DNA of 64,000 bases from Macrostomum lignano. Taxonomy: Eukaryota. Where the stretch lies: NCBI GenBank assembly GCA_002269645.1, contig NIVC01000608.1:294684-358683 (forward strand), in the 5' to 3' direction. Below are positions 1 through 64,000 of the stretch, one piece after another; position 1 is the first letter of the stretch; every line of letters begins with the position of its first letter. Made by a program: the position numbers and the translations under genes. The notes beneath the pieces were generated by a model. It saw nothing but the letters and a program-made list of their open reading frames with translations. It was not told the DNA's origin and did not search any database.

Positions 1-113
1 AGTTGAGAGGAATAAAGAAGGGTATAGAAGATTATAGAAAAGAGAGATGAAAAGCAAATATTGAGATTAGCGATTAGAGTTGGAGGTTAGTGGCAACGAG
101 AAACAGGCGGAAG

Positions 114-398
114 AGATGAGAGGTAGAGAGGAGGGGTAGAGATGAGAGGTAGAGAGGAGGGGTAGAGATGAGGGGTAGAGATGAGGGGTAGAGATGAGGG
201 GTAGAGATGAGAGGTAGAGATGAGGGGTAGAGAGGAGGGGTAGAGATGAGGGGTAGAGATGAGAGGTAGAGATGAGGGGTAGAGAGGAGGGGTAGAGATG
301 AGAGGTAGAGAGGAGGGGTAGAGATGAGGGGTAGAGATGAGGGGCAGAGATGAGGGGTAGAGATGAGGGGCAGAGATGAGGGGTAGAGATGAGAGGTA
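114..398. repeat. 13-bp purine-rich minisatellite (ATGAGGGGTAGAG)n, about 21 copies, in GPSM intron
   Basis: Directly visible periodicity; explains the repetitive ORFs 67..441 and 87..431. Confidence 0.9.
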
Positions 399-449
399 GT
401 GCTGAAAAAGCAGCCACCCCTGCAGCTCCACTATCCCTCATTTATTCAG

Positions 450-1835
450 TCCGCAATTCGCTACCACACCGAGCGCTTGGCCATTGCCAAGGAGTTCGGC
501 GACCGAGGCGCCGAGCGCCGCGCCCACAGCAATCTGGGCAACGCGCACATCCTGCTAGGAGAGCTCGAGGCGGCCGCCGATCACTACAAGAGGTGCCTGA
601 GCCTGGCCAAACAGCTGGAAGAGCCGGCGCTGGAGGCCCAGGCCTGCTATTCGCTTGGCAACACGTGCACCCTGATGCGGGAGTACCGCCTGGCCATAGA
701 CTATCACGCCAGGCACCTGCGCATTGCCGAACAGCTCGGCGACAGGGTTGGCGAGGCCAGGGCCTGCTGGTCAATCGGCAACGCCTACGCCGCTGTTGGC
801 GAGCCCGCCACCGCCGCTGAATTTGCCGAGCGTCATCTGGCGCTGTCCGAGGAGCTCGGCGACGAGGCCGGAGCCGCCACGGCCAGATTGAATCTCGTTG
901 ATCTCCGCCGGTTGATCGCCTCGTCGTCAGCTGCCGCCGCTGCTCCAGCCTCGGTCAAGTCGCCGTCCAAGCAGCTGTCCGGCGAGTTCCCCACCGGCCG
1001 GCCGGCCTCAGCTGTCTGCGTCATTGTCAGCGGCCTCGACAACGGCGTCGAACCATCGGCAACGCCGGTTGTCGCCGCTGACGACGAGCTGTGCCTCCAG
1101 CGCACCGAGCTGGAGATTGAGGGCCTGAATCTGGCCAGGGCCAGCTCCGAGTCCAGTGGCCTTGGCAACTACGACTCGTCGGGATCTGGCGGCGGCGCCG
1201 GCAACGGCGGCGGTTCCCAGCAGCACCCGCCGGAGCTGGAGGCCTTCTGGGACCTCGTCTCCTACCTGCAGAGCCGCCGGATGGACGAGCAGCGCTGCTT
1301 GGCGCCGCCGATGCTCACGGCGCAGCAGGACGCCTTCCTAGACATGCTGGCTGGGGCGCAGGGCTCCCGCATGAACGATCAGCGGGCCTCGCTGCCGCCC
1401 GCGCTGTCGCATTTTCCCGGCTTGCGCGGCGACGGGCCGCCCGTGCCGCTCGGCGCCGCCGCAGCCGCTGCAGCAGCCGCCGCCGCTGCCGTAGCCGCCA
1501 CCACAGTCGAAAAAGAGAATCTGCTGCCCGACGACGCCTTCTTTGACATGTTGATGCGCTGCCAGGCCACCCGGCTGGACGAGCAGCGAACGGCGCTGCC
1601 GCCACCGCCGCCTCCGCCGCCCCCAGTGGAGGCTCCAGTTGAGCCGGACTCAAATAACGGCGCCGGGTCCGCCGAGGCCGCTGAAGCTGGTGAAGGCGCC
1701 AGAGGCGGCGGCGGCGGTCGCCAGTCGGCACCCACAGTGCCTGAGGACGACGTATTCGGTCAGATCGCCCGGCACCGGCCCACTCAGAGCAGTCGGCTGT
1801 TCGGCAAGCTCAGTCTGAAGAAGAGGCGACGCTAG
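450..1835 (+). CDS. GPSM1/2: G-protein signaling modulator (AGS3/LGN/Pins), last coding exon: TPR repeats + GoLoco motifs; upstream exons lie outside the window
   Basis: TPRs (ERLAIAKEFGDRGAERRAHSNLGNAHILLGE...EARACWSIGNAY) closely match LGN/AGS3. GoLoco motifs: FWDLVSYLQSRRMDEQR, FLDMLAGAQGSRMNDQR, FFDMLMRCQATRLDEQR. Acceptor tttattcag at 441-449, phase 0. Confidence 0.93.
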   Translation, partial: SAIRYHTERLAIAKEFGDRGAERRAHSNLGNAHILLGELEAAADHYKRCLSLAKQLEEPALEAQACYSLGNTCTLMREYRLAIDYHARHLRIAEQLGDRVGEARACWSIGNAYAAVGEPATAAEFAERHLALSEELGDEAGAATARLNLVDLRRLIASSSAAAAAPASVKSPSKQLSGEFPTGRPASAVCVIVSGLDNGVEPSATPVVAADDELCLQRTELEIEGLNLARASSESSGLGNYDSSGSGGGAGNGGGSQQHPPELEAFWDLVSYLQSRRMDEQRCLAPPMLTAQQDAFLDMLAGAQGSRMNDQRASLPPALSHFPGLRGDGPPVPLGAAAAAAAAAAAAVAATTVEKENLLPDDAFFDMLMRCQATRLDEQRTALPPPPPPPPPVEAPVEPDSNNGAGSAEAAEAGEGARGGGGGRQSAPTVPEDDVFGQIARHRPTQSSRLFGKLSLKKRRR

Positions 1836-3288
1836 AAAAGTCGATAGAATTTTTATGTCGTTTGTCGCGATTTGATTTTTTGTTGTTGTTTTTCTATTTT
1901 CATATTACTTCTATGGATTTTATGAGGAGTCGCTGCAAGTTAAGCAGAGTCGGCTGTGGTTAGTACACCGGGAGCATGAGCAATTAGTGAATTAAGAGGA
2001 TTTAAGCTGTTCACAGCCAGTTTAGTGTCAGTTTTGTCGGTCTTAATGAACGTTGATACAAAGCGGAGATTTTAGAATCGAATAGTTTTAATTTTTCTTC
2101 TGATGCAGTTTTAATTATGTTGTTGCTTCAAGTCACAGTTAACAATTAGGCATCCTAGTTTCATTGAGAACTTGGTTTAGCATTGTATTTTATTCAGAGC
2201 TTATTAATTTTCATCCTCAAGATCTGAGCTGTCAAAATGGTTAGAAACTTAGCACCCTAATTGTTATTTCATAAACCATGTAGTCCACATTTTTTTCTTT
2301 TCTTTAATTTATTGATCACTTGTTAAAAATTGCTATCCCGCCTTTCTTTCAGATGCAAATTAATAATCATAAATCAATTGAGTAGCAAAACCCGCAAAAA
2401 TTACCGTGTCTAAATTAACGTCGTTTTCTCCATAATGGAAGCAATTGATAATGAACTGCCTGCAAATACACTTAAGTGAAATCGAATCTCTCTAATCTAC
2501 GTTTTAAGGAAATTGTTTTGAACTCGCGCGCGTGACTTAGTCCAGGTCAAAACACAAACAAAATACGAGCTATATATCTGTAGACCCCAGGCCAGCCATT
2601 CTGTACCACTGTGCACGAATTTCTACAGTTATAAACAAAAATGCTAATAATTCTACTGCTAGTAGTAAAATTCCTATTTTTATTCAATTTTTAATAAAGA
2701 AAGTATAAAATTAGCCAATAGTCGTCAACTCGTCACAATGGCTTCACACAAACCACCACACATGAGACTAAAATTTCATATGAGCTACAAACTTTTTCAT
2801 CAATTTTTATGTCCTTTTTATATTAGCCATATGATGTATGACGCAATTTTAATGGCGCACGGCGATGAAAATGAGCAACTCTGGTGATTGAAGCCTGAGC
2901 TGAATAACCTGAATTGTAGTACCATTACCAAAACGTAAAATGGCCAGTTCTAGGTTACTAGATTACTTAGACTAAGAGGTTTGTGTCTGAAATGCTCAAG
3001 TCAAGAAAGAATGCTTTCAGGAATTTCTGCGATATGTGAGTCGTGACTAATTTATTTGATTTGATAGTTTGTTGAACTGGCCGATATGTTGTGTAGTTAA
3101 TAATATACAGAGTAGTTAAAATAAAACAAGAGCTGCGTCACTGCATCTAATCAAAAAATAAATTTTTACTGATTGGATGTGTCCACCGATAAAACAATGA
3201 CAACGAATAATTATGATCAAGGTAAATTTCAAATATAAATTTCAACAGTTTATGAAAAGAAAATGGAATTGCGGCAAAAATTATTCTA

Positions 3289-3361
3289 CGACCACGCCAG
3301 GACTCGAACCTGGAATCTTCTGATCCGTAGTCAGACGCGTTATCCATTGCGCCACGCGGCC
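3289..3361 (-). tRNA. tRNA-Arg-ACG: tRNA-Arg(ACG)
   Basis: Reverse complement GGCCGCGTGGCGCAATGGATAACGCGTCTGACTACGGATCAGAAGATTCCAGGTTCGAGTCCTGGCGTGGTCG, 73 nt, full cloverleaf. T5 Pol III terminator at 3276-3280. Confidence 0.97.
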
Positions 3362-4650
3362 GCTATCACATATGGAACTCGGAGCGAGCTATATAGCTCA
3401 CTTAAGGCTTTAAATCCTTCTTCAACACCCGAATTATGAATCTGATATATTAGGGCACCAGACACTAAAATTCATTATAGTATCTGTGAGATAGATCAAG
3501 GCAAGCAAAGGTGGATCGATTCACATCACACTTGTCCGGTAGTTACTTAAAGCTATAATTAATATATTGCATTGCAATTGATTGAGGTACCGGACCACTA
3601 GCAAAAAAAATAGAACAAAAACAAAAAAGCAAAAAAATATAAAAAAAATATAGCAACCATCCAACAGAAGAATAAGTTAAATCAAAACCAAAAAAAGAAA
3701 AAACAGCATTTAAAACAATTGATAATAATTCGTTGATAAAAAAGATAAGAATCAGGATTTTTAAATGACATCGAGAGCCAGTGAGAGCGCGGGAATGTTA
3801 CTGTTCATTAGCCTTTATTAATATTAGCCATTTTGTTTACCGATATTTCATACTTGGATTTACTCGTAGCTTACACAGATTATTATCTGGAATTCTATGG
3901 TTTAGTTACGAATAAGCTATATCCGACACGCGCTGGTACCAATTATCGCGCAACAAGAAACTTTAAAGCAGCTTAGCTTGCAGAATTACTGATAATGTCT
4001 AAAATAACACTCGTATTACAGGCGGACTGTTAGGCATGCTTTTTTGAAGAAGCCATCTCCTCCTTGAGAGCTGAAAGTTATCGATAGGTAACGATAGTAG
4101 GTCAATGCTAAAATCAAATCTTGTTTGCAATATGTTATGCTGCTTTCGCTACATATCGGCAGTCGATCAACTTATTATTAGCGAACACAACTACGCTTGA
4201 GATTTGAGCAACTTCCTAACCTCGAATTTGTTTACTTGTAATCTTAATTTTATATAGCCAGATAACAAATAAATTGCTCACCAATGACTATATCGCGAGT
4301 AGCGTCCTCTATTTCGCGCCTAATCTCCGCGATTAGCTCACATTTAAATAACTGCAGTTGACCCTCAATACCTGGCCTGGGCGCCGCCACCTGCTGATTC
4401 AAAGGCGGGCGCTTTGAATTCGACTTTCGCTCTCATTCAACGGCGAACAGCCAACAGCAGCAGTTCTGGAAGCTGCAGCACTCTTCAGTGCGTTCTTCGC
4501 CCTAGGCAAGCTGTTAGTATCGAAACTACTTGTGCTACTCGGATTGTCTCTTCGCTGCAGCATCTCCTCAATTGCTTGAGCTCTGGCGGTCATTGGCTAA
4601 AATTTATTTTAATGGGTGCCGTAAATGAAGAATACAAAAATAATGCTCTC

Positions 4651-4723
4651 TACCCGTGACGGGACTCGAACCCGCAATCTTCTACTTAGGAGGCAGACGC
4701 CTTATCCATTAGGCCACACGGGC
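4651..4723 (-). tRNA. tRNA-Arg-CCT: tRNA-Arg(CCT)
   Basis: Reverse complement GCCCGTGTGGCCTAATGGATAAGGCGTCTGCCTCCTAAGTAGAAGATTGCGGGTTCGAGTCCCGTCACGGGTA, 73 nt. T5 terminator at 4636-4640. Confidence 0.97.
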
Positions 4724-4933
4724 TTGAGTTTGCAAGTGACGATTGCTATTGAGTTATACTCAAACCAAATATGGGAGAAACACTACTAACAGCATTTGTT
4801 GGCCTCCGTTTCATTGACAGTTCATGGTTCGCGATGTCATTCGGCAATCCGCTAATCTGCGGCTCGCTTAAACGATGCTGCGAGCCGAACGGAAATCTGA
4901 AATATTGATTTATTGTGAACTCAGAATAAACAG

Positions 4934-5990
4934 ACTGATTGCAAAGGTGTTAGCTTGATCCAACTGATTGCAAAGGTGTTAGCTTGATCCACCTGATTGC
5001 AAAGGTGCTAGTTTGATCCAACTGATTGCAAAGGTGCTAGTTTGATCCAACTGATTGCAAAGGTGCTAGTTTGATCCAACTGATTGCAAAGGTGTTAGTT
5101 TGATCCAACTGATTGCAAAGGTGCTAGTTTGATCCAACTGATTGCAAAGGTGCTAGTTTGATCCAACTGATTGCAAAGGTGCTAGTTTGATCCAACTGAT
5201 TGCAAAGGTGCTAGTTTGATCCAACTGATTGCAAATGTGTTAGCTTGATCCAACTGATTGCAAAGGTGCTAGTTTGATCCAACTGATTGCAAAGGTGTTA
5301 GTTTGATCCAACTGATTGCAAAGGTGCTAGTTTGATCCAACTGATTGCAAAGGTGCTAGTTTGATCCAACTGATTGCAAAGGTGCTAGTTTGATCCAACT
5401 GATTGCAAATGTGTTAGCTTGATCCAACTGATTGCAAAGGTGCTAGTTTGATCCAACTGATTGCAAAGGTGCTAGTTTGATCCAACTGATTGCAAAGGTG
5501 TTAGTTTGATCCAACTGATTGCAAAGGTGCTAGTTTGATCCAACTGATTGCAAAGGTGCTAGTTTGATCCAACTGATTGCAAAGGTGCTAGTTTGATCCA
5601 ACTGATTGCAAAGGTGCTAGTTTGATCCAACTGATTGCAAAGGTGCTAGTTTGATCCAACTGATTGCAAAGGTGTTAGCTTGATCCAACTGATTGCAAAG
5701 GTGCTAGTTTGATCCAACTGATTGCAAAGGTGTTAGTTTGATCCAACTGATTGCAAAGGTGCTAGTTTGATCCAACTGATTGCAAAGGTGTTAGTTTGAT
5801 CCAACTGATTGCAAAGGTGTTAGCTTGATCCAACTGATTGCAAAGGTGCTAGTTTGATCCAACTGATTGCAAAGGTGCTAGTTTGATCCAACTGATTGCA
5901 AAGGTGCTAGTTTGATCCAACTGATTGCAAAGGTGTTAGTTTGATCCAACTGATTGCAAAGGTGCTAGTTTGATCCAACTTATTGCAAGG
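4934..5990. repeat. 29-bp tandem repeat (CCAACTGATTGCAAAGGTGCTAGTTTGAT), about 36 copies
   Basis: Near-identical head-to-tail units without spacers. Confidence 0.95.
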
Positions 5991-6169
5991 TGTAAATTAG
6001 TTCGATTTTACTCATTTTGTTATTTTGTTTATGTGTTATTAATGAGGGTATTAATTGAAATTGAGTATTTGACATACTAATTGCAAGGCTGTGTGGGTCC
6101 CATAGATTGCAGGTGCAATGCTAGCTCGACCCATTCAGTGCTAGATGCAGAAGCCCATGACTCACCTAG

Positions 6170-6598
6170 CTAAGGCACTTGTAGACGCAGCAATGTGGCA
6201 TCAGCCCTGCCATCAGCCATGAACTGTCGGGTGGTTGTCTCGAACTTGTTCGCCTGTTCCGCACTGCCGAACCTAAGCCCGTGTTCGACGCCTTCGCCGC
6301 GCCAACAAAGTAGATCCGGCTCGGCCCGCCAGAAAATACCGTCAGGCAGCGACGGTCGAGTTTTCCGCTGATCCGCTCCATCTACTGGACAATCCAGCAC
6401 CAGCTCGTTGCTCTGCAGCTTGCGGGCTTGGACTCGTAGCTGATGCTGATGATACTGCTGGTGCTGGCCAGCTAGTACCGCCTGCACGCGACAGACTGCG
6501 GCTGTTGGCAAGCCGCCAATCAACGGTAGCCAGCGCCGCTGGACCGCATCGAAACGCAGCGGAGTTGCTTGCGCAGTGACGGCTGGGGAAGATTTCAT
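6170..6598 (-). CDS. EVH1/WH1-domain protein (Spred- or Ena/VASP-like, divergent); exon about 6166-6617
   Basis: AQATPLRFDAVQRRWLPLIGG...AVCRV...LRVQARKLQSNELVLDCPV...HGLRFGSAEQANKF follows the EVH1 pattern (cf. Spred WxPxGGG/GVCKV/VVLEC, Ena FRVVGRK/YGLNFGS). Acceptor cttacag at 6618-6624, donor GTGAGT at 6165. Confidence 0.65.
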   Translation of the reverse strand: MKSSPAVTAQATPLRFDAVQRRWLPLIGGLPTAAVCRVQAVLAGQHQQYHQHQLRVQARKLQSNELVLDCPVDGADQRKTRPSLPDGIFWRAEPDLLCWRGEGVEHGLRFGSAEQANKFETTTRQFMADGRADATLLRLQVP

Positions 6599-6898
6599 TG
6601 CTGAGCTCTGCTGCTCCCTGTAAGAGTATTGCGTGGAACGGCTACATGTAGTCTTGTTACTGCCTATCGTTACAGCTAAGGCCCTGGACCCGGTAGGACT
6701 GAGGACTCCATAGACACAAGGCCCTAGAACCAGAACCCTTATAGATGTAGTGTAGTGTAGACAAAGAACGTTACCTTAGGCTTAAAACCCTAGACACAGG
6801 ACCTTATGCCTATCGAACACAAGACCTTTAGACACAGGGCCATTGGGCGAGTAGGTCTCGCTTTCAAGAACTGGATCACCTGACACAGGAGCCTAGTC

Positions 6899-7310
6899 AC
6901 AAGGCCGCCCTGGCGCAGGACCCTATAGACACAAGGCCGCCCTGGCGCAGGACCCTATAGACACAAGGCCGCCCTGGCGCAGGATCCTAAGACACAAGGC
7001 CGCCCTGGCGCAGGATCCTAAGACACAAGGCCGCCCTGGCGCAATAGACACAAGGCCGCCCTGGCGCAGGATCCTAAGAGTTAAGACACAAGGCCGCCCT
7101 GGCGCAGGACCCTATAGACACAAGGCCGCCCTGGCGCAGGACCCTATAGACACAAGGCCGCCCTGGCGCAGGACCCTATAGACACAAGGCCGCCCTGGCG
7201 CAGGACCCTATAGACACAAGGCCGCCCTGGCGCAGGACCCTATAGACGCAAGGCCGCCCTGGCGCAGGACCCTATAGACTCAAAAGGCCGCCCTGGCGCA
7301 GGACCCTAGA
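6899..7310. repeat. 32-bp tandem repeat (ACACAAGGCCGCCCTGGCGCAGGACCCTATAG), about 13 copies
   Basis: Visible periodicity with small indel variants. Confidence 0.92.
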
Positions 7311-7949
7311 CAGAAATGACAGACAGACCCTGACTCCACCGCAAGCGACAGATGCAGCTCGTACTACGCTTGACGCTCATGACGCTTGATCTTATAGGCT
7401 TGCCAATTTACTGCAGAGCAGGGGACTTCTGAGTAACTGTCGCAATTAAAGCGAGAATCGGCAGCCGTCCCTTTAACCTTTATGGATAGTTCAACTATTT
7501 CTTTCTACACCCGCAACTACAGTTCAACAAATTATAGACCGAACTATAACTTATAGATGAAATTAATTTAACTGATACAAGTCTACATTTTCGTTAGTCA
7601 AGACACTTCGCTGCTCTGTGCATGCTCACACAAACGGACCTTGCAGCCAGACAACGCAAAACGAAAATAAAAGCATTTCTAATAAAAAAGAGAAAGCAAA
7701 AATGCATCCAAAACACGACGACGTGTGCCGTACCTAGCTGCGCAAATGTTTACACAATTTAAAGGTAATGCTCAGGCAAATCAAATCATTGCTGGCGTAG
7801 GACACAATGATTTTTTATTTGCGCAACTCTGGAATTGTGAGAATATTCCGTCCATTTTTTCGGTGTTCCTATTACTGAAATTATTCGCATGCAGCAGCCA
7901 GCAGTAAATGAAGACAACTCGTGATCTAGGTCACTCTACGAGCGTATAG

Positions 7950-8360
7950 TGAATTGGGTCACTCGTGAACTGGGTCAGTCTGTCCTGAATTGGGTCACTC
8001 GTGAACTGCATGGGTCAGTCTGTCCTGAATTGGGTCACTCGTGAACTGCATGGGTCAGTCTGTCCTGAATTGGGTCACTCGTGAACTGCATGGGTCAGTC
8101 TGTTCTGAATTGGGTCACTCGTGAACTGGGTCAGTCTGTCCTGAATTGGGTCACTCGTGAACTGCATGGGTCAGTCTGTCCTGAATTGGGTCACTCGTTA
8201 ACTGCATGGGTCAGTCTGTCCTGAATTGGGTCACTCGTGAACTGCATGGGTCAGTCTGTCCTGAATTGGGTCACTCGTGAACTGCATGGGTCAGTCTGTC
8301 CTGAATTGGGTCACTCGTGAACTGCATGGGTCAGTCTGTCCTGAATTGGGTCACTCGTGA
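7950..8360. repeat. 40-bp (36-bp variant) tandem repeat (TGAATTGGGTCACTCGTGAACTGCATGGGTCAGTCTGTCC), about 10 copies
   Basis: Visible periodicity. Confidence 0.92.
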
Positions 8361-10204
8361 GTTACTCTTGGGTTACTCGAAGTGGACTGGGTCAGTATTT
8401 CCTGAACTGGGTCGCTATATAGTGAACTGGGTGGGTCACTCTGTCCTAGATTGAGTCACTCTTCGAACTTCAGACAGATCGAATATGTCACTTTGAATTT
8501 GCAACATGTAGCTCTCGTCAATGACAAAAAAGTGAAAGAAAGAAAATATTTTCGCAAATTATTGATAATTAACCAATCAATAAATAACTATAGAACCTCC
8601 GCTGGTCAGAATTGTTAAATAAAAGTATCTTAAAAGTTTTTTAATCGCTTATAGTATAAAAAGCCTGATAATGGAATTGAAGCAAATCCAAAAATTACAT
8701 AAACATACATGCTTTTGTAGTTCTTGCAAGCCTTGATGGAATTATGAATCTGAACTTGTAATTTTTTTACGCCTCGCTTCTTATCATACACTATAATACC
8801 AACGTATTTTTTCTCGATAAATATTAGTTATCTGCAGAAGTGCACGCGATATCTTTTAAATCAGCGCCTTTGCTACTTGTGTCAAGATACATTTAGTTTA
8901 ACAAAATTTACTATGGAGTTAATATGTACTTGTACACCATAACATGTATTACAATAAACGAGAAATAGCTAGGTTAATATCTAAAAATTTACACAATTCG
9001 ATTTTTTTAATCTTAAGACATTAGCACGCGAAAACATGTACAGAAAGAACATATACAATTGGATCTAGTACTCTGTGCTGTAAATACAGTAATAAACTAT
9101 TGTCTGAGCACAAATGTGAATTGTTTTGTTTTTTTTATTTAGGTTGTGTCGGCCGAGAACGAGAATAATCGACCGAGAACTACGAGCATGGTTTCTGCTT
9201 CTACATGTATTTTCCGAATCTCGGCCGGTTCAGCATCTGAACCGCATATGTATAGGTTTTCCTCACCATTCATTAGGGACTACATGTACATGTACAAATA
9301 CTCTTTAGTCCCCCTGATAATTTTTCATGCAGTACATTATCCAGTAAAAATATGGAACCGACTTTTCCTGGTTCTCTACATTTACTTTAACGTGTATTCC
9401 CATTACATAATAAATTACATTTGCATTTCAGTCTCAGACTATACAGTTATAGGTGTACAGTCACACAGTGTGTATGCAGCTATGAAATCGATGTACATGT
9501 ACATGTAATCGCGCTCTATAGATCTCTCTCTAAGTAAGGTGGAGTATAGTATATGTCGGTCAGATTGTGTAGGAACCTTCAGAATCAGAAGCTGTATTTC
9601 CTTTTCATTGTTAAAGCTAAACTGTTTTTGCGATGCCAAAGAACAAAACTTACATGCCATAAATGTTTTACTCCAGCATTGTCTTCTGACACGTAACGCA
9701 AAATAAAAATCTAAACAAAACTTTTTTGTTTGGCTGGCAATGCAATAATTAGAATTAAAGTCTTATATGACACTATTTAGTTTCTTATATTTTTATCAAC
9801 AAAATTTTGATATTAAGTTTGTTTTGTTACGAGATTAGTATTCCAGTACAAAAATTGATTTCAATTTTTATAAGAAACAATTTTTCATCTGTAACTAACT
9901 TACTGGTGGCCTGCCTGTGGGCGTGTTAGGTATTAATAGCGTAAATTAGATTTTTTTCGCATCTAATTATAAGTATTATAAACAGTGCTAAGCTAAAGTC
10001 AAAAGTATCTTTCTACCATATCAACATCCAGAAATACAACTCGGGCTTACAGTGTATACTGCGATATGGGCTTAGGCTTATGCTAATAATAGTGAACATT
10101 TATCTGGGTTATTATAAAATACAGTAATAGTGAAGCTGTTCTGTTGAGTTGTGCATAGGTCTTAATAAAAGCACTAAAAGAGCCAATAAGCGCATCGAGA
10201 CAAA

Positions 10205-13200
10205 ATGGCATGTGTTTTCTGTGAATATGCTTCAGGAGAGTCCCCAAATAGTCTGTCAATTGTACTAAAGGTCGGTATGTATAAGTCATTGAATTGATAT
10301 TTAAAATACAGATTTTTCTATATGTATTTTCTATTACATATATTTTTTGGTATTCGCCTATAGCATAGGGGCCTAGGCTATAATTTGTAGTCAATCAGTT
10401 AAACACTATTCTATTATTTTTCCCAGCAATAGTTTAGAGGACTCTATATCCTGTATGTATCTTAGAAAAAAACATTTATTATATTTTTGTGAAAGCTGAT
10501 GTCTAATATAAGTTAAAGATTTTACATACTTTCTATTGCATTGTCAATTTTGAAACTACTATTAGATTAACAAAAGTGACAAAAGTGATTTAGATATTAA
10601 ATTCAAATAAGTAAAAAAGGCAAAGTACCCAATAAAAGGCTCTTTATTTTTCTACTTTATTTACATCTCAGATTCTTAGCCTTTTAAAATCAAGATTCAA
10701 TTAAGATTTGAAAAAGAATTTTAAAAAGTAAAAATCTAAAATTACAAATATCAATTGTTAAAATTAGATAAATATCTCATCTGACCTTTAAAAAAATTCC
10801 TTAAAATCTATGCCAAAATTTCTTTATAAAAAACAAAATTAAATTAAAAGTTTTTAATTTTAGCATATTTTAATTAATTTTTAAAACAAATTTCAAGAAA
10901 TAAACATTTTATCATTGAAATATTCAACTTTTATACTATACAAAATTTTATTTTTTATATAAAAATGTTAGATAATATTACATAGTTTACTCATCCTAAG
11001 ATGTATGGGAAAATTTATGCCAAAATTGTATATGCCAAAAAGATATAAAAAAATATTTTTGTGCTCCAAAATTTTTATCCCAAATATTGACATGAATTGT
11101 CAACTTTAAAGGAGATTTTTTTGTTTGTATGCCAGAAATTTCTAGTGTACAAATCATACATGCCTAACACCTATCCAAACTATCCAAACCAGACGGGTGA
11201 AATGGCGCTGGCCAGGGTAAGTCGCAAAATAAAAAATGTGAAAAATGAAAAATTTGAGGAAGAAAGAAAGGAGAGAAAGAGAAAGGAAAAGAAAGGAGGA
11301 AGAAGAGAGAGAGAAAGAGAAGAAAATAGTAAAAGGCAAGAAAAGTCATATACAAAGTGAAAATTAAGTCACAATCAAAAGGAACTAAGTCACAATTGAG
11401 AGAAACTAAGTTGCACTGGATGGGTGAAATTTTGAGGTTGGGCATGTATGGTACAAATGGTAATGTTTCAGAACTTGGATAATATAAATAATATTTATAA
11501 TCAATGCAGTTACACTTTCTTGGAACTCATCATTTATTGAGTCATAACTCAAAAGCTTTAAAACAATTGAAGCATTAAATGTGGCTCTTCAAGCAGAATT
11601 TTAATTTGAGCAGTTTCAATGTGGTAGTAAAAATTTATATGGAGATGATAAATGTCCCAGCAAACAGCTCTTGTATTAAATATTTTAGCTATAGCCCTAG
11701 GAACTCTAGACCAATGTGCATATTATAAGGATAGTCATAGTCAGAAGTTTAATCCCATTAATCCTATTGCAATTTTTAGACAGATGAGCTTGTGGTATTT
11801 CGTGACATTCGTCCAGCTAGCCAACATCACCTATTAGCCTGTCCAGCCCAACACATCCCTGATGCCAAGCATCTGACCAAATCTGATATTGCATTGGTGG
11901 AGTCACTTGTTGAGGCAGGACTTGGAGCGATTGAGAAACTGGGTGGCAACAGGCTAGAGACCAGGTGTGCCAATTATATTATTTCAAATTTACTCAAGTC
12001 TTTCCTGCATTTAAGCATTTAAGTTTGAGTAGCTAAAATACTTCCAAGCATTTGAATATAATAAGAAACATCCAATCACATCAATGCAATAAGAATCGCC
12101 CTCAGCCATGTGAATGCAATAGGAATCGCCCTCAGCCATGTGAATGCAATAAGAATCGCCCTCAGCCATGTGAATGCAGTAAGAATCGCCCTCAGCCATG
12201 TGAATGCAATAAGAATCGCCCTCAGCCATGTGAATGCAGTAAGAATCGCCCTCAGCCACGTGAATGCAGTAAGAATCGCCCTCAGCCATGTGAATGCAAT
12301 AAGAATCGCTCTCAGCCATGTGAATGCAGTAAGAATCGCCCTCAGCCATGTGAATGCAGTAAGAATCGCCCTCAGCCATGTGAATGCAATAAGAATCGCC
12401 CTCAGCCATGTGAATGCAGTAAGAATCGCCCTCTGCCATGTGAATGCAATCAGAATCGCCCTCAGCCATGTGAATGCAATAAGAATCGCCCTCAGCCATG
12501 TGAATGCAGTAAGAATCGCCCTCAGCCACGTGAATGCAGTAAGAATCGCCCTCAGCCATGTGAATGCAGTAAGAATCGCCCTCAGCCATGTGAATGCAGT
12601 AAGAATCGCCCTCAGCCACGTGAATGCAGTAAGAATCGCCCTCAGCCATGTGAATGCAGTAAGAATCGCCCTCAGCCATGTGAATGCAGTAAGAATCGCC
12701 CTCTGCCATGTGAATGCAATCAGAATCGCCCTCAGCCATGTGAATGCAATAAGAATCGCCCTCAGCCATGTGAATGCAGTAAGAATCGCCCTCAGCCATG
12801 TGAATGCAGTAAGAATCGCCCTCAGCCATGTGAATGCAGTAAGAATCGCCCTCAGCCATGTGAATGCAAAAAGAATCGCCCTCAGCCATGTGAATGCAGT
12901 AAGAATCGCCCTCAGCCATGTGAATGCAGTGACGAACGCATCCTCCTGTCTCTGTTCAACGCAGGGTGGGTTTGCACTGGCCGCCTTTCTGTCTAGTAAA
13001 GCACTTTCACGTGCATCTGATTTGGCCGGAATCCGAACTGACTTGGCTGTCGCGATTAATTTTTCGCCCCAATTCATATTGGTTCTGCACGGTGAGTTTG
13101 TGAAATACGATCAGTGTTAACTGTTAAGACAATATGGCCTCAATAAGCTGTGTTTGTTAATAATTATTATACTGTCCATTGATTTTACACAGGTGCCGAG

Positions 13201-13234
13201 TCTGATAGAGTATCTGAATAATCTACCGGACTAA
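10205..13234 (+). CDS. HINT3: Histidine triad nucleotide-binding protein 3; join(10205..10270,11780..11964,12965..13091,13193..13234), 139 aa
   Basis: Spliced product MACVFCEYASGESPNSLSIVLK|TDELVVFRDIRPASQHHLLACP...R|VGLHWPPFCLVKHFHVHLIWP...RPNSYWFCT|VPSLIEYLNNLPD. HIT motif HFHVHLI and HINT3-type HxPPF and NSYWF. All junctions are GT-AG and phase-compatible. Confidence 0.92.
12083..12930. repeat. 30-bp tandem repeat (AAGAATCGCCCTCAGCCATGTGAATGCAGT), about 28 copies, in HINT3 intron 2
   Basis: Visible periodicity; a unit length divisible by 3 produces the four 300-aa repetitive ORFs. Confidence 0.95.
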
Positions 13235-13519
13235 TTATTTATCTTTTGTCTTCAGTCATTATTGTGACGTTACACATGCTGTGTACTTTTCTTGTCTATA
13301 GTTATGCACATCGATTAATTATCATCTGTGATAGACTAATAAATTATAAAGTATTTTAAATTTATTTCGTGGTCTTGACTTTTTCATTTAAAGAGGTACC
13401 TTTTTACTAGATTAGAAAGTTGAATTTTGAACCCATTTAAGAATCGCCCTATATGCGTCTTACAAGAGTAGAAGTTTTGATAAAGAAAAAAGGTGTTTGT
13501 AGAGACGCTATGATTTCTC

Positions 13520-13670
13520 AAAGCAGCCGTTGCTAGGGTTGTTCAGATACCTCACAGAACTTGTTAAGGCAGCTCAGAACACATCGAGAAGCCGTTGCTA
13601 AGGCAGCCCAGAACACATCGAGAAGCCGTTGCTAAGGCAGCCCAGAACACATCGAGAAGCCGTTGCTAAG
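13520..13670. repeat. 34-bp tandem repeat (GCCGTTGCTAAGGCAGCCCAGAACACATCGAGAA), 3-4 copies
   Basis: Visible periodicity between HINT3 and TMEM170. Confidence 0.8.
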
Positions 13671-13813
13671 ATGGCCCAGGAAGACTACTCGTACCATAGC
13701 AACCAGGAGTTGTGGTTCCTATAAAGTCTTTTCCAGTATAATTTCGATACCTTTAAGACAAAAACAGGGATCTATTGTTGTGGGATTCGCTTTTATTTGG
13801 GCTTTGAAACTAA

Positions 13814-14239
13814 ATGAATTTGTCTTCCCAATTTCAGGCGTTAAATTTGACTGCTGGAGATAGCGCAGTTTCGCCGTCAGACGATCCAATTAACGACATC
13901 ATTGGCACAAGCGGCAGCAGCTACGCTGGCATCTGGTGGGCGGTGTTCCTGTGGACCGGCCTGCTCTCCATTGCTTTGCACCTCATCGGTCTGGCAGTTG
14001 CAGCTGTCCGATTGCGCGGTCACCCAGTTGGCCGACTGGCGCCTGTCGTATTCACCGGCGGCCTGATCTACAGTCTCCCCGGTCACGCCGTTAGCAGCCT
14101 CTGCGTTGCTTTTGTCTATTATTCAGCCGGCCTGCTTGGGCACAGCTTCTTCACTTATTATCACGCCGCAGGCTGGGGCGTCCTGCTTAATTTGGTCTCG
14201 GCTGTGCTGCCTTTCTCTGGGCTCACCTCCGTACTTTGA
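13814..14239 (+). CDS. TMEM170: Transmembrane protein 170 family, 3 TM, single coding exon (start uncertain; acceptor-like TTTCAG at 13832-13837)
   Basis: GIWWAVFLWTGLLSIALHLIGLAVAAVRLRGHPVGR...VSSLCVAFVYYSAG aligns by eye with TMEM170 (MWYGVFLWALVSSLFFHVPAGLLALFTLRHHKYGR...TSAAIAGVYRAAG). Confidence 0.82.
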   Translation: MNLSSQFQALNLTAGDSAVSPSDDPINDIIGTSGSSYAGIWWAVFLWTGLLSIALHLIGLAVAAVRLRGHPVGRLAPVVFTGGLIYSLPGHAVSSLCVAFVYYSAGLLGHSFFTYYHAAGWGVLLNLVSAVLPFSGLTSVL

Positions 14240-14271
14240 CCGTGTTCAAAAAGAAGCATCTTCTGGCCCTA

Positions 14272-14506
14272 AACCACCGCCAAGCAACCCACCCCAACCT
14301 CCGCCTAGCCACCCACCTCAACTTCCGCCTAGCCACCAACCCCAGCCTCCGCCTAGCCACCCATCTCAGCCTCCGCCTAGCCACCCACCTCAGCCTCCGC
14401 CTAGCCACCCACCTCAACCTCCGCCAGCAACCAACCCCAACCTCCGTCTAGCCACCCACCTCAATCTCCGCCTAGCCAACCACCCCAACATCCGCCTAGC
14501 CACACA
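14272..14506. repeat. 24-bp C-rich tandem repeat (CCACCCACCTCAGCCTCCGCCTAG), about 9-10 copies, filling the TMEM170-TELO2 spacer
   Basis: Visible periodicity. Confidence 0.9.
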
Positions 14507-14544
14507 CCACAATCTCGTGTCCAAAAGCCGAAGCCCGCCAGCCC

Positions 14545-17500
14545 ATGGATCCACTATTCCGTCGCGTGCTCGATTCATCGTCACCTGCCGGCCCACTGTC
14601 CGAGCTGGAGTCCCTGCTAGCCGATCCGGCCGTCCGGCCAACGCTGCTAAGCCACGCTGGCGGCTCGCTGCTCCAAGCTATCGTAGATTCGCTCGCCTGT
14701 CCGGAAGCTGCCGGTCGCCTGTCCGGCTTGTCCGACGCTGCCGATCGCCTTGTCGACGTGCTGCCCCCGGCCGTGTCGCTGGCGGCTCTGCTGTCCCGCT
14801 GGCGAGCCTGTCGGTCTGGCCGGCCATTGGCCGCCGTCATCCGCCTGACAATTCGCTATTTGACTGGCGACCGGCCGGCCGAATTTCTCCTCGGAGGCGG
14901 CGGCGGCGCTGACCCGGCCGAAGACGAGGCCGTTTCGCGCTGGCTGGCTAACCTGTCCACCGTGGTGTCGAACCGCTTGGCCACCGTCGCCGTCTCTATG
15001 GAGCCGGCGCCCGACCTGCTGACCGAGCCGTCGCTGAGCCGCCTGCTGTGCCACCGGCTGGTCGACTGTCTGGCCAGGCGCGCCGACGCCGGACGCTGCG
15101 CCCGCCTGGCCGGCTTGCTCTGCTTGAACAGCCGGCAGGCAGAATTTTGGACGGCGGTAGAGAACGGCTCGCTGGCCGAAGGCGCAGTCGCCAACCTGCT
15201 GTCCAAGGCGGACCCGGCGCATCTGGAGAATCTGCTAACTTGGCCTATCGCTAATTGCACCAATTTTAATAGTCTGTGCCATTATTTCGGTCGAAATCTG
15301 GTTGCTAAGGAAGCCGCAACGGCTCGTTTGTTGCTAACCGACAAGTTGCTGTTTGTGAGGCGATTCGATCGCAGCTTGTCGGCCAGGAATATTGCCAGGT
15401 AAGCTTAGGGCTGAGATTTAGATTATGGATTTTTTAAGTTGCCCTTTAATATAATGCATCAAATTGTGTACCTGTGTTCTCCTGTGAAAACTCCACCCTA
15501 TCCCCACCCTGTGAGCCTCTCCCACTCCACCCTATCCCCACCCTGTGAGCCTCTCCCACTCCACCCTATCCCCACCCTGAGAGCCTCTCCCACTCCACCC
15601 TATCCCCACCCTGTGAGCCTCTCCCACTCCACCCTATCCCCACCCTGTGAGCCTCCCACTCCACCCTATCCCCACCCTGAGAGCCTCTCCCACTCCACCC
15701 TATCCCCACCCTGTGAGCCTCCCACTCCACCCTATCCCCACCCTGAGAGCCTCCTGCTCAGCCCTAACCCCTAGTACCATTTTATTATAACTTTCTATTG
15801 AGACAATCATTTAAACATTAAATTAAGGTACCTGCACTGGGCCGACTGGTCTCTATTCTGCCGGGCACTTCTAGAGGCCGGCCGCATCTGGTCTCAGCCT
15901 GTAGTGGTCCGCTCCAACGGTATCGAGCAGCACCGGCACATCACCTGGTTCCTAGTTGTCGGCGCCAGGCTGCTGTCTGCCGACGACACCAACTCCAGTG
16001 AAGTGAAATCGGCGCGCGATCAACTAGTAGCCATACTGGTGCCGGGCATCGCTGCTCACTTTGAGCACAATGCCGACAATTTTCGCTGGATCGGCATGGC
16101 TACTGGCGAAGTGGTCACAGATTTGTTGCGACTTAGCAGCGTCGGCGGTGGCTCCGATGACGAGCGTCGGCTTAAATTTGACCAGCCGGCCTGTCCGGAC
16201 TCGAATCTGATTAAACGGCTTGCCTACGGCGATCTGGACTTTGTTGATGACATCGACAAGCCGGTTGATAAAGCGCTGCTAGGGACTCCAGATGATTCTA
16301 AGAATCTGTTGTCAGGGACGCCAGGTGGTACTAAGAATCCGTTGCCAGGGACGCCAGATGGTACTAAGAATCCGTTGCCAGGGACGCCAGATGGTTCTAA
16401 GAATCCGTTGCCAGGAAGGCTAGAAGATTCTAAGAATCCGTTGCTAGGGGACTCAAGCGACAAAAAGCAAGCGTCATTGGCGCCCATTGAACCATTGGAC
16501 TCTGATGACGACGAATCTGACGATGACAGCGACGAAAAGCTTCGACCAATTCAAGCGTCCCTAGCAACGGACGGGCCAGCGCCTGACGCTAATCGGCCGC
16601 GCTACATTCGTCAACTGTTGGACGGCCTGAGAGCAACAGCGCCGGAGGAGAGGGACCAGCTTCGGGCCAGCCTCATCGCGGCTCGCCAGCTCATCGCCGA
16701 ACATCCGGGCGCAGTTCGCGAGCTCAGTCTCGACCTGGCCAGCGCCCTGCTCAACCTGAACTCCGACAGCGACGATGCTATTGTTGAAGGCTTTGCAGAG
16801 AAGCGAATGGCCGCCCTGACTGAGCTAGTCTGCTCGGATCCCGGCTCAGTGGCTCCCTACCTGGCTAGCCAGGTGTTCCTGCCCGAGTACTGCACCAGTC
16901 AGCGGCTGGACGCCCTGCTAGCCCTGCAGACTGCCGCCCTGTCTCTAAGTCGGGCGAAGAGTCCGCCTGTGAACGCTGTGGCATCACCGCCGATGCCCAC
17001 CGTCGGCCGCGTGACGCGTCGCTGGGGCCGTCCAGTCCATCAGCAGGAATCCTCAGTCAGCGCCTTCAGCCAATTCGCCGGCGAGTTTTTCTTCGGCCTG
17101 GCGCGCGGATTCGACACGCAGGCCAGACATCTGGATCTGATTGGGCCGGATTATCCGGTACTGTGCAGGCTGCTGTACACACTCGGCGTAGTGTACTTTT
17201 GCGCCGAGAACTCGCCAGGACAGGTATAATAGAATTGTGTTTAAAATAGGATTTAATGTCATGCATGCGGATTAAAGAGGAAACAATGCGTACACAGAAA
17301 TAGCTAATTTGGATGCCGAGGCACTAGCTTATTAGAAAACAGCCTTTTACCCATAATAAGCGCGTAGGCTTTCTCCAGAAAACCTGGAATATTATGATTC
17401 AGGATATTTTATTGACACTAAGTTACAATCTTTACAGATCTATGCGCACACTTATAATATAGTGTGTAAAGTTATTAACGATACATATCGGCTATCGATT

Positions 17501-18036
17501 CATTTCTCTTTACTGACTTCTATTCGTACACATTCTTTGTAAACTGGCTATTGTTTGATAATGTTTAGAAAGTCGAAATTCCTATCTTAACACTTAAATA
17601 AGTGGGTCTGCTCGATGGATTCGAACCCGGGGACTTCGATTCGAGAGTGGGGCGCGTTGCCTCTCGCCCATCCAGTGTATTGCTGTACTGCACATTTAAA
17701 TCAATAAATTTACCAAACACCAATAACTTACAGGCCCGAATGCTGTCCGCTCTAGCCGAGCTACTTCCAGTAGTAGTTCGCCACCCGGAAGCGCCGGTTC
17801 GCCGAGGCGCCCTGTTCTGCTACGCCTGCCTAGGCTTGGCCACTCCGCACGCCCTCACCCAGGAGTTGTTGACCGTTGCCAGTAGCAGTGAGGCAGGCAA
17901 TTTTTTCAACTCAGTCGACAACGAGCCGGACGCTGAGTGCCGCCAGTTGGCCGCCTGCGCTGGCAGCCTTTTGGCCGGCCGACTGTCCGAGGCCTGGCGT
18001 TCGGCAATCAACTCAGCTTTGGAATCAGACGATTAG
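14545..18036 (+). CDS. TELO2: Telomere length regulation protein TEL2 homolog; join(14545..15398,15828..17223,17734..18036), 850 aa
   Basis: Motifs LDSDDDE (CK2/PIH1D1 site), PRYIRQLLDGL, SQVFLPEYCTSQRLDALLAL, APVRRGALF and EPDAECRQLA match TELO2. Splice phases 2 and 0 are consistent; length is typical. Confidence 0.9.
15490..15760. repeat. 30-34-bp C-rich tandem repeat (CCACCCTATCCCCACCCTGTGAGCCTCTCCCACT), about 8 copies, TELO2 intron 1
   Basis: Visible periodicity. Confidence 0.9.
17603..17678 (-). pseudogene. tRNA-derived fragment / SINE head in TELO2 intron 2
   Basis: Reverse complement has A-box-like TGGGCGAGAGG and B-box GGTTCGAATCC, but no closed acceptor stem. Confidence 0.45.
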
Positions 18037-18705
18037 CAGATTAAAAAGAGCTGTTTTAAAAATCTCAAACATTTTGCGCGATTTTTTCTGCTATTGCTAC
18101 TGCTAGTAGGCAAATTAGAAAAATTGCTTATTTTCTAACCGTCGTACAAACCATTTTGTTAATCTTCGATTCTTCATTAATTAGTTAGTTGTCACAGTTC
18201 CAAAAACTGCTAGTTTTCCTCATGCATTTCGGCAATTCATGTCTGTATTAAACAAGATTGAAAGCTACTTAGTAATGCAGTTTTGCTTGTAAAACATGTA
18301 ATGTGCAATAAAAATGTTGTTTGTTAACTAAAGACTGCGATTTCGAAAAAAATCTTACAATTCTTCCCTAGCTTTTATTGATTAAACAACTGTTTCCTAA
18401 TAAATATATGAGATAAACAGCAACTGCTCCCTTTAGCTAATTAGCATAATATATTAGTTAAACAGCAACTGATAACTACCGTCCAAGCTAATTAGTTTCT
18501 GAGTTAGTCTACTGATAAGTAGAAAGTAAAGTGTGGCACAGAAAGCTTGCACGGCGGGCAAATAAATGTAATAGGGGGAGTCCTGACCTATAAGGGACAA
18601 ACTCGTAGCATTATATAAGGAAAATCCCCATTATTCATGCCTGGCAACCGTATCGATCATGGTTCGACAGACAGCAGCGAATTGACATTGTTTTCCTTCG
18701 GCACA

Positions 18706-21700
18706 ATGCGACAGGCTATGTACACTTTTACTCTAACGCCTAGGCTTCAATCAATACGCAGTAGGCGTTTACTATGCTACGCCGGCGCCTTGGCAACGGT
18801 TGTCATGCTGTTGCTATGCATATATAACTTAACAAATGGCGGTCTAACGTATCCGCTTAATGAACAGTATCCGGGCGAGCCGCGCTACGGCATCATCTTG
18901 GACGCTGGCAGCACTGGGTCGCGGGTGCACGTGTTCGAATTTCGCTACCAACGCGGCCGCAAGCAGCCCTACGTGCTGGTCAACGAGCTGTTCCAGCAGG
19001 TCCGGCCAGGCCTGTCCGCCTTCGCCCGCGATCCGCGCCGGGCCGCAGCCAGCCTGGCCGATTTAATTGACGCCTGCAAGAGGCGCATACCGGCACACTA
19101 CTGGACTAGCACTCCGCTGGCGCTGAAGGCTACAGCCGGATTGAGACTGCTCAAGCCTGAGACTTCCGCCCGCATTCTGTCTGAGGTCAGGTTCTTTGAC
19201 CCCTACCAATTCTTCAGTCTGAAGCCTTCTTAAGCCTGAGCCCCCCCCCCCCCCACCAGCCCCTGATCCTTCAGTCTGAGGCCCCCCCCTGCCCCCGATC
19301 CTTCAGTCTGAGGCTCCTCCCATCAGCCCCCGATCCTTCAGTCTGAGCCCCCCCCCACCAGCCCCCGATCCTTCAGTCTGAGGCTCCTCCCATCAGCCCC
19401 CGATCCTTCAGTCTGAGCCCCCCCTGCCCCGATCCTTCAGTCTGAGGCCTCCCCCCCCCACCAGCCCCCGATCCTTCAGTCTGAGCCCCCTTCCCCCTGC
19501 CCCCGATCCTTCAGTCTGAGCCCCCCCCCCTGCCCCCGATCCTTCAGTCTGAGCCCCCCCCCACCAGCCCCCGATCCTTCAGTCTGAGGCCTCCGTCAGC
19601 CCCCGATCCTTCAGTCTGAGGCCCTCCCCCCCTCCCCCCGATCCTTCAGTCTGAGGCCCCCACCATCCCTGCAGCCTCCTCTATCCGTCTGCCCGCCTCT
19701 ACTCCAACACAGGTTCGCCAGCTGCTAGCCAAGTCGCCATTCGCGATGGACAGAGACTCGGTCGCCATCATGGACGGCCTTGACGAAGGCATTTTCAGTT
19801 GGGTGACGCTGAACTTTCTCAACGGCCAATTGGCGAAGCCTGAGGATTCCTACGGTGCATTGGACTTGGGTGGCGGCAGTACACAGGTTTGTAGGGACTA
19901 AATGTACTTTTTTTATCGTGTCTGTGCGACTCACACAAGATCAAAATCGATCAAAAGAGGAAACCCATAATTGTTCAATTGCACTTTCTATCTCGAAAAT
20001 AGGGGGGGGGCACAGAACTTACACAGAATGCTCAATCAGCGATTTAATGAAATTAAACTGCGTAGAAATAGATATGCGTACAAACTACTAATCCGGTGAA
20101 GAAACATAAGTAGCCATAGACTATTACTCAAGTGTGTAGCGTCAACGCCTGATTTATCAAGTCAGTAACCAGAAACCATGCAGCAATCGAAACGTAAAAC
20201 GTGAAACGTAGAAACCAGTTAAACTGGAGCACAAAACGTTTTGAAGTGATGCAACTCAAAAAGTTGGATAAAAAACGGACAAGTGTCATTAAAGCACTGC
20301 CATCAGTTGCTAACGTTCATTCGCAAAAATTTCTTGCTCACTGCCCCTTGCTTCCTCTTCCTTTGCCTTTGAGTTTCCCGTCGCTGATTGCTGCACCAAT
20401 GGTGCAGCCGTAGGCGGCAATACAGCGCTGCAAAGCTGATTGCACAACTTACCGAAATTTTTGCTTTCTTTTGAGTTTGAGTCTGGGATAGATGTAACTC
20501 TTCTGAGACACAGGCTCTTGGCTTTGGAGGCGAGCGGGTCTTCTGCTCCTGAGCCGTGTCTTTATACAGCTTCAGTGTTGGATGCGCATTCCAGACAAGT
20601 CGACTGTGCGGCTCATGACGGTCTTTCGGGCACATATACATGTGATCAGCGAAGTGCTGTGGGGGGCGTAGCCTAGACCTTTTTACTTTCTATTTTGAAA
20701 AATCTGCACTCAATATTGACATCTTTGTATTCAATTTTGACAGTCTGTGGCATCGCTTGTTGAAATGTTCAACCTAAAGAGTATTGAGGTCGCCTAGTAT
20801 AGAGTGCCAATAAGGATGAAAATCTGAGGCCGATTTTCAGAATCCACCCACCCCCTCCGGTCACCAAGCTTTTTAGTCTATGGCACAAGTTGTGTATCGA
20901 CGACGGCAGCTGAGTCTGGTGACTGAGCGATGTTGTCTTGCTTATTTGATACATGCCTTTTCTAAGTGTGAAATGTCTTATATTTCTGAGCATCGGCTTT
21001 GTACACCATTCTAGCCACAACTTGTGCCATAGACTAGAAAGCTTGGTGACCGGAGGGGGTGGGTGGATTCTGAAAATCGGCCTCAGATTTTCATCCTTAT
21101 TGGCACTCTATACTAGGCGACCTCAATACTCTTTGGTTCAACCTATTTTGACAAACCCGAATGCAATAGTGACGAATTTCAACTGAAATTGACAAACTCC
21201 AACCTTTTTTAACAATTTCCAAGCAATTTTGACACTGGGTTACAAAACAGTGCCTTTGTCTCGCCGTCTATGGAACAAAACTTGCATATGTGCCTCCATT
21301 TTTGACAGATTGCATCCAATAGTGACAATTATAGCTCAGATCCCAACCCTAGCCGGGCCTACGCGTCCTGACTAATCCGGTGAGAGTTCGCCCTGGTCAA
21401 TCGCCCCGGCGGGTGTTCGCTGATCCCAGGTCCAGGATACCACAGACTGTCAAAATTGAATGCAAAGATGTCAATATTGAGTGCAGATTTTTCAAAATAG
21501 AAAGTAAAAAGGTTTAGTGGTAGTTTTGGTGAAGTGTACATGCCTAAAGATATATAAGGGCCGCTGTACACTCCTGTGCGAGTGTGTGCCTGTGCGTATG
21601 ACTGCGTACGTATCCGCGCGCTTGTGCGCCTGCTCAGGGTAGTCTGCGAAATTTTCACGATCTGAGTGTAGCCGCCTTCTACACGTGTGATTTAGCGTGA

Positions 21701-23201
21701 TGTTCTCATTTTAATGAATGATAAATCAATCAATTCCAAACCAGGTGACATTTGCTCTGCCCTCGGCTAACGTCGCTTCCGCGGTGCCGGCCGGGTTTGT
21801 GAAGCGGCTGAGTCTTGGAGGTGCGGATGCCAGACTGTACTCTCACAGCTACCTGGGCCTGGGCCTCATGTCCGCCCGTCTGGCCATTCTGCAGCTGAGC
21901 AGCCAGGGAAAATTGCCCTCTAGCGGAGCCGGGGGCTCTAAACAGTTTGTGACGGCGTGTCTGCCTAGCAACTACACTGGCCAGTGGGAGCACGGAGGCA
22001 TTCTCTATAATGTTACTGGTGAGGTGGCCCGCTTGGGAAAGGACTTGCTGATTGATAAAGCTAATTACGGTTCTGAATGATCATTGGGGTGCGGGAACTG
22101 AAGGATCATTGGGGTGCGGGAACTGAAGGATCATTGGGGTGCGGGAACTAAGGGATCATTGGGGTGCGGGAACTGATGCATCATTGGGGTGCGGGAACTG
22201 AAGGATCATTGGGGTGCGGGAACTGAAGGATCATTGGGGTGCGGGAACTGAAGGATCATTGGGGTGCGGGAACTGATGCATCATTGGGGTGCGGGAACTG
22301 AAGGATCATTGGGGTGCGGGAACTGAAGGATCATTGGGGTGCGGGAACTGATGCATCATTGGGGTGCGGGAACTGAAGGATCATTGGGGTGCGGGAACTG
22401 AAGGATCATTGGGGTGCGGGAACTGAAGGATCATGGGGGTGCGAGAACTGAAGGATCATTGGTGTGGGGAACTGAAGGATCATTGGGGTGCGGGAACTGA
22501 AGGATCATTGGGGTGCGGGAACTGAAGGATCATGGGGGTGCGGGAACTGAAGGATCATGGGGGTGCGAGAACTGAAGGATCATTGGGGTGCGGGAACTGA
22601 AGGATCATGGGGGTGCGGGAACTGAAGGATCATGGGGGTGCGGGAACTGAAGGATCATGGGGGTGCGAGAACTGAAGGATCATTGGGGTGGGGGAACTGA
22701 AGGAACATTGGAGTGCGGGACTGAAGGATGATCATGTTGTCAAATCCTTCTTCTCCTTCGAAAACCGCAGGCAGCGCTTCGCCCGATCCCTACGCCGCCT
22801 GTCGCCGTCTCGCCATTGGCGTTGTTCGCTCGGCTGGCGTCCATCAGCTGACCGGGCTGGCCACCGGCCGTTTCTACGCCTTCAGCTATTTCTACGATCG
22901 GGCAGCCGATGCGGGCTTAATCGGCGCCAAGGAGGGCGGCGAGGTGACCCTGGCCGACATCGCCAACGCCGCAGAGGCCGCTTGCAATCGACGCAGCAGC
23001 GACAGCAAGCAGCCGTTCCACTGCATGGACCTGTGCTACCAGGCCGCTCTATTAACCAAAGGCTACGGCTTTGCGCCCAGTTCGAAATTTGTTATGCGTA
23101 AAAAGATTCGCAATGTGGAACTAAGCTGGGCGCTTGGCGCCGTATTCGATGTGTTTTATAACCATGCCAACAATAGCAGCGGGCCAGCCACCACAAACTG
23201 A
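18706..23201 (+). CDS. ENTPD5/6: GDA1/CD39-family nucleoside diphosphatase (NTPDase5/6 type, single N-terminal TM); join(18706..19185,19713..19886,21745..22018,22771..23201), 452 aa
   Basis: Apyrase conserved regions: ILDAGSTGSRVH (ACR1), LKATAGLRLL (ACR2), MDGLDEGIFSWVTLN (ACR3), LDLGGGSTQ (ACR4), SWALGA (ACR5). Junctions are GT-AG and phase-compatible. Confidence 0.93.
19235..19670. repeat. Variable 30-36-bp C-rich tandem repeat (core CCCCGATCCTTCAGTCTGAG), ENTPD intron 1
   Basis: Visible periodicity with variable C-runs. Confidence 0.9.
20673..21517. mobile_element. Non-autonomous inverted-repeat element(s): outer 82-bp arms 20673-20754/21436-21517 enclosing inner ~128-bp arms 20767-20894/21016-21142, ENTPD intron 2
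   Basis: Both arm pairs are near-perfect reverse complements read directly. No coding capacity and no TSD resolved. Confidence 0.75.
22078..22735. repeat. 25-bp tandem repeat (GATCATTGGGGTGCGGGAACTGAAG), about 26 copies, ENTPD intron 3
   Basis: Visible periodicity. Confidence 0.95.
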
Positions 23202-23299
23202 TTTTTGTCCGATTTTTGACTACTGAAAATCTCTGCAATTTTAGTCTGTCGTATACAGTGCCGGATCCAGATGTGACGAGAGCCCCCACCCCCCCCCAC

Positions 23300-23575
23300 G
23301 TTCCACTGATCCTCTTTGATGGCGCCGCCCCCTTTCTGATGCTCTTTGATGGCGCCGCCCCCTTCCTGATCCTCTTTGATGGAGCCTCGCCCTTCCTGAT
23401 CCTCTTTGATGGCGCCTTCCCCTTCCTGATCCTCTTTGATGGCGCCTCGCCCTTCCTGATCCTCTTTGATGGCGCCGCCCCCTTCCTGATCCTCTTGAAC
23501 GGTTCCGCGCCACCCACTTCCTGATCCTCTTTAACGGCGCCGCGCCCTTCCTGATCCTCTGATTCCCTGGTCCCT
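23300..23575. repeat. 30-bp tandem repeat (CTTCCTGATCCTCTTTGATGGCGCCGCCCC), about 8 copies, just 3' of the ENTPD stop
   Basis: Visible periodicity; explains ORFs 23092..23586, 23216..23524 and 23241..23513. Confidence 0.9.
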
Positions 23576-24225
23576 CGAAGGGCCATAGCTTCTTATAGTC
23601 TACAGAGATTACCTGCTCGTTCGATCCACACCTGCTTATTTTATAGCAGATGTTGCCGTCTTACTGTTTTTACATGACTCGACCAAAAATATTACTTGCA
23701 GTAGTAAAACAAAAATCCTAAACATCACGCCATCCACATAATAATTCTACATTCTGAGTTGCTTTTCTGTTATTTGCCCTCTGTTGTTGCTGCTTTTATT
23801 ACTCACCGATCGTTTGTTATGCATGAATTATTTTAGTAGTAGGTATATTAACATTGATTTTATAGAGTGGTGATAGCTGCAAGGCTTGTGACTGTGATGG
23901 TCTGCTTAATCTCTCTTTACTGTGGTAAATGCAATAAACTATTGTTTTGCAACACAACACATCTAATAAATGCGCCACACGGTTGCCATTACCAGACTCA
24001 ATGCAGTCTTCTCAAAATTAACTAGTGAAGGCAAAAAATTAAATTGACAAAGAATGGGTATTTTAAAATCTTTTTGTATTTTTAAGATACATAATTAATA
24101 ATTGATGTGCAACCGACAGCTCAACGCAACGCATCTGAAGGCTGCGTACGGCTGTTCAGTCCAATGATTGGGGGATCACCAATGCAGAGTTGAGTTGAGT
24201 GTTTTGCTCACAGGACCCAAATTGT

Positions 24226-24285
24226 TTCGACTGGTTCAAGAATCGAACCCCCGACCTTTGAGTCGCGAGTCTGGACTACAACCTC
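24226..24285 (-). pseudogene. tRNA-derived fragment / SINE head
   Basis: Reverse complement ...GACTCGCGACTCAAAGGTCGGGGGTTCGATTCTTG with a B-box; 5' half missing. Confidence 0.35.
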
Positions 24286-24610
24286 CTTTTGTATTTGTAC
24301 CGGTATACAAAAATACGTTTTTTCTATGTAATATGATTGACCTGATCAACTACATGTAGTGAGCTCGATTCGGAATTGTAGTAAACACGTACCGAGTCGT
24401 ATACTGCTGCTGACGTCCGTGCGCCCTGGCATGCTGACTTTCAAATACTCGGTCGGTTTTGTGGTGCCCCAATGTTTGCTAGCAGGATGTTTGCAACGGG
24501 AGCACAATTATTACAGCCAGAGAATTAGCAACACACCCGACTTTATCCAACATTGATCAGTGGCTTTCGGGTCTTTTGGATTTTATGGATCCGGTACAAC
24601 GTCTGCTTAT

Positions 24611-25310
24611 GGGGGGGGGGGTTTCACAAACTCGAAATTTCACGTCGAAAGCACCCTCCTTCATAAGGTCGAAATTTCACAAGGTCGAAATTTCATAACA
24701 TCGAAAACTCGAAAAGCAGCCACTTTCACAAGGTCGAAATTTCACAACATCGAAAACTCTAGCAAGAGACTTCATAAGGTCGAAATTTCACAAGGTCAAT
24801 AATATAAACATTGACACAATAAAGACTAGTTTTCTACATTGTAAAATTTTGATCTTGTCATACATGAGGCTGCTAAATTCTCAGTTTTTACATAGTAAAA
24901 TTTCGATCTTATGAAAGTGGCTGCTATTTGAGTTTTCGACCTTGTGAAATTTCGACCTTATGAAGTCTCTTGCTAAAGTTTTCGATGTTGTGAAATTTCG
25001 ACCTTATGAAAGTGGCTGCTTTTCGAGTTTTCGATGTTGTGAAATTTCGACCTTGTGAAATTTCGACCTTATGAAGTCTCTTGCTAAAGTTTTCGATGTT
25101 GTGAAATTTCGACCTTATGAAGTCTCTTGCTAGAGTTTTTGATGTTGTGAAATTTCGACCTTATGAAAGTGGCTGCTATTTGAGTTTCGATGTTATGAAA
25201 TTTCGACCTTATGAAGTCTTCTGCTAGAGTTTTCGAACTTGTGAAATTTCGACCTTGTGCAATAATTTGCTTTTCGACGTTGTGAAATTTCGACCTTGTG
25301 AAAACACCCC
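24611..25310. mobile_element. Foldback-type element built from modular TGAAATTTCGACCTT repeats in inverted arms
   Basis: Left arm (about 24620-24800) carries AAGGTCGAAATTTCA modules; right arm (about 24880-25310) carries their reverse complement. G-rich/C-rich termini. Confidence 0.75.
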
Positions 25311-25336
25311 GTCATAATGAAATGACTAGCAAGCAA

Positions 25337-25685
25337 ACATCCGGGGGCGTCACAAATCCAAAAAATAACAAATCAAACCCGAATTATCAGATACCCAAAA
25401 TATCACAAACCTGAAATATCATAAACCCGAAATATCAAAAATCAGAAATATCACAAATCCTAAATAAGATAATATCAATAAAAGATACTCTCTTAATAGA
25501 TAATAATAGATAATATCTAATATCAAAAACCCGAAATGTCAGAAACCTGAAATATCAAAAACCTGAATTATCATAACTAGTAACGCCTAACGCTATTGTG
25601 TTTTTCAGGAGTTATGATCTTTTGAGTTTTTAATATTTTGGGTTTATTATATTTTGGGTTTACGATGGCGACCCCATACGGATGT
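25337..25685. mobile_element. Small MITE/foldback with ACATCCG...CGGATGT termini and AAACCCGAAATATC-type internal repeats
   Basis: Terminal 7-bp perfect IR plus imperfect extension; internal modules are inverted in the right part. Confidence 0.5.
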
Positions 25686-25918
25686 AGAAAACTTCTGTTA
25701 GCAATCGTCATAGAGACGAATGGCCTGAAAAAACGTGAAGTCAGTGAAGTCAAGGATACTTCAATTCCCAGGTAGTTTTTTTCATCCACACCAACGATTT
25801 ATTAAAGCGAGTTAATCATCAGCTTCGCAATCTGGTTTTATAGTTCAACACAACCGCTTCAGGCCATGCGGACTAACAATAGACCAGTTAAGTTCGCCAG
25901 TAAGTCCATAGCTGCACT

Positions 25919-28468
25919 TCAATCGTCCTCAGCCGCGTCGCCGCCAGCCAGGTTGCCCTGCAGTTTGGCCAAGAAAGTGGCCTTCTTTTGCTGCACCCGG
26001 TTGCGCTTCTGCTCCCGGGACATCTTCTTCCGGCCGTAGCGCTTCGGCTTGGCGCCATCGGCTGCTGGCGCTTTCTTTTTCGGCGCCTCCGGCTCCGGCT
26101 TGGCGCGGATAGCGGCGTGCGCCTTGGTGTACATCTGTTCGATGCTGTTCTCGTCGACGCCCTTCTTCAGATAGTCGGAGAACTGGCGCTGATAGGCCTC
26201 CTCGTCGTCGGACTTCAACGAGCGCATGTACTCGGCCACGTGCAGGCCGAGGATCTTCTTGCGGTGCTCCTCGGCGCTGTGGAGCAAATTTAGTTTTATG
26301 TATTGTTTGTTGCTAATAGTAATAGATTGGGGCCAAGTTTTCACCGCATTGTACGTGCCAAAATATGGATCGCACATCAAAGATGAGTTGTACATTATCA
26401 GTCGTTGGATTTGATGCTTTATTCGATAGCGGTAAACAACCGCCATCCCTGGCCGAGACAACATTCCGCTGGATGTCGGTGTGAACCGGCGCAGCCAGGG
26501 CATTCACTGCTTCACCGACGGCTCGCTGTTCAACGGCCGCGCTGGAGCGGGTATTGCCATTTTCCACGAGGGTAAGATGCTTCTCCAGGAAAGTCTGCAC
26601 CTCGGTGAGAACACCTCAGTTTTCCAAGCTGAAATTTGCGCCATTGAGCAGTGTGCCCAGCAACTGTTTCAGGCGAACATTAATAATTTTGACATTAATT
26701 TCTACACTGATAGCCAAGCTGCTATTAAGGCCTTAACCACTGAGAATATCTCCGCTGCTACAGTATCTCAATGCCACCGCAGTGTGCAATCTCTCTCAGT
26801 CCTTAACAGGATTAGAATTATCTGGACACCTGGTCACAGCAACATCCTGGGCAACGAGCTCGCGGACTCTCTCGCCAAGGAGGGCAGCAACCCAGACGGC
26901 AACCACCGTCTGATGAGGCTACCCACCCCCAGGTCGCAAGTCACCCGCCATATCAACAGGTGGCTCCATCAGCAGCACCAGCTCCACTGGAACAGCTGCA
27001 CCGAGTACAGGCAGAGCCGCTCTGCCATGCCTAACCTGAACAGGAAAGTCTCTGATTATCTGATTTCGCTTAACAGAACCGACCTCAGGGAGATGTGCAT
27101 GGTCCTAACCGGCCACGGATTCTTCCAGAGACATATATCGTTGCAAACCGGTTGCCCTCCCACCTGTCCCTTCTGTGGCATAGGAGAGGAGACCGCGGAG
27201 CATCACGTCACCTTCTGCCCTTACTTCAACAAGGCGCGGCACAAATACCTCGGCCACCCCCAGCGGATGGACGAGCTGACCACCGCGGACAATATCCGAG
27301 ACCTCCGCGCCTTCGTCCGGGACTCCGGCCGGATGAGGGTCGCCGATGCCTCCACTGCGGACCTGCCGACTACTGGCGGGGACTGGGCGCACCCCCAAGG
27401 CTAATCCTTGTGCTCTTTTACCTTGGGGTTGCGATAGGGGCCTCGCGGCCTATTCGCGGCGCCTGCGCCCCCCGTCAGTAGTAAGTAAGTAAGTAGCGGT
27501 AAACAACTCTATACGCTACAAGAATCCGCCCAGTTTTTGCCTAGCCTATATATAGCCTTTATATTACTTAATGCAAGGATATTACGCTTTTGTAAGACCC
27601 TATCACATGTACAAACAGCTCCAATTACATGCAGGTGGAGTAAGTGTTGGTGCTTTTCTGCGTTGAGGTAAAACGAAGTGTATGAAAGTGCGCACTGAGG
27701 ATTTTTTGTATGTGACTGGCTACCGGGGGCCGGGGTATCCCGGTGAAGGACCTGAGTTCGATTTCGCGAACGGCCACATTAATTTGCCCACAAGTCACAG
27801 TGTGAAAAAGTTTGGCCGCGCGAACCAGCCTTTACTATGGATGGTAAAAAAAGAAAAATTACTAGTATGCAATAGAATCTACTCAAAACTGCTCACCTGT
27901 ACTGCTTGGTCGCGGCGCTATAGCCGGGGAAGCGCTTATTCGAGTGCGGGATGTCCAATCCACCGTCGACGGCGCCCTTAAGCGCGCCGAATACGCGCGC
28001 CCCGGTGGTGGTGCGCACCAGGCCGACGTCCAAGTAGCAGCGGAACGCGCCAGGCTGACCGTCCGGGCTTTCAACGATGAACTCCTCGCCGTCGGCCTTC
28101 TCTTTGCCAACGTAGATCGAGTCCAGCTTGAGCTTCTTGATCATTCGCCTGGCCAGCAGCAGGCCGGTGGCGTAGGCCGAGGCGTAGTTCTTCAGGCCGA
28201 CCTTCACGCCGTAGCGGGGCAGCTCGTGCGCGTAGGCCGAGCAGATCACGTGATCACCTTCGATTCTAGCATAGACAATCTGGCAGATGATGTCCTTGTT
28301 AGTGAATCGGACAACCATTCGGTACTTGGGCGTGTTGTACTTGTTCTTATCCTGCCAGATCAGCCTCTTCCTGGCGTAATAGTCGGTTTTACCCTGGCGA
28401 CGCCTCTTAAACTTGACCTGATACCGCTTGAAATAAGCGGTGGTCTTGGTGATCTTGATGTAGCCCAT
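25919..28468 (-). CDS. RPL5: 60S ribosomal protein L5 (uL18); complement(join(25919..26276,27897..28468)), 309 aa
   Basis: Unmistakable RPL5 sequence ([25 protein letters not shown]...FPGY...|[11 protein letters not shown]). Donor GTGAGC at 27896, acceptor cacag at 26277, AATAAA at 25798-25803. Confidence 0.98.
26441..27493 (+). mobile_element. 5'-truncated non-LTR retrotransposon (RNase H + CCHC 3' end) in the RPL5 intron, antisense; ORF remnant 26442..27404
   Basis: TSD TAGCGGTAAACAAC at 26427-26440 and 27494-27507; (GTAA)n tail. RNase H motifs FTDGS, FQAEI, TDSQAA, WTPGH, GNELAD; CPFC...H...CP knuckle. Confidence 0.92.
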
Positions 28469-29542
28469 GGCCCTGAAAGTTTTTGTTTAAATACGAATTC
28501 TTGCAGCAGATTGTATCGATTGTTTTCAGTAACTTGTGGAAATTATCAATAGTAGAAATGGCTGAGTGATTCCAATAGTTACTCTAATGCTGTGCATATT
28601 TTATTACCTGGTATCTGCCATATAAAGGATGCCCAGTTTATTTTTTTAAACTTTTTTTGGAATCTGTCTGAACACATACATATACCTATATATGCATTGA
28701 ATTTTTATTTTAAAAACTAATTAAGTTGGATTCTTTTTATTGTTAATGTAGCTAACGTCTAATCTACAGTATTGATAAAAGTTTATCTTAAAACAATTTA
28801 AAATGATGAATTATTATTTAGACAATTTAGATTTATACCTAGACTTAAAAGTTCAGATTATTAGTAAAAATGCAATTGAGAATTTTCATAGACAATAAGA
28901 TGATAATATTTAAAACATATATTTTTCAAATGTTCAATAGCTAAGCATTGCATCGAAAAAATTTAATATTTTTCATTAATTTAATTATTGGACGGTTGGC
29001 AACCTCAAGCCCGCAGGCCACATCTGGCCTGCAAAGACTTTCTATGTGGCCCACAAACTTCCTCTATCTTCATTACTATAATCTGGCCCACACCTTTGTA
29101 ATGTAGTAGGGCATTATTTTAGAAACGGGAATTAGTAGCGAAGCAGATATGCTTTTGCCTACTGTCAGTAGTTTAGGTTTGGGAAAGTAATTAGAGCAGG
29201 GGAAAATTGCTAGTTTTTGGGATTCTCTAGAAGTATAGAACAGTTTGGGGCTTAGGAAAGCAGATTTTTCGCTGGCTGGTGGGAGATCTCAGAAATTAGG
29301 AAGGTAAGAGGCAGGGAGTATTGGGAAAATTTTAAGTAAAACTGTCGAGGTAGTTGATGACAAAACAGTACACCTACAGGTAGTCAATGCCTGACATTTT
29401 GCACCAACCATTGCATGCCATTTTCATTTTGTTTTTTTTTAAGTATAAAACTTTTGTTAATTAATTCGGTTTTTCTGAGTCAATCCTTTGTCTCTACAAT
29501 AATAGGACTAGGGAAACAGGAAGCCTGGTGGCAGCAAATCTA

Positions 29543-30717
29543 CCCCGTTGGAAAAGTTATGCACCTGCAGAGGCATAAAAGGTGAGCGAGGTGCACAAAA
29601 GAGGCACTTTGGTGGCCTATTTCGTGTGTGCTTTGGAAATGCACCTGAGTGCACCTTTTATGCCTAAATGTCACCAATATTTTCGAAAAGAGGCATGAAA
29701 GGTGTACAATCGGTGAAGTGGTCAGGCAGTAGGTGAATTCTCAATTTTGATTGGTTGCGGCGGTAGGGGCAGGAAAGGTGCATAAGGGGCACTGGAGGTG
29801 CGCAAAAGGTGAACAGCAGGCTCACAAGCGAGGCACAGCAGGTGCAGGAAAGGTGCTGAAGGGGCGCAGAAAGTGCACGAAAGGTGAATTAGAGGTGCAT
29901 AAGTTGTACATGTTGCAGCGTAAATATGTATACAGGTGCATTTCCAAAACACGCTCGAAATAGACCCCAAAAGTGCCTCTTCTGTGCACCTTGCTCACCT
30001 TCCATGCCTATGCACGAATTAACGCATTAATACGAGCGTAATCAGCAACAAAAAATTAACTGAGAGTTACATACTTGTACATTGCATGCACAGATTGAAC
30101 ATAGAAAAGCTTTATTTACACCTATACTAATCGCTGCTATCCCCTTCCTGATCCTGACAAACCACGAAAGCAAACATTTCCTATACTGATAAGTTTTAAT
30201 GACTTTCAAATACTCAGGAAAAGTTCCGAAAAGTGGTGAAAAGTTTTGCATCAGTGAGGAAAAGTTTTGAATCTGTTCAAAGAATAGTAAGGAAAAGTAG
30301 CAAAGAACTTTCGCAAGTTGAAACGCCCCTTGCATTGCCTCTACGCCTAAAGTGCCCACTGTGCACCCTTTATTCACCTTTCGTGCCTCCAGTGCACACT
30401 GTACACTTTTTATGCACCTCCACCGCAGCGCACCTTTTTTCACCTTTCACTCCACCAATGCCCCCAATTCCTACTTTGTTCACCTTTTGTGCCTCAACGC
30501 ACACTGTGCACCTTTAATTCACCTAACTCCCCTATGGCACCTGTGCCCCTACCGCCTATTTCGTGCCTTAAATTCACCTTTTGACCCTGCAGAGGCACTC
30601 AGGTGAACACGCGGTGCACAAGTGGCACAAAATAGGCATAAGAGAGGCGAAAGTGAGGCAGAAGGTGCAAAACTCTTCACCTTTCGTGCCTACTTTAAAA
30701 ACTCAAAATCCAACGGG
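29543..30717. mobile_element. TA-flanked MITE/foldback with CCCGTTGGA...TCCAACGGG termini and GGTGCA/TGCACC-rich internal inverted repeats
   Basis: TA at 29541-42 and 30718-19; internal imperfect IR about 29570-29645 / 29935-30010. Confidence 0.65.
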
Positions 30718-30778
30718 TACCAATCTCAACCAGTAAAATCCACTAATAAGAAATCCTTAGCAAATAAGAAAACCAGTA

Positions 30779-31564
30779 GGCTCATTCCATATAAGATGGA
30801 CATATTTGGAAAATAGAAAAAAGTCAATATTTTTGCTTGCCATTGCCTAATTAGCCTATTTTTTTACCAAATGTTTATATTGTGCAATATATACAATCTA
30901 AGAATAAAGGAATGGTAAAATGTTGGATTAGTATGTTATCAATTGGCAAAAAGTCATTTTTGTAAAAATTTGGACATTTTTCGAAGCAAAAGACATCATT
31001 AAGATTTTGTACCTTTTAAAAACAAATAGAAAGCTTTTGAAGGTTGAAACAAACTATAGATAAAAGTATAGTACTTGCATCATCAGATAAAAGCATTGGT
31101 GACCAAATAATCTATTATATTTTTAATGTATTAGTACCTCAAAGTTACTGAATTGACAGAAAAAAATATGTTACGACCATAATGTTACGACCATAAGGCT
31201 GCCTTTTCTTTTGTATCTTTGTTGCCTTTTGAGTTTATATATTCTAATAAAAGAGTATGATTTCTAAAGATGTTCTTAGTCAAATTTTAAAAATGTATTG
31301 CAAAATATCAAAAATGAAAAATGTTATAAGACTTTTACCTTTTAGTTTCTATATGTCAAAAATCCTGTCGTTACGACCATAAGTGTCATTTAAGGTTTAA
31401 TAGCATCTATACTAATGATGATATCTATATGAAACTCTATAAATATATTCTAGACAAAATAATCTTTCATTTAAAATATTGGTTTAGTATATTCTATTAT
31501 TAGATTTCATTTTATAAGTAAAAATAACCTGTCATGTTACGACCATGCTTATATGGAATGAGCC
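30779..31564. mobile_element. 786-bp MITE, 17-bp perfect TIR GGCTCATTCCATATAAG, 4-bp TSD AGTA
   Basis: TSD at 30775-30778 and 31565-31568; four internal GTTACGACCAT repeats. Confidence 0.8.
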
Positions 31565-33280
31565 AGTAGCCGAAACCGCAGGTGCACCACTTGTCCAATA
31601 ATAACTTCATTGTTTGGCCCATTAAAGTTTTGTGCACTGAAAATGGGGAATTTCTTTCCTCAATTGTCAATTTTATAAATGACAAATTAGTAATGAGACA
31701 AACTGAGTGTGAGTGGCTGTTTACAAAGTCTAGACAGACAGCACATCAGTTCAAACTTACAAATAAAATAGAAATAGGGGAACTGGTGGAAAAGGAAAGT
31801 GAGGTGGTGGTGGGCCAACATGGGGGTACAAATGTAGTACATTGATAGGGCTGACTGTGCAGCAGATTGAGCAGAATCAGACTTTCTAATAATGCATCAA
31901 AATATGATAAACTTGTGTTTTAATTCTGTTTCTTCAGTGTCATATATTTTAGCCTATCAGTGGCACAATTAGAAATTTGTTGAGGGGGCAGATTTTGGAG
32001 GGTAGACCCAGGGGGTAGATTCTAGAGGGTAGACCCAAGGGGTAGATTCTGGAGAGTAGACCCAGGGGGGGGGGCAAATTCTGGAGAGTAAAGACCCAGG
32101 GGGGGGGGGCAGAATAATGGGAGGTGACCTGTGGCCTGTGATCTTGAACTAAAAACATTATCTAGCTCTCAGGTAGAAAAAGGTTGCCAACCCCTGATCT
32201 ACATGCTTGTGTTTGTTAAGGGTGACATTTGCAATCATATTTCAGATGGCCTCCTACAATAGCTTTCTACAAAAGATACTAGATGCTATGACTATAGCTA
32301 AGGCCCCAAAAGACAATGACTCTAGTGAGTTTTTGCTTTCCTATTATACATAGTACTATAAAAAAGGATAAAGCATAGAAAAGGTCAAAGAGGTCTAAGA
32401 AGTTGCAAACAAAGATCACAATCACAAGGGAATAGATTCCATAATGCAAATGCTAATAGTACTCATAATGCTAAGCAAAGTTTAGCAAAAATTACCAAGC
32501 TTATATACTACCCATAGTTTAGAAAGCAACCTGCATACAGGCACCAAGATTTCCTGGCATACAACAAGGGCATACAACCTGGCATACAACTTATTTTAGT
32601 ATACAATTAGCATACATCCCAATGCATATGACAAAATAGAAAATTTTTAGCTTACATCTATGGCATACCTATATTTATGTTAGGATTAAATGGTGACTTT
32701 ATATAAAATATGCTACATGTAACATTGTCAACATGGAGCAAGGAATAATAAAAAACAATTTAAAACTTTGTGCCCTTAAAACATATTTTTCTCAATTCTT
32801 AACAAAAATAAAGTATTTAAATTACATCTTTTGTAATTGTTTTTTCTCTATGCACATTGTAAAAAGCATATAACTTTGGCATACATAGGCCTAGTTGAAA
32901 ACATTTTTGTCCCAATATATAAATGTAGTCTTATACATTTTTTTTTCTATTAAAACTGACATATACTAATACACAATCCAAACTATGGTATACTACTAGG
33001 CTGGACATCTAAAATGCATTTTGTTTTTTATTTATACTAATAGCAGAGTAATAAATATGGTTTCATTTGTTAGCTATGAATTTTAGGCTTTAGCCAAAAT
33101 GCCTTTGATAAATGCTTTCTATTAGCATTGGAAGACTATCTTAATAAATTATATAAATACAATCTTTAAAGATTATATAATATGCAACCTATATATTTGG
33201 AATAAAAGGATAACAATAATGATAAATACCTTTAGTTCTAATAAAGAGTTATTTGATAAACGGATAGTGATAGATTCAGT

Positions 33281-35605
33281 GGTTCCTAGACACTTTGTCA
33301 TCTTACCACTTTGTCATCCATTCTTATTGTTGGACACTTTGTCATCTACTCCCTGGACACTTTGTCATCCACTTTTTGTATGAAAAACTTTGCTATATTA
33401 ACATGTATTCTCATACATGCAACTATATAGCTATATAACTATATAAAGATAAAGATTAAACATTATACATGTATATGTATCTACATATAGTCGCCCTCCT
33501 CCTTTCATATTCAGGGCTTGGGACCAGACAATGGTGGAGTCACAACCCACAAAGATAGTCATTAAATACTGTAATTTATAGCTACATATAGGCACAAAGA
33601 TCAAAAAGTTCACAAAGCACAAAGAGAATAGCATAAAGACCTATACATTTAAATTATTGCAGAATTAATTCAATCTTTTCCTTCTATATCTAATATTTGT
33701 TTGTTTGTTTGTTTGTATGTCGATAACGGCTAGCAGCTTTCCCTATTGGAATAAGTTGACAAAATGTGGACAACCATCTGTTGCATTTTTGGATTCTTTT
33801 GGTGTCGCATCAGGCAACATTGGTGTCAAGTAATATGTCGCGTCGAGCGACACTGTGGAAACCTAGTGTTGTTATGCGTTGCATTGCACAATGCGACAGT
33901 GTGGCAACTTGGTGGCTGGCGTTGTCACGTATTGCGTTGCAGCCTGGATCTATAGCCAAAACTAGTTGCAAACTGTGTTTCATTGTAATATGTTCATGGT
34001 TGTTTCTTGGTATTTAAATGTTTTAAACATGTTTGATAATAACTAGTTCTTGAATTGTTCTTTTTTATTTTGACGGTATAATAACTAATACTTCAAATAT
34101 AATTTTTAGAAATGTTACCTGTTAGTTACAATGTGTGCGCTGTTTTTCTAAGTGTTGTACCTTTGTTGTTTTACTGTTTATTGTTTTTTAATTTCATTTA
34201 TTTTTCTGCAAAATTGAAAAGAATACTCTCATCCCTTGCCCCATGGTCTTGGTGTCAGGAGTAAATGGCAGAACGGGAATTGTCAATTGCAATGTGGCTG
34301 CTGTGGCATCCTCCCCCCCAGTCATTTGGTCAACAGACATCAGTGTTGTGTCGCTCGTCGCCGCCCCCTAGTCAACAAAATTTGGTGTTGCGTCGTGCTT
34401 TTGAAGGCACAATTTTGGCACCTGTGTTGCATGTCCACAGGTTTTTAAAACTTATTCCAATAGGGGTGGCTTTACCTGTGGCTGGATGGCTGGCGGCTCT
34501 ACCTGCGGCTGAATGGCTGGCGGCTCTACCTGCGGCTGAATGGCTGGCGGCTCTACCTGCTTCTGGACGGCTGGCAGCTGTACAGCTGGCGGCTCACCTT
34601 GACAGCATGTGCAACTCCATGGAAAGTTCCCTTGGCTAGACAGCTCTTGATATTTTTCTTTAGAAATTCCTATGCCACAACACAGACAATGGTGCTGCCA
34701 TTGCTGACAAATGTCACATTGAAGCACTTGATATTTTTTGCTAACTGGCTCTTGGCAAAAATGCAGATATCTGCCATTTCACTTATAAACTAGCTGTTTC
34801 TTACATGTATTTGCTTTTTATATGTGATTTCATGCACCATTTTATAATAGAATTCTGGATAGGAGTAGGCTGGCCACTTCAGTCTTGAGAGGTTAAAGTG
34901 AGCATCTTTACACCTGTACCTTTCTTGGATCCACCACTGTGGTTAGTTGGTTGGAGAATTGGCACATTGCACTTATAGACATAAATGCATGTATGGCTTA
35001 GTACATTTAGGGGGTGAAAACACTCTAGCTTAGACTGTATGCATATAAAGGGTTGGTTAAGTCCCTGCAGGTAGAGCAAGGAGAAATCCATTATGTAACA
35101 TCACTTTAGCTCAGATTGTATGGGGTTGTGATTCAAGGGTTGGTTAATTCCCTGCAGGTGGAGCAAGGAAAAATCCATGGCCACATACTTTGTTGCCTCC
35201 CCTGGGTTATAGAAGTGATAATGCCAATTTTAGGTTTTAGCAAGGAAGCAAAAATAATTATTAGAGCTTGGCAAGTTTGAACATAGAATAAAATTACAAT
35301 GAGCACTAGGCCCTAGTTTAGTATCTACATGTACATTGTACATACTTGTACATTAAAATGTGCGTATGCAAACTACATATACATTGTGTACATTGAATGC
35401 CAATTATAGTGACAAGTTGAATCTCTAAGTGTGTATTTAATCTTATATTTTACAGACTAAATTAATTGAGTAACAATTTATAATAATAACAATCGAATAA
35501 TAATTTACAGCCTTGCTAAATCTTGGGATGATGAAATGTCCTCAAAATTTGGTCATTTTGTCATTGAGATGACAAAGTGATTAGATGATGAAGTATCCAG
35601 GAGCC
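33281..35605. mobile_element. 2325-bp non-autonomous DNA transposon with GG-ended imperfect ~38-bp TIRs and 8-bp TSD GATTCAGT; carries a PHD-finger pseudogene
   Basis: TSD at 33273-33280 and 35606-35613. Left GGTTCCTAGACACTTTGTCATCT vs right (rc) GGCTCCTGGATACTTCATCATCT; repeated CACTTTGTCATC subterminal motifs. Confidence 0.8.
34452..34777 (-). pseudogene. PHD-finger ORF with one frameshift, followed by 27-bp x3 (QVEPPAIQP) repeat
   Basis: Adding one T to the T5 run gives MADICIFCQEPVSKKYQVLQCDICQQWQHHCLCCGIGISKEKYQELSSQGNFPWSCTCC, a C4HC3 pattern with the W-x-C-x2-C end. Confidence 0.6.
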
Positions 35606-36898
35606 GATTCAGTTTTCAATAGATGTAGGGAATAAATTGGCACAAATATGAAAAAAGATTAAAGTTTTATTATGGGTAGGCCTATTTAGTTTCAAATCTA
35701 TTATTATTGCATCAATATTTATAAATATGATTGATTAGGCCTAAACATGATAATTAAATACAACCATAGTTATTAGTATTATTAATTTGCTAATTCATGG
35801 TTCAAAGAAATTGAAATTGATAGGCCTATAATAGAGATTCAATGTTTTGGCCATCTTGGTCTTAAGTTACACCCTTTCAAGTTTCAACCCACAAACTTTT
35901 TAACTTCAACTAGCCTTAGGAAATATGCCATAATAAAAATCTTAGTATTTCTGTTGAATTTGAAAATTCAAATTCAAACTTAAAATTCAAATTCAAACTT
36001 AAAATTCAAACTTCAAACTTAAATTCTAATTCAAGTTTAAAATGCAAACCTGCAACACTGGTGCAACACCTGGTCTTGGACCTGGTTCTGTCATCAACAC
36101 CTAAACCTGGCCATTGAAAGAAGCAGCAGCAGCCACCCAATGCGAAACCTAATGCAATGGAGTGCTAACTTGCTCTTTCTCTAAAACATCTTGCACTTTG
36201 TTCAAGAAGCGATAAATGAGAATGATCAGGCGCAGAGGCCACAACTTGGCTCTTTCGGTCCATGAATCTTGAGCAACGTGATGACTGATGAGCAAGAGAA
36301 AGAAGCAGGTAGCAAGTCCAAGTACGAAGAATACTTGAACGCCATCTTTGGGCAGTCTGTGACAGTTCGCAAAGACCTGGAGTGCCGAGACCAAAGCCAA
36401 GGCAAGGCCAAGGGGACTTATTTAGGCCCTAATGTAAAATTTGGCAATAGTGCACAAATATAACCTATACCAAATCTCAATTTACTTATCACATACCCTT
36501 TGTTCTAAAGTTTGGCATAGGCCGCATAGCATACGTTACATCAGATGTCATTCAGCGACTTGAAAAGATGAAAAATTGTGTTAAGAAGCATAATTTAAAA
36601 TTAAATAACACACGAAATTGAACATTATATGTGCAATGAGTATAACAATGCAAATACCATAGGGCTTTTAAAAAGATGCTCTAAGGTCAAAATAAGACAG
36701 AAGGAAATAATTTAAGAAGTTGTTTACATTTAATTTCTGAACTAAAATATTTTGAGGGTTTTGCTTAAAGATTGAACTCTACCGGGTTGACTTACTTTGA
36801 CTTAGCTGCAGGGTGGTCCGTAGACACAGCGGGGAGGCGAGGGTCGCCCATTCCGCTAGCCCCTGAAGGCCCGCAGACAGGCAGAGGCGTGGGGCCGG

Positions 36899-39800
36899 TC
36901 AGGGTGGTCCGCCGGTCCGTCCTGCAGCGTGATCTTCCGTTGGGAAGAAACTGGCTCGTCTAGTCGCCCGAAGGAACTGGATGAGCCGTGGGATGCTGTC
37001 GGGCTGGCAGACCTCGTCAATGGACGGGTTCGGCCCGAGGTAGCGTAGCCGGTCTCTGTTAAAGAAAGGGCAGTGACAGACAAAGTGCTGAGCATCTTCA
37101 TTGTCGCACTCGCAAAAGGGGCAAATTTCGCTCTCGAGGTCGCCTCGGAGGAAGCAGTGCCTGGCGAGGTAGCCATGGCCGGTAAGGGTCATGACAAGGG
37201 CTCGAATATCCTTCCGATTCTGGTTCAGAAGGATGTTTCTGAGCCTGTGAGACGGGCAAGGAACCGCGGCACGAGATTGCCGGCAGTTTTGGGTGCCCGC
37301 CCATCTGTCCCTGTGGAGGGAGTCAGCCCAGTCGTCGATCTGACGATTGATGACTGTCAAGGGCATAGGGACCAGGGGGGCAGGGCCGAAGAAAGAGCCA
37401 GAGCCGCCCCTATTGGCGAGGGTGTCTGCCAGCTCGTTCCCCGGAAACCCTGCGTGCCCTGGGATCCACTTCAGCCTGACAGTATTGCTTCTGGCCAGGA
37501 GGTTGAGCTGCCGGGCGCAGTCGGCGACTGTCCGGGAGATCGTTGTGGTGTGGCAAAGGGCCTGTAAGGCCGCTTGGCTGTCAGAGTGGATGACAATAGT
37601 CTTTCCTCTCGTAACCTTGGCGTTCAGCTCTGCAGCGCAAGAGCTGATGGCAAGGACTTCGTTCTGGAAGACTGTGGAGAGTCTACCAGTGTGCTGGGCA
37701 TGCGTGGCAATTACGCGGCCGTTGATGATGATGCAGACCCCAAAGCCGGCGCGACCGTCTTTGATGGATCCGTCCGTGTAGCAATGGACCTCCTGGAAAT
37801 TCCAGTGGTCATTGGCAGCATCCCTAGAGGGGATGGTGACCTTGTAGCGCTGAAAGAGGTTGAGAGTGCGGGGTTCGCCGTCAGATAGGACGTGGAGCCC
37901 GCCGCTGTCTCTCAAGTCCTTGAGGCAGAGGTCAGCGTGGGGCAGAAGCTTGCGCTTAGCCATGGCCCTATGGGGCTGGATTCGAATGCCAGCGTCAGCT
38001 AGACGGCGGGCAGTCTTAGCCGCTTCCCTGCGGACAAAGATGTCCAGCGGAGGAATGTTGAGGAAGGCGTTGAGGCCATCGAAGGGAGCAGACGGAGGGG
38101 CGCTCATGATCGTGCGACAAGCGCGCCCTTGCGCTCTCCTGAGAGCCTCTAGACAGGTCTTTATCTGCAGGGCGCTAGCCCAGATCAGGCCGCCATACGA
38201 GATAGCGGGCCTAACCATTGCAGTGTAGATCCACCAGAGGCGCTTGGGGGTGAGCCCCCAGGTGGTGCCGACAGCCCTGCGCAATTGCGCGAGGACTGCG
38301 AAGGCCTTTTTGGCTTTTGTTTGAACGTGGGGTGACCAGTTCAGCCTGTGGTCCAGGGTAATACCCAGACATTTAGTCTGCTTGCAGAAGGGGATTTCCC
38401 TTCCGTAAAGCGTGAGCGGCCGAATCTGCCACTTGGTCCTGCTGGTGAACATGATCGCTGCGGTCTTAGTCTCAGAGAGCCTTAAACCACAGCGGTCCGC
38501 CCATTGCTCAGCAGCGTAGATGAAGTTCTGAAGAAGGTCCCTGAGGGTATCAGGGGACGGACCAGATGCCACCGCGGTGACATCGTCCGCATATCCAACT
38601 TTCAGAATGGGGTCAGGCCGAACAACCCGGAGGAGCTCATCGATGACCATATTCCAGAGAACTGGAGACAGCACCCCACCTTGCGGGCTACCTTTGCAGA
38701 CGGGGACCGTCCTCTGGTAGCCCAGCAGACTGGCGGTGGCCGTGCGATGGCTGATCATGTACATGATCCATCTGGTGAGATGTGAGTGCGTTTGCCTCTC
38801 ACAAAGAGCTCTTCGGAACGCCTCAAAGAGGACGTTATCGAAGGCGCCAATGATGTCCAGGAAGATCCCCAGAGCAAAGCCACTACCAAGCACGGCCTTC
38901 TCGAGTTTATCGACCAGGACGTGCAGCGCGCTTTCAGTGGAGCGACCCGCCCGAAAAGCGTGCTGGTTCTCGCTGAGAGGTTTGTTCTTCAGCTCAACAG
39001 AGAGAAGGCGCCAAAGCACCAGTCTCTCCATCAGCTTGACCAGGGAGGAGGTCAAGCTGATCGGTCTGAAGGATTTGATAGAATGGTAGTCCGAGCGGCC
39101 TGGCTTAGGGATAAAGATCACCTTTGCCTCGGTCCAAGCCTGTGGGACATAACCAAGCGTGATGCATGCCCGAAGAAGGCTGCAAAGTTTGCGCAGGAAG
39201 CCTGGGCATTTAACCGCCTCTCTTAGAAGGGCCGGTACAATGCCGTCGGGTCCTGGGGCTTTGAAAGGCTTGAAGGAATTTGCCGCTCTCACAATGCGGT
39301 CCTCCGTGATGATAGAGGCAGCCAGCGCGTGACCTCCCTCCGAGTGATCCGGAGTGGTCTGGTTAGCTGGCTCGTTGGGGAAAAACGCAGTGAGCATTAC
39401 ATCAAGCGTTTCCCCTGGGTTGTCCGTGGACGTACCGTCGGTGCGTTTGACCGAGGAGAGCTTAGACATTTTGTCCAGCGTGAGCGCTTTCACAACTCTG
39501 GAGGTGGGGCGTGAGCCCTCTAGCTCCTCACAGTATTGTCGCCATTTTTGAGCCTTTGCATTCCTAACCTTCCTTTTAAACTCATGAATTGCTTCATGAT
39601 AGGCGGTTTGGTCTGCAGGGCTCTTAGTTTTAGTTGCTCTGCGGTGGAGTCTCTTAGCCCTGCGACGGAGGTTGCCGAGCTCGGGATTCCACCACGGCGC
39701 TGATTTTTTCCCTTTATAGGCTTTTAAAGGGCAGGACGCCTCAAAGGCGGCGGTTAGCGTCTCTGTCAAAACAGTCGCGCACTCATCCGCCTCTCGGCAC

Positions 39801-40603
39801 GACGTGATCGTGGATGGTTGGCCAGGAGACCGATGGAATTCCTTCAGGGCGAGCCCGAAGGTTTCCCAATCCGTATTTCTGGCGTTCCGTCTCCACGTAA
39901 CACGAGTTGCGCTACGCGCGGCCATTAGGTTGAAGGAGATGAACTTGTGATCCGAGAGTGAGGACACTGGAAGCACCCGCCACGCTCCAATACTCTGGTA
40001 GAGTCTGGGCGTTGCGAGCGTAGCGTCGATCACCTCCGACCACCGTCCGTTGTCAAAGGTAGGGGTGGACCCAGAGTTGCAGAACTCGAGGGTCGTAGAG
40101 GCAACGTAGGCTAGGAGGTCTTCGCCTCTCTGATTAATGCCAGTGCTGCCCCAGTGAGTGTGGTGGGCGTTGATGTCGCCGGCAACCATGAGCTCGTAGT
40201 TTTTGGCAGAGCAGAGCTCTACCAGCGTAGCGAGGGCTCTGGGGACGACCGCAGCATCGCCTGGTAGGTAAACCGAGGCAATGAGGGTGGTCTTCCCAGG
40301 AAGAAGGTCCTCGGATTGGATGACGCAGATGTCCCTGTTGGACAGGTCCGATCTGAGCCACGCACTGAGCGTTTTGCTCGCAAAGATGCAAGCTCTGGGA
40401 GGCTGGTTGGCCTCGCGAGGGTAAGTATAAAAACAATTGTAGCCAGCAGGGGCGTTTTGAGGCTTACCTCTGAGAGTCCAGGGTTCCTGGACGAGGATGA
40501 GCCCCGGCTTGTCGAGCTCGGCGTAACGCATAAGGTTGACCGAGGCTGCGACGCAGTGCTGCAGATTAATCTGCAGGCAATGGATTCCTTGGTTGCTGAT
40601 CAT
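36899..40603 (-). CDS. LINE ORF2 (1234 aa from ATG 40603): AP endonuclease, reverse transcriptase, RNase H, CCHC knuckle; uninterrupted
   Basis: APE: QINLQH, LVQEPW, GDINAHH, IDATL, SDH. RT: KAPGPDG, FRPISL, QHAFRAGRST, PQGGVLSP, YADD. RNH: YTDGS, SDSQAAL, WIPGH, GNELAD. Knuckle: CPFC...H..CHC. Confidence 0.97.
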   Translation of the reverse strand: MISNQGIHCLQINLQHCVAASVNLMRYAELDKPGLILVQEPWTLRGKPQNAPAGYNCFYTYPREANQPPRACIFASKTLSAWLRSDLSNRDICVIQSEDLLPGKTTLIASVYLPGDAAVVPRALATLVELCSAKNYELMVAGDINAHHTHWGSTGINQRGEDLLAYVASTTLEFCNSGSTPTFDNGRWSEVIDATLATPRLYQSIGAWRVLPVSSLSDHKFISFNLMAARSATRVTWRRNARNTDWETFGLALKEFHRSPGQPSTITSCREADECATVLTETLTAAFEASCPLKAYKGKKSAPWWNPELGNLRRRAKRLHRRATKTKSPADQTAYHEAIHEFKRKVRNAKAQKWRQYCEELEGSRPTSRVVKALTLDKMSKLSSVKRTDGTSTDNPGETLDVMLTAFFPNEPANQTTPDHSEGGHALAASIITEDRIVRAANSFKPFKAPGPDGIVPALLREAVKCPGFLRKLCSLLRACITLGYVPQAWTEAKVIFIPKPGRSDYHSIKSFRPISLTSSLVKLMERLVLWRLLSVELKNKPLSENQHAFRAGRSTESALHVLVDKLEKAVLGSGFALGIFLDIIGAFDNVLFEAFRRALCERQTHSHLTRWIMYMISHRTATASLLGYQRTVPVCKGSPQGGVLSPVLWNMVIDELLRVVRPDPILKVGYADDVTAVASGPSPDTLRDLLQNFIYAAEQWADRCGLRLSETKTAAIMFTSRTKWQIRPLTLYGREIPFCKQTKCLGITLDHRLNWSPHVQTKAKKAFAVLAQLRRAVGTTWGLTPKRLWWIYTAMVRPAISYGGLIWASALQIKTCLEALRRAQGRACRTIMSAPPSAPFDGLNAFLNIPPLDIFVRREAAKTARRLADAGIRIQPHRAMAKRKLLPHADLCLKDLRDSGGLHVLSDGEPRTLNLFQRYKVTIPSRDAANDHWNFQEVHCYTDGSIKDGRAGFGVCIIINGRVIATHAQHTGRLSTVFQNEVLAISSCAAELNAKVTRGKTIVIHSDSQAALQALCHTTTISRTVADCARQLNLLARSNTVRLKWIPGHAGFPGNELADTLANRGGSGSFFGPAPLVPMPLTVINRQIDDWADSLHRDRWAGTQNCRQSRAAVPCPSHRLRNILLNQNRKDIRALVMTLTGHGYLARHCFLRGDLESEICPFCECDNEDAQHFVCHCPFFNRDRLRYLGPNPSIDEVCQPDSIPRLIQFLRATRRASFFPTEDHAAGRTGGPP

Positions 40604-40605
40604 TA

Positions 40606-41949
40606 TCACGCAGTTGGGGAATCGTTGAGCAGGTCATCCTCCTCCTTTTCAGTGGTGGGTGACCCGCAGACCTCCATGGGAGTTTCAGCGTCCTCAGCAG
40701 TTAGGGTGGCTGTGGAGTCCTCCGCGGACGTGAGCCCAGCGTGGACGTTACCGTCGCCTCCCCTGCGTGCTTCGGTGCTGTCACTGCCCGTCCCCTCTGC
40801 CTCGTCGGTCAGGTCGATGCGGGTGGCGCCAGCCTCCTGGTGAGTCACAGACTCGAACCAGTCGGTCGGAGCCTCCCCGCTTAGAGTCTGGCCTTCTGGC
40901 TGTTGGGGTGGAGCGCGAGAAGCGCGGGCCCGCTCACGATGCGCACGAAGGTTCTTGGCCTGGTCCAGCGCGCGCTGGATCAGGCCGGACCTCCGGGTGC
41001 TCCTGGCGGGTCTGCGATTGCGATTTCCGGTTTCAGCAGCGCGAACTGCCTTACCGGGCATAGGATCGGCCGTTTGCCTCGGCTTCTTTGCCGGAGGAGC
41101 CTGGGCCCCAGTTCCGGTTTCGGAAGCTTTGGCATTCTTGGCTTCATCAGCTTTCCGCTCCTCGCAACGGAGGATGGTCAGCTGAGTCAGACCAATATGA
41201 ATTGTGGACTTAGGCGGCAAGCGCTTAGCCCAGTCATCAGAGAGCCCTAGGATCACCGTAGCCCCCTTCTCCTTGCGGGAAGTGGCGTGGTGTAGGAGCC
41301 CGTTGACCTCAAGGTCGGGGTGCAGCTTTAGCAATATTTGCCTAAGCTGATCTCCGGACTTAATGGCACTGCCGGCCGGGATCCAGACGCGAAAGCGCTG
41401 GGTCTTCTGTCGTTCGCCTTCGCTGGCGAAGACGAGCTTGCCGAGCTTCTTGGGCCAGTTCAGCTTTGGCAGAAGCTCGCGTAGATTGCGGCTGCTCTCC
41501 TCCGAGCTGCACCAGATGAAGATGCAGCCGTCGGTCTTGGCAGACTTGACCACGCTCACAGGGCGGCCCGCCAGGAGCTGGTCGATGAGCGCAGCATCGA
41601 TGGTGCGCCAGGCACTGTCGAGCTCGTCGGCCGTGAGGTCCTGCTCTTCCCCGAAGACGATGACCGCCGGTTGGAGCTTGACCTTTGAGGCGTAGTTGGT
41701 GGCGGCGGTTCCCGAAGGCCCGGCCGCGCTTGTAGCAGATATACTGGGTGGCTCACCAGCGGGGGTTGTATCCTGGGGGGCAGGGGTTGCTGTGGTTCCT
41801 TTCGGCCCAACAGCAGCCTCGCCCTCCCTAGGTTCCCCCTCCGCCGGTGGCCGGCCCGCAGTACCCCGTAGTCGCCGTCGCCGCTCGTTGCGGCGTTCGT
41901 TGCGGGTGCGTCGGGCTTCAGCGGAGGGCCCGGTTGCGCGTGCGGGCAT
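40606..41949 (-). CDS. LINE ORF1 (447 aa; possibly starts at 42071 across a 1-nt frameshift), DUF4780-like core
   Basis: Position immediately 5' of ORF2 inside the TSD-bounded element. Core FRVWIP...LKLHPDL...IHIGLTQLTI resembles LOA-clade ORF1s (by eye). Basic disordered termini. Confidence 0.8.
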   Translation of the reverse strand: MPARATGPSAEARRTRNERRNERRRRLRGTAGRPPAEGEPREGEAAVGPKGTTATPAPQDTTPAGEPPSISATSAAGPSGTAATNYASKVKLQPAVIVFGEEQDLTADELDSAWRTIDAALIDQLLAGRPVSVVKSAKTDGCIFIWCSSEESSRNLRELLPKLNWPKKLGKLVFASEGERQKTQRFRVWIPAGSAIKSGDQLRQILLKLHPDLEVNGLLHHATSRKEKGATVILGLSDDWAKRLPPKSTIHIGLTQLTILRCEERKADEAKNAKASETGTGAQAPPAKKPRQTADPMPGKAVRAAETGNRNRRPARSTRRSGLIQRALDQAKNLRAHRERARASRAPPQQPEGQTLSGEAPTDWFESVTHQEAGATRIDLTDEAEGTGSDSTEARRGGDGNVHAGLTSAEDSTATLTAEDAETPMEVCGSPTTEKEEDDLLNDSPTA

Positions 41950-42073
41950 GTCACCGGCCGAGCCGGCGGCAAGCCCATCTGCCCCGGTGGGGCGGCGCTG
42001 GTGCCAGAGTCACCGGCCGGAGTTGCCGGGGCCCCGGCTTCAGCGGGGTTGAAAGAGGCGGATGACGCCATAG

Positions 42074-42133
42074 CTGAAAGCGGGAAGGAGTGAGCTGAGT
42101 CACAAAAAAAGAGGAAAGAAGAAAAAGAAAAGG
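42074..42133 (-). promoter_or_regulatory. 3' splice-acceptor-like signal (30-nt pure pyrimidine run + TTTCAG) 2 nt upstream of ATG 42071
   Basis: Minus strand CCTTTTCTTTTTCTTCTTTCCTCTTTTTTT-GTGACTCAGCTCACTCCTTCCCGCTTTCAG|CTATG. Confidence 0.6.
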
Positions 42134-42291
42134 ACCGCTAGCGACCGGACAACCCCCCGGCCTTCCAGCCCATCGGCACGGTCAAACACCTTAGGCATTA
42201 GGGGGTACGTTAAGCAGTACCACGGCCTGCAGGCTGGCAGGCCAGACCCGCATACCCAAATTTGGCCGAAGCCACTGGATGGGTCGCCAGC

Positions 42292-42542
42292 GTCGGAGCC
42301 CAGTCTGTCCAGCAGCCCTAGGGTCTGCCTTGAACACACGCGGGGACGAGTACCCTGGGTCGACTTGTGAAACAGCGTGAGGGGGGGGGTCTGCGGCTGC
42401 CAGCGGCAAATAGCGGGTGCAGACCTCCCTCTCCAGCCTTGACCTGCTGAAGATAGGGGCAGGCGTGAAGCATCGCAGACCGTAGCCCATAGGCCTGGTC
42501 TGTCTCATACTTCACTGGCGTGCTGAATACACCTTCGCGTGC
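42292..42542 (-). ncRNA. HDV-like (nested double pseudoknot) self-cleaving ribozyme forming the LINE 5' end
   Basis: P1 GCACGCG/CGCGUGU with G1.U wobble; P3 GGG/CCC; L3 UACUCGU; P1.1 AC/GU; P4 hairpin; J4/2 CAGAC with catalytic C at 42307; P2 GUCG-A-CCCA/UGGG-CUC-CGAC. G1 coincides with the TSD-defined element boundary. Confidence 0.8.
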
Positions 42543-45285
42543 CTACCGGGTGCATACTTTGGGCTATCCATCTGGGGCACAGAAAGATGTGCGAGGCAGG
42601 TAAAGCCATATTATTATACTAGTTTTTCAACGATAATGAGCCAAGTAAAGGCTTTGTGTACTGATTTTACTAGTAGATACTAGTAAATTATCTCCGCGTG
42701 TATGTTGTGAGCTGCGCCGATCACGGGCCCCTTGACCCGGCACTCTCCGCCTATCCTCTCCCTGCCGCTGGTTCATTCTGGTCGGCCTCCGTCTTAAGCT
42801 GCCATTCTTTATCTTATTTTTCTCGCTTTCATTTTCGCGTCTTGGCGTCAAGCTCTCAAGATCTCTCTCGTTTGGCCTAGCCCAAAGTCTCAGCGCGGAG
42901 GCCGCGGTTAGAATTAAGCCTCCCCCCTTCTTTCTCTCTCGCCCTTCAGCTCTGAGTTTTGCCCCTAACCCCCAGCTAAGGTTGCACTTAATATAATAGT
43001 CCTACGTACTATACTTTATGTTGTACAGTGTGTTGTAGTCTTCTTGGTTATACAAGTATACACATGTACATGTATGCATGGAAATTTGTGTAGTTGGCTG
43101 ATAAATCTCGTTTTATGCATGTTTCTCTTGTGCATGTTGCATCCAAATTTATTTCATCACCCTTCTGTGCTCTTTATTTTCTCTTTCCTTATTAATAATT
43201 GCTTCTATCAATTGCTTTTCAATCATAAAATCGTGTATACACTGGTGGAACTCGTGAAAAGGGGATTTAATTGTGGTCGCAATTTTGCTGCAAAATTCAT
43301 ACTATACATATGCCGGACAATTAATTACCTCAAATTGCTATGCAATTTAAGGATTATTATAGAACACATTTTTGGTTGACCTGATGATGAGGTAGATTCA
43401 ATTAAAGACAGTTTTTTAATAGAGCCTGTAAAGTTAAAAATCATGCAATGATAGCAGCTGAACCAAATTAAGCTAGCTCTATCATTTTCTGCAATAAATT
43501 TCCCATTTCCTTTTGATAAAAGATCCTCGCTCTATATTTATGCGATTCTTTTATGGTAAATAGAGTTTTACTGGGTTTATGCACATGCCCTACATGATTT
43601 TGAACCATATGCAAAAAGTTGATCGATAGTACTGTATGGTGAGGAGAGCTTCGAAAAAGTTGCTTCATCGGATATTAGCAATGCAACTATGCAAAAGTGT
43701 GTCTAAATGACATGTATATGACCAGCCTTCACTGGTAAAATATACCCGTACTTTTAACTAATGGTTCTTTAAATTAAGATGAAAACGAACTGCAGGTAAT
43801 ACACTGTAATTGGAGGTTCAACGCTTTTATAATATACATCTTTGAATTGCCGCGCGCGGTATACATAACTATAATTGTGGGCTGCAGTCTACTCTCCAGA
43901 ATGGACGGTAGCTAAGTAAATATAAAACAACGCCTGATCCCATCATATATTCCGATACGCTGCAACCAGCTCAGGAAAAATTCAAATCCCAACTTTAGCC
44001 CTATAGCTTTACATGCTTATGGCAGTACGCGCACAATTTATGTCAACAAAGTCAAGTTTGCATTAGATAATTCTCAACCAGCTAGTGTAAATAGCAGAGC
44101 TTGTAGCAGTGCCGTTTTGGAAGTACGAAGTTAATCTACATGTATAAGTTTAGGAACTGACATTATTCACCATGGCTATAATGTGTATTTGAAACCTTGG
44201 CAACATGCAAAATTTAGTGCAAAAATAAAATTCTCATCGATGACTCAATTTTCGACAACAACTGATTGCTATGAGATAGAGTAAAATTTATTGTCGAATA
44301 TATATATAATAAAATCTTCTAAAAGTCCTAAAACAAAAAGCTTTATACGTCCAACAATAGGGTGAAACAGACACAACCCATTCTTTGGCTGATTGGCCAA
44401 ACAGAGCGGCATGATTATAAACTACTAAAGGTGAATTTAGAAAAGGGAACAGATCGATAAAACAGCATATTGTTGTTTGCCGATGCTTTTGGCTCATTTT
44501 TTATTTCTAATATTATAAGCAGATTTAGTGGCACCTGTACAGAGTGGCATCATATGTTAAGGATTTTCTGTTGCCTCTAGAAGGGGCAATTCACCTGCAC
44601 AGCATAAAGTACGACGTAGAAGGGCACTAACACTTGCAAATCGTTGCTTCTAATTGTGATTTCGAAGCAATACAATAAAATTTTCCAATTGTTTTAAAAT
44701 ATGTTTTAAATCTGTTTTTTATTCTATGAAGTTTCTAAATAGAATGCCCGCTGTTCGAGTATACAATAAGTAAATTAGTTCACATTCTATGGTTAGAAGG
44801 TCCGAGGCTGTACTTAATAGTCTAGAGGCAAGCGAAGCAAGGACTTATTAACAATAGATTTTGACCATATAGTATGACCATAAACTTTTTAACCATACGA
44901 GTTTATGACCATAGACTATGACCATAGACTATTTAACCTTAGAGTAATTTAACAAAGATGTAAACGTTTACATAACTTTAACTATAATTTTACCATGGAC
45001 GATAGACAAATATTAGCTTGAAAAATACGTGAATTAAACCTTGGACAAAACCCACGGCTTCTATTTGCTTCATTTAAAATTCGAAATTTATGAAAGCGAG
45101 ATACTGTTTCTTTCTCGCTAATGCATTTTGAAGCAAAAACCGGTCAATATCTACAGGGAACTTGTTTTCATGATTTGCAATTGTATCGTCCTACTTTGAT
45201 AGCTCGTAGTTATCCATAAATGAAGATTTCGCACAATAGGAGTTCCCAGGGGCACCACCTGGAGCTTGAAACTCAATCGAAACCT

Positions 45286-46328
45286 TTAGTTGGTTCTCGT
45301 CCGGCCCTTGTGAGGCACCTGATCTTCCTGATGCCGTCTATGGTGATGTTGCCTTCGCTGTTGCTGCTTTCGCTGCCGATGCTTCTCGGCGGCATCTTCG
45401 TCAACATCGCTGCCGCCGTCGCATTCGATGCCATCCTCGTCGCTGTCCTCTTCGCCAGGTTGATGAGCAGCCGCCGGCTTCGCCCGGCCTAGCGGTGGCA
45501 GCCGACGCGGCACGATGAAACCTTCGTGCGACTTCGACAGTCCCGTGGTTGGATGATGCGGCTGCTGCTGCTGCTGCTGCCTTTGCCTGTCTGTGTCCGT
45601 AACTTCCACCCGAACTGAGTCCGTTTTGTACTTTTGCAACAGCCGCGTTGAGACGTCCTCCGGACCGCGAGAGTGCGGCTGCCAGCCTGAAACGGCGTTA
45701 CTTTGAACCGACGACGAGTGATTGCTGCCGCCCTCTCTACTGGCGTGCTGGAAGTCGTCCTCCGTGAACATCAGGCCGCCGCCGCCGCCGCTGCTACTGC
45801 TGGGATGCCGGTCTCGCCGTTGATACGAATGCGGCACGGCACTGGCACCGGCCGCGCCCCTCGGCGAGATGGCTGCCAGATGGTGCTGATCGTCGTGTCC
45901 GCCTGAGGCGGCGTAGCGCGGACTGCCGCCACCTGCTGGCGTCCTCGGCGTCCTCGGCGTCCTCGGACTCTCCGCCTGCGACGGGGCCCGGCGCCGGAGA
46001 TCGACAGTTTCGTCCAGCTCGGCTGGCGTCGCCGACGGCAGCTGCTGACCGTTGGCAGCGTCGCCGCCGCCCCAGGTGCTGCTCCGCGACTGTCGAACCC
46101 GGCCAGTGCGCTGGCGCGCGGCTCGCGCGGCGACTCCTCGGACTGCTCGCGGAAGCCGTCGTAGACGCTGGTTGGCTGCTGCGAACGCCTGACTGGATGG
46201 TGCGGCAGCTGCTGCTGCTGCTGGAGCTGCGGCTGCGGCTGCTGAGTCTGATAGTGATGTGGCTGGCCGCGTCTGTCGCCAAGAAGGCCGCTAGCGGAGA
46301 TTGACAGCTTATCAAAATGCCGATCCAT
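45286..46328 (-). CDS. Unknown low-complexity (Q/S/G/R-rich, disordered) protein, about 347 aa if a single missing base is restored
   Basis: GC-rich coding-like island. The frame from ATG 46328 reads plausibly in its 5' part, and a second frame is open from 46290 to the stop at 45286. Length 1043 nt = 3n+2. Confidence 0.5.
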
Positions 46329-48129
46329 TTTTAAGCGTTCTCTGGTCAGCTTTGGGAATCCACTGTATACTGACTGAACTCACTGTGCTTAAAAGTGACT
46401 ACAAATTGACGTCGTTGAATCTGAAAACATTGGCTTCGCTGAAGAGGCCGCTTGACCAGAAAATGGTTTGCTCCAAATTTTATTGTTCTTGCAAGCCAAT
46501 GCCGAAGCTGCTTTTGCTGCTTGCTGGCTGCCCAGCGAGTCCGCATCAAACTCAGGCTCCCCCTGTTACACCAGCTGGGCCCGGCCAAACACGCTCTAGA
46601 AATTCCCTTCCCCCCACTTCCTCTCCTCTCCATTTCTCCCTCGCCCACTTCGCTCCCCTCGCACTGTATGCCTTCCCGCCCAGCTGTACCACCAACTGAT
46701 TGTACAGCCACCTGCTATTCAGGGGAGAATCAAACTCATGAGAGATGGCGAAATGGCGGTATAAAGCCCATGCAAGCCTATTCTTAACTCATCACACTTG
46801 CGTCCTTTTGTACTTCTCAGCCCTCTCCCTCTCTCTCTGGTCTTCCTGAGATCCCCCATCTCATTTGGCTCACGTAATGACAGTGGGAAAAACAGTGCAA
46901 TTCATTCTCTATTTTATGCAAGCACGGGAGCTGGGAGTCCAGTGTTTCACAGGCAGCTTATGTAGGTGAATGCTAGTAGGAATAGGGAAGCAAGTATTGG
47001 AAAAGAGGGGTGAGTAGAGGAACTTACTAGTCAACGTACAGCCTTCTCCCCCTACTCTTTACTCTTAGTTTCCTAGACAACAGAGACAAATATTTTATAA
47101 CAGAGCTATAGGCCTTCTTTAGAAGCACATTAGCTCTCGCCTCTCGCTGTGTCTCTCAGGTAGTAACAATGCAGTTTTAGCTTAAAATTTTTAGTACCAT
47201 GATAGTTTTACTTCTTTATTATAGTTTCTGTATAAAGTCTGGTGTTTGCCTACTAGTAATAAGTATCGATTTTTTTCGTAGTTTTGTACTGAATTGTGAA
47301 ACTTAAATCTTTTAACTTGAATTATCTTAACTGTGTATTTGAGTTTAAAATCTATATATAAAATATAGACATAAAGATTTTACGGGATAATATATTGGAT
47401 ATTACCAAATAAAATCCCGGAGAACGTAAATAATACCCCTGTTTAATTCCTTTCTTTGTTGTCTCCCCAACGGGGGCTGATTGTTAGTTAACTTTCTAAA
47501 AATAAATCCGTATTTCTAATTTAAAGTAGAATAAATCTACTGTGTATCAGATACTTTATTCATAGACTACTTGTAAGTAGTACCGTCTGCGAATTTTTTA
47601 ATATGTAAGCAAAAAGGCAGCGAAATCGCATGTAAATATTACCTGCATTTATTGCTATTTTATTTCATAGGTTTCTGAGGAACTGTTTATTTAATTGTAT
47701 AAAATTTGAATTAGCTATATAGTCAAAAAATTAGGTAAGAAATAAACAAAGATTGTTAAAAAAGTATTTTCATTGAGTAGAATTGTTGAGTACGAGAAGT
47801 GCTTTCAACACAAATCAGTTGTCATAAATATCTATTATATTTCGATATTTGCAGAAGGGAATGTTATGAGAGCTATAACCGTGCTAATTAACAATGTATT
47901 TTTATGTGCATATATAGTTAGTATCAAAACTTTTGCGTGTGTAACACTTAATGTCTTGTGTTGCTAAATAAATGTTTATACAAGATTCGAAGCAAAGTAC
48001 GAGTTTATACACTGTAGACTTCTGCTGCCAAGCTGATTCACGGTTAAGGAGATTCTCAGATGCCTGCAATCGTGTTCAATCTGGCTGTGTAACACTGAGG
48101 GGAGGGTAGAGGTTGGGGAGTGAGGCGGT

Positions 48130-48485
48130 TGGGAAGCTGAGGTGAGGGTAGGGTGGGGAGAGTTAGGTGGCTGTGAAACTGATGAGGGTTGTTTAGGGGT
48201 TGGGGAGTGAGGTGGCTGGGAAGCTGAGGGTTGTTTAGGGGTTGGAGGAGTGAGGTGGCTGGGAAGCTGAGGGTTGTTTAGGGGTTGGAGGAGTGAGGTG
48301 GCTGGGAAGCTGAGGGTTGTTTAGGGGTTGGGGAGTGAGGTGGCTGGGAAGCTGAGGGTTGTTTAGAGGTTGGGGGAGTGAGGTGGCTGTGAAGCTGAGG
48401 GTTGTTTAGGGGTTGGGGGAGTGAGGTGGCTGGGAAGCTGAGGGTTGTTTAGGGGTTGGGGGAGTGAGGTGGCTGGGAAGCTGAA
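48130..48485. repeat. 42-43-bp G-rich tandem repeat (GAGTGAGGTGGCTGGGAAGCTGAGGGTTGTTTAGGGGTTGGGG), about 8 copies
   Basis: Visible periodicity. Confidence 0.9.
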
Positions 48486-48676
48486 GGGAAGATATTGCAT
48501 GAAGTGGTGCCATTAAAATTGGTGGCTGGGATTTCAAACGGAGAAAGGTGTTTGAAAAGAAAACGTAGCGTGTGCGATTGTCGATTGATAACTTTTAGTG
48601 TTTATTTTAGCAAACTCATTATCTGTGATCTAGAATAGACATCAATTCAAAATTTTCGTTGATGCGTCGGATAATC

Positions 48677-50663
48677 TTAAGAAACGTGCATCGAACTTCC
48701 GGTCACGAAACCTTTCGGTCCGTGGTTCCGCGTGTAGCAGCCGCGGCAAAACACTTGGCCCTTGTGCTCGGACTCGCCGCCCGGTTCCAGCGGCTTGGAG
48801 CAGTCCTCGCACTTGAAGCAGGCCCGGTGAAACACCCGTCCAGTGGCCTGGAGGCGCTCGTTGAAATACACCGAGCCGGAGCAGCGGGAGCACTTCTCTC
48901 CGCCGCCGCCGTACTTGACGGCGCTTGGCGAAGGTCTGGCCGTGGCGACATTTTCAACGTGGTTCCTGACCAGTGCGAGATTGAAAATAAATGAGTTGGA
49001 TCAGTCAGTCAGTCAGTCAGTCAGTCAGTCAGTCAGTCAGTCAGTCAGTCAGTCAGTCAGTCAGACAGTCAGACAGTCAGTCAGTCAGTCAGTCAGTCAG
49101 TCAGTCAGTCAGTCAGTCAGTCAGTCAGTCAGTCAGTCAGTGAGTCAGTCAGTCAGCCAGTCAGTCAGCCAGTCAGTCAGTCAGTCAGTCAGTCAGTCAG
49201 TCAGTCAGTCAGTCAGTCAGTCAGTCAGTCAGTCAGTCAGTCAGTCAGTCAGTCAGTCAGTCAGTCAGTCAGTCAGTCAGTCATTTAGTATTTGTTCAGC
49301 TCAGCACAGGAAATATTTGTTCAAAGAAATGTGTTATTTGAGAGAAATTTGTCACGTGCCGTGGTCGGCATGGCTTCTCAGAGAAAGCCAATGGAATGAG
49401 AAATCTCTCAGGTTTCCGCCAAAGCCAGCAAGTGTTGCTTGTGTGTCACAATTAACACTCATGGCGTTGTCCCGCGAGGCTTGTTCTCTTCGCTCTTCGA
49501 ATAAAATTAACAATGTGACCGCATTGAGTCATGAGGTACACATTTGGAGAGAGAATCAAAAAGATAGACGGAGAAAGACTTGCTGCCAGTTTGTCTTTAG
49601 CAAAGTAGTATTTAAGTAAACAAGAAGCAAGGCTCTGCATATTGGCATTGCCAGTGTCTGAGGAACTCGACCTGTTGTGCAATTTTAGCAGCTGAATGCA
49701 TGAGGAGAAGGCAGGAAGTTCGTGTTTCACTTGCTATATGACGAATTGGAGCCTTTACATGTATGCCAAGCTATATTGCAATATATTAGCACAGGAAATC
49801 AAATGGCTCAAATTCCATTACATGCTTAGTGAATAATTCAACCAAATTCATTTATCTCCGCAACTGCTCACTTTTCTAAGTCATTTATTTCTGATGCAAA
49901 AATATTTTATAGAAAATTTAAGAGGTCGAATTGAATCAGGTACGCAAATTGAAAAACGAAACATTCGGTTTGATGAAATCGAATTTTAGAACTAGAAAGT
50001 GCAAATTATTTTATGGGCGTGTGTTGTTTTAGTTTGACTGCTGAACCTTTCCTGTCACTTTTAAGTCTCAAGCTTTAATCACTTACTTTTGAACCGAAAA
50101 GCTGAAATAATATTTCAAAAGTTCCGAATACATATAAAAACGAAATGCACGAAATTAATAAAATTAATTAAACGATTATAGTTTTTTCTAAGGCCGTGAT
50201 TTAAAGAGATTATGCACTCACGGCTGCCCCTCTGATTGCAGTCCGGCGGCTCCGCCAGCAAAGCCGTATCCTTTAGGACCGAAGTTCTTAGCGTAGCAGG
50301 CCCGGCAGTAAATCCTGTCCTCGTGGTCGTTCACCGTCGATGAGTCAAGCAGCTTATTGCACAGGCCTAATAAAGTATAAGATATAATCCTCACAGTCTT
50401 TCAGAGATATAAAATTAAGAATCGCTTCATTTAATTATAATTCCTGATCTCGCAACTTTTGAGTAGTAACTATATACAATCTCTGCTACAAATCGTGAGC
50501 ATAAAATTGTTTTTTAATCCAAAAAGTGAAATGCTATAGAAATTTACTTACAGCATTTCAGACAAAATTTATGGTACGAATTCCTAAGACATTTCACTTC
50601 CTCCGCAAAGTACACTTTCTTCTTGCAGGCTGGGCATGTAGGTGAGCCACCAAATGTAGGCAT
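48677..50663 (-). CDS. CSRP: Cysteine- and glycine-rich protein / muscle LIM protein, two LIM domains; complement(join(48677..48965,50222..50366,50552..50663)), 181 aa
   Basis: LIM1 CPACKKKVYFAEE...HKFCLKCCLC...IYCRACYAKNFGPKGYG; LIM2 CSRCSGSVYFNE...HRACFKCEDC...VFCRGCYTRNHGPKGF. GT-AG junctions in phases 1 and 2. Confidence 0.94.
49001..49283. repeat. (TCAG)n microsatellite, about 70 units, CSRP intron 2
   Basis: Directly visible; causes the SQSV ORF 48843..49619. Confidence 0.97.
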
Positions 50664-51739
50664 TGTATTAGAAATATATTGTGATTGAAAGTTTTAGTAG
50701 ATTTTTTAACTAAGCTATTGTACGCAACGCAATTGAAATAGCAGAAAAAAAGAAGCAATTCGCACTACGAGATGCTGAAATTTCTATCCGCGCATTATTA
50801 AATCGAATTTTGCCAAATTTTGTTTCCGTGAAAAATATTAATAAAATAAAAATATATTCAAGAAAGATTTAAAAACTTTATAACCGCGTTACGAATCTGA
50901 GTAATTTAGTATTTTCTATAACTTTCTTCGGTTAAAATTGTTATAACAATTAAAATAAAGCCCGGAACTTTAAAACTACACTTTTGTAACCCTTTAGCAA
51001 GGACCACTAAGGTCCTTGCCCTTTAGTAATTAGTTAGTATCCACGTATCATTTTTGCACATACTTATTACAACCGTTGTGCTGCATCAGCTTTTGTTTTT
51101 ACTTTGTAGCGTGGCTTAGCTATACATGGTTATAATTAGTAGCTAAGTGAGTCTATAAGTCTAGGAGTACACTATAACAGCTTTTTGTGCATTTTTTGCC
51201 TCCTAATGCCTTGTAAACTTATATTAGGCTATATAGACTTAGTCATACTTCATAATCAAAATAACCAAAATTTTCACATTTGTCATGAGTATGGCCGGCC
51301 TACCTAGGGCTTGACTAAGGATTTAGCTTTATTTAATGATGTTTGCCTACCTGTAACGATGTCGTTAGCATCTTAAATTTTTAGGTTCTATCATAAGTTT
51401 TTTTCGATAAAGTTCAAAAAAGTTCAAAAAAAGCATTATTACTTTTTTGATAAGTCATCTTAGGTTTAAGTGAACCAGAATTTCCCGCCAATTTAAATTG
51501 TCGCCTCGCTCTCATTTTGTTTCCACAGCGGAGTAGTTTCTTGGCGTTTTGTCTCTTTACTAATAATATAATTAAATAAATAAATAAATAACTAGTCGGT
51601 AATCACATCTCGATCGAACTCGCTACGTCATATACCTATATTTCTGCCAGACCATTTGTTTAACCTATATCATAGGCCTAACCTATAGGCCTATGATTTG
51701 TTTAATGCCAGACTTTTTTCTTGATTGCCTTTATTAGGC

Positions 51740-53085
51740 CTATGAGGCTATGTATATCTCAGTAATCACATGTGTACCAGGAAGGACATGGCATTGAATC
51801 AAAGGTAGCATCATTGCAGCGGTGTGGTTAGGAACAGCAATCATCACACACTTCCTGGTAGGCCCTACCACATTCAACCATGCCAAATACCCACTGTCCA
51901 GGCCAGTGGGCACCTTGGTAGTACTTTCGGTGAAAGAAATAAAATTTGTCTATCTCTACATCTTTACCAGGACCACCTAGTTCCACTGAATGGTCAATTA
52001 GGTACTGAGAACAGATGTCCCTGATGAAGTTTTGCCAGTTGACAATAGCATTATGACCCATAGTCAGGAAGGTGGCAAGTGCACGCGGGAATCAATTTAT
52101 GGAAAAATCCTTGGTGCATGCCAATGTACGCCAATTTTTTAAAACCCTTAACATGACGTTTCTGTTGCACGCCAAAAATCTTGAATACCAAAAATCATGT
52201 ACGCCGAAAATTGTGTATACCAAAATCCTGTATGCCAAAAGTGGTTACACCGTCTGTTTACCTTACAGTAAATTGTAAAAATTTGAATATTTTTAAATAA
52301 ATTTTCTACTTACATTAAACAAAGTTTATATAAAAAAAGGAAATTCGCTACAAAGAACATAGTGAGTATCAAAAACTTTTTCTTCACATTTCAAGAAACA
52401 AATAAACTAAAAGTCTACAAGAGTCACAAAATAAGAGCGTTTAAAAGTTGGATATTTTAATTTTAATGTAGGCTGTAGAGTGTAGGCCTGGCTGTTGGCT
52501 AGGCTGTAGCCACAACTAGTTGGTTTAATCAATATTCAAATTCAATTGTTCACGTTTAACTTTATATATTATATATATAGTGTATAAATCTATATCTGAC
52601 TTGTTGATATACTGTCAGTTTGTAATTGCACGCCAAGGTTACACGCCAAGTAAAAAACTTGTACGCTGAAAATTTAGGCGTGGCTTGAGACCCCTATTTG
52701 CACGCCAACTTTGCACGCCAAAATTTTAGTGTGGCTTGTGCACGCGGGAAAATTCCCGCATGCAGGCCACCTTCCTGAGTATGGATTATGACTAATGTTG
52801 CATTTGCATTGTTGTTGACACTTATCTTACTTTGCTTCTGTGACTATAGCCAACTACCAAATGAGATACTAGCTTCAAAGTATCTCAGCTGCTGCTGAAG
52901 CATAAGATGACTAGGCCTAGCTTAAAAAATAGCCTTTCCGAATTGATACCTGGGCATAACAGCTGGTGCATGCCCATGCCAGTCAGTCCATCCAAAAATT
53001 GGTCATCTATATGCCATTGCAATCGCATTTGTGTTGCCATTATATTGCCAGTGCCACCTCTAGCGCAGGTCAAGCATGACACCAT
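51740..53085 (-). pseudogene. Degraded Merlin/IS1595(ISXO2)-like DDE transposase, split by a MITE
   Basis: Fragments across frames: CTSCYAQVSIRKGYF; ISHNAIVNWQNFIRDIC; LGGPGKDVEIDK...RKYYQG...GQWVFGMVE; LPLIQCHVLPGTHVITE. All match the ISXO2-like transposase pattern. Confidence 0.8.
52058..52784. mobile_element. 727-bp MITE, 18-bp TIR CCATA(G/C)TCAGGAAGGTGG, 8-bp TSD ATTATGAC
   Basis: TSD at 52050-52057 and 52785-52792; internal (T/C)ACGCCAAAA repeats. Removing it restores the Merlin reading frame. Confidence 0.85.
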
Positions 53086-56000
53086 TAGTTTTCAATAAGA
53101 TGCATGGTATGTTGCCATTCAGTTAATAATGTCTCAAGGAGTTGTCATAATAGTGGCAAGCTCCCATATTAGCCTATGAAATTAATGTTGCATAGCTCTA
53201 GTGCAAAATGCACTTGCCTAGGGGGTACCATAAATGTAGGTGCTACAGGGCAACCATTTATATCATTGAATATAATTGTATATTTTTTAGCAGTAGCTGA
53301 CTAAAAACTTAAGAGGACTTATAAATTATTTTCTTTATACCCCCTTCTAGTTTTCTAGTGATATCCCTGTAGTTTTAACTATAGACAGTTGCTAAAAGAC
53401 AGTTGTTGCTTCACTTTCTTATATGCCTTGGCACAATTTCAATTTCATGCTTTTATAAATGCTACGAAGGTTTCCATGTCTTACTATTATCGTTTTTTGT
53501 CATTTTAAGTTAGTACTGTTTATGTTCAAACAGAAAATTAAATTGTTTTTCTTAAAAACATATGGATTTTAAAATGGCATAGAAATTTAGATTTTCACAT
53601 ACAAATAAAGAATAAAAGAGGCCTTCTATATATTAAATAATAAAAATAGGTCTAATAGGCCTAACTTTTAAATGATTAATTTTAATGATCATATAATAAT
53701 TAACTTTTTTAGACTAATAATAATAACCATAGTCTGGATCATGTAACATACACCTGAAAATTTAGGTAGGCCTAGGCCTATGCATTGGCTTTGCAGGCCA
53801 AAAGTTAGGTATACACACTTGGCATGCATGATTTAAACAAAAATAATATGCATGTATACATAGAAGCCTAGTATGCAATGTATACAATCAGGCAAAAAAG
53901 TTAGGGCCTAGTGTTAAGTGGAAAAAGATTGAAAAGTTTATTTTAAAAAATAAATTTCAATTTAAGCTTTCCAGTTTTAAGTTTATAATAAAAAACTTAA
54001 AAAATGTTTTTACATATTTATATTTTTGCACTATAAATAATATGGAATACTTTTAGACATAGTGGCTAGTTCTATAATGTTGGAGCATATAAACATAGCT
54101 GCAATGTCTATAGGCCCTAATGTTAAGCATACATGGTAGCTACTGTTGCTATAAATTATGGCAATAAATGTGCAGGTACTATAGACATGGCTGCTGTCCC
54201 TAGTATATGATGCATTCTTTATTGTATGGACACAGTTGCTGATTTGCTGTGTCTATAAGCTCTAATATAGATATAGTAGCCTAGCCATGTCTATAAGTAT
54301 AGACTTAAGCACTATTAGAGACATGGTGGCCATTTCTATAATCCAAAAACTTATAGAAATGGTGGTTGTGTCTCTAAGTATGGCATAAATAATACTATAT
54401 AAACAAGAAAGAAAGTTAAATAATCAACCAAATTATTAGCCAAAAAGGGTCTTTTATGGTTACACAATTCAAAAAAGGTTATTTATTTTTGAATTGTTGA
54501 AAGTGAAAAAAGGTCAATTATTATTGTAACACTAGCCTAGATTTGAGAATATAGACATGCATTTAAATTTTTTGGTGTATTTATAATACCAAATTGTTAT
54601 AAATTATAAGTTTTTGTTTAGGCATGCACCTAGCATGATCCAGCCTATAGAATAATAGTGTATATAAATATATTTTATTGGTAAATATATTGTCTCTAGA
54701 CAAGTAATTCCCATATATTAAAAGTAAGTTTATAGATATTTTTATTTATAAATGATTGATTTTTAAAAAAGTAAATGATAAAAAGATAAAGATATCAAGC
54801 TACTTTGAATTTAAGACAGTCTAAATCTACTTAGCAAACTTAATATAAATAATAAAATATAAGAGTAAGTAAATGGGTTGTCTCTATAAATGTCTTTGAT
54901 AGTGCTAATTTCAAATTGAAACTTCATTTTTATATATGCCCTTAGCTTTAACCCAAGTCCTAATTATATTTAGTTTAAAGCCTACCACTAGGGTATAAGA
55001 AATAAAAGAGGAGGTTAAGTTAGTTAACGTAAGGACCTAAGGTGATTTTTTTAATGGGATTGATTCTATTCTGAGAAATATTTAAACGTGATTCTAAGGA
55101 ATGTTTAAGAGAAATTCTAAGGAATGTTTAAGGGTGTTGGGTGATTTTGAGGGATATTTAAAAGCAATTCTAAGGAAAACAAAATATAATTCTTGGGGTT
55201 TATGTAGTGACTAAGAATGGTTTATTTAAAAAAGAAGCAGGAAATAGAACATATAGTCAAATGATCACTAAATAGTTAATAATTTTTTAGTTAACCTAAA
55301 AATTCCTTATTGGCAAATGTGACAAAAACCAAACTATGTAGTATAAAAATTAAAGTTATGATTTTGAAAATAAGGTTAGTAATTTGTTTACTATGCTATT
55401 CATGTTCTTTACTATGCTTTATAGTTTATCTAGGCTATGTAGAGTTATTGCTGGTATCCTTTAGCTATTTAGATATTTAGCAATTTTAGGATTATTTTAT
55501 CATATTTTTAACCATTATATAAACAATTATATAAATAGCACTACAAAACCAAGTCACCAAAAACTGCTAAATTAATGGCATAGCTTTAATAGAATCCCAT
55601 AGGTACATGTTGCAAGTTGAATGCAAAAAAGACTAAAATATAAGTTATCATGTTGTCTAAATGTCTTTCAAACAAAAAAGTTGCACCATTAATGCAAACA
55701 CTGTACTAGCTATATTTTTCATCTTTTAGTATATAGACTAGTAGTGCACAATAAAAAATCTTATCTGGTCTGATTTTTAGGTGACCTAGAAAAAGACAAG
55801 TAGTAGTGCATCTCTATTTGTCATTAAAATCAATCACTTCAATATATGCCTTGCAAAGCTTGACATTTTTTAGATTCTTTCATTGTTTGTAGACTTTTAT
55901 AAATGTTGTTTTGATGTTATTGTAGATTTGTTCAGGTCCCAACTAGAGGATATAATCCAATCTTACTTTCATTTTGTTTTTATTATAAGATATGTTTCTT

Positions 56001-56825
56001 AAAAGACTATAGGCAGTGGAGTGAGTAGTTGGTACAACTCCACTTCTTTAGTAACTGTTTATCTTGGCACCAGGAAATTCATATAGGAAAAAGTGCATGA
56101 TCTCTTCCAGAATCTCTGAACTTTGCACACCAACATAATTAAGATTGAGTTGCTTCTGTTGCTACTTGTGGCTAGATGGAATAGAGCCATCATGTTCAAA
56201 GGCAAACACTTTCCATAATGCTCTGACAGTTGGACTTAGAGGCTTCAGAATTGCTACTGATCTTTGTTGCTTATAACCTGGCTATTTATTACCTGAACTG
56301 CCATCATCTTAGGATGATTTACTGCTGGAAGTAGCAGCAACACTTACTTTGCACTTTTATATATGCTTGCATATCTGCTGAACAATTAGACTTACAAATG
56401 TGGCAAGCTTCCTACTGTGCAGATCTTTCAACTAATAGAAAATCTTATAGACCAAAAGCAATATCCTTTGATTACACTATCTCACAGACTAGGATGTATA
56501 GAAATTATTGTACTTGATATCACAAACTTCAACACAGGACAAGTATCAATTGTCTAATTACTTATATTGATTGAATAAATCATCCATGATGTATTTTAAA
56601 AAGCAGTTGACAAAGTTAGAGTTTGTTTTAAACTTGCACCTTTACTTAGGTTAATTAAAAACTCAGAAGTGTGTTAGCCAATTCAGCCATCTGAGAAAAG
56701 GTATAGACATTTAGCCATGGTAAATATCTAGCAGATGCTTGCTTTATCTGCATTGATTACACCTGCTATATATCTAACAATCAATTGGTATCTGTCTTGC
56801 TAGAAGGCAAGGCACAAATGTTTAC

Positions 56826-57020
56826 CTTCAAGCAAGAAGTATGCAAAATTTTGTTCTTTGGCAATCCTGGAAATGAGCTCATCATCATTGATTTCATTTT
56901 CATTGCTAGTAAAAATACAAACATATTGAGTATCAGTGATACCTAGTTTTTGGCATCCTTTAATTCTTAATTGGTCAAGAGAAGAAGCATATATGACTTC
57001 ACTGACCTATTATAGTTGCT
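56826..57020 (-). pseudogene. CIDE-N-like domain remnant (one frameshift), ending at a GTAAAC donor
   Basis: NYNRSVK/xIYASSLDQLRIKGCQKLGITDTQYVCIFTSNENEINDDELISRIAKEQNFAYFLLEG resembles the CIDE-N pattern by eye only. Confidence 0.4.
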
Positions 57021-58236
57021 AATTTGAATTTAAAGAAAAGAAGTGAAAAAGAATCAGCATAAGTCTAGTAGAACACTAAATAATAGTTTAATTTGCCAAT
57101 TAGGCTGCAAATATTATTTTTTTAAACATGTAAAAGCACTTGTTGTCAATTGTTGTCTTGTTGATATAATGTCTATTGGCTTGATAGCAAAAGCCTTAAG
57201 TAAACTTGTAGCTTTACAAAAAATGAAAAAGGTTTTGGTTTTTACATATTTGAGTTTACAAATTTTATGTGGATTATGCATATTTTTATTTTGTGACTTT
57301 ATTTTATTTTGTGTTCATTACATATTGCATATTTTATAACCTAGAAATAGCAAACAGACATCTAACACTTAACAAATCTTGCTAAACAGACAATTTATCA
57401 AATCTAGCTGGGAAGGGGCATGTCTTTACATAGTTTTGAACTACTTAATAAAAATTCTAAGAATGCATCAATCATATCTTATAAATTTAATTGGTTTATA
57501 AAATTATAAAATTATTATATGAAAATTACTTGTAGCATATGTACTTATCTACTGGTAGCATATGTACTATTTCTTGGGCTGAGCAATTATTGGTGCTGTC
57601 TACCCTATTCCAATATTTCTGTTACTCCTATAAAGGGGTTTCTCTCAGTCCTAGGCATTCCCAGGATCAGAGGGTCATGGCTTCTAAACGTTTATATTGC
57701 TCTGTAGCAATTTACTGCTCTAAGGCGATTCTTGCTTTCAGTGGGTTTCAACTCTCCCCATTTGGGATGTCTCATCTCCTAGGAAATAATTAAAGTCTTC
57801 AAGAATTGCAAGTCCATATCAATAGGAGTGTAAGTAAATTTAAAATGGTCAGAAAAAATCATTTGTACAGACTGCATAGCATTTTAAACATGTATAACAA
57901 CAAACTACTGATTACTATCTCACAATGCAATATTTTTATAATGCCAAGTAGCATTTCTCTTGCCTTAAAGATTGTAAAAAGTAGCTGCTGCAAAAGTTTC
58001 TACAGTGAATTTGTTTTGTTGTTCATAGTTTTAGAAAAGCAAAAAATACTAAATTAGCATATCATTCTTTTTTATAAAATGGACCTTTTTGCAATTGCAA
58101 GTCCAAAGAGTGCAAATTTTTTGGACCTCTCTTGGACTTTTATGATTAACAGTGTGCTAAGTTTGGAAGATGATTAATAAGATGCAACCTAAAATTTACA
58201 TATAATAATGCGAATTCTTCTCACAGCTGGTGGCCC

Positions 58237-59973
58237 ATGGACAGCGGACAATTTACCGAAGACATCAGTCGCCAAATGCGCATACCAGACAGGCTGGGCC
58301 CAATGGCAGACAGGGATTATGAAGCCCTCCACACTGACACTGATGGCGGCTTCAGCCGTGCCGCACAGCAACAGCCCGCGTTTCTCGGCGCTCTCGATTT
58401 GATGAGCGTGCCGGATCGACTGCTAGCTACTTTTGAACCCGCGCCAGCCGACGATTTTAACAATACTTATCGTAGTTACTATAGCGACGCCAGGGCTGAC
58501 GCGGGCGGCGGGGCTAAGCTTGCGGACCCGGCTCTGACTATTGATACACCGCCAGCCACCATCACTCTGGACAAGGTGCGGTATCCGGACTTCCCAGCCT
58601 CCGATGAGAGCAGCTTGTGAGTTCAATGCTCGCATGATTGCTAATTGACTGCCTGCTGAATTTAAACCTCTTATGGGTTTTTTTCCAAGATAAATAGAAT
58701 CGCCCCACCCCCATCTTAATAATCGCCCCACACCCATCTCAATAATCGCCTCACACCCATCTCAATAATCGCCCCACACCCATCTCAAGAATGGCCCCAT
58801 CCCCATCTCAAGAATGGCCCCATCCCCATCTCAAGAATCGCCCCACACCCATCTCAAGAATCGCCCCACACCCATCTCAAGAATCGCCCCACACCCATCT
58901 CAAGAATCGCCCCACACCCATCTCAAGAATGGCCTCATCCCCATCTCAAGAATGGCCCCATCCCCTCCTCAAGAATGGCCCCATCCCTCCTCAAGAATGG
59001 CCCCATCCCCTCCTCAAGAATGGCCCCATCCCCATCTCAAGAAGTGCCCCATCCCCATCTCAAGAATGGCCTCATCCCTCCTCAAGAAGTGCCCCATCCC
59101 CTCCTCAAGAAGTGCCCCATCCCCTCCTCAAGAAGTGCCCCATCCCCTCAAAAATGGCCCCATCCCCTCCTCAAGAATGGCCCCATCCCCTCCTCAAGAA
59201 TGGCCCCATCCCCATCTCAAGAATGGCCTCATCCCTCCTCAAGAATGGCCTCATCCCTCCTCAAGAAGTGCCCCATCCCCTCAAGAATGGCCCCATCCCC
59301 TCCTCAAGAATGGCCCCATCCCCTCCTCAAGAATGGCCCCATCCCCATCTCAAGAATGGCCTCATCCCTCCTCAAGAATGGCCTCATCCCTCCTCAAGAA
59401 GTGCCCCATCCCCTCCTCAAGAAGTGCCCCATCCCCTCCTCAAGAATGGCCCCATCCCCATCTCAAGAAGTGCCCCATCCCCATCTCAAGAATGGCCTCA
59501 TCCCTCCTCAAGAAGTGCCCCATCCCCTCCTCAAGAAGTGCCCCATCCCCTCCTCAAGAAGTGCCCCACACCCATCTCAAGAATGGCCCCATCCCAATCT
59601 CAAGAATCGCCCCACACCCATCTCAAGAAGTGCCCCATCCCCATCTCAAAAATCGCCCCATCCCCATTTTAATAATCAATCCATCGCCATCTAAAGAATG
59701 GCCGCAGGCAAGAAGAAGCGCCGCAGGCTGAGCAGCCGGCAGCGTCCGGCCTCGCCGCCCAGCAACAGCATCTACGAGTTGGACGATGACGCAACAGTGG
59801 CGCCGACAGCTCTGGCGGCCTCCAAGCTGGCCAAACTGCAGCGTCGCGTTGAAGCGCTGGAGTCCGAGAGCCGGAAGCGGCGTCAACTGGAGATGGCGCT
59901 GTACTCGGCTTTGGGAACTTACCTGCTGTTGAAATTGGCCAGTTGGCTAGTGGCCAGCGGTGCAAATCGATAA
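58237..59973 (+). CDS. MFF: Mitochondrial fission factor (Mff/Tango11); join(58237..58616,59697..59973), 218 aa
   Basis: N-terminal repeats FTEDISRQMRIPDRL and MSVPDRL; LTIDTPPATITL; coiled coil KLQRRVEALE...RRQLE and C-terminal TM tail anchor. Donor GTGAGT at 58617, acceptor AAG at 59694-96, phase 2. Confidence 0.88.
58700..59670. repeat. 22-23-bp C-rich tandem repeat (CCCCATCCCCTCCTCAAGAATGG and variants), about 42 copies, MFF intron
   Basis: Visible periodicity; explains the three Pro-rich ORFs at 58791-59731. Confidence 0.93.
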
Positions 59974-60599
59974 GCTCCATTTGATTTCGTTTCGCCCGCC
60001 GCCCACAAAGTTGCAATCGTCATCATTTTCGCGCGCTTTCTTTCGTTTCTTAGCCCGGAACTATCGAGTGCTTTTTTGCTCGGACCTTTCACGAATAATT
60101 ATTAAAAATGTAGTTCTCCATTATTTTTCACTACTAACAGTAGTAGATATCAGTAGTAAATATCGATTGGTGCAAAAGATACGAGTGTGAATAACATTTT
60201 CAGTTTAGTGTGAAACCCAATAAAAGGGTCTGCCGTGCTTCCTTTGTATTGTCATTATATTTTACGGTACGTTTAAAACAAAAATGTTTACTTGTTTTTT
60301 CATTAATTTTATTCAACAGAAAGCGCCTAAAAGCTATGGCTATTTTGAGAGAACTTTCTTTTCATAAAGTACTTCAAATCGCAATGTACGATCCATTGTG
60401 CGCCCACTGCTCAACAAAACCAACAAGAGGCTTTGAATAATAAGCGTATTAGATTTTTTTAATCACATTTTGGTTGCAATGATTTCTAACACTGCCTTAC
60501 TGTTGCCAGTTAACTTCTGCGGCATGGTATGCAATTTTTATCTACTCCTGGCTACTCTTATGGCCACTCACTCACCTATTCACTCATAAAGCATCATTA

Positions 60600-61030
60600 G
60601 GTGTCGCCCTTACTCTGAGACTCACCCTCAATCTCAGATTCACTGTCTCGCTCTGAGACCCAGCCTCTCGCTCTGAAACTCAGCGTCTTACTCTGAGGTT
60701 CTCTATCTCACTCTGAGCTTCACTGTCTCACTCTGGGATTCCCCCTCTCATTCTGAGATTCTCGATCTCACTGATATTCACTCTCACTGTGAGACTCACT
60801 CTCCCACTCTGAGATTCTCGATCTCACTGAGATTCACGCTCTCACTCTGAGACTCACCCAGTCACCCTTTGTTTTGTGATTCATTCTCTCACTGTGAGAT
60901 TCACTCTCTCATTCTGAGATTCACCGTCTCGCTCTGAGATTGGCCCTCTCTAAGATTCGTCTTGTTCTAAGATTTACCCTCTCATCCTGAGATTCACCCT
61001 CTCACCCTGAGATTCACCCGCACTCTGAAC
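60600..61030. repeat. Diverged ~21-bp tandem repeat (core CTCTGAGATTCAC)
   Basis: Recurrent CTGAGA motif about every 20-22 bp. Confidence 0.7.
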
Positions 61031-61082
61031 CGGACTACTGCCCTCATTTGCAGCCCACACACCGTCGCGTAGCCATTAGAAG

Positions 61083-62423
61083 ATGTTCGGCAAGAAGAAA
61101 TCAGCCCCGGGAGCGAAGCCAAAGCTGGACGATAACGCCAAGGCGGCCGTCATGGCCACCGCCGGATTTGACGGCTCGGGTGGTGGAGGCAAAACTGGGG
61201 CTGGCGCCGGGGCCAGCGCATCCGGTACGCAGGCTGCGGCGGCTGGCGGTGCGCAACTGCTGAACCAGGCTCTGGAGCGGTACAGCGTGCGAATGAAGCG
61301 ATTTTGTAAGGCCGGCGCTATTTTGGCCGGAATTGGCATCGTTATCCTGCTGGTTGGAGCTCTGCTGGTCCACTTTTTCAAGGGCCACCTGTCGTCTAAT
61401 ACGTGGAAAAGGTCTGCGATGGGTTAGAGTGGGCTGGCGGGTGAGTTAGGGTGTTAGCTGGCGGGTGAGTTAGGGTGTTAGCTGGCGGGTGGGTTAGGGT
61501 GTTAGCTGGCGGGTGGGTTAGGGTGTTAGCTGGCGGGTGGGTTAGGGTGTTAGCTGGCGGGTGGTTAGGGTGTTAGCTGGCGGGTAGGTTAGGGTGTTAG
61601 CTGGCGGGTGGGTTAGGGTGTTAGCTGGCGGGTGGGTTAGGGTGTTAGCTGGCGGTGGGTTAGGGTGTTAGCTGGCGGGTGGGTTAGGGTGTTAGCTGGC
61701 GGGTAGGTTAGGGTGTTAGCTGACGGGTGGGTTAGGGTGTTAGCTGGCGGGTGGGTTAGGGTGTTAGCTGGCGGGTAGGTTAGGGTGTTAGCTGACGGGT
61801 GGGTTAGGGTGTTAGCTGACGGGTGGGTTAGGGTGTTAGCTGGTGGGTGGGTTAGGGTGTTAGCTGGCGGGTGGGTTAGGGTGTGAGCTGGCTGGTGGGT
61901 TAGGGTGTTAGCTGGCGGGCGGGTTAGGGTGTTAGCTGGCGGGCGGGTTAGCAGATGGTTTAAGGTGTGGTAGTTAAAATTCACATGCACACCCCAATGT
62001 CCCTGTTTGCAGAATTCCGGGCATTTTCGGCATCGTATTCCTGCTGCTCAGCCTGCTGATGCTGGGCATTGCCATCCTGCTGCTTGTGTGCGCTTATCAC
62101 CTGATGAAGAATCGGGACAGAGACGTGAGTTAATATTTAATATTGTATAGGCTTAATCGGGTTGAGTGAATGCGTGTAAATTTGCACTCACCCTACTAAC
62201 AGTAGTAGCAGCAGTAGTAATTCTCTAAACTGTGCGCAAATTTCTTCAGTCGGCTTCGCCTTGCGTGAACCTACAACCGCCGCAGCCGGGCAGCCTACCG
62301 GACACCGCCTATCCCAAACAGGAGGTCCCCAAACAGAAAGGCGCCGGTGACGCTTCGGCTCCAGACGACGAATCGGCGCCGCTTCGTGCTACTGAAGAGG
62401 CGGAAGCGGAGGCGACTGCGTAG
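61083..62423 (+). CDS. Uncharacterised two-TM membrane protein; join(61083..61411,62013..62124,62250..62423), 204 aa
   Basis: Phase-compatible GT-AG junctions. TM1 AGAILAGIGIVILLVGALLVHFF, TM2 IPGIFGIVFLLLSLLMLGIAILLLVCAY; no family recognised. Confidence 0.75.
61432..61950. repeat. 24-bp tandem repeat containing TTAGGG (GGGTGGGTTAGGGTGTTAGCTGGC), about 21 copies, intron 1 of the 2-TM gene
   Basis: Visible periodicity. Confidence 0.95.
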
Positions 62424-62979
62424 AGTCGTAGACGCAGTGCGGAGCAGACACTACCGGGTTTACTATAATAATGTTTACCAATAAAAAGCGTATATATCCG
62501 GTATATATAAATATTCATAATATACTCGTAAAATATTTTTTGTTTTCTGTTTGCCTTTTGTCTTACTGCTATTATTAATTCTATTTTTTGCGGTTTATGT
62601 CTAAAGCTGTTCATGGGGCCAGCTAACCAAAAGTGCATCTGCACTGGAATTAATTCAGGAGTCTTCCTTTGCTAGTTCTGTCTTGGGATTTGATTAGACT
62701 TTGAAGTTAGAGTGCTGATGGTTTATAAGCCAATGGAAAATAATTTTAATAATTACCTTAAATTGCTTTGTTTGTATACTTAGCATAACTTGATTTTCAT
62801 ACAAATTTCTAGTTATTTTATTTAAATTTGTAACCCCTTAGTTTTTCCGTCGATATTATGTATAGTTTCAGCTATATAAAATGCAACTACTGTTCTTGGT
62901 TTTCTCGCTATTATTACCAGCTTTGTAAATTAAGGCGTCAATGAAAAATTGGTAGCCGGGAAGAGGATTGTTACATTAG

Positions 62980-64000
62980 GGCTTGGGTAAGAGTTTGTCG
63001 CGGGAGAGAGCGTGTACATTGAGGGTGAGGGTAGGAGCTTGTCGCGGGAGAGAGCGTGTACATTGAGGGTGAGGGTAGGAGCTTGTCGCGGGAGAGAGCG
63101 TGTGTACATAGAGGGTGCAGGAGTAGAAGCTTGTCGCGAGAGAGAGCGTGTGTACATTAAGGGTGAGGGTAGGAGCTTGTCGCGGGAGAGAGCGTGTGTA
63201 CATTGAGGGTGAGGGTAGGAGCTTGTCGCGGGAGAGAGCGTGTGTACATAGAGGGTGGGAGTAGAAGCTTGTCGCGAGAGAGAGCGTGTGTACATTGAGG
63301 GTGAGGGTAGGAGCTTGTCGCGGGAGAGAGCGTGTGTACATAGAGGGTGGGAGTAGAAGCTTGTCGCGAGAGAGAGCGTGTGTACATTGAGGGTGAGGGT
63401 AGGAGCTTGTCGCGGGAGAGAGCGTGTACATTGAGGGTGAGGGTAGGAGCTTGTCGCGGGAGAGAGCGTGTACTTTGAGGGTGGGAGTAGAAGCTTGTCG
63501 CGAGAGAGAGCGTGTGTACATTGAGGGTGAGGGTAGGAGCTTGTCGCGGGAGAGAGCGTCTGTACATAGAGGGTGGGAGTAGAAGCTTGTCGCGAGAGAG
63601 AGCGTGTGTACATTGAGGGTGAGGGTAGGAGCTTGTCGCGGGAGAGAGCGTGTGTACATTGAGGGTGAGGGTAGGAGCTTGTCGCGGGAGAGAGCGTGTA
63701 CATTGAGGGTGAGGGTAGGAGCTTGTCGCGGGAGAGAGCGTGTGTACATTGAGGGTGAGGGTAGGAGCTTGTCGCGGGAGAGAGCGTGTACATTGAGGGT
63801 GAGGGTAGGAGCTTGTCGCGGGAGAGAGCGTGTGTACATAGAGGGTGGGAGTAGAAGCTTGTCGCGAGAGAGAGCGTGTGTACATTGAGGGTGAGGGTAG
63901 GAGCTTGTCGCGAGAGAGAGAGCGTGTGTAAATCGAAGTGGGGTAGGAGCTTGTTGCGGGAGAGAGCGTGTGTACATTGAGAGTTGGGTAAGAGTTTGTC
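62980..64000. repeat. 44/46-bp tandem repeat (GAGGGTGAGGGTAGGAGCTTGTCGCGGGAGAGAGCGTGTGTACATT), at least 22 copies, runs off the window end
   Basis: Visible periodicity with two alternating unit types. Confidence 0.95.

What the first reader, a model, noticed from the sequence alone, without database searches (positions are those of the whole stretch)
42069..42542. Candidate new system: ribozyme-cleaved retrotransposon RNA re-capped by spliced-leader trans-splicing
Seen: about 160 nt after the ribozyme there is a 30-nt pure pyrimidine run, branch-like CTCAC/TGACT and TTTCAG|CT-ATG, the same TTTCAG as the host RPL5 and TMEM170 acceptors, yet this genomic copy retains the whole leader. Established: HDV-like cleavage leaves an uncapped 5'-OH, so R2-type elements are thought to rely on cap-independent initiation; SL trans-splicing caps RNAs at an unpaired 3' splice site. 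Inference: the ribozyme leader acts as an outron. Spliced RNA becomes capped mRNA for ORF1/2, and unspliced RNA remains the full-length TPRT template that regenerates the ribozyme, separating mRNA from genome as retroviruses do by cis-splicing. I know of no description of this, but could not search the literature. The element lies 2.7 kb downstream of same-strand host transcription, which could supply read-through RNA.
Basis: partly seen in the sequence, partly recalled or inferred. Interest (0 to 1): 0.85.

Follow-up and report, generated by a model that had tools for sequence, protein, structure and literature searches.

The report
Ribozyme-led flatworm retrotransposon with splice-acceptor-like leader
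A full-length jumping gene in the flatworm Macrostomum lignano starts with a self-cutting RNA and carries, just before its first gene, a conserved sequence resembling the sites where this worm adds a capped leader to its mRNAs; whether the leader is really added there is untested.

Summary
The sequence features are real. On the minus strand lies a 5,755-bp non-LTR retrotransposon (42542..36788) flanked by a 9-bp target-site duplication. ORF2 (endonuclease, reverse transcriptase, RNase H) is intact; ORF1 has one apparent frameshift. The host is Macrostomum lignano.

The first 251 nt fold as an HDV-like double-pseudoknot ribozyme. Its cleavage site is the first base of the element. Two relatives (L001, L002) show compensatory changes in P1, P1.1, P2 and P4. 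Rfam does not detect it.

A 31-nt pure pyrimidine run (42134-42104) and TTTCAG (42079-42074) sit 2 nt before the ORF1 ATG. TTTCAG matches the published M. lignano trans-splice acceptor motif [T/C]TNCAG. A pyrimidine-rich, AG-free stretch ending in YTNCAG lies 2-6 nt before the ATG in both relatives. None of the three leaders has a GTRAG donor. The long tract itself is not conserved.

No RNA evidence could be obtained, so spliced-leader (SL) addition is plausible (about 0.4) but unproven. Cap-independent, IRES-like initiation is the main rival. LINE cis-preference and an out-of-frame SL AUG count against the "division of labour" model. SL-bearing flatworm retrotransposon copies have been suggested in print; the combination with a ribozyme has not.

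The parts
42543..42551 (-). 5' target-site duplication ACCCGGTAG
   Evidence: Read directly; identical 9-mer at 36779-36787
36788..42542 (-). Full-length non-LTR retrotransposon, 5,755 bp
   Evidence: Bounded by the TSD. ORF2 domains by Pfam. Nearest hits are M. lignano proteins. Single copy in the window.
42292..42542 (-). HDV-like self-cleaving ribozyme (predicted). RNA positions, with position 1 = 42542: P1 1-7/201-207, P2 179-182/248-251 and 184-187/241-244, P3 188-190/198-200, L3 191-197, P1.1 192-193/208-209, P4 214-232, J4/2 233-240 with C236.
   Evidence: Anchored descriptor met; 17 of 3000 shuffles pass. Pair tables with compensatory changes in L001 and L002. No Rfam hit.
42365..42535 (-). 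J1/2 peripheral domain of the ribozyme (171 nt); holds the most conserved primary sequence of the leader
   Evidence: Alignment with L001. Fold z-score -2.63. Hairpin 28-36/70-78 read by eye in the window (one search confirms only the L001 pairs), with two A-U to G-C exchanges between the two.
42135..42291 (-). Structured post-ribozyme leader domain, including the donor-like GGTATGC (42256-42250), which forms the UGGGU strand of a conserved ACCCA/UGGGU helix
   Evidence: MFE fold closes GCUGGCGACC with GGUCGCUAGC. Helix strands conserved in L001 and L002.
42104..42134 (-). 31-nt pure pyrimidine tract, specific to this lineage
   Evidence: Predicted unpaired. Only short counterparts in L002 and L001.
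42074..42094 (-). Splice-acceptor-like element: CTCAC branch-like motif, an AG-free pyrimidine-rich stretch, then TTTCAG (42079-42074). A spliced exon would begin at 42073.
   Evidence: Matches the host motif [T/C]TNCAG. Conserved in L002 (TTTCAG, 2 nt before ATG) and L001 (TTACAG, 6 nt before ATG).
40606..42071 (-). ORF1. The N-terminus MAS... is conserved with L002. Broken by one apparent frameshift; no other breaks seen.
   Evidence: L002 ORF1 gives a weak DUF4780 hit.
36899..40609 (-). ORF2, open over 1,236 codons: AP-type endonuclease, reverse transcriptase, RNase H. Intact.
   Evidence: Pfam. 99% coverage by the relatives' ORF2. PDB hits to LINE-1 ORF2p, R2 and TRAS1 endonuclease.
36788..36898 (-). 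3' UTR ending ...CTAAGTCAAAGTAAGTCAA, with no poly(A)
   Evidence: same terminal motif in L001
36779..36787 (-). 3' target-site duplication ACCCGGTAG
45289..46379 (-). Same-strand open frames 2.75 kb upstream; a possible source of read-through RNA
   Evidence: No Pfam family, so gene status is unverified.

Best explanation
This is a full-length APE-type non-LTR retrotransposon of Macrostomum lignano.

Steps supported by sequence evidence:
- It has no visible promoter of its own. It is probably transcribed as part of host read-through RNA.
- It frees its own 5' end with an HDV-like ribozyme that cuts exactly at the element's first base.

Inferred steps:
- Downstream of the ribozyme lie a structured domain and then an unpaired pyrimidine-rich stretch ending in TTTCAG, 2 nt before the ORF1 AUG.
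- This is most likely a working 3' splice site.
- Ribozyme cleavage removes any upstream host donor, and the leader has no donor of its own. The site is therefore unpaired and receives the host's 35-nt capped spliced leader. That gives a capped ORF1/ORF2 mRNA.
- RNA that escapes splicing keeps the ribozyme and leader. It is the only template that can give complete progeny.
For: Element and ribozyme:
- The TSD defines the 5' end at 42542.
- The anchored HDV-like descriptor is met with P1 7/7 and a G1-U wobble; 0.6% of shuffles pass.
- Against L001 and L002 there are at least 6 double compensatory changes in P1, P1.1 and P2, plus a wholly exchanged P4.
- Contig L001 starts at the same predicted +1.

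Acceptor:
- M. lignano trans-splices about 30% of its genes at [T/C]TNCAG (PMC8629364).
- TTTCAG, TTTCAG and TTACAG lie 2, 2 and 6 nt before the ORF1 ATG in three leaders. The adjacent sequence has otherwise diverged or been replaced. Chance is about 3% per sequence.
- An 18-19-nt AG-free pyrimidine-rich zone precedes each site.
- No leader has a GTRAG donor.
- The tract-to-AUG region is predicted unpaired.
- Host RPL5 has the same TTTCAG-N4-ATG layout.

Precedent:
- Partial SL sequences are attached to LINE/LTR loci in flatworm genomes (PMC12582326).
- S. mansoni retrotransposons 'might bear the SL' (PMC5832876).

Established knowledge: an unpaired acceptor is sufficient for SL trans-splicing (Conrad et al. 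1993, as cited).

From my own knowledge: downstream operon genes are trans-spliced although their pre-mRNA 5' ends are uncapped.
Against: - No RNA evidence of any kind.
- Only three leaders, two of them fairly close, so there are about two independent observations.
- The 31-nt tract is not conserved.
- In window and L002 the G of the AG is also the -3 purine of the start context, which could explain its retention there.
- The SL ends in AUG. Joined at 42073 it is out of frame and opens a 41-codon overlapping upstream ORF. The same would hold for RPL5.
- LINE proteins prefer the RNA that encoded them (my own knowledge). SL-mRNA would then be the RNA copied, giving leaderless dead copies.
- L1Tc, the ribozyme-led element of an obligate trans-splicer, lacks the SL.
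- Two distant relatives (L004, L005) have no CAG next to the ATG.
- No SL sequence lies in the window.
Confidence: 0.4

Rival explanations
1. Cap-independent (IRES-like) initiation. The ribozyme-released, uncapped full-length RNA is itself the mRNA. The ribozyme and structured domain, followed by an unpaired pyrimidine-rich stretch before the AUG, recruit the ribosome. This is the route proposed for R2 and L1Tc. The CAG is kept as start-codon context or by descent, not as a splice site.
For: - It is the accepted view for HDV-like-ribozyme elements (PMC6765202; PMC3185411).
- The leader is a conserved, structured RNA.
- The tract-to-AUG region is predicted unpaired.
- In window and L002 the G of CAG sits at -3 of the ATG.
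- It is compatible with LINE cis-preference.
- The upstream region is pyrimidine-rich and AG-poor even in distant L005, which has no nearby CAG.
Against: - It gives no reason for a full YTNCAG to end the pyrimidine stretch in L001, where an indel moves it to -6 and C occupies -3.
- The leader fold is not more stable than shuffles (z -0.98).
- In a host that trans-splices, an unpaired good acceptor would be expected to be used anyway.
Confidence: 0.3
2. The acceptor works in cis. When a copy lies in an intron or downstream of a host gene, host donors splice to the TTTCAG. The result is a capped chimeric host-exon/ORF1 mRNA (gene-trap style) rather than an SL-capped one.
For: - The same acceptor evidence as above.
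- The element depends on host read-through.
- M. lignano gene models fuse host domains to this family's ORF2 part.
Against: - Co-transcriptional ribozyme cleavage would detach upstream donors.
- The chimeric gene models contain the RNase H end, not ORF1. No M. lignano protein with ORF1 similarity was returned. They therefore look like annotation run-ons over 5'-truncated copies.
Confidence: 0.1
3. No function. The pyrimidine run is a lineage-specific low-complexity expansion in a repeat-prone genome. The YTNCAG near the ATG is inherited chance.
For: - The tract is not conserved.
- The window is full of simple and tandem repeats.
- YTNCAG occurs about 21 times per element.
- Only three sequences are available.
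Against: - The motif keeps its place before the ATG, while the 60-100 nt upstream were replaced between window and L002 and an indel shifted it in L001.
- The AG-free pyrimidine zone is shared by all three.
Confidence: 0.15
4. Ordinary 5'-UTR intron. An internal donor such as G|GTATGC (42256-42250) is spliced in cis to the AG at 42074.
For: GGGTAY is present at the homologous place in all three leaders.
Against: - GTATGC, GTACAA and GTACGG are poor matches to the host donor GT[G/A]AG.
- The conserved GGGU is the 3' strand of a conserved ACCC(A)/(U)GGGU helix around a GGCUUCGGCC hairpin, which explains its retention.
- A retrotransposed element would lose a spliced intron unless unspliced RNA were the template.
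Confidence: 0.05

Closest known systems
R2 retrotransposons with a 5' HDV-like ribozyme (Eickbush & Eickbush 2010; Ruminski et al. 2011, as cited)
   Same: A 5'-terminal HDV-like ribozyme releases the element RNA from a host co-transcript. It has a large J1/2 insertion. The uncapped product raises the same translation problem.
   Different: R2 has one ORF and a C-terminal restriction-like endonuclease, inserts only in 28S rDNA and is made by Pol I. This element has two ORFs and an N-terminal AP endonuclease plus RNase H, and sits in a non-rDNA site with a 9-bp TSD. Its AUG lies 220 nt beyond the ribozyme, behind an acceptor-like motif.
L1Tc/ingi elements of trypanosomatids (Pr77/L1TcRz; PMC3185411, PMC3383444)
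   Same: An APE-RT-RNase H LINE with an HDV-like ribozyme that cuts at +1, in a host that uses SL trans-splicing. It is released from polycistronic or read-through RNA.
   Different: L1Tc RNA was shown to lack the SL, and an IRES is proposed. Its ribozyme is a compact 77 nt that doubles as a promoter. Here the ribozyme is 251 nt, and a conserved host-type acceptor precedes ORF1.
SL-bearing LINE/LTR loci in flatworm genomes (PMC12582326; PMC5832876)
   Same: Flatworm retrotransposon transcripts apparently receive the SL; partial SL sequences are found fused to elements in genomes.
   Different: Those reports describe genomic relics without a defined acceptor, ribozyme or proposed role. Here the acceptor candidate and the ribozyme are seen, but no SL-bearing copy or read.
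Retroviral separation of genomic RNA and subgenomic mRNA by cis-splicing
   Same: As an analogy: unspliced RNA is the replication template and spliced RNA is a message.
   Different: Retroviral proteins act in trans on packaged RNA. LINE proteins act preferentially in cis, which makes the analogy weak. In addition, ORF1 and ORF2 would both come from the spliced form here.
Large HDV-like ribozymes with a J1/2 (P1.2) peripheral domain (PMC4908430)
   Same: A structured insertion between P1 and P2 that can activate the core.
   Different: The 171-nt domain here carries the best-conserved primary sequence of the leader, which suggests an extra role such as protein binding. This is untested.

Membership tests
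HDV-like self-cleaving ribozyme | Nested double pseudoknot: P1, P1.1, P2, P3 and P4 in the canonical order | tested here: met
   All helices found in window and L001, and the 3' half in L002. Compensatory changes in P1, P1.1, P2a, P2b and P4.
HDV-like self-cleaving ribozyme | Cleavage 5' of G1, which forms a G-U wobble closing P1 | tested here: met
   Window G1-U207, and G1 is the first base after the TSD. L001 has G1-C instead.
HDV-like self-cleaving ribozyme | Catalytic cytosine in J4/2 | tested here: inconclusive
   A C lies at the fourth position of J4/2 in all three (GGAC.., GAAC.., UAGC..). Its role cannot be shown from sequence.
HDV-like self-cleaving ribozyme | Match to curated covariance models | tested here: not met
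   No ribozyme family up to E = 10. My inference: expected, given the 171-nt J1/2 insertion and the pseudoknots, so this weighs little.
HDV-like self-cleaving ribozyme | Self-scission activity | not testable with these tools
   Indirect only: the DNA copy and contig L001 begin at the predicted site.
APE-type non-LTR retrotransposon (LINE) | ORF2 with N-terminal AP endonuclease and reverse transcriptase (here also RNase H) | tested here: met
   Pfam Exo_endo_phos_2 1.5e-19, RVT_1 8.5e-31, RNase_H 2.7e-13. PDB hits to LINE-1 ORF2p and TRAS1 endonuclease.
APE-type non-LTR retrotransposon (LINE) | Target-site duplication, no terminal repeats | tested here: met
   9-bp TSD. No LTR or TIR found.
R2 clade | Single ORF, C-terminal restriction-like endonuclease, insertion in 28S rDNA | tested here: not met
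   Two ORFs and an N-terminal AP endonuclease. The flanks are AT-rich non-rDNA, and there is no rRNA hit.
SL trans-spliced transcription unit (outron plus acceptor) | Host performs SL trans-splicing | tested here: met
   Host identified as M. lignano. One 35-nt SL on about 30% of genes (PMC8629364).
SL trans-spliced transcription unit (outron plus acceptor) | Acceptor matching the host motif, with no donor upstream in cis | tested here: met
   TTTCAG fits [T/C]TNCAG. No GTRAG in the leader. The same holds in L001 and L002.
SL trans-spliced transcription unit (outron plus acceptor) | RNA molecules with the SL joined at the acceptor | not testable with these tools
   No M. lignano transcript data were reachable.
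SL trans-spliced transcription unit (outron plus acceptor) | Genomic relics: copies beginning with the SL at the acceptor position | tested here: inconclusive
   No SL-like sequence in this 64-kb window at up to 3 mismatches. The genome could not be searched.
IRES-like cap-independent leader | Structured RNA followed by a pyrimidine tract shortly before the AUG, with cap-independent activity | tested here: inconclusive
   The architecture is compatible. Activity is not testable, and the fold is not significantly stable (z -0.98).

The most novel reading that the evidence does not exclude
A LINE family in a trans-splicing animal gives one primary transcript two fates. The HDV-like ribozyme defines the 5' end of the full-length transposition template. 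A conserved, donor-less 3' splice site in front of ORF1 lets the host add its capped spliced leader to part of the RNA. That would solve the long-standing question of how ribozyme-released, uncapped retrotransposon RNA is translated. Ribozyme cleavage would itself turn the site from a cis acceptor into a trans acceptor by cutting off host donors.
Probability: 0.3. Interest if true: 0.8.

Novelty: new variant of a known kind. Interest (0 to 1): 0.58.

Why it matters
How ribozyme-processed retrotransposon RNAs, which carry a 5'-OH and no cap, get translated is unresolved. IRES-like function is assumed for R2 and L1Tc. A host-supplied cap through spliced-leader addition would be a different answer. 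It would also be a new use of trans-splicing by a mobile element.

M. lignano is a good place to test this. SL-read tracks, a genome browser and several Macrostomum genomes are already public, so the idea can be checked by read mapping alone.

Apart from the hypothesis, the locus adds a well-defined HDV-like ribozyme. It has a large, sequence-conserved J1/2 domain, belongs to an APE/RNase H LINE of a free-living flatworm, and is missed by Rfam.

Tried and rejected
**Searches that gave nothing**
- Rfam, at gathering and permissive thresholds, on the window and L001: no ribozyme family.
- Exact look-up of the window's ORF2 in public assemblies: not on record.
- ORF1 protein searches, single sequence and profile: only one relative, P0080/L002. 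Low-complexity ORF1 swamps the word index.
- Metagenome scan with an ORF1 profile, and another with the conserved J1/2 DNA block: empty.
- Viral-contig scan: empty.
- Genome-contig scan: 3 bacterial hits, close to the number I estimate by chance (about 4) for 19 specified bases in 596 Gb; ignored.
- Search for the 3' part of the SL in the window: none.

**Relatives that did not help**
- Distant relatives L004 and L005 (ORF2 about 33% identical): leaders not alignable. There is no anchored HDV-like solution in L004 and only a weak AT-rich one in L005, which I treat as chance.
- L003 and L006 lack the leader. P0002's contig has no DNA.

**Methods set aside**
- A MAFFT alignment of the ribozyme core misaligned P4 and P2. 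Pairs were therefore tabulated from explicit coordinates rather than with the count of structure pairs.
- A first, bulge-free descriptor missed the window's P4 and was too permissive. It was replaced.

**Readings rejected**
- An internal Inr-type promoter at +1: the TCAG lies 17 nt inside the element.
- An SL acceptor at the ORF1/ORF2 junction: none.

Full report
**1. What is at the coordinates**

The finding lies on the minus strand. Read 5' to 3' on that strand, the region contains:
- AT-rich flank, then ACCCGGTAG (42551-42543).
- A GC-rich sequence beginning GCACGCG at 42542.
- A 31-nt pure pyrimidine run at 42134-42104. It is the only such run longer than 11 nt in the element and one of three runs of 20 nt or more in the window.
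- Then GTGACTCAGCTCACTCCTTCCCGCTTTCAG, CT, and ATG at 42071-42069.

The only correction is that the run is 31 nt, not 30.

**2. The element**

- The same 9-mer, ACCCGGTAG, recurs at 36787-36779, directly after ...CTAAGTCAAAGTAAGTCAA. It is a target-site duplication around a 5,755-bp insertion, 42542..36788.
- ORF2 is an open 1,236-codon frame with AP endonuclease, reverse transcriptase and RNase H. PDB similarity is to LINE-1 ORF2p, R2 proteins and the TRAS1 endonuclease.
- ORF1 starts at the ATG in question. Its N-terminus (MAS...AAPPG) and the rest align with the intact ORF1 of a relative. In this copy the frame changes once, which looks like one frameshift. No other breaks were seen.
- The nearest ORF2 hits, up to 98% identical over the aligned part, are Macrostomum lignano proteins. 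The host is therefore that flatworm.
- Host genes in the window include RPL5, TMEM170, a TELO2-like gene and a TPR/GoLoco gene.
- There is no second copy in the window.

**3. Relatives**

Two relatives with leader sequence were recovered:
- L001: a Logan contig, ORF2 61% identical, with a complete leader.
- L002: a JGI contig, ORF1 68% identical, truncated at its 5' end inside the ribozyme.

Everything else was either too distant to align (L004, L005) or lacked the leader (L003, L006). Further searches came back empty.

**4. The ribozyme premise**

Rfam finds nothing. The first 251 nt nevertheless satisfy the HDV-like double-pseudoknot plan. With RNA position 1 = 42542:
- P1: 1-7 GCACGCG with 201-207 CGCGUGU, including the G1-U wobble.
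- P3: GGG/CCC, with the 7-nt L3 immediately 5' of the P1 3' strand.
- P1.1: A192 C193 with G208 U209.
- P4: a hairpin at 214-232.
- J4/2: contains C236.
- P2: two parts, 179-182/248-251 and 184-187/241-244.

Anchored at the TSD-defined first base, this descriptor is met by 17 of 3000 dinucleotide shuffles.

The relatives supply covariation:
- P1 positions 3 and 4: A-U and C-G become C-G and U-A.
- P1.1: both pairs change.
- P2a: U-A becomes C-G.
- P2b: C-G becomes U-A.
- P4 is an entirely different sequence that keeps a perfect hairpin in each.

Contig L001 starts exactly at the predicted +1. A 171-nt J1/2 insertion separates P1 from P2. Large J1/2 domains are known to activate HDV-like ribozymes (PMC4908430). 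Here the domain holds the best-conserved primary sequence of the whole leader. Its fold z-score is -2.63. I rate the ribozyme at about 0.85. Activity is not shown.

**5. The leader after the ribozyme**

- 42291-42135 folds into a closed domain. From the tract to the AUG the RNA is predicted unpaired.
That explains its conservation without splicing. It also fits the host donor GT[G/A]AG poorly.
- None of the three leaders contains GTRAG.

**6. The acceptor-like element**

- M. lignano adds a single 35-nt SL to about 30% of its genes. The top motif at trans-splice acceptors is [T/C]TNCAG (PMC8629364).
- The window has TTTCAG 2 nt before the ORF1 ATG. L002 has TTTCAG 2 nt before it. L001 has TTACAG 6 nt before it.
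- Each is preceded by an 18-19-nt AG-free, pyrimidine-rich stretch.
- Between window and L002, the 60-100 nt further upstream are not homologous. The window's 31-nt tract stands where L002 has about 75 nt of unrelated, partly hairpin-forming sequence.
- So the long tract is lineage-specific, while the proximal element is kept.
- YTNCAG occurs about 3.5 times per kb in these elements. The chance of one ending within 8 nt of the ATG is about 3% per sequence. With about two independent lineages, this is suggestive but not conclusive.
- Host RPL5 in the window shows the same layout, TTTCAG-GGCC-ATG.

**7. Arguments against the outron model**

- No RNA evidence was obtainable.
- The SL ends in AUG. 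Joined at 42073 it is out of frame with ORF1 and opens a 41-codon overlapping frame. In L002 the frame is 76 codons; in L001 the SL AUG is in frame. The same would be true of RPL5, so this is not decisive.
- LINE proteins act preferentially on the RNA that encoded them (my own knowledge). An SL-mRNA would then be the RNA copied. Its copies would lack the ribozyme, the leader and the AG, and so be dead ends. A clean 'mRNA versus genome' split, as in retroviruses, would therefore need trans-complementation.
- In T. cruzi, where mRNAs are made by trans-splicing, ribozyme-led L1Tc RNA lacks the SL, and an IRES is proposed (PMC3185411, PMC3383444).
- In window and L002 the G of the AG is also the -3 purine of the start context.
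- Distant relatives L004 and L005 have no CAG beside the ATG, but their hosts are unknown.

**8. Literature**

- The standard view is IRES-like initiation for ribozyme-led elements (PMC6765202).
- SL addition to flatworm retrotransposon RNA has been inferred from genomic relics. One study reports 597 loci with partial leader sequences, mainly on LTR and LINE elements (PMC12582326). In S. mansoni, SL sequences are found merged to transposable elements (PMC5832876).
- I found no paper that links an HDV-like ribozyme with SL re-capping.

**9. Verdict**

- Probabilities: SL trans-splicing at 42073 that yields usable mRNA, about 0.4. IRES-like initiation from the unspliced RNA, about 0.3; the two can coexist. 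Cis capture of host exons, 0.1. No function, 0.15. A 5'-UTR intron, 0.05.
- The element itself is a new member of known kinds (a ribozyme-led LINE). The proposed ribozyme-plus-SL arrangement would be a new variant.
- It can be tested by mapping existing SL reads.

Noticed in passing
window 42365-42535 (-); L001 7-165: The J1/2 insertion of the ribozyme carries the most conserved primary sequence of the leader: a roughly 55-nt block nearly identical between elements whose ORF2 is only 61% identical. It includes a hairpin with two compensatory pairs. This suggests a role beyond ribozyme activation, for example a protein-binding site.
   Followed up: partly
L001 position 1: The Logan contig of the relative begins exactly at the predicted ribozyme cleavage site but runs past the element's 3' end into unrelated sequence. 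This could reflect an RNA 5' end or an assembly-graph break at a repeat boundary. The sample type is unknown.
   Followed up: no
window 13814-14236 (+): TMEM170 gene. A TTTCAG|GCG at 13834-13839 lies in frame with the ORF only 8 codons after a stop-flanked ATG. If the site is trans-spliced, the SL's terminal AUG could supply the start codon.
   Followed up: no
window 26436-27401 (+): An RNase H-bearing 3' fragment of a different retroelement lies next to the RPL5 gene (27896-28486, minus strand).
   Followed up: partly
window 36788-36898 (-); L001 about 5850-5962: The 3' UTR has a conserved block (GGGGYTAGCGGAATGGGCG...CCCTGCAGCTAAGTCAAAGT). The element ends in AAGTCAA-type repeats with no poly(A) tail.
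   Followed up: no
one search hits P0003-P0013, P0020, P0050: M. lignano UniRef gene models fuse host domains (LRR, kinase, peptidase S8, ankyrin, acyltransferase) to this family's RNase H end. These are probably annotation run-ons over 5'-truncated copies in or near genes.
   Followed up: no
window 3289-3361 (-) and 4651-4723 (-): Two tRNA genes (Rfam 58.8 and 67.9 bits) in an AT-rich stretch, next to a 29-bp-period minisatellite.
   Followed up: no
window, many places (e.g. 4789-6100, 11933-13072, 21943-22820, 48937-49320, 58711-59733, 62953-63998): The density of minisatellite arrays is very high: 18 direct-repeat families with periods of 8-46 bp. Published figures give 15% simple and tandem repeats for this genome.
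   Followed up: no
window 42261 versus L002 195-290 and L001 279-365: The window's leader lacks a segment of about 95 nt that both relatives have between GGCCAAAT and GGGTATGC. The segment includes a second GGGTAC...GCTTGCCC hairpin. The M. lignano lineage therefore has a shortened leader.
   Followed up: partly
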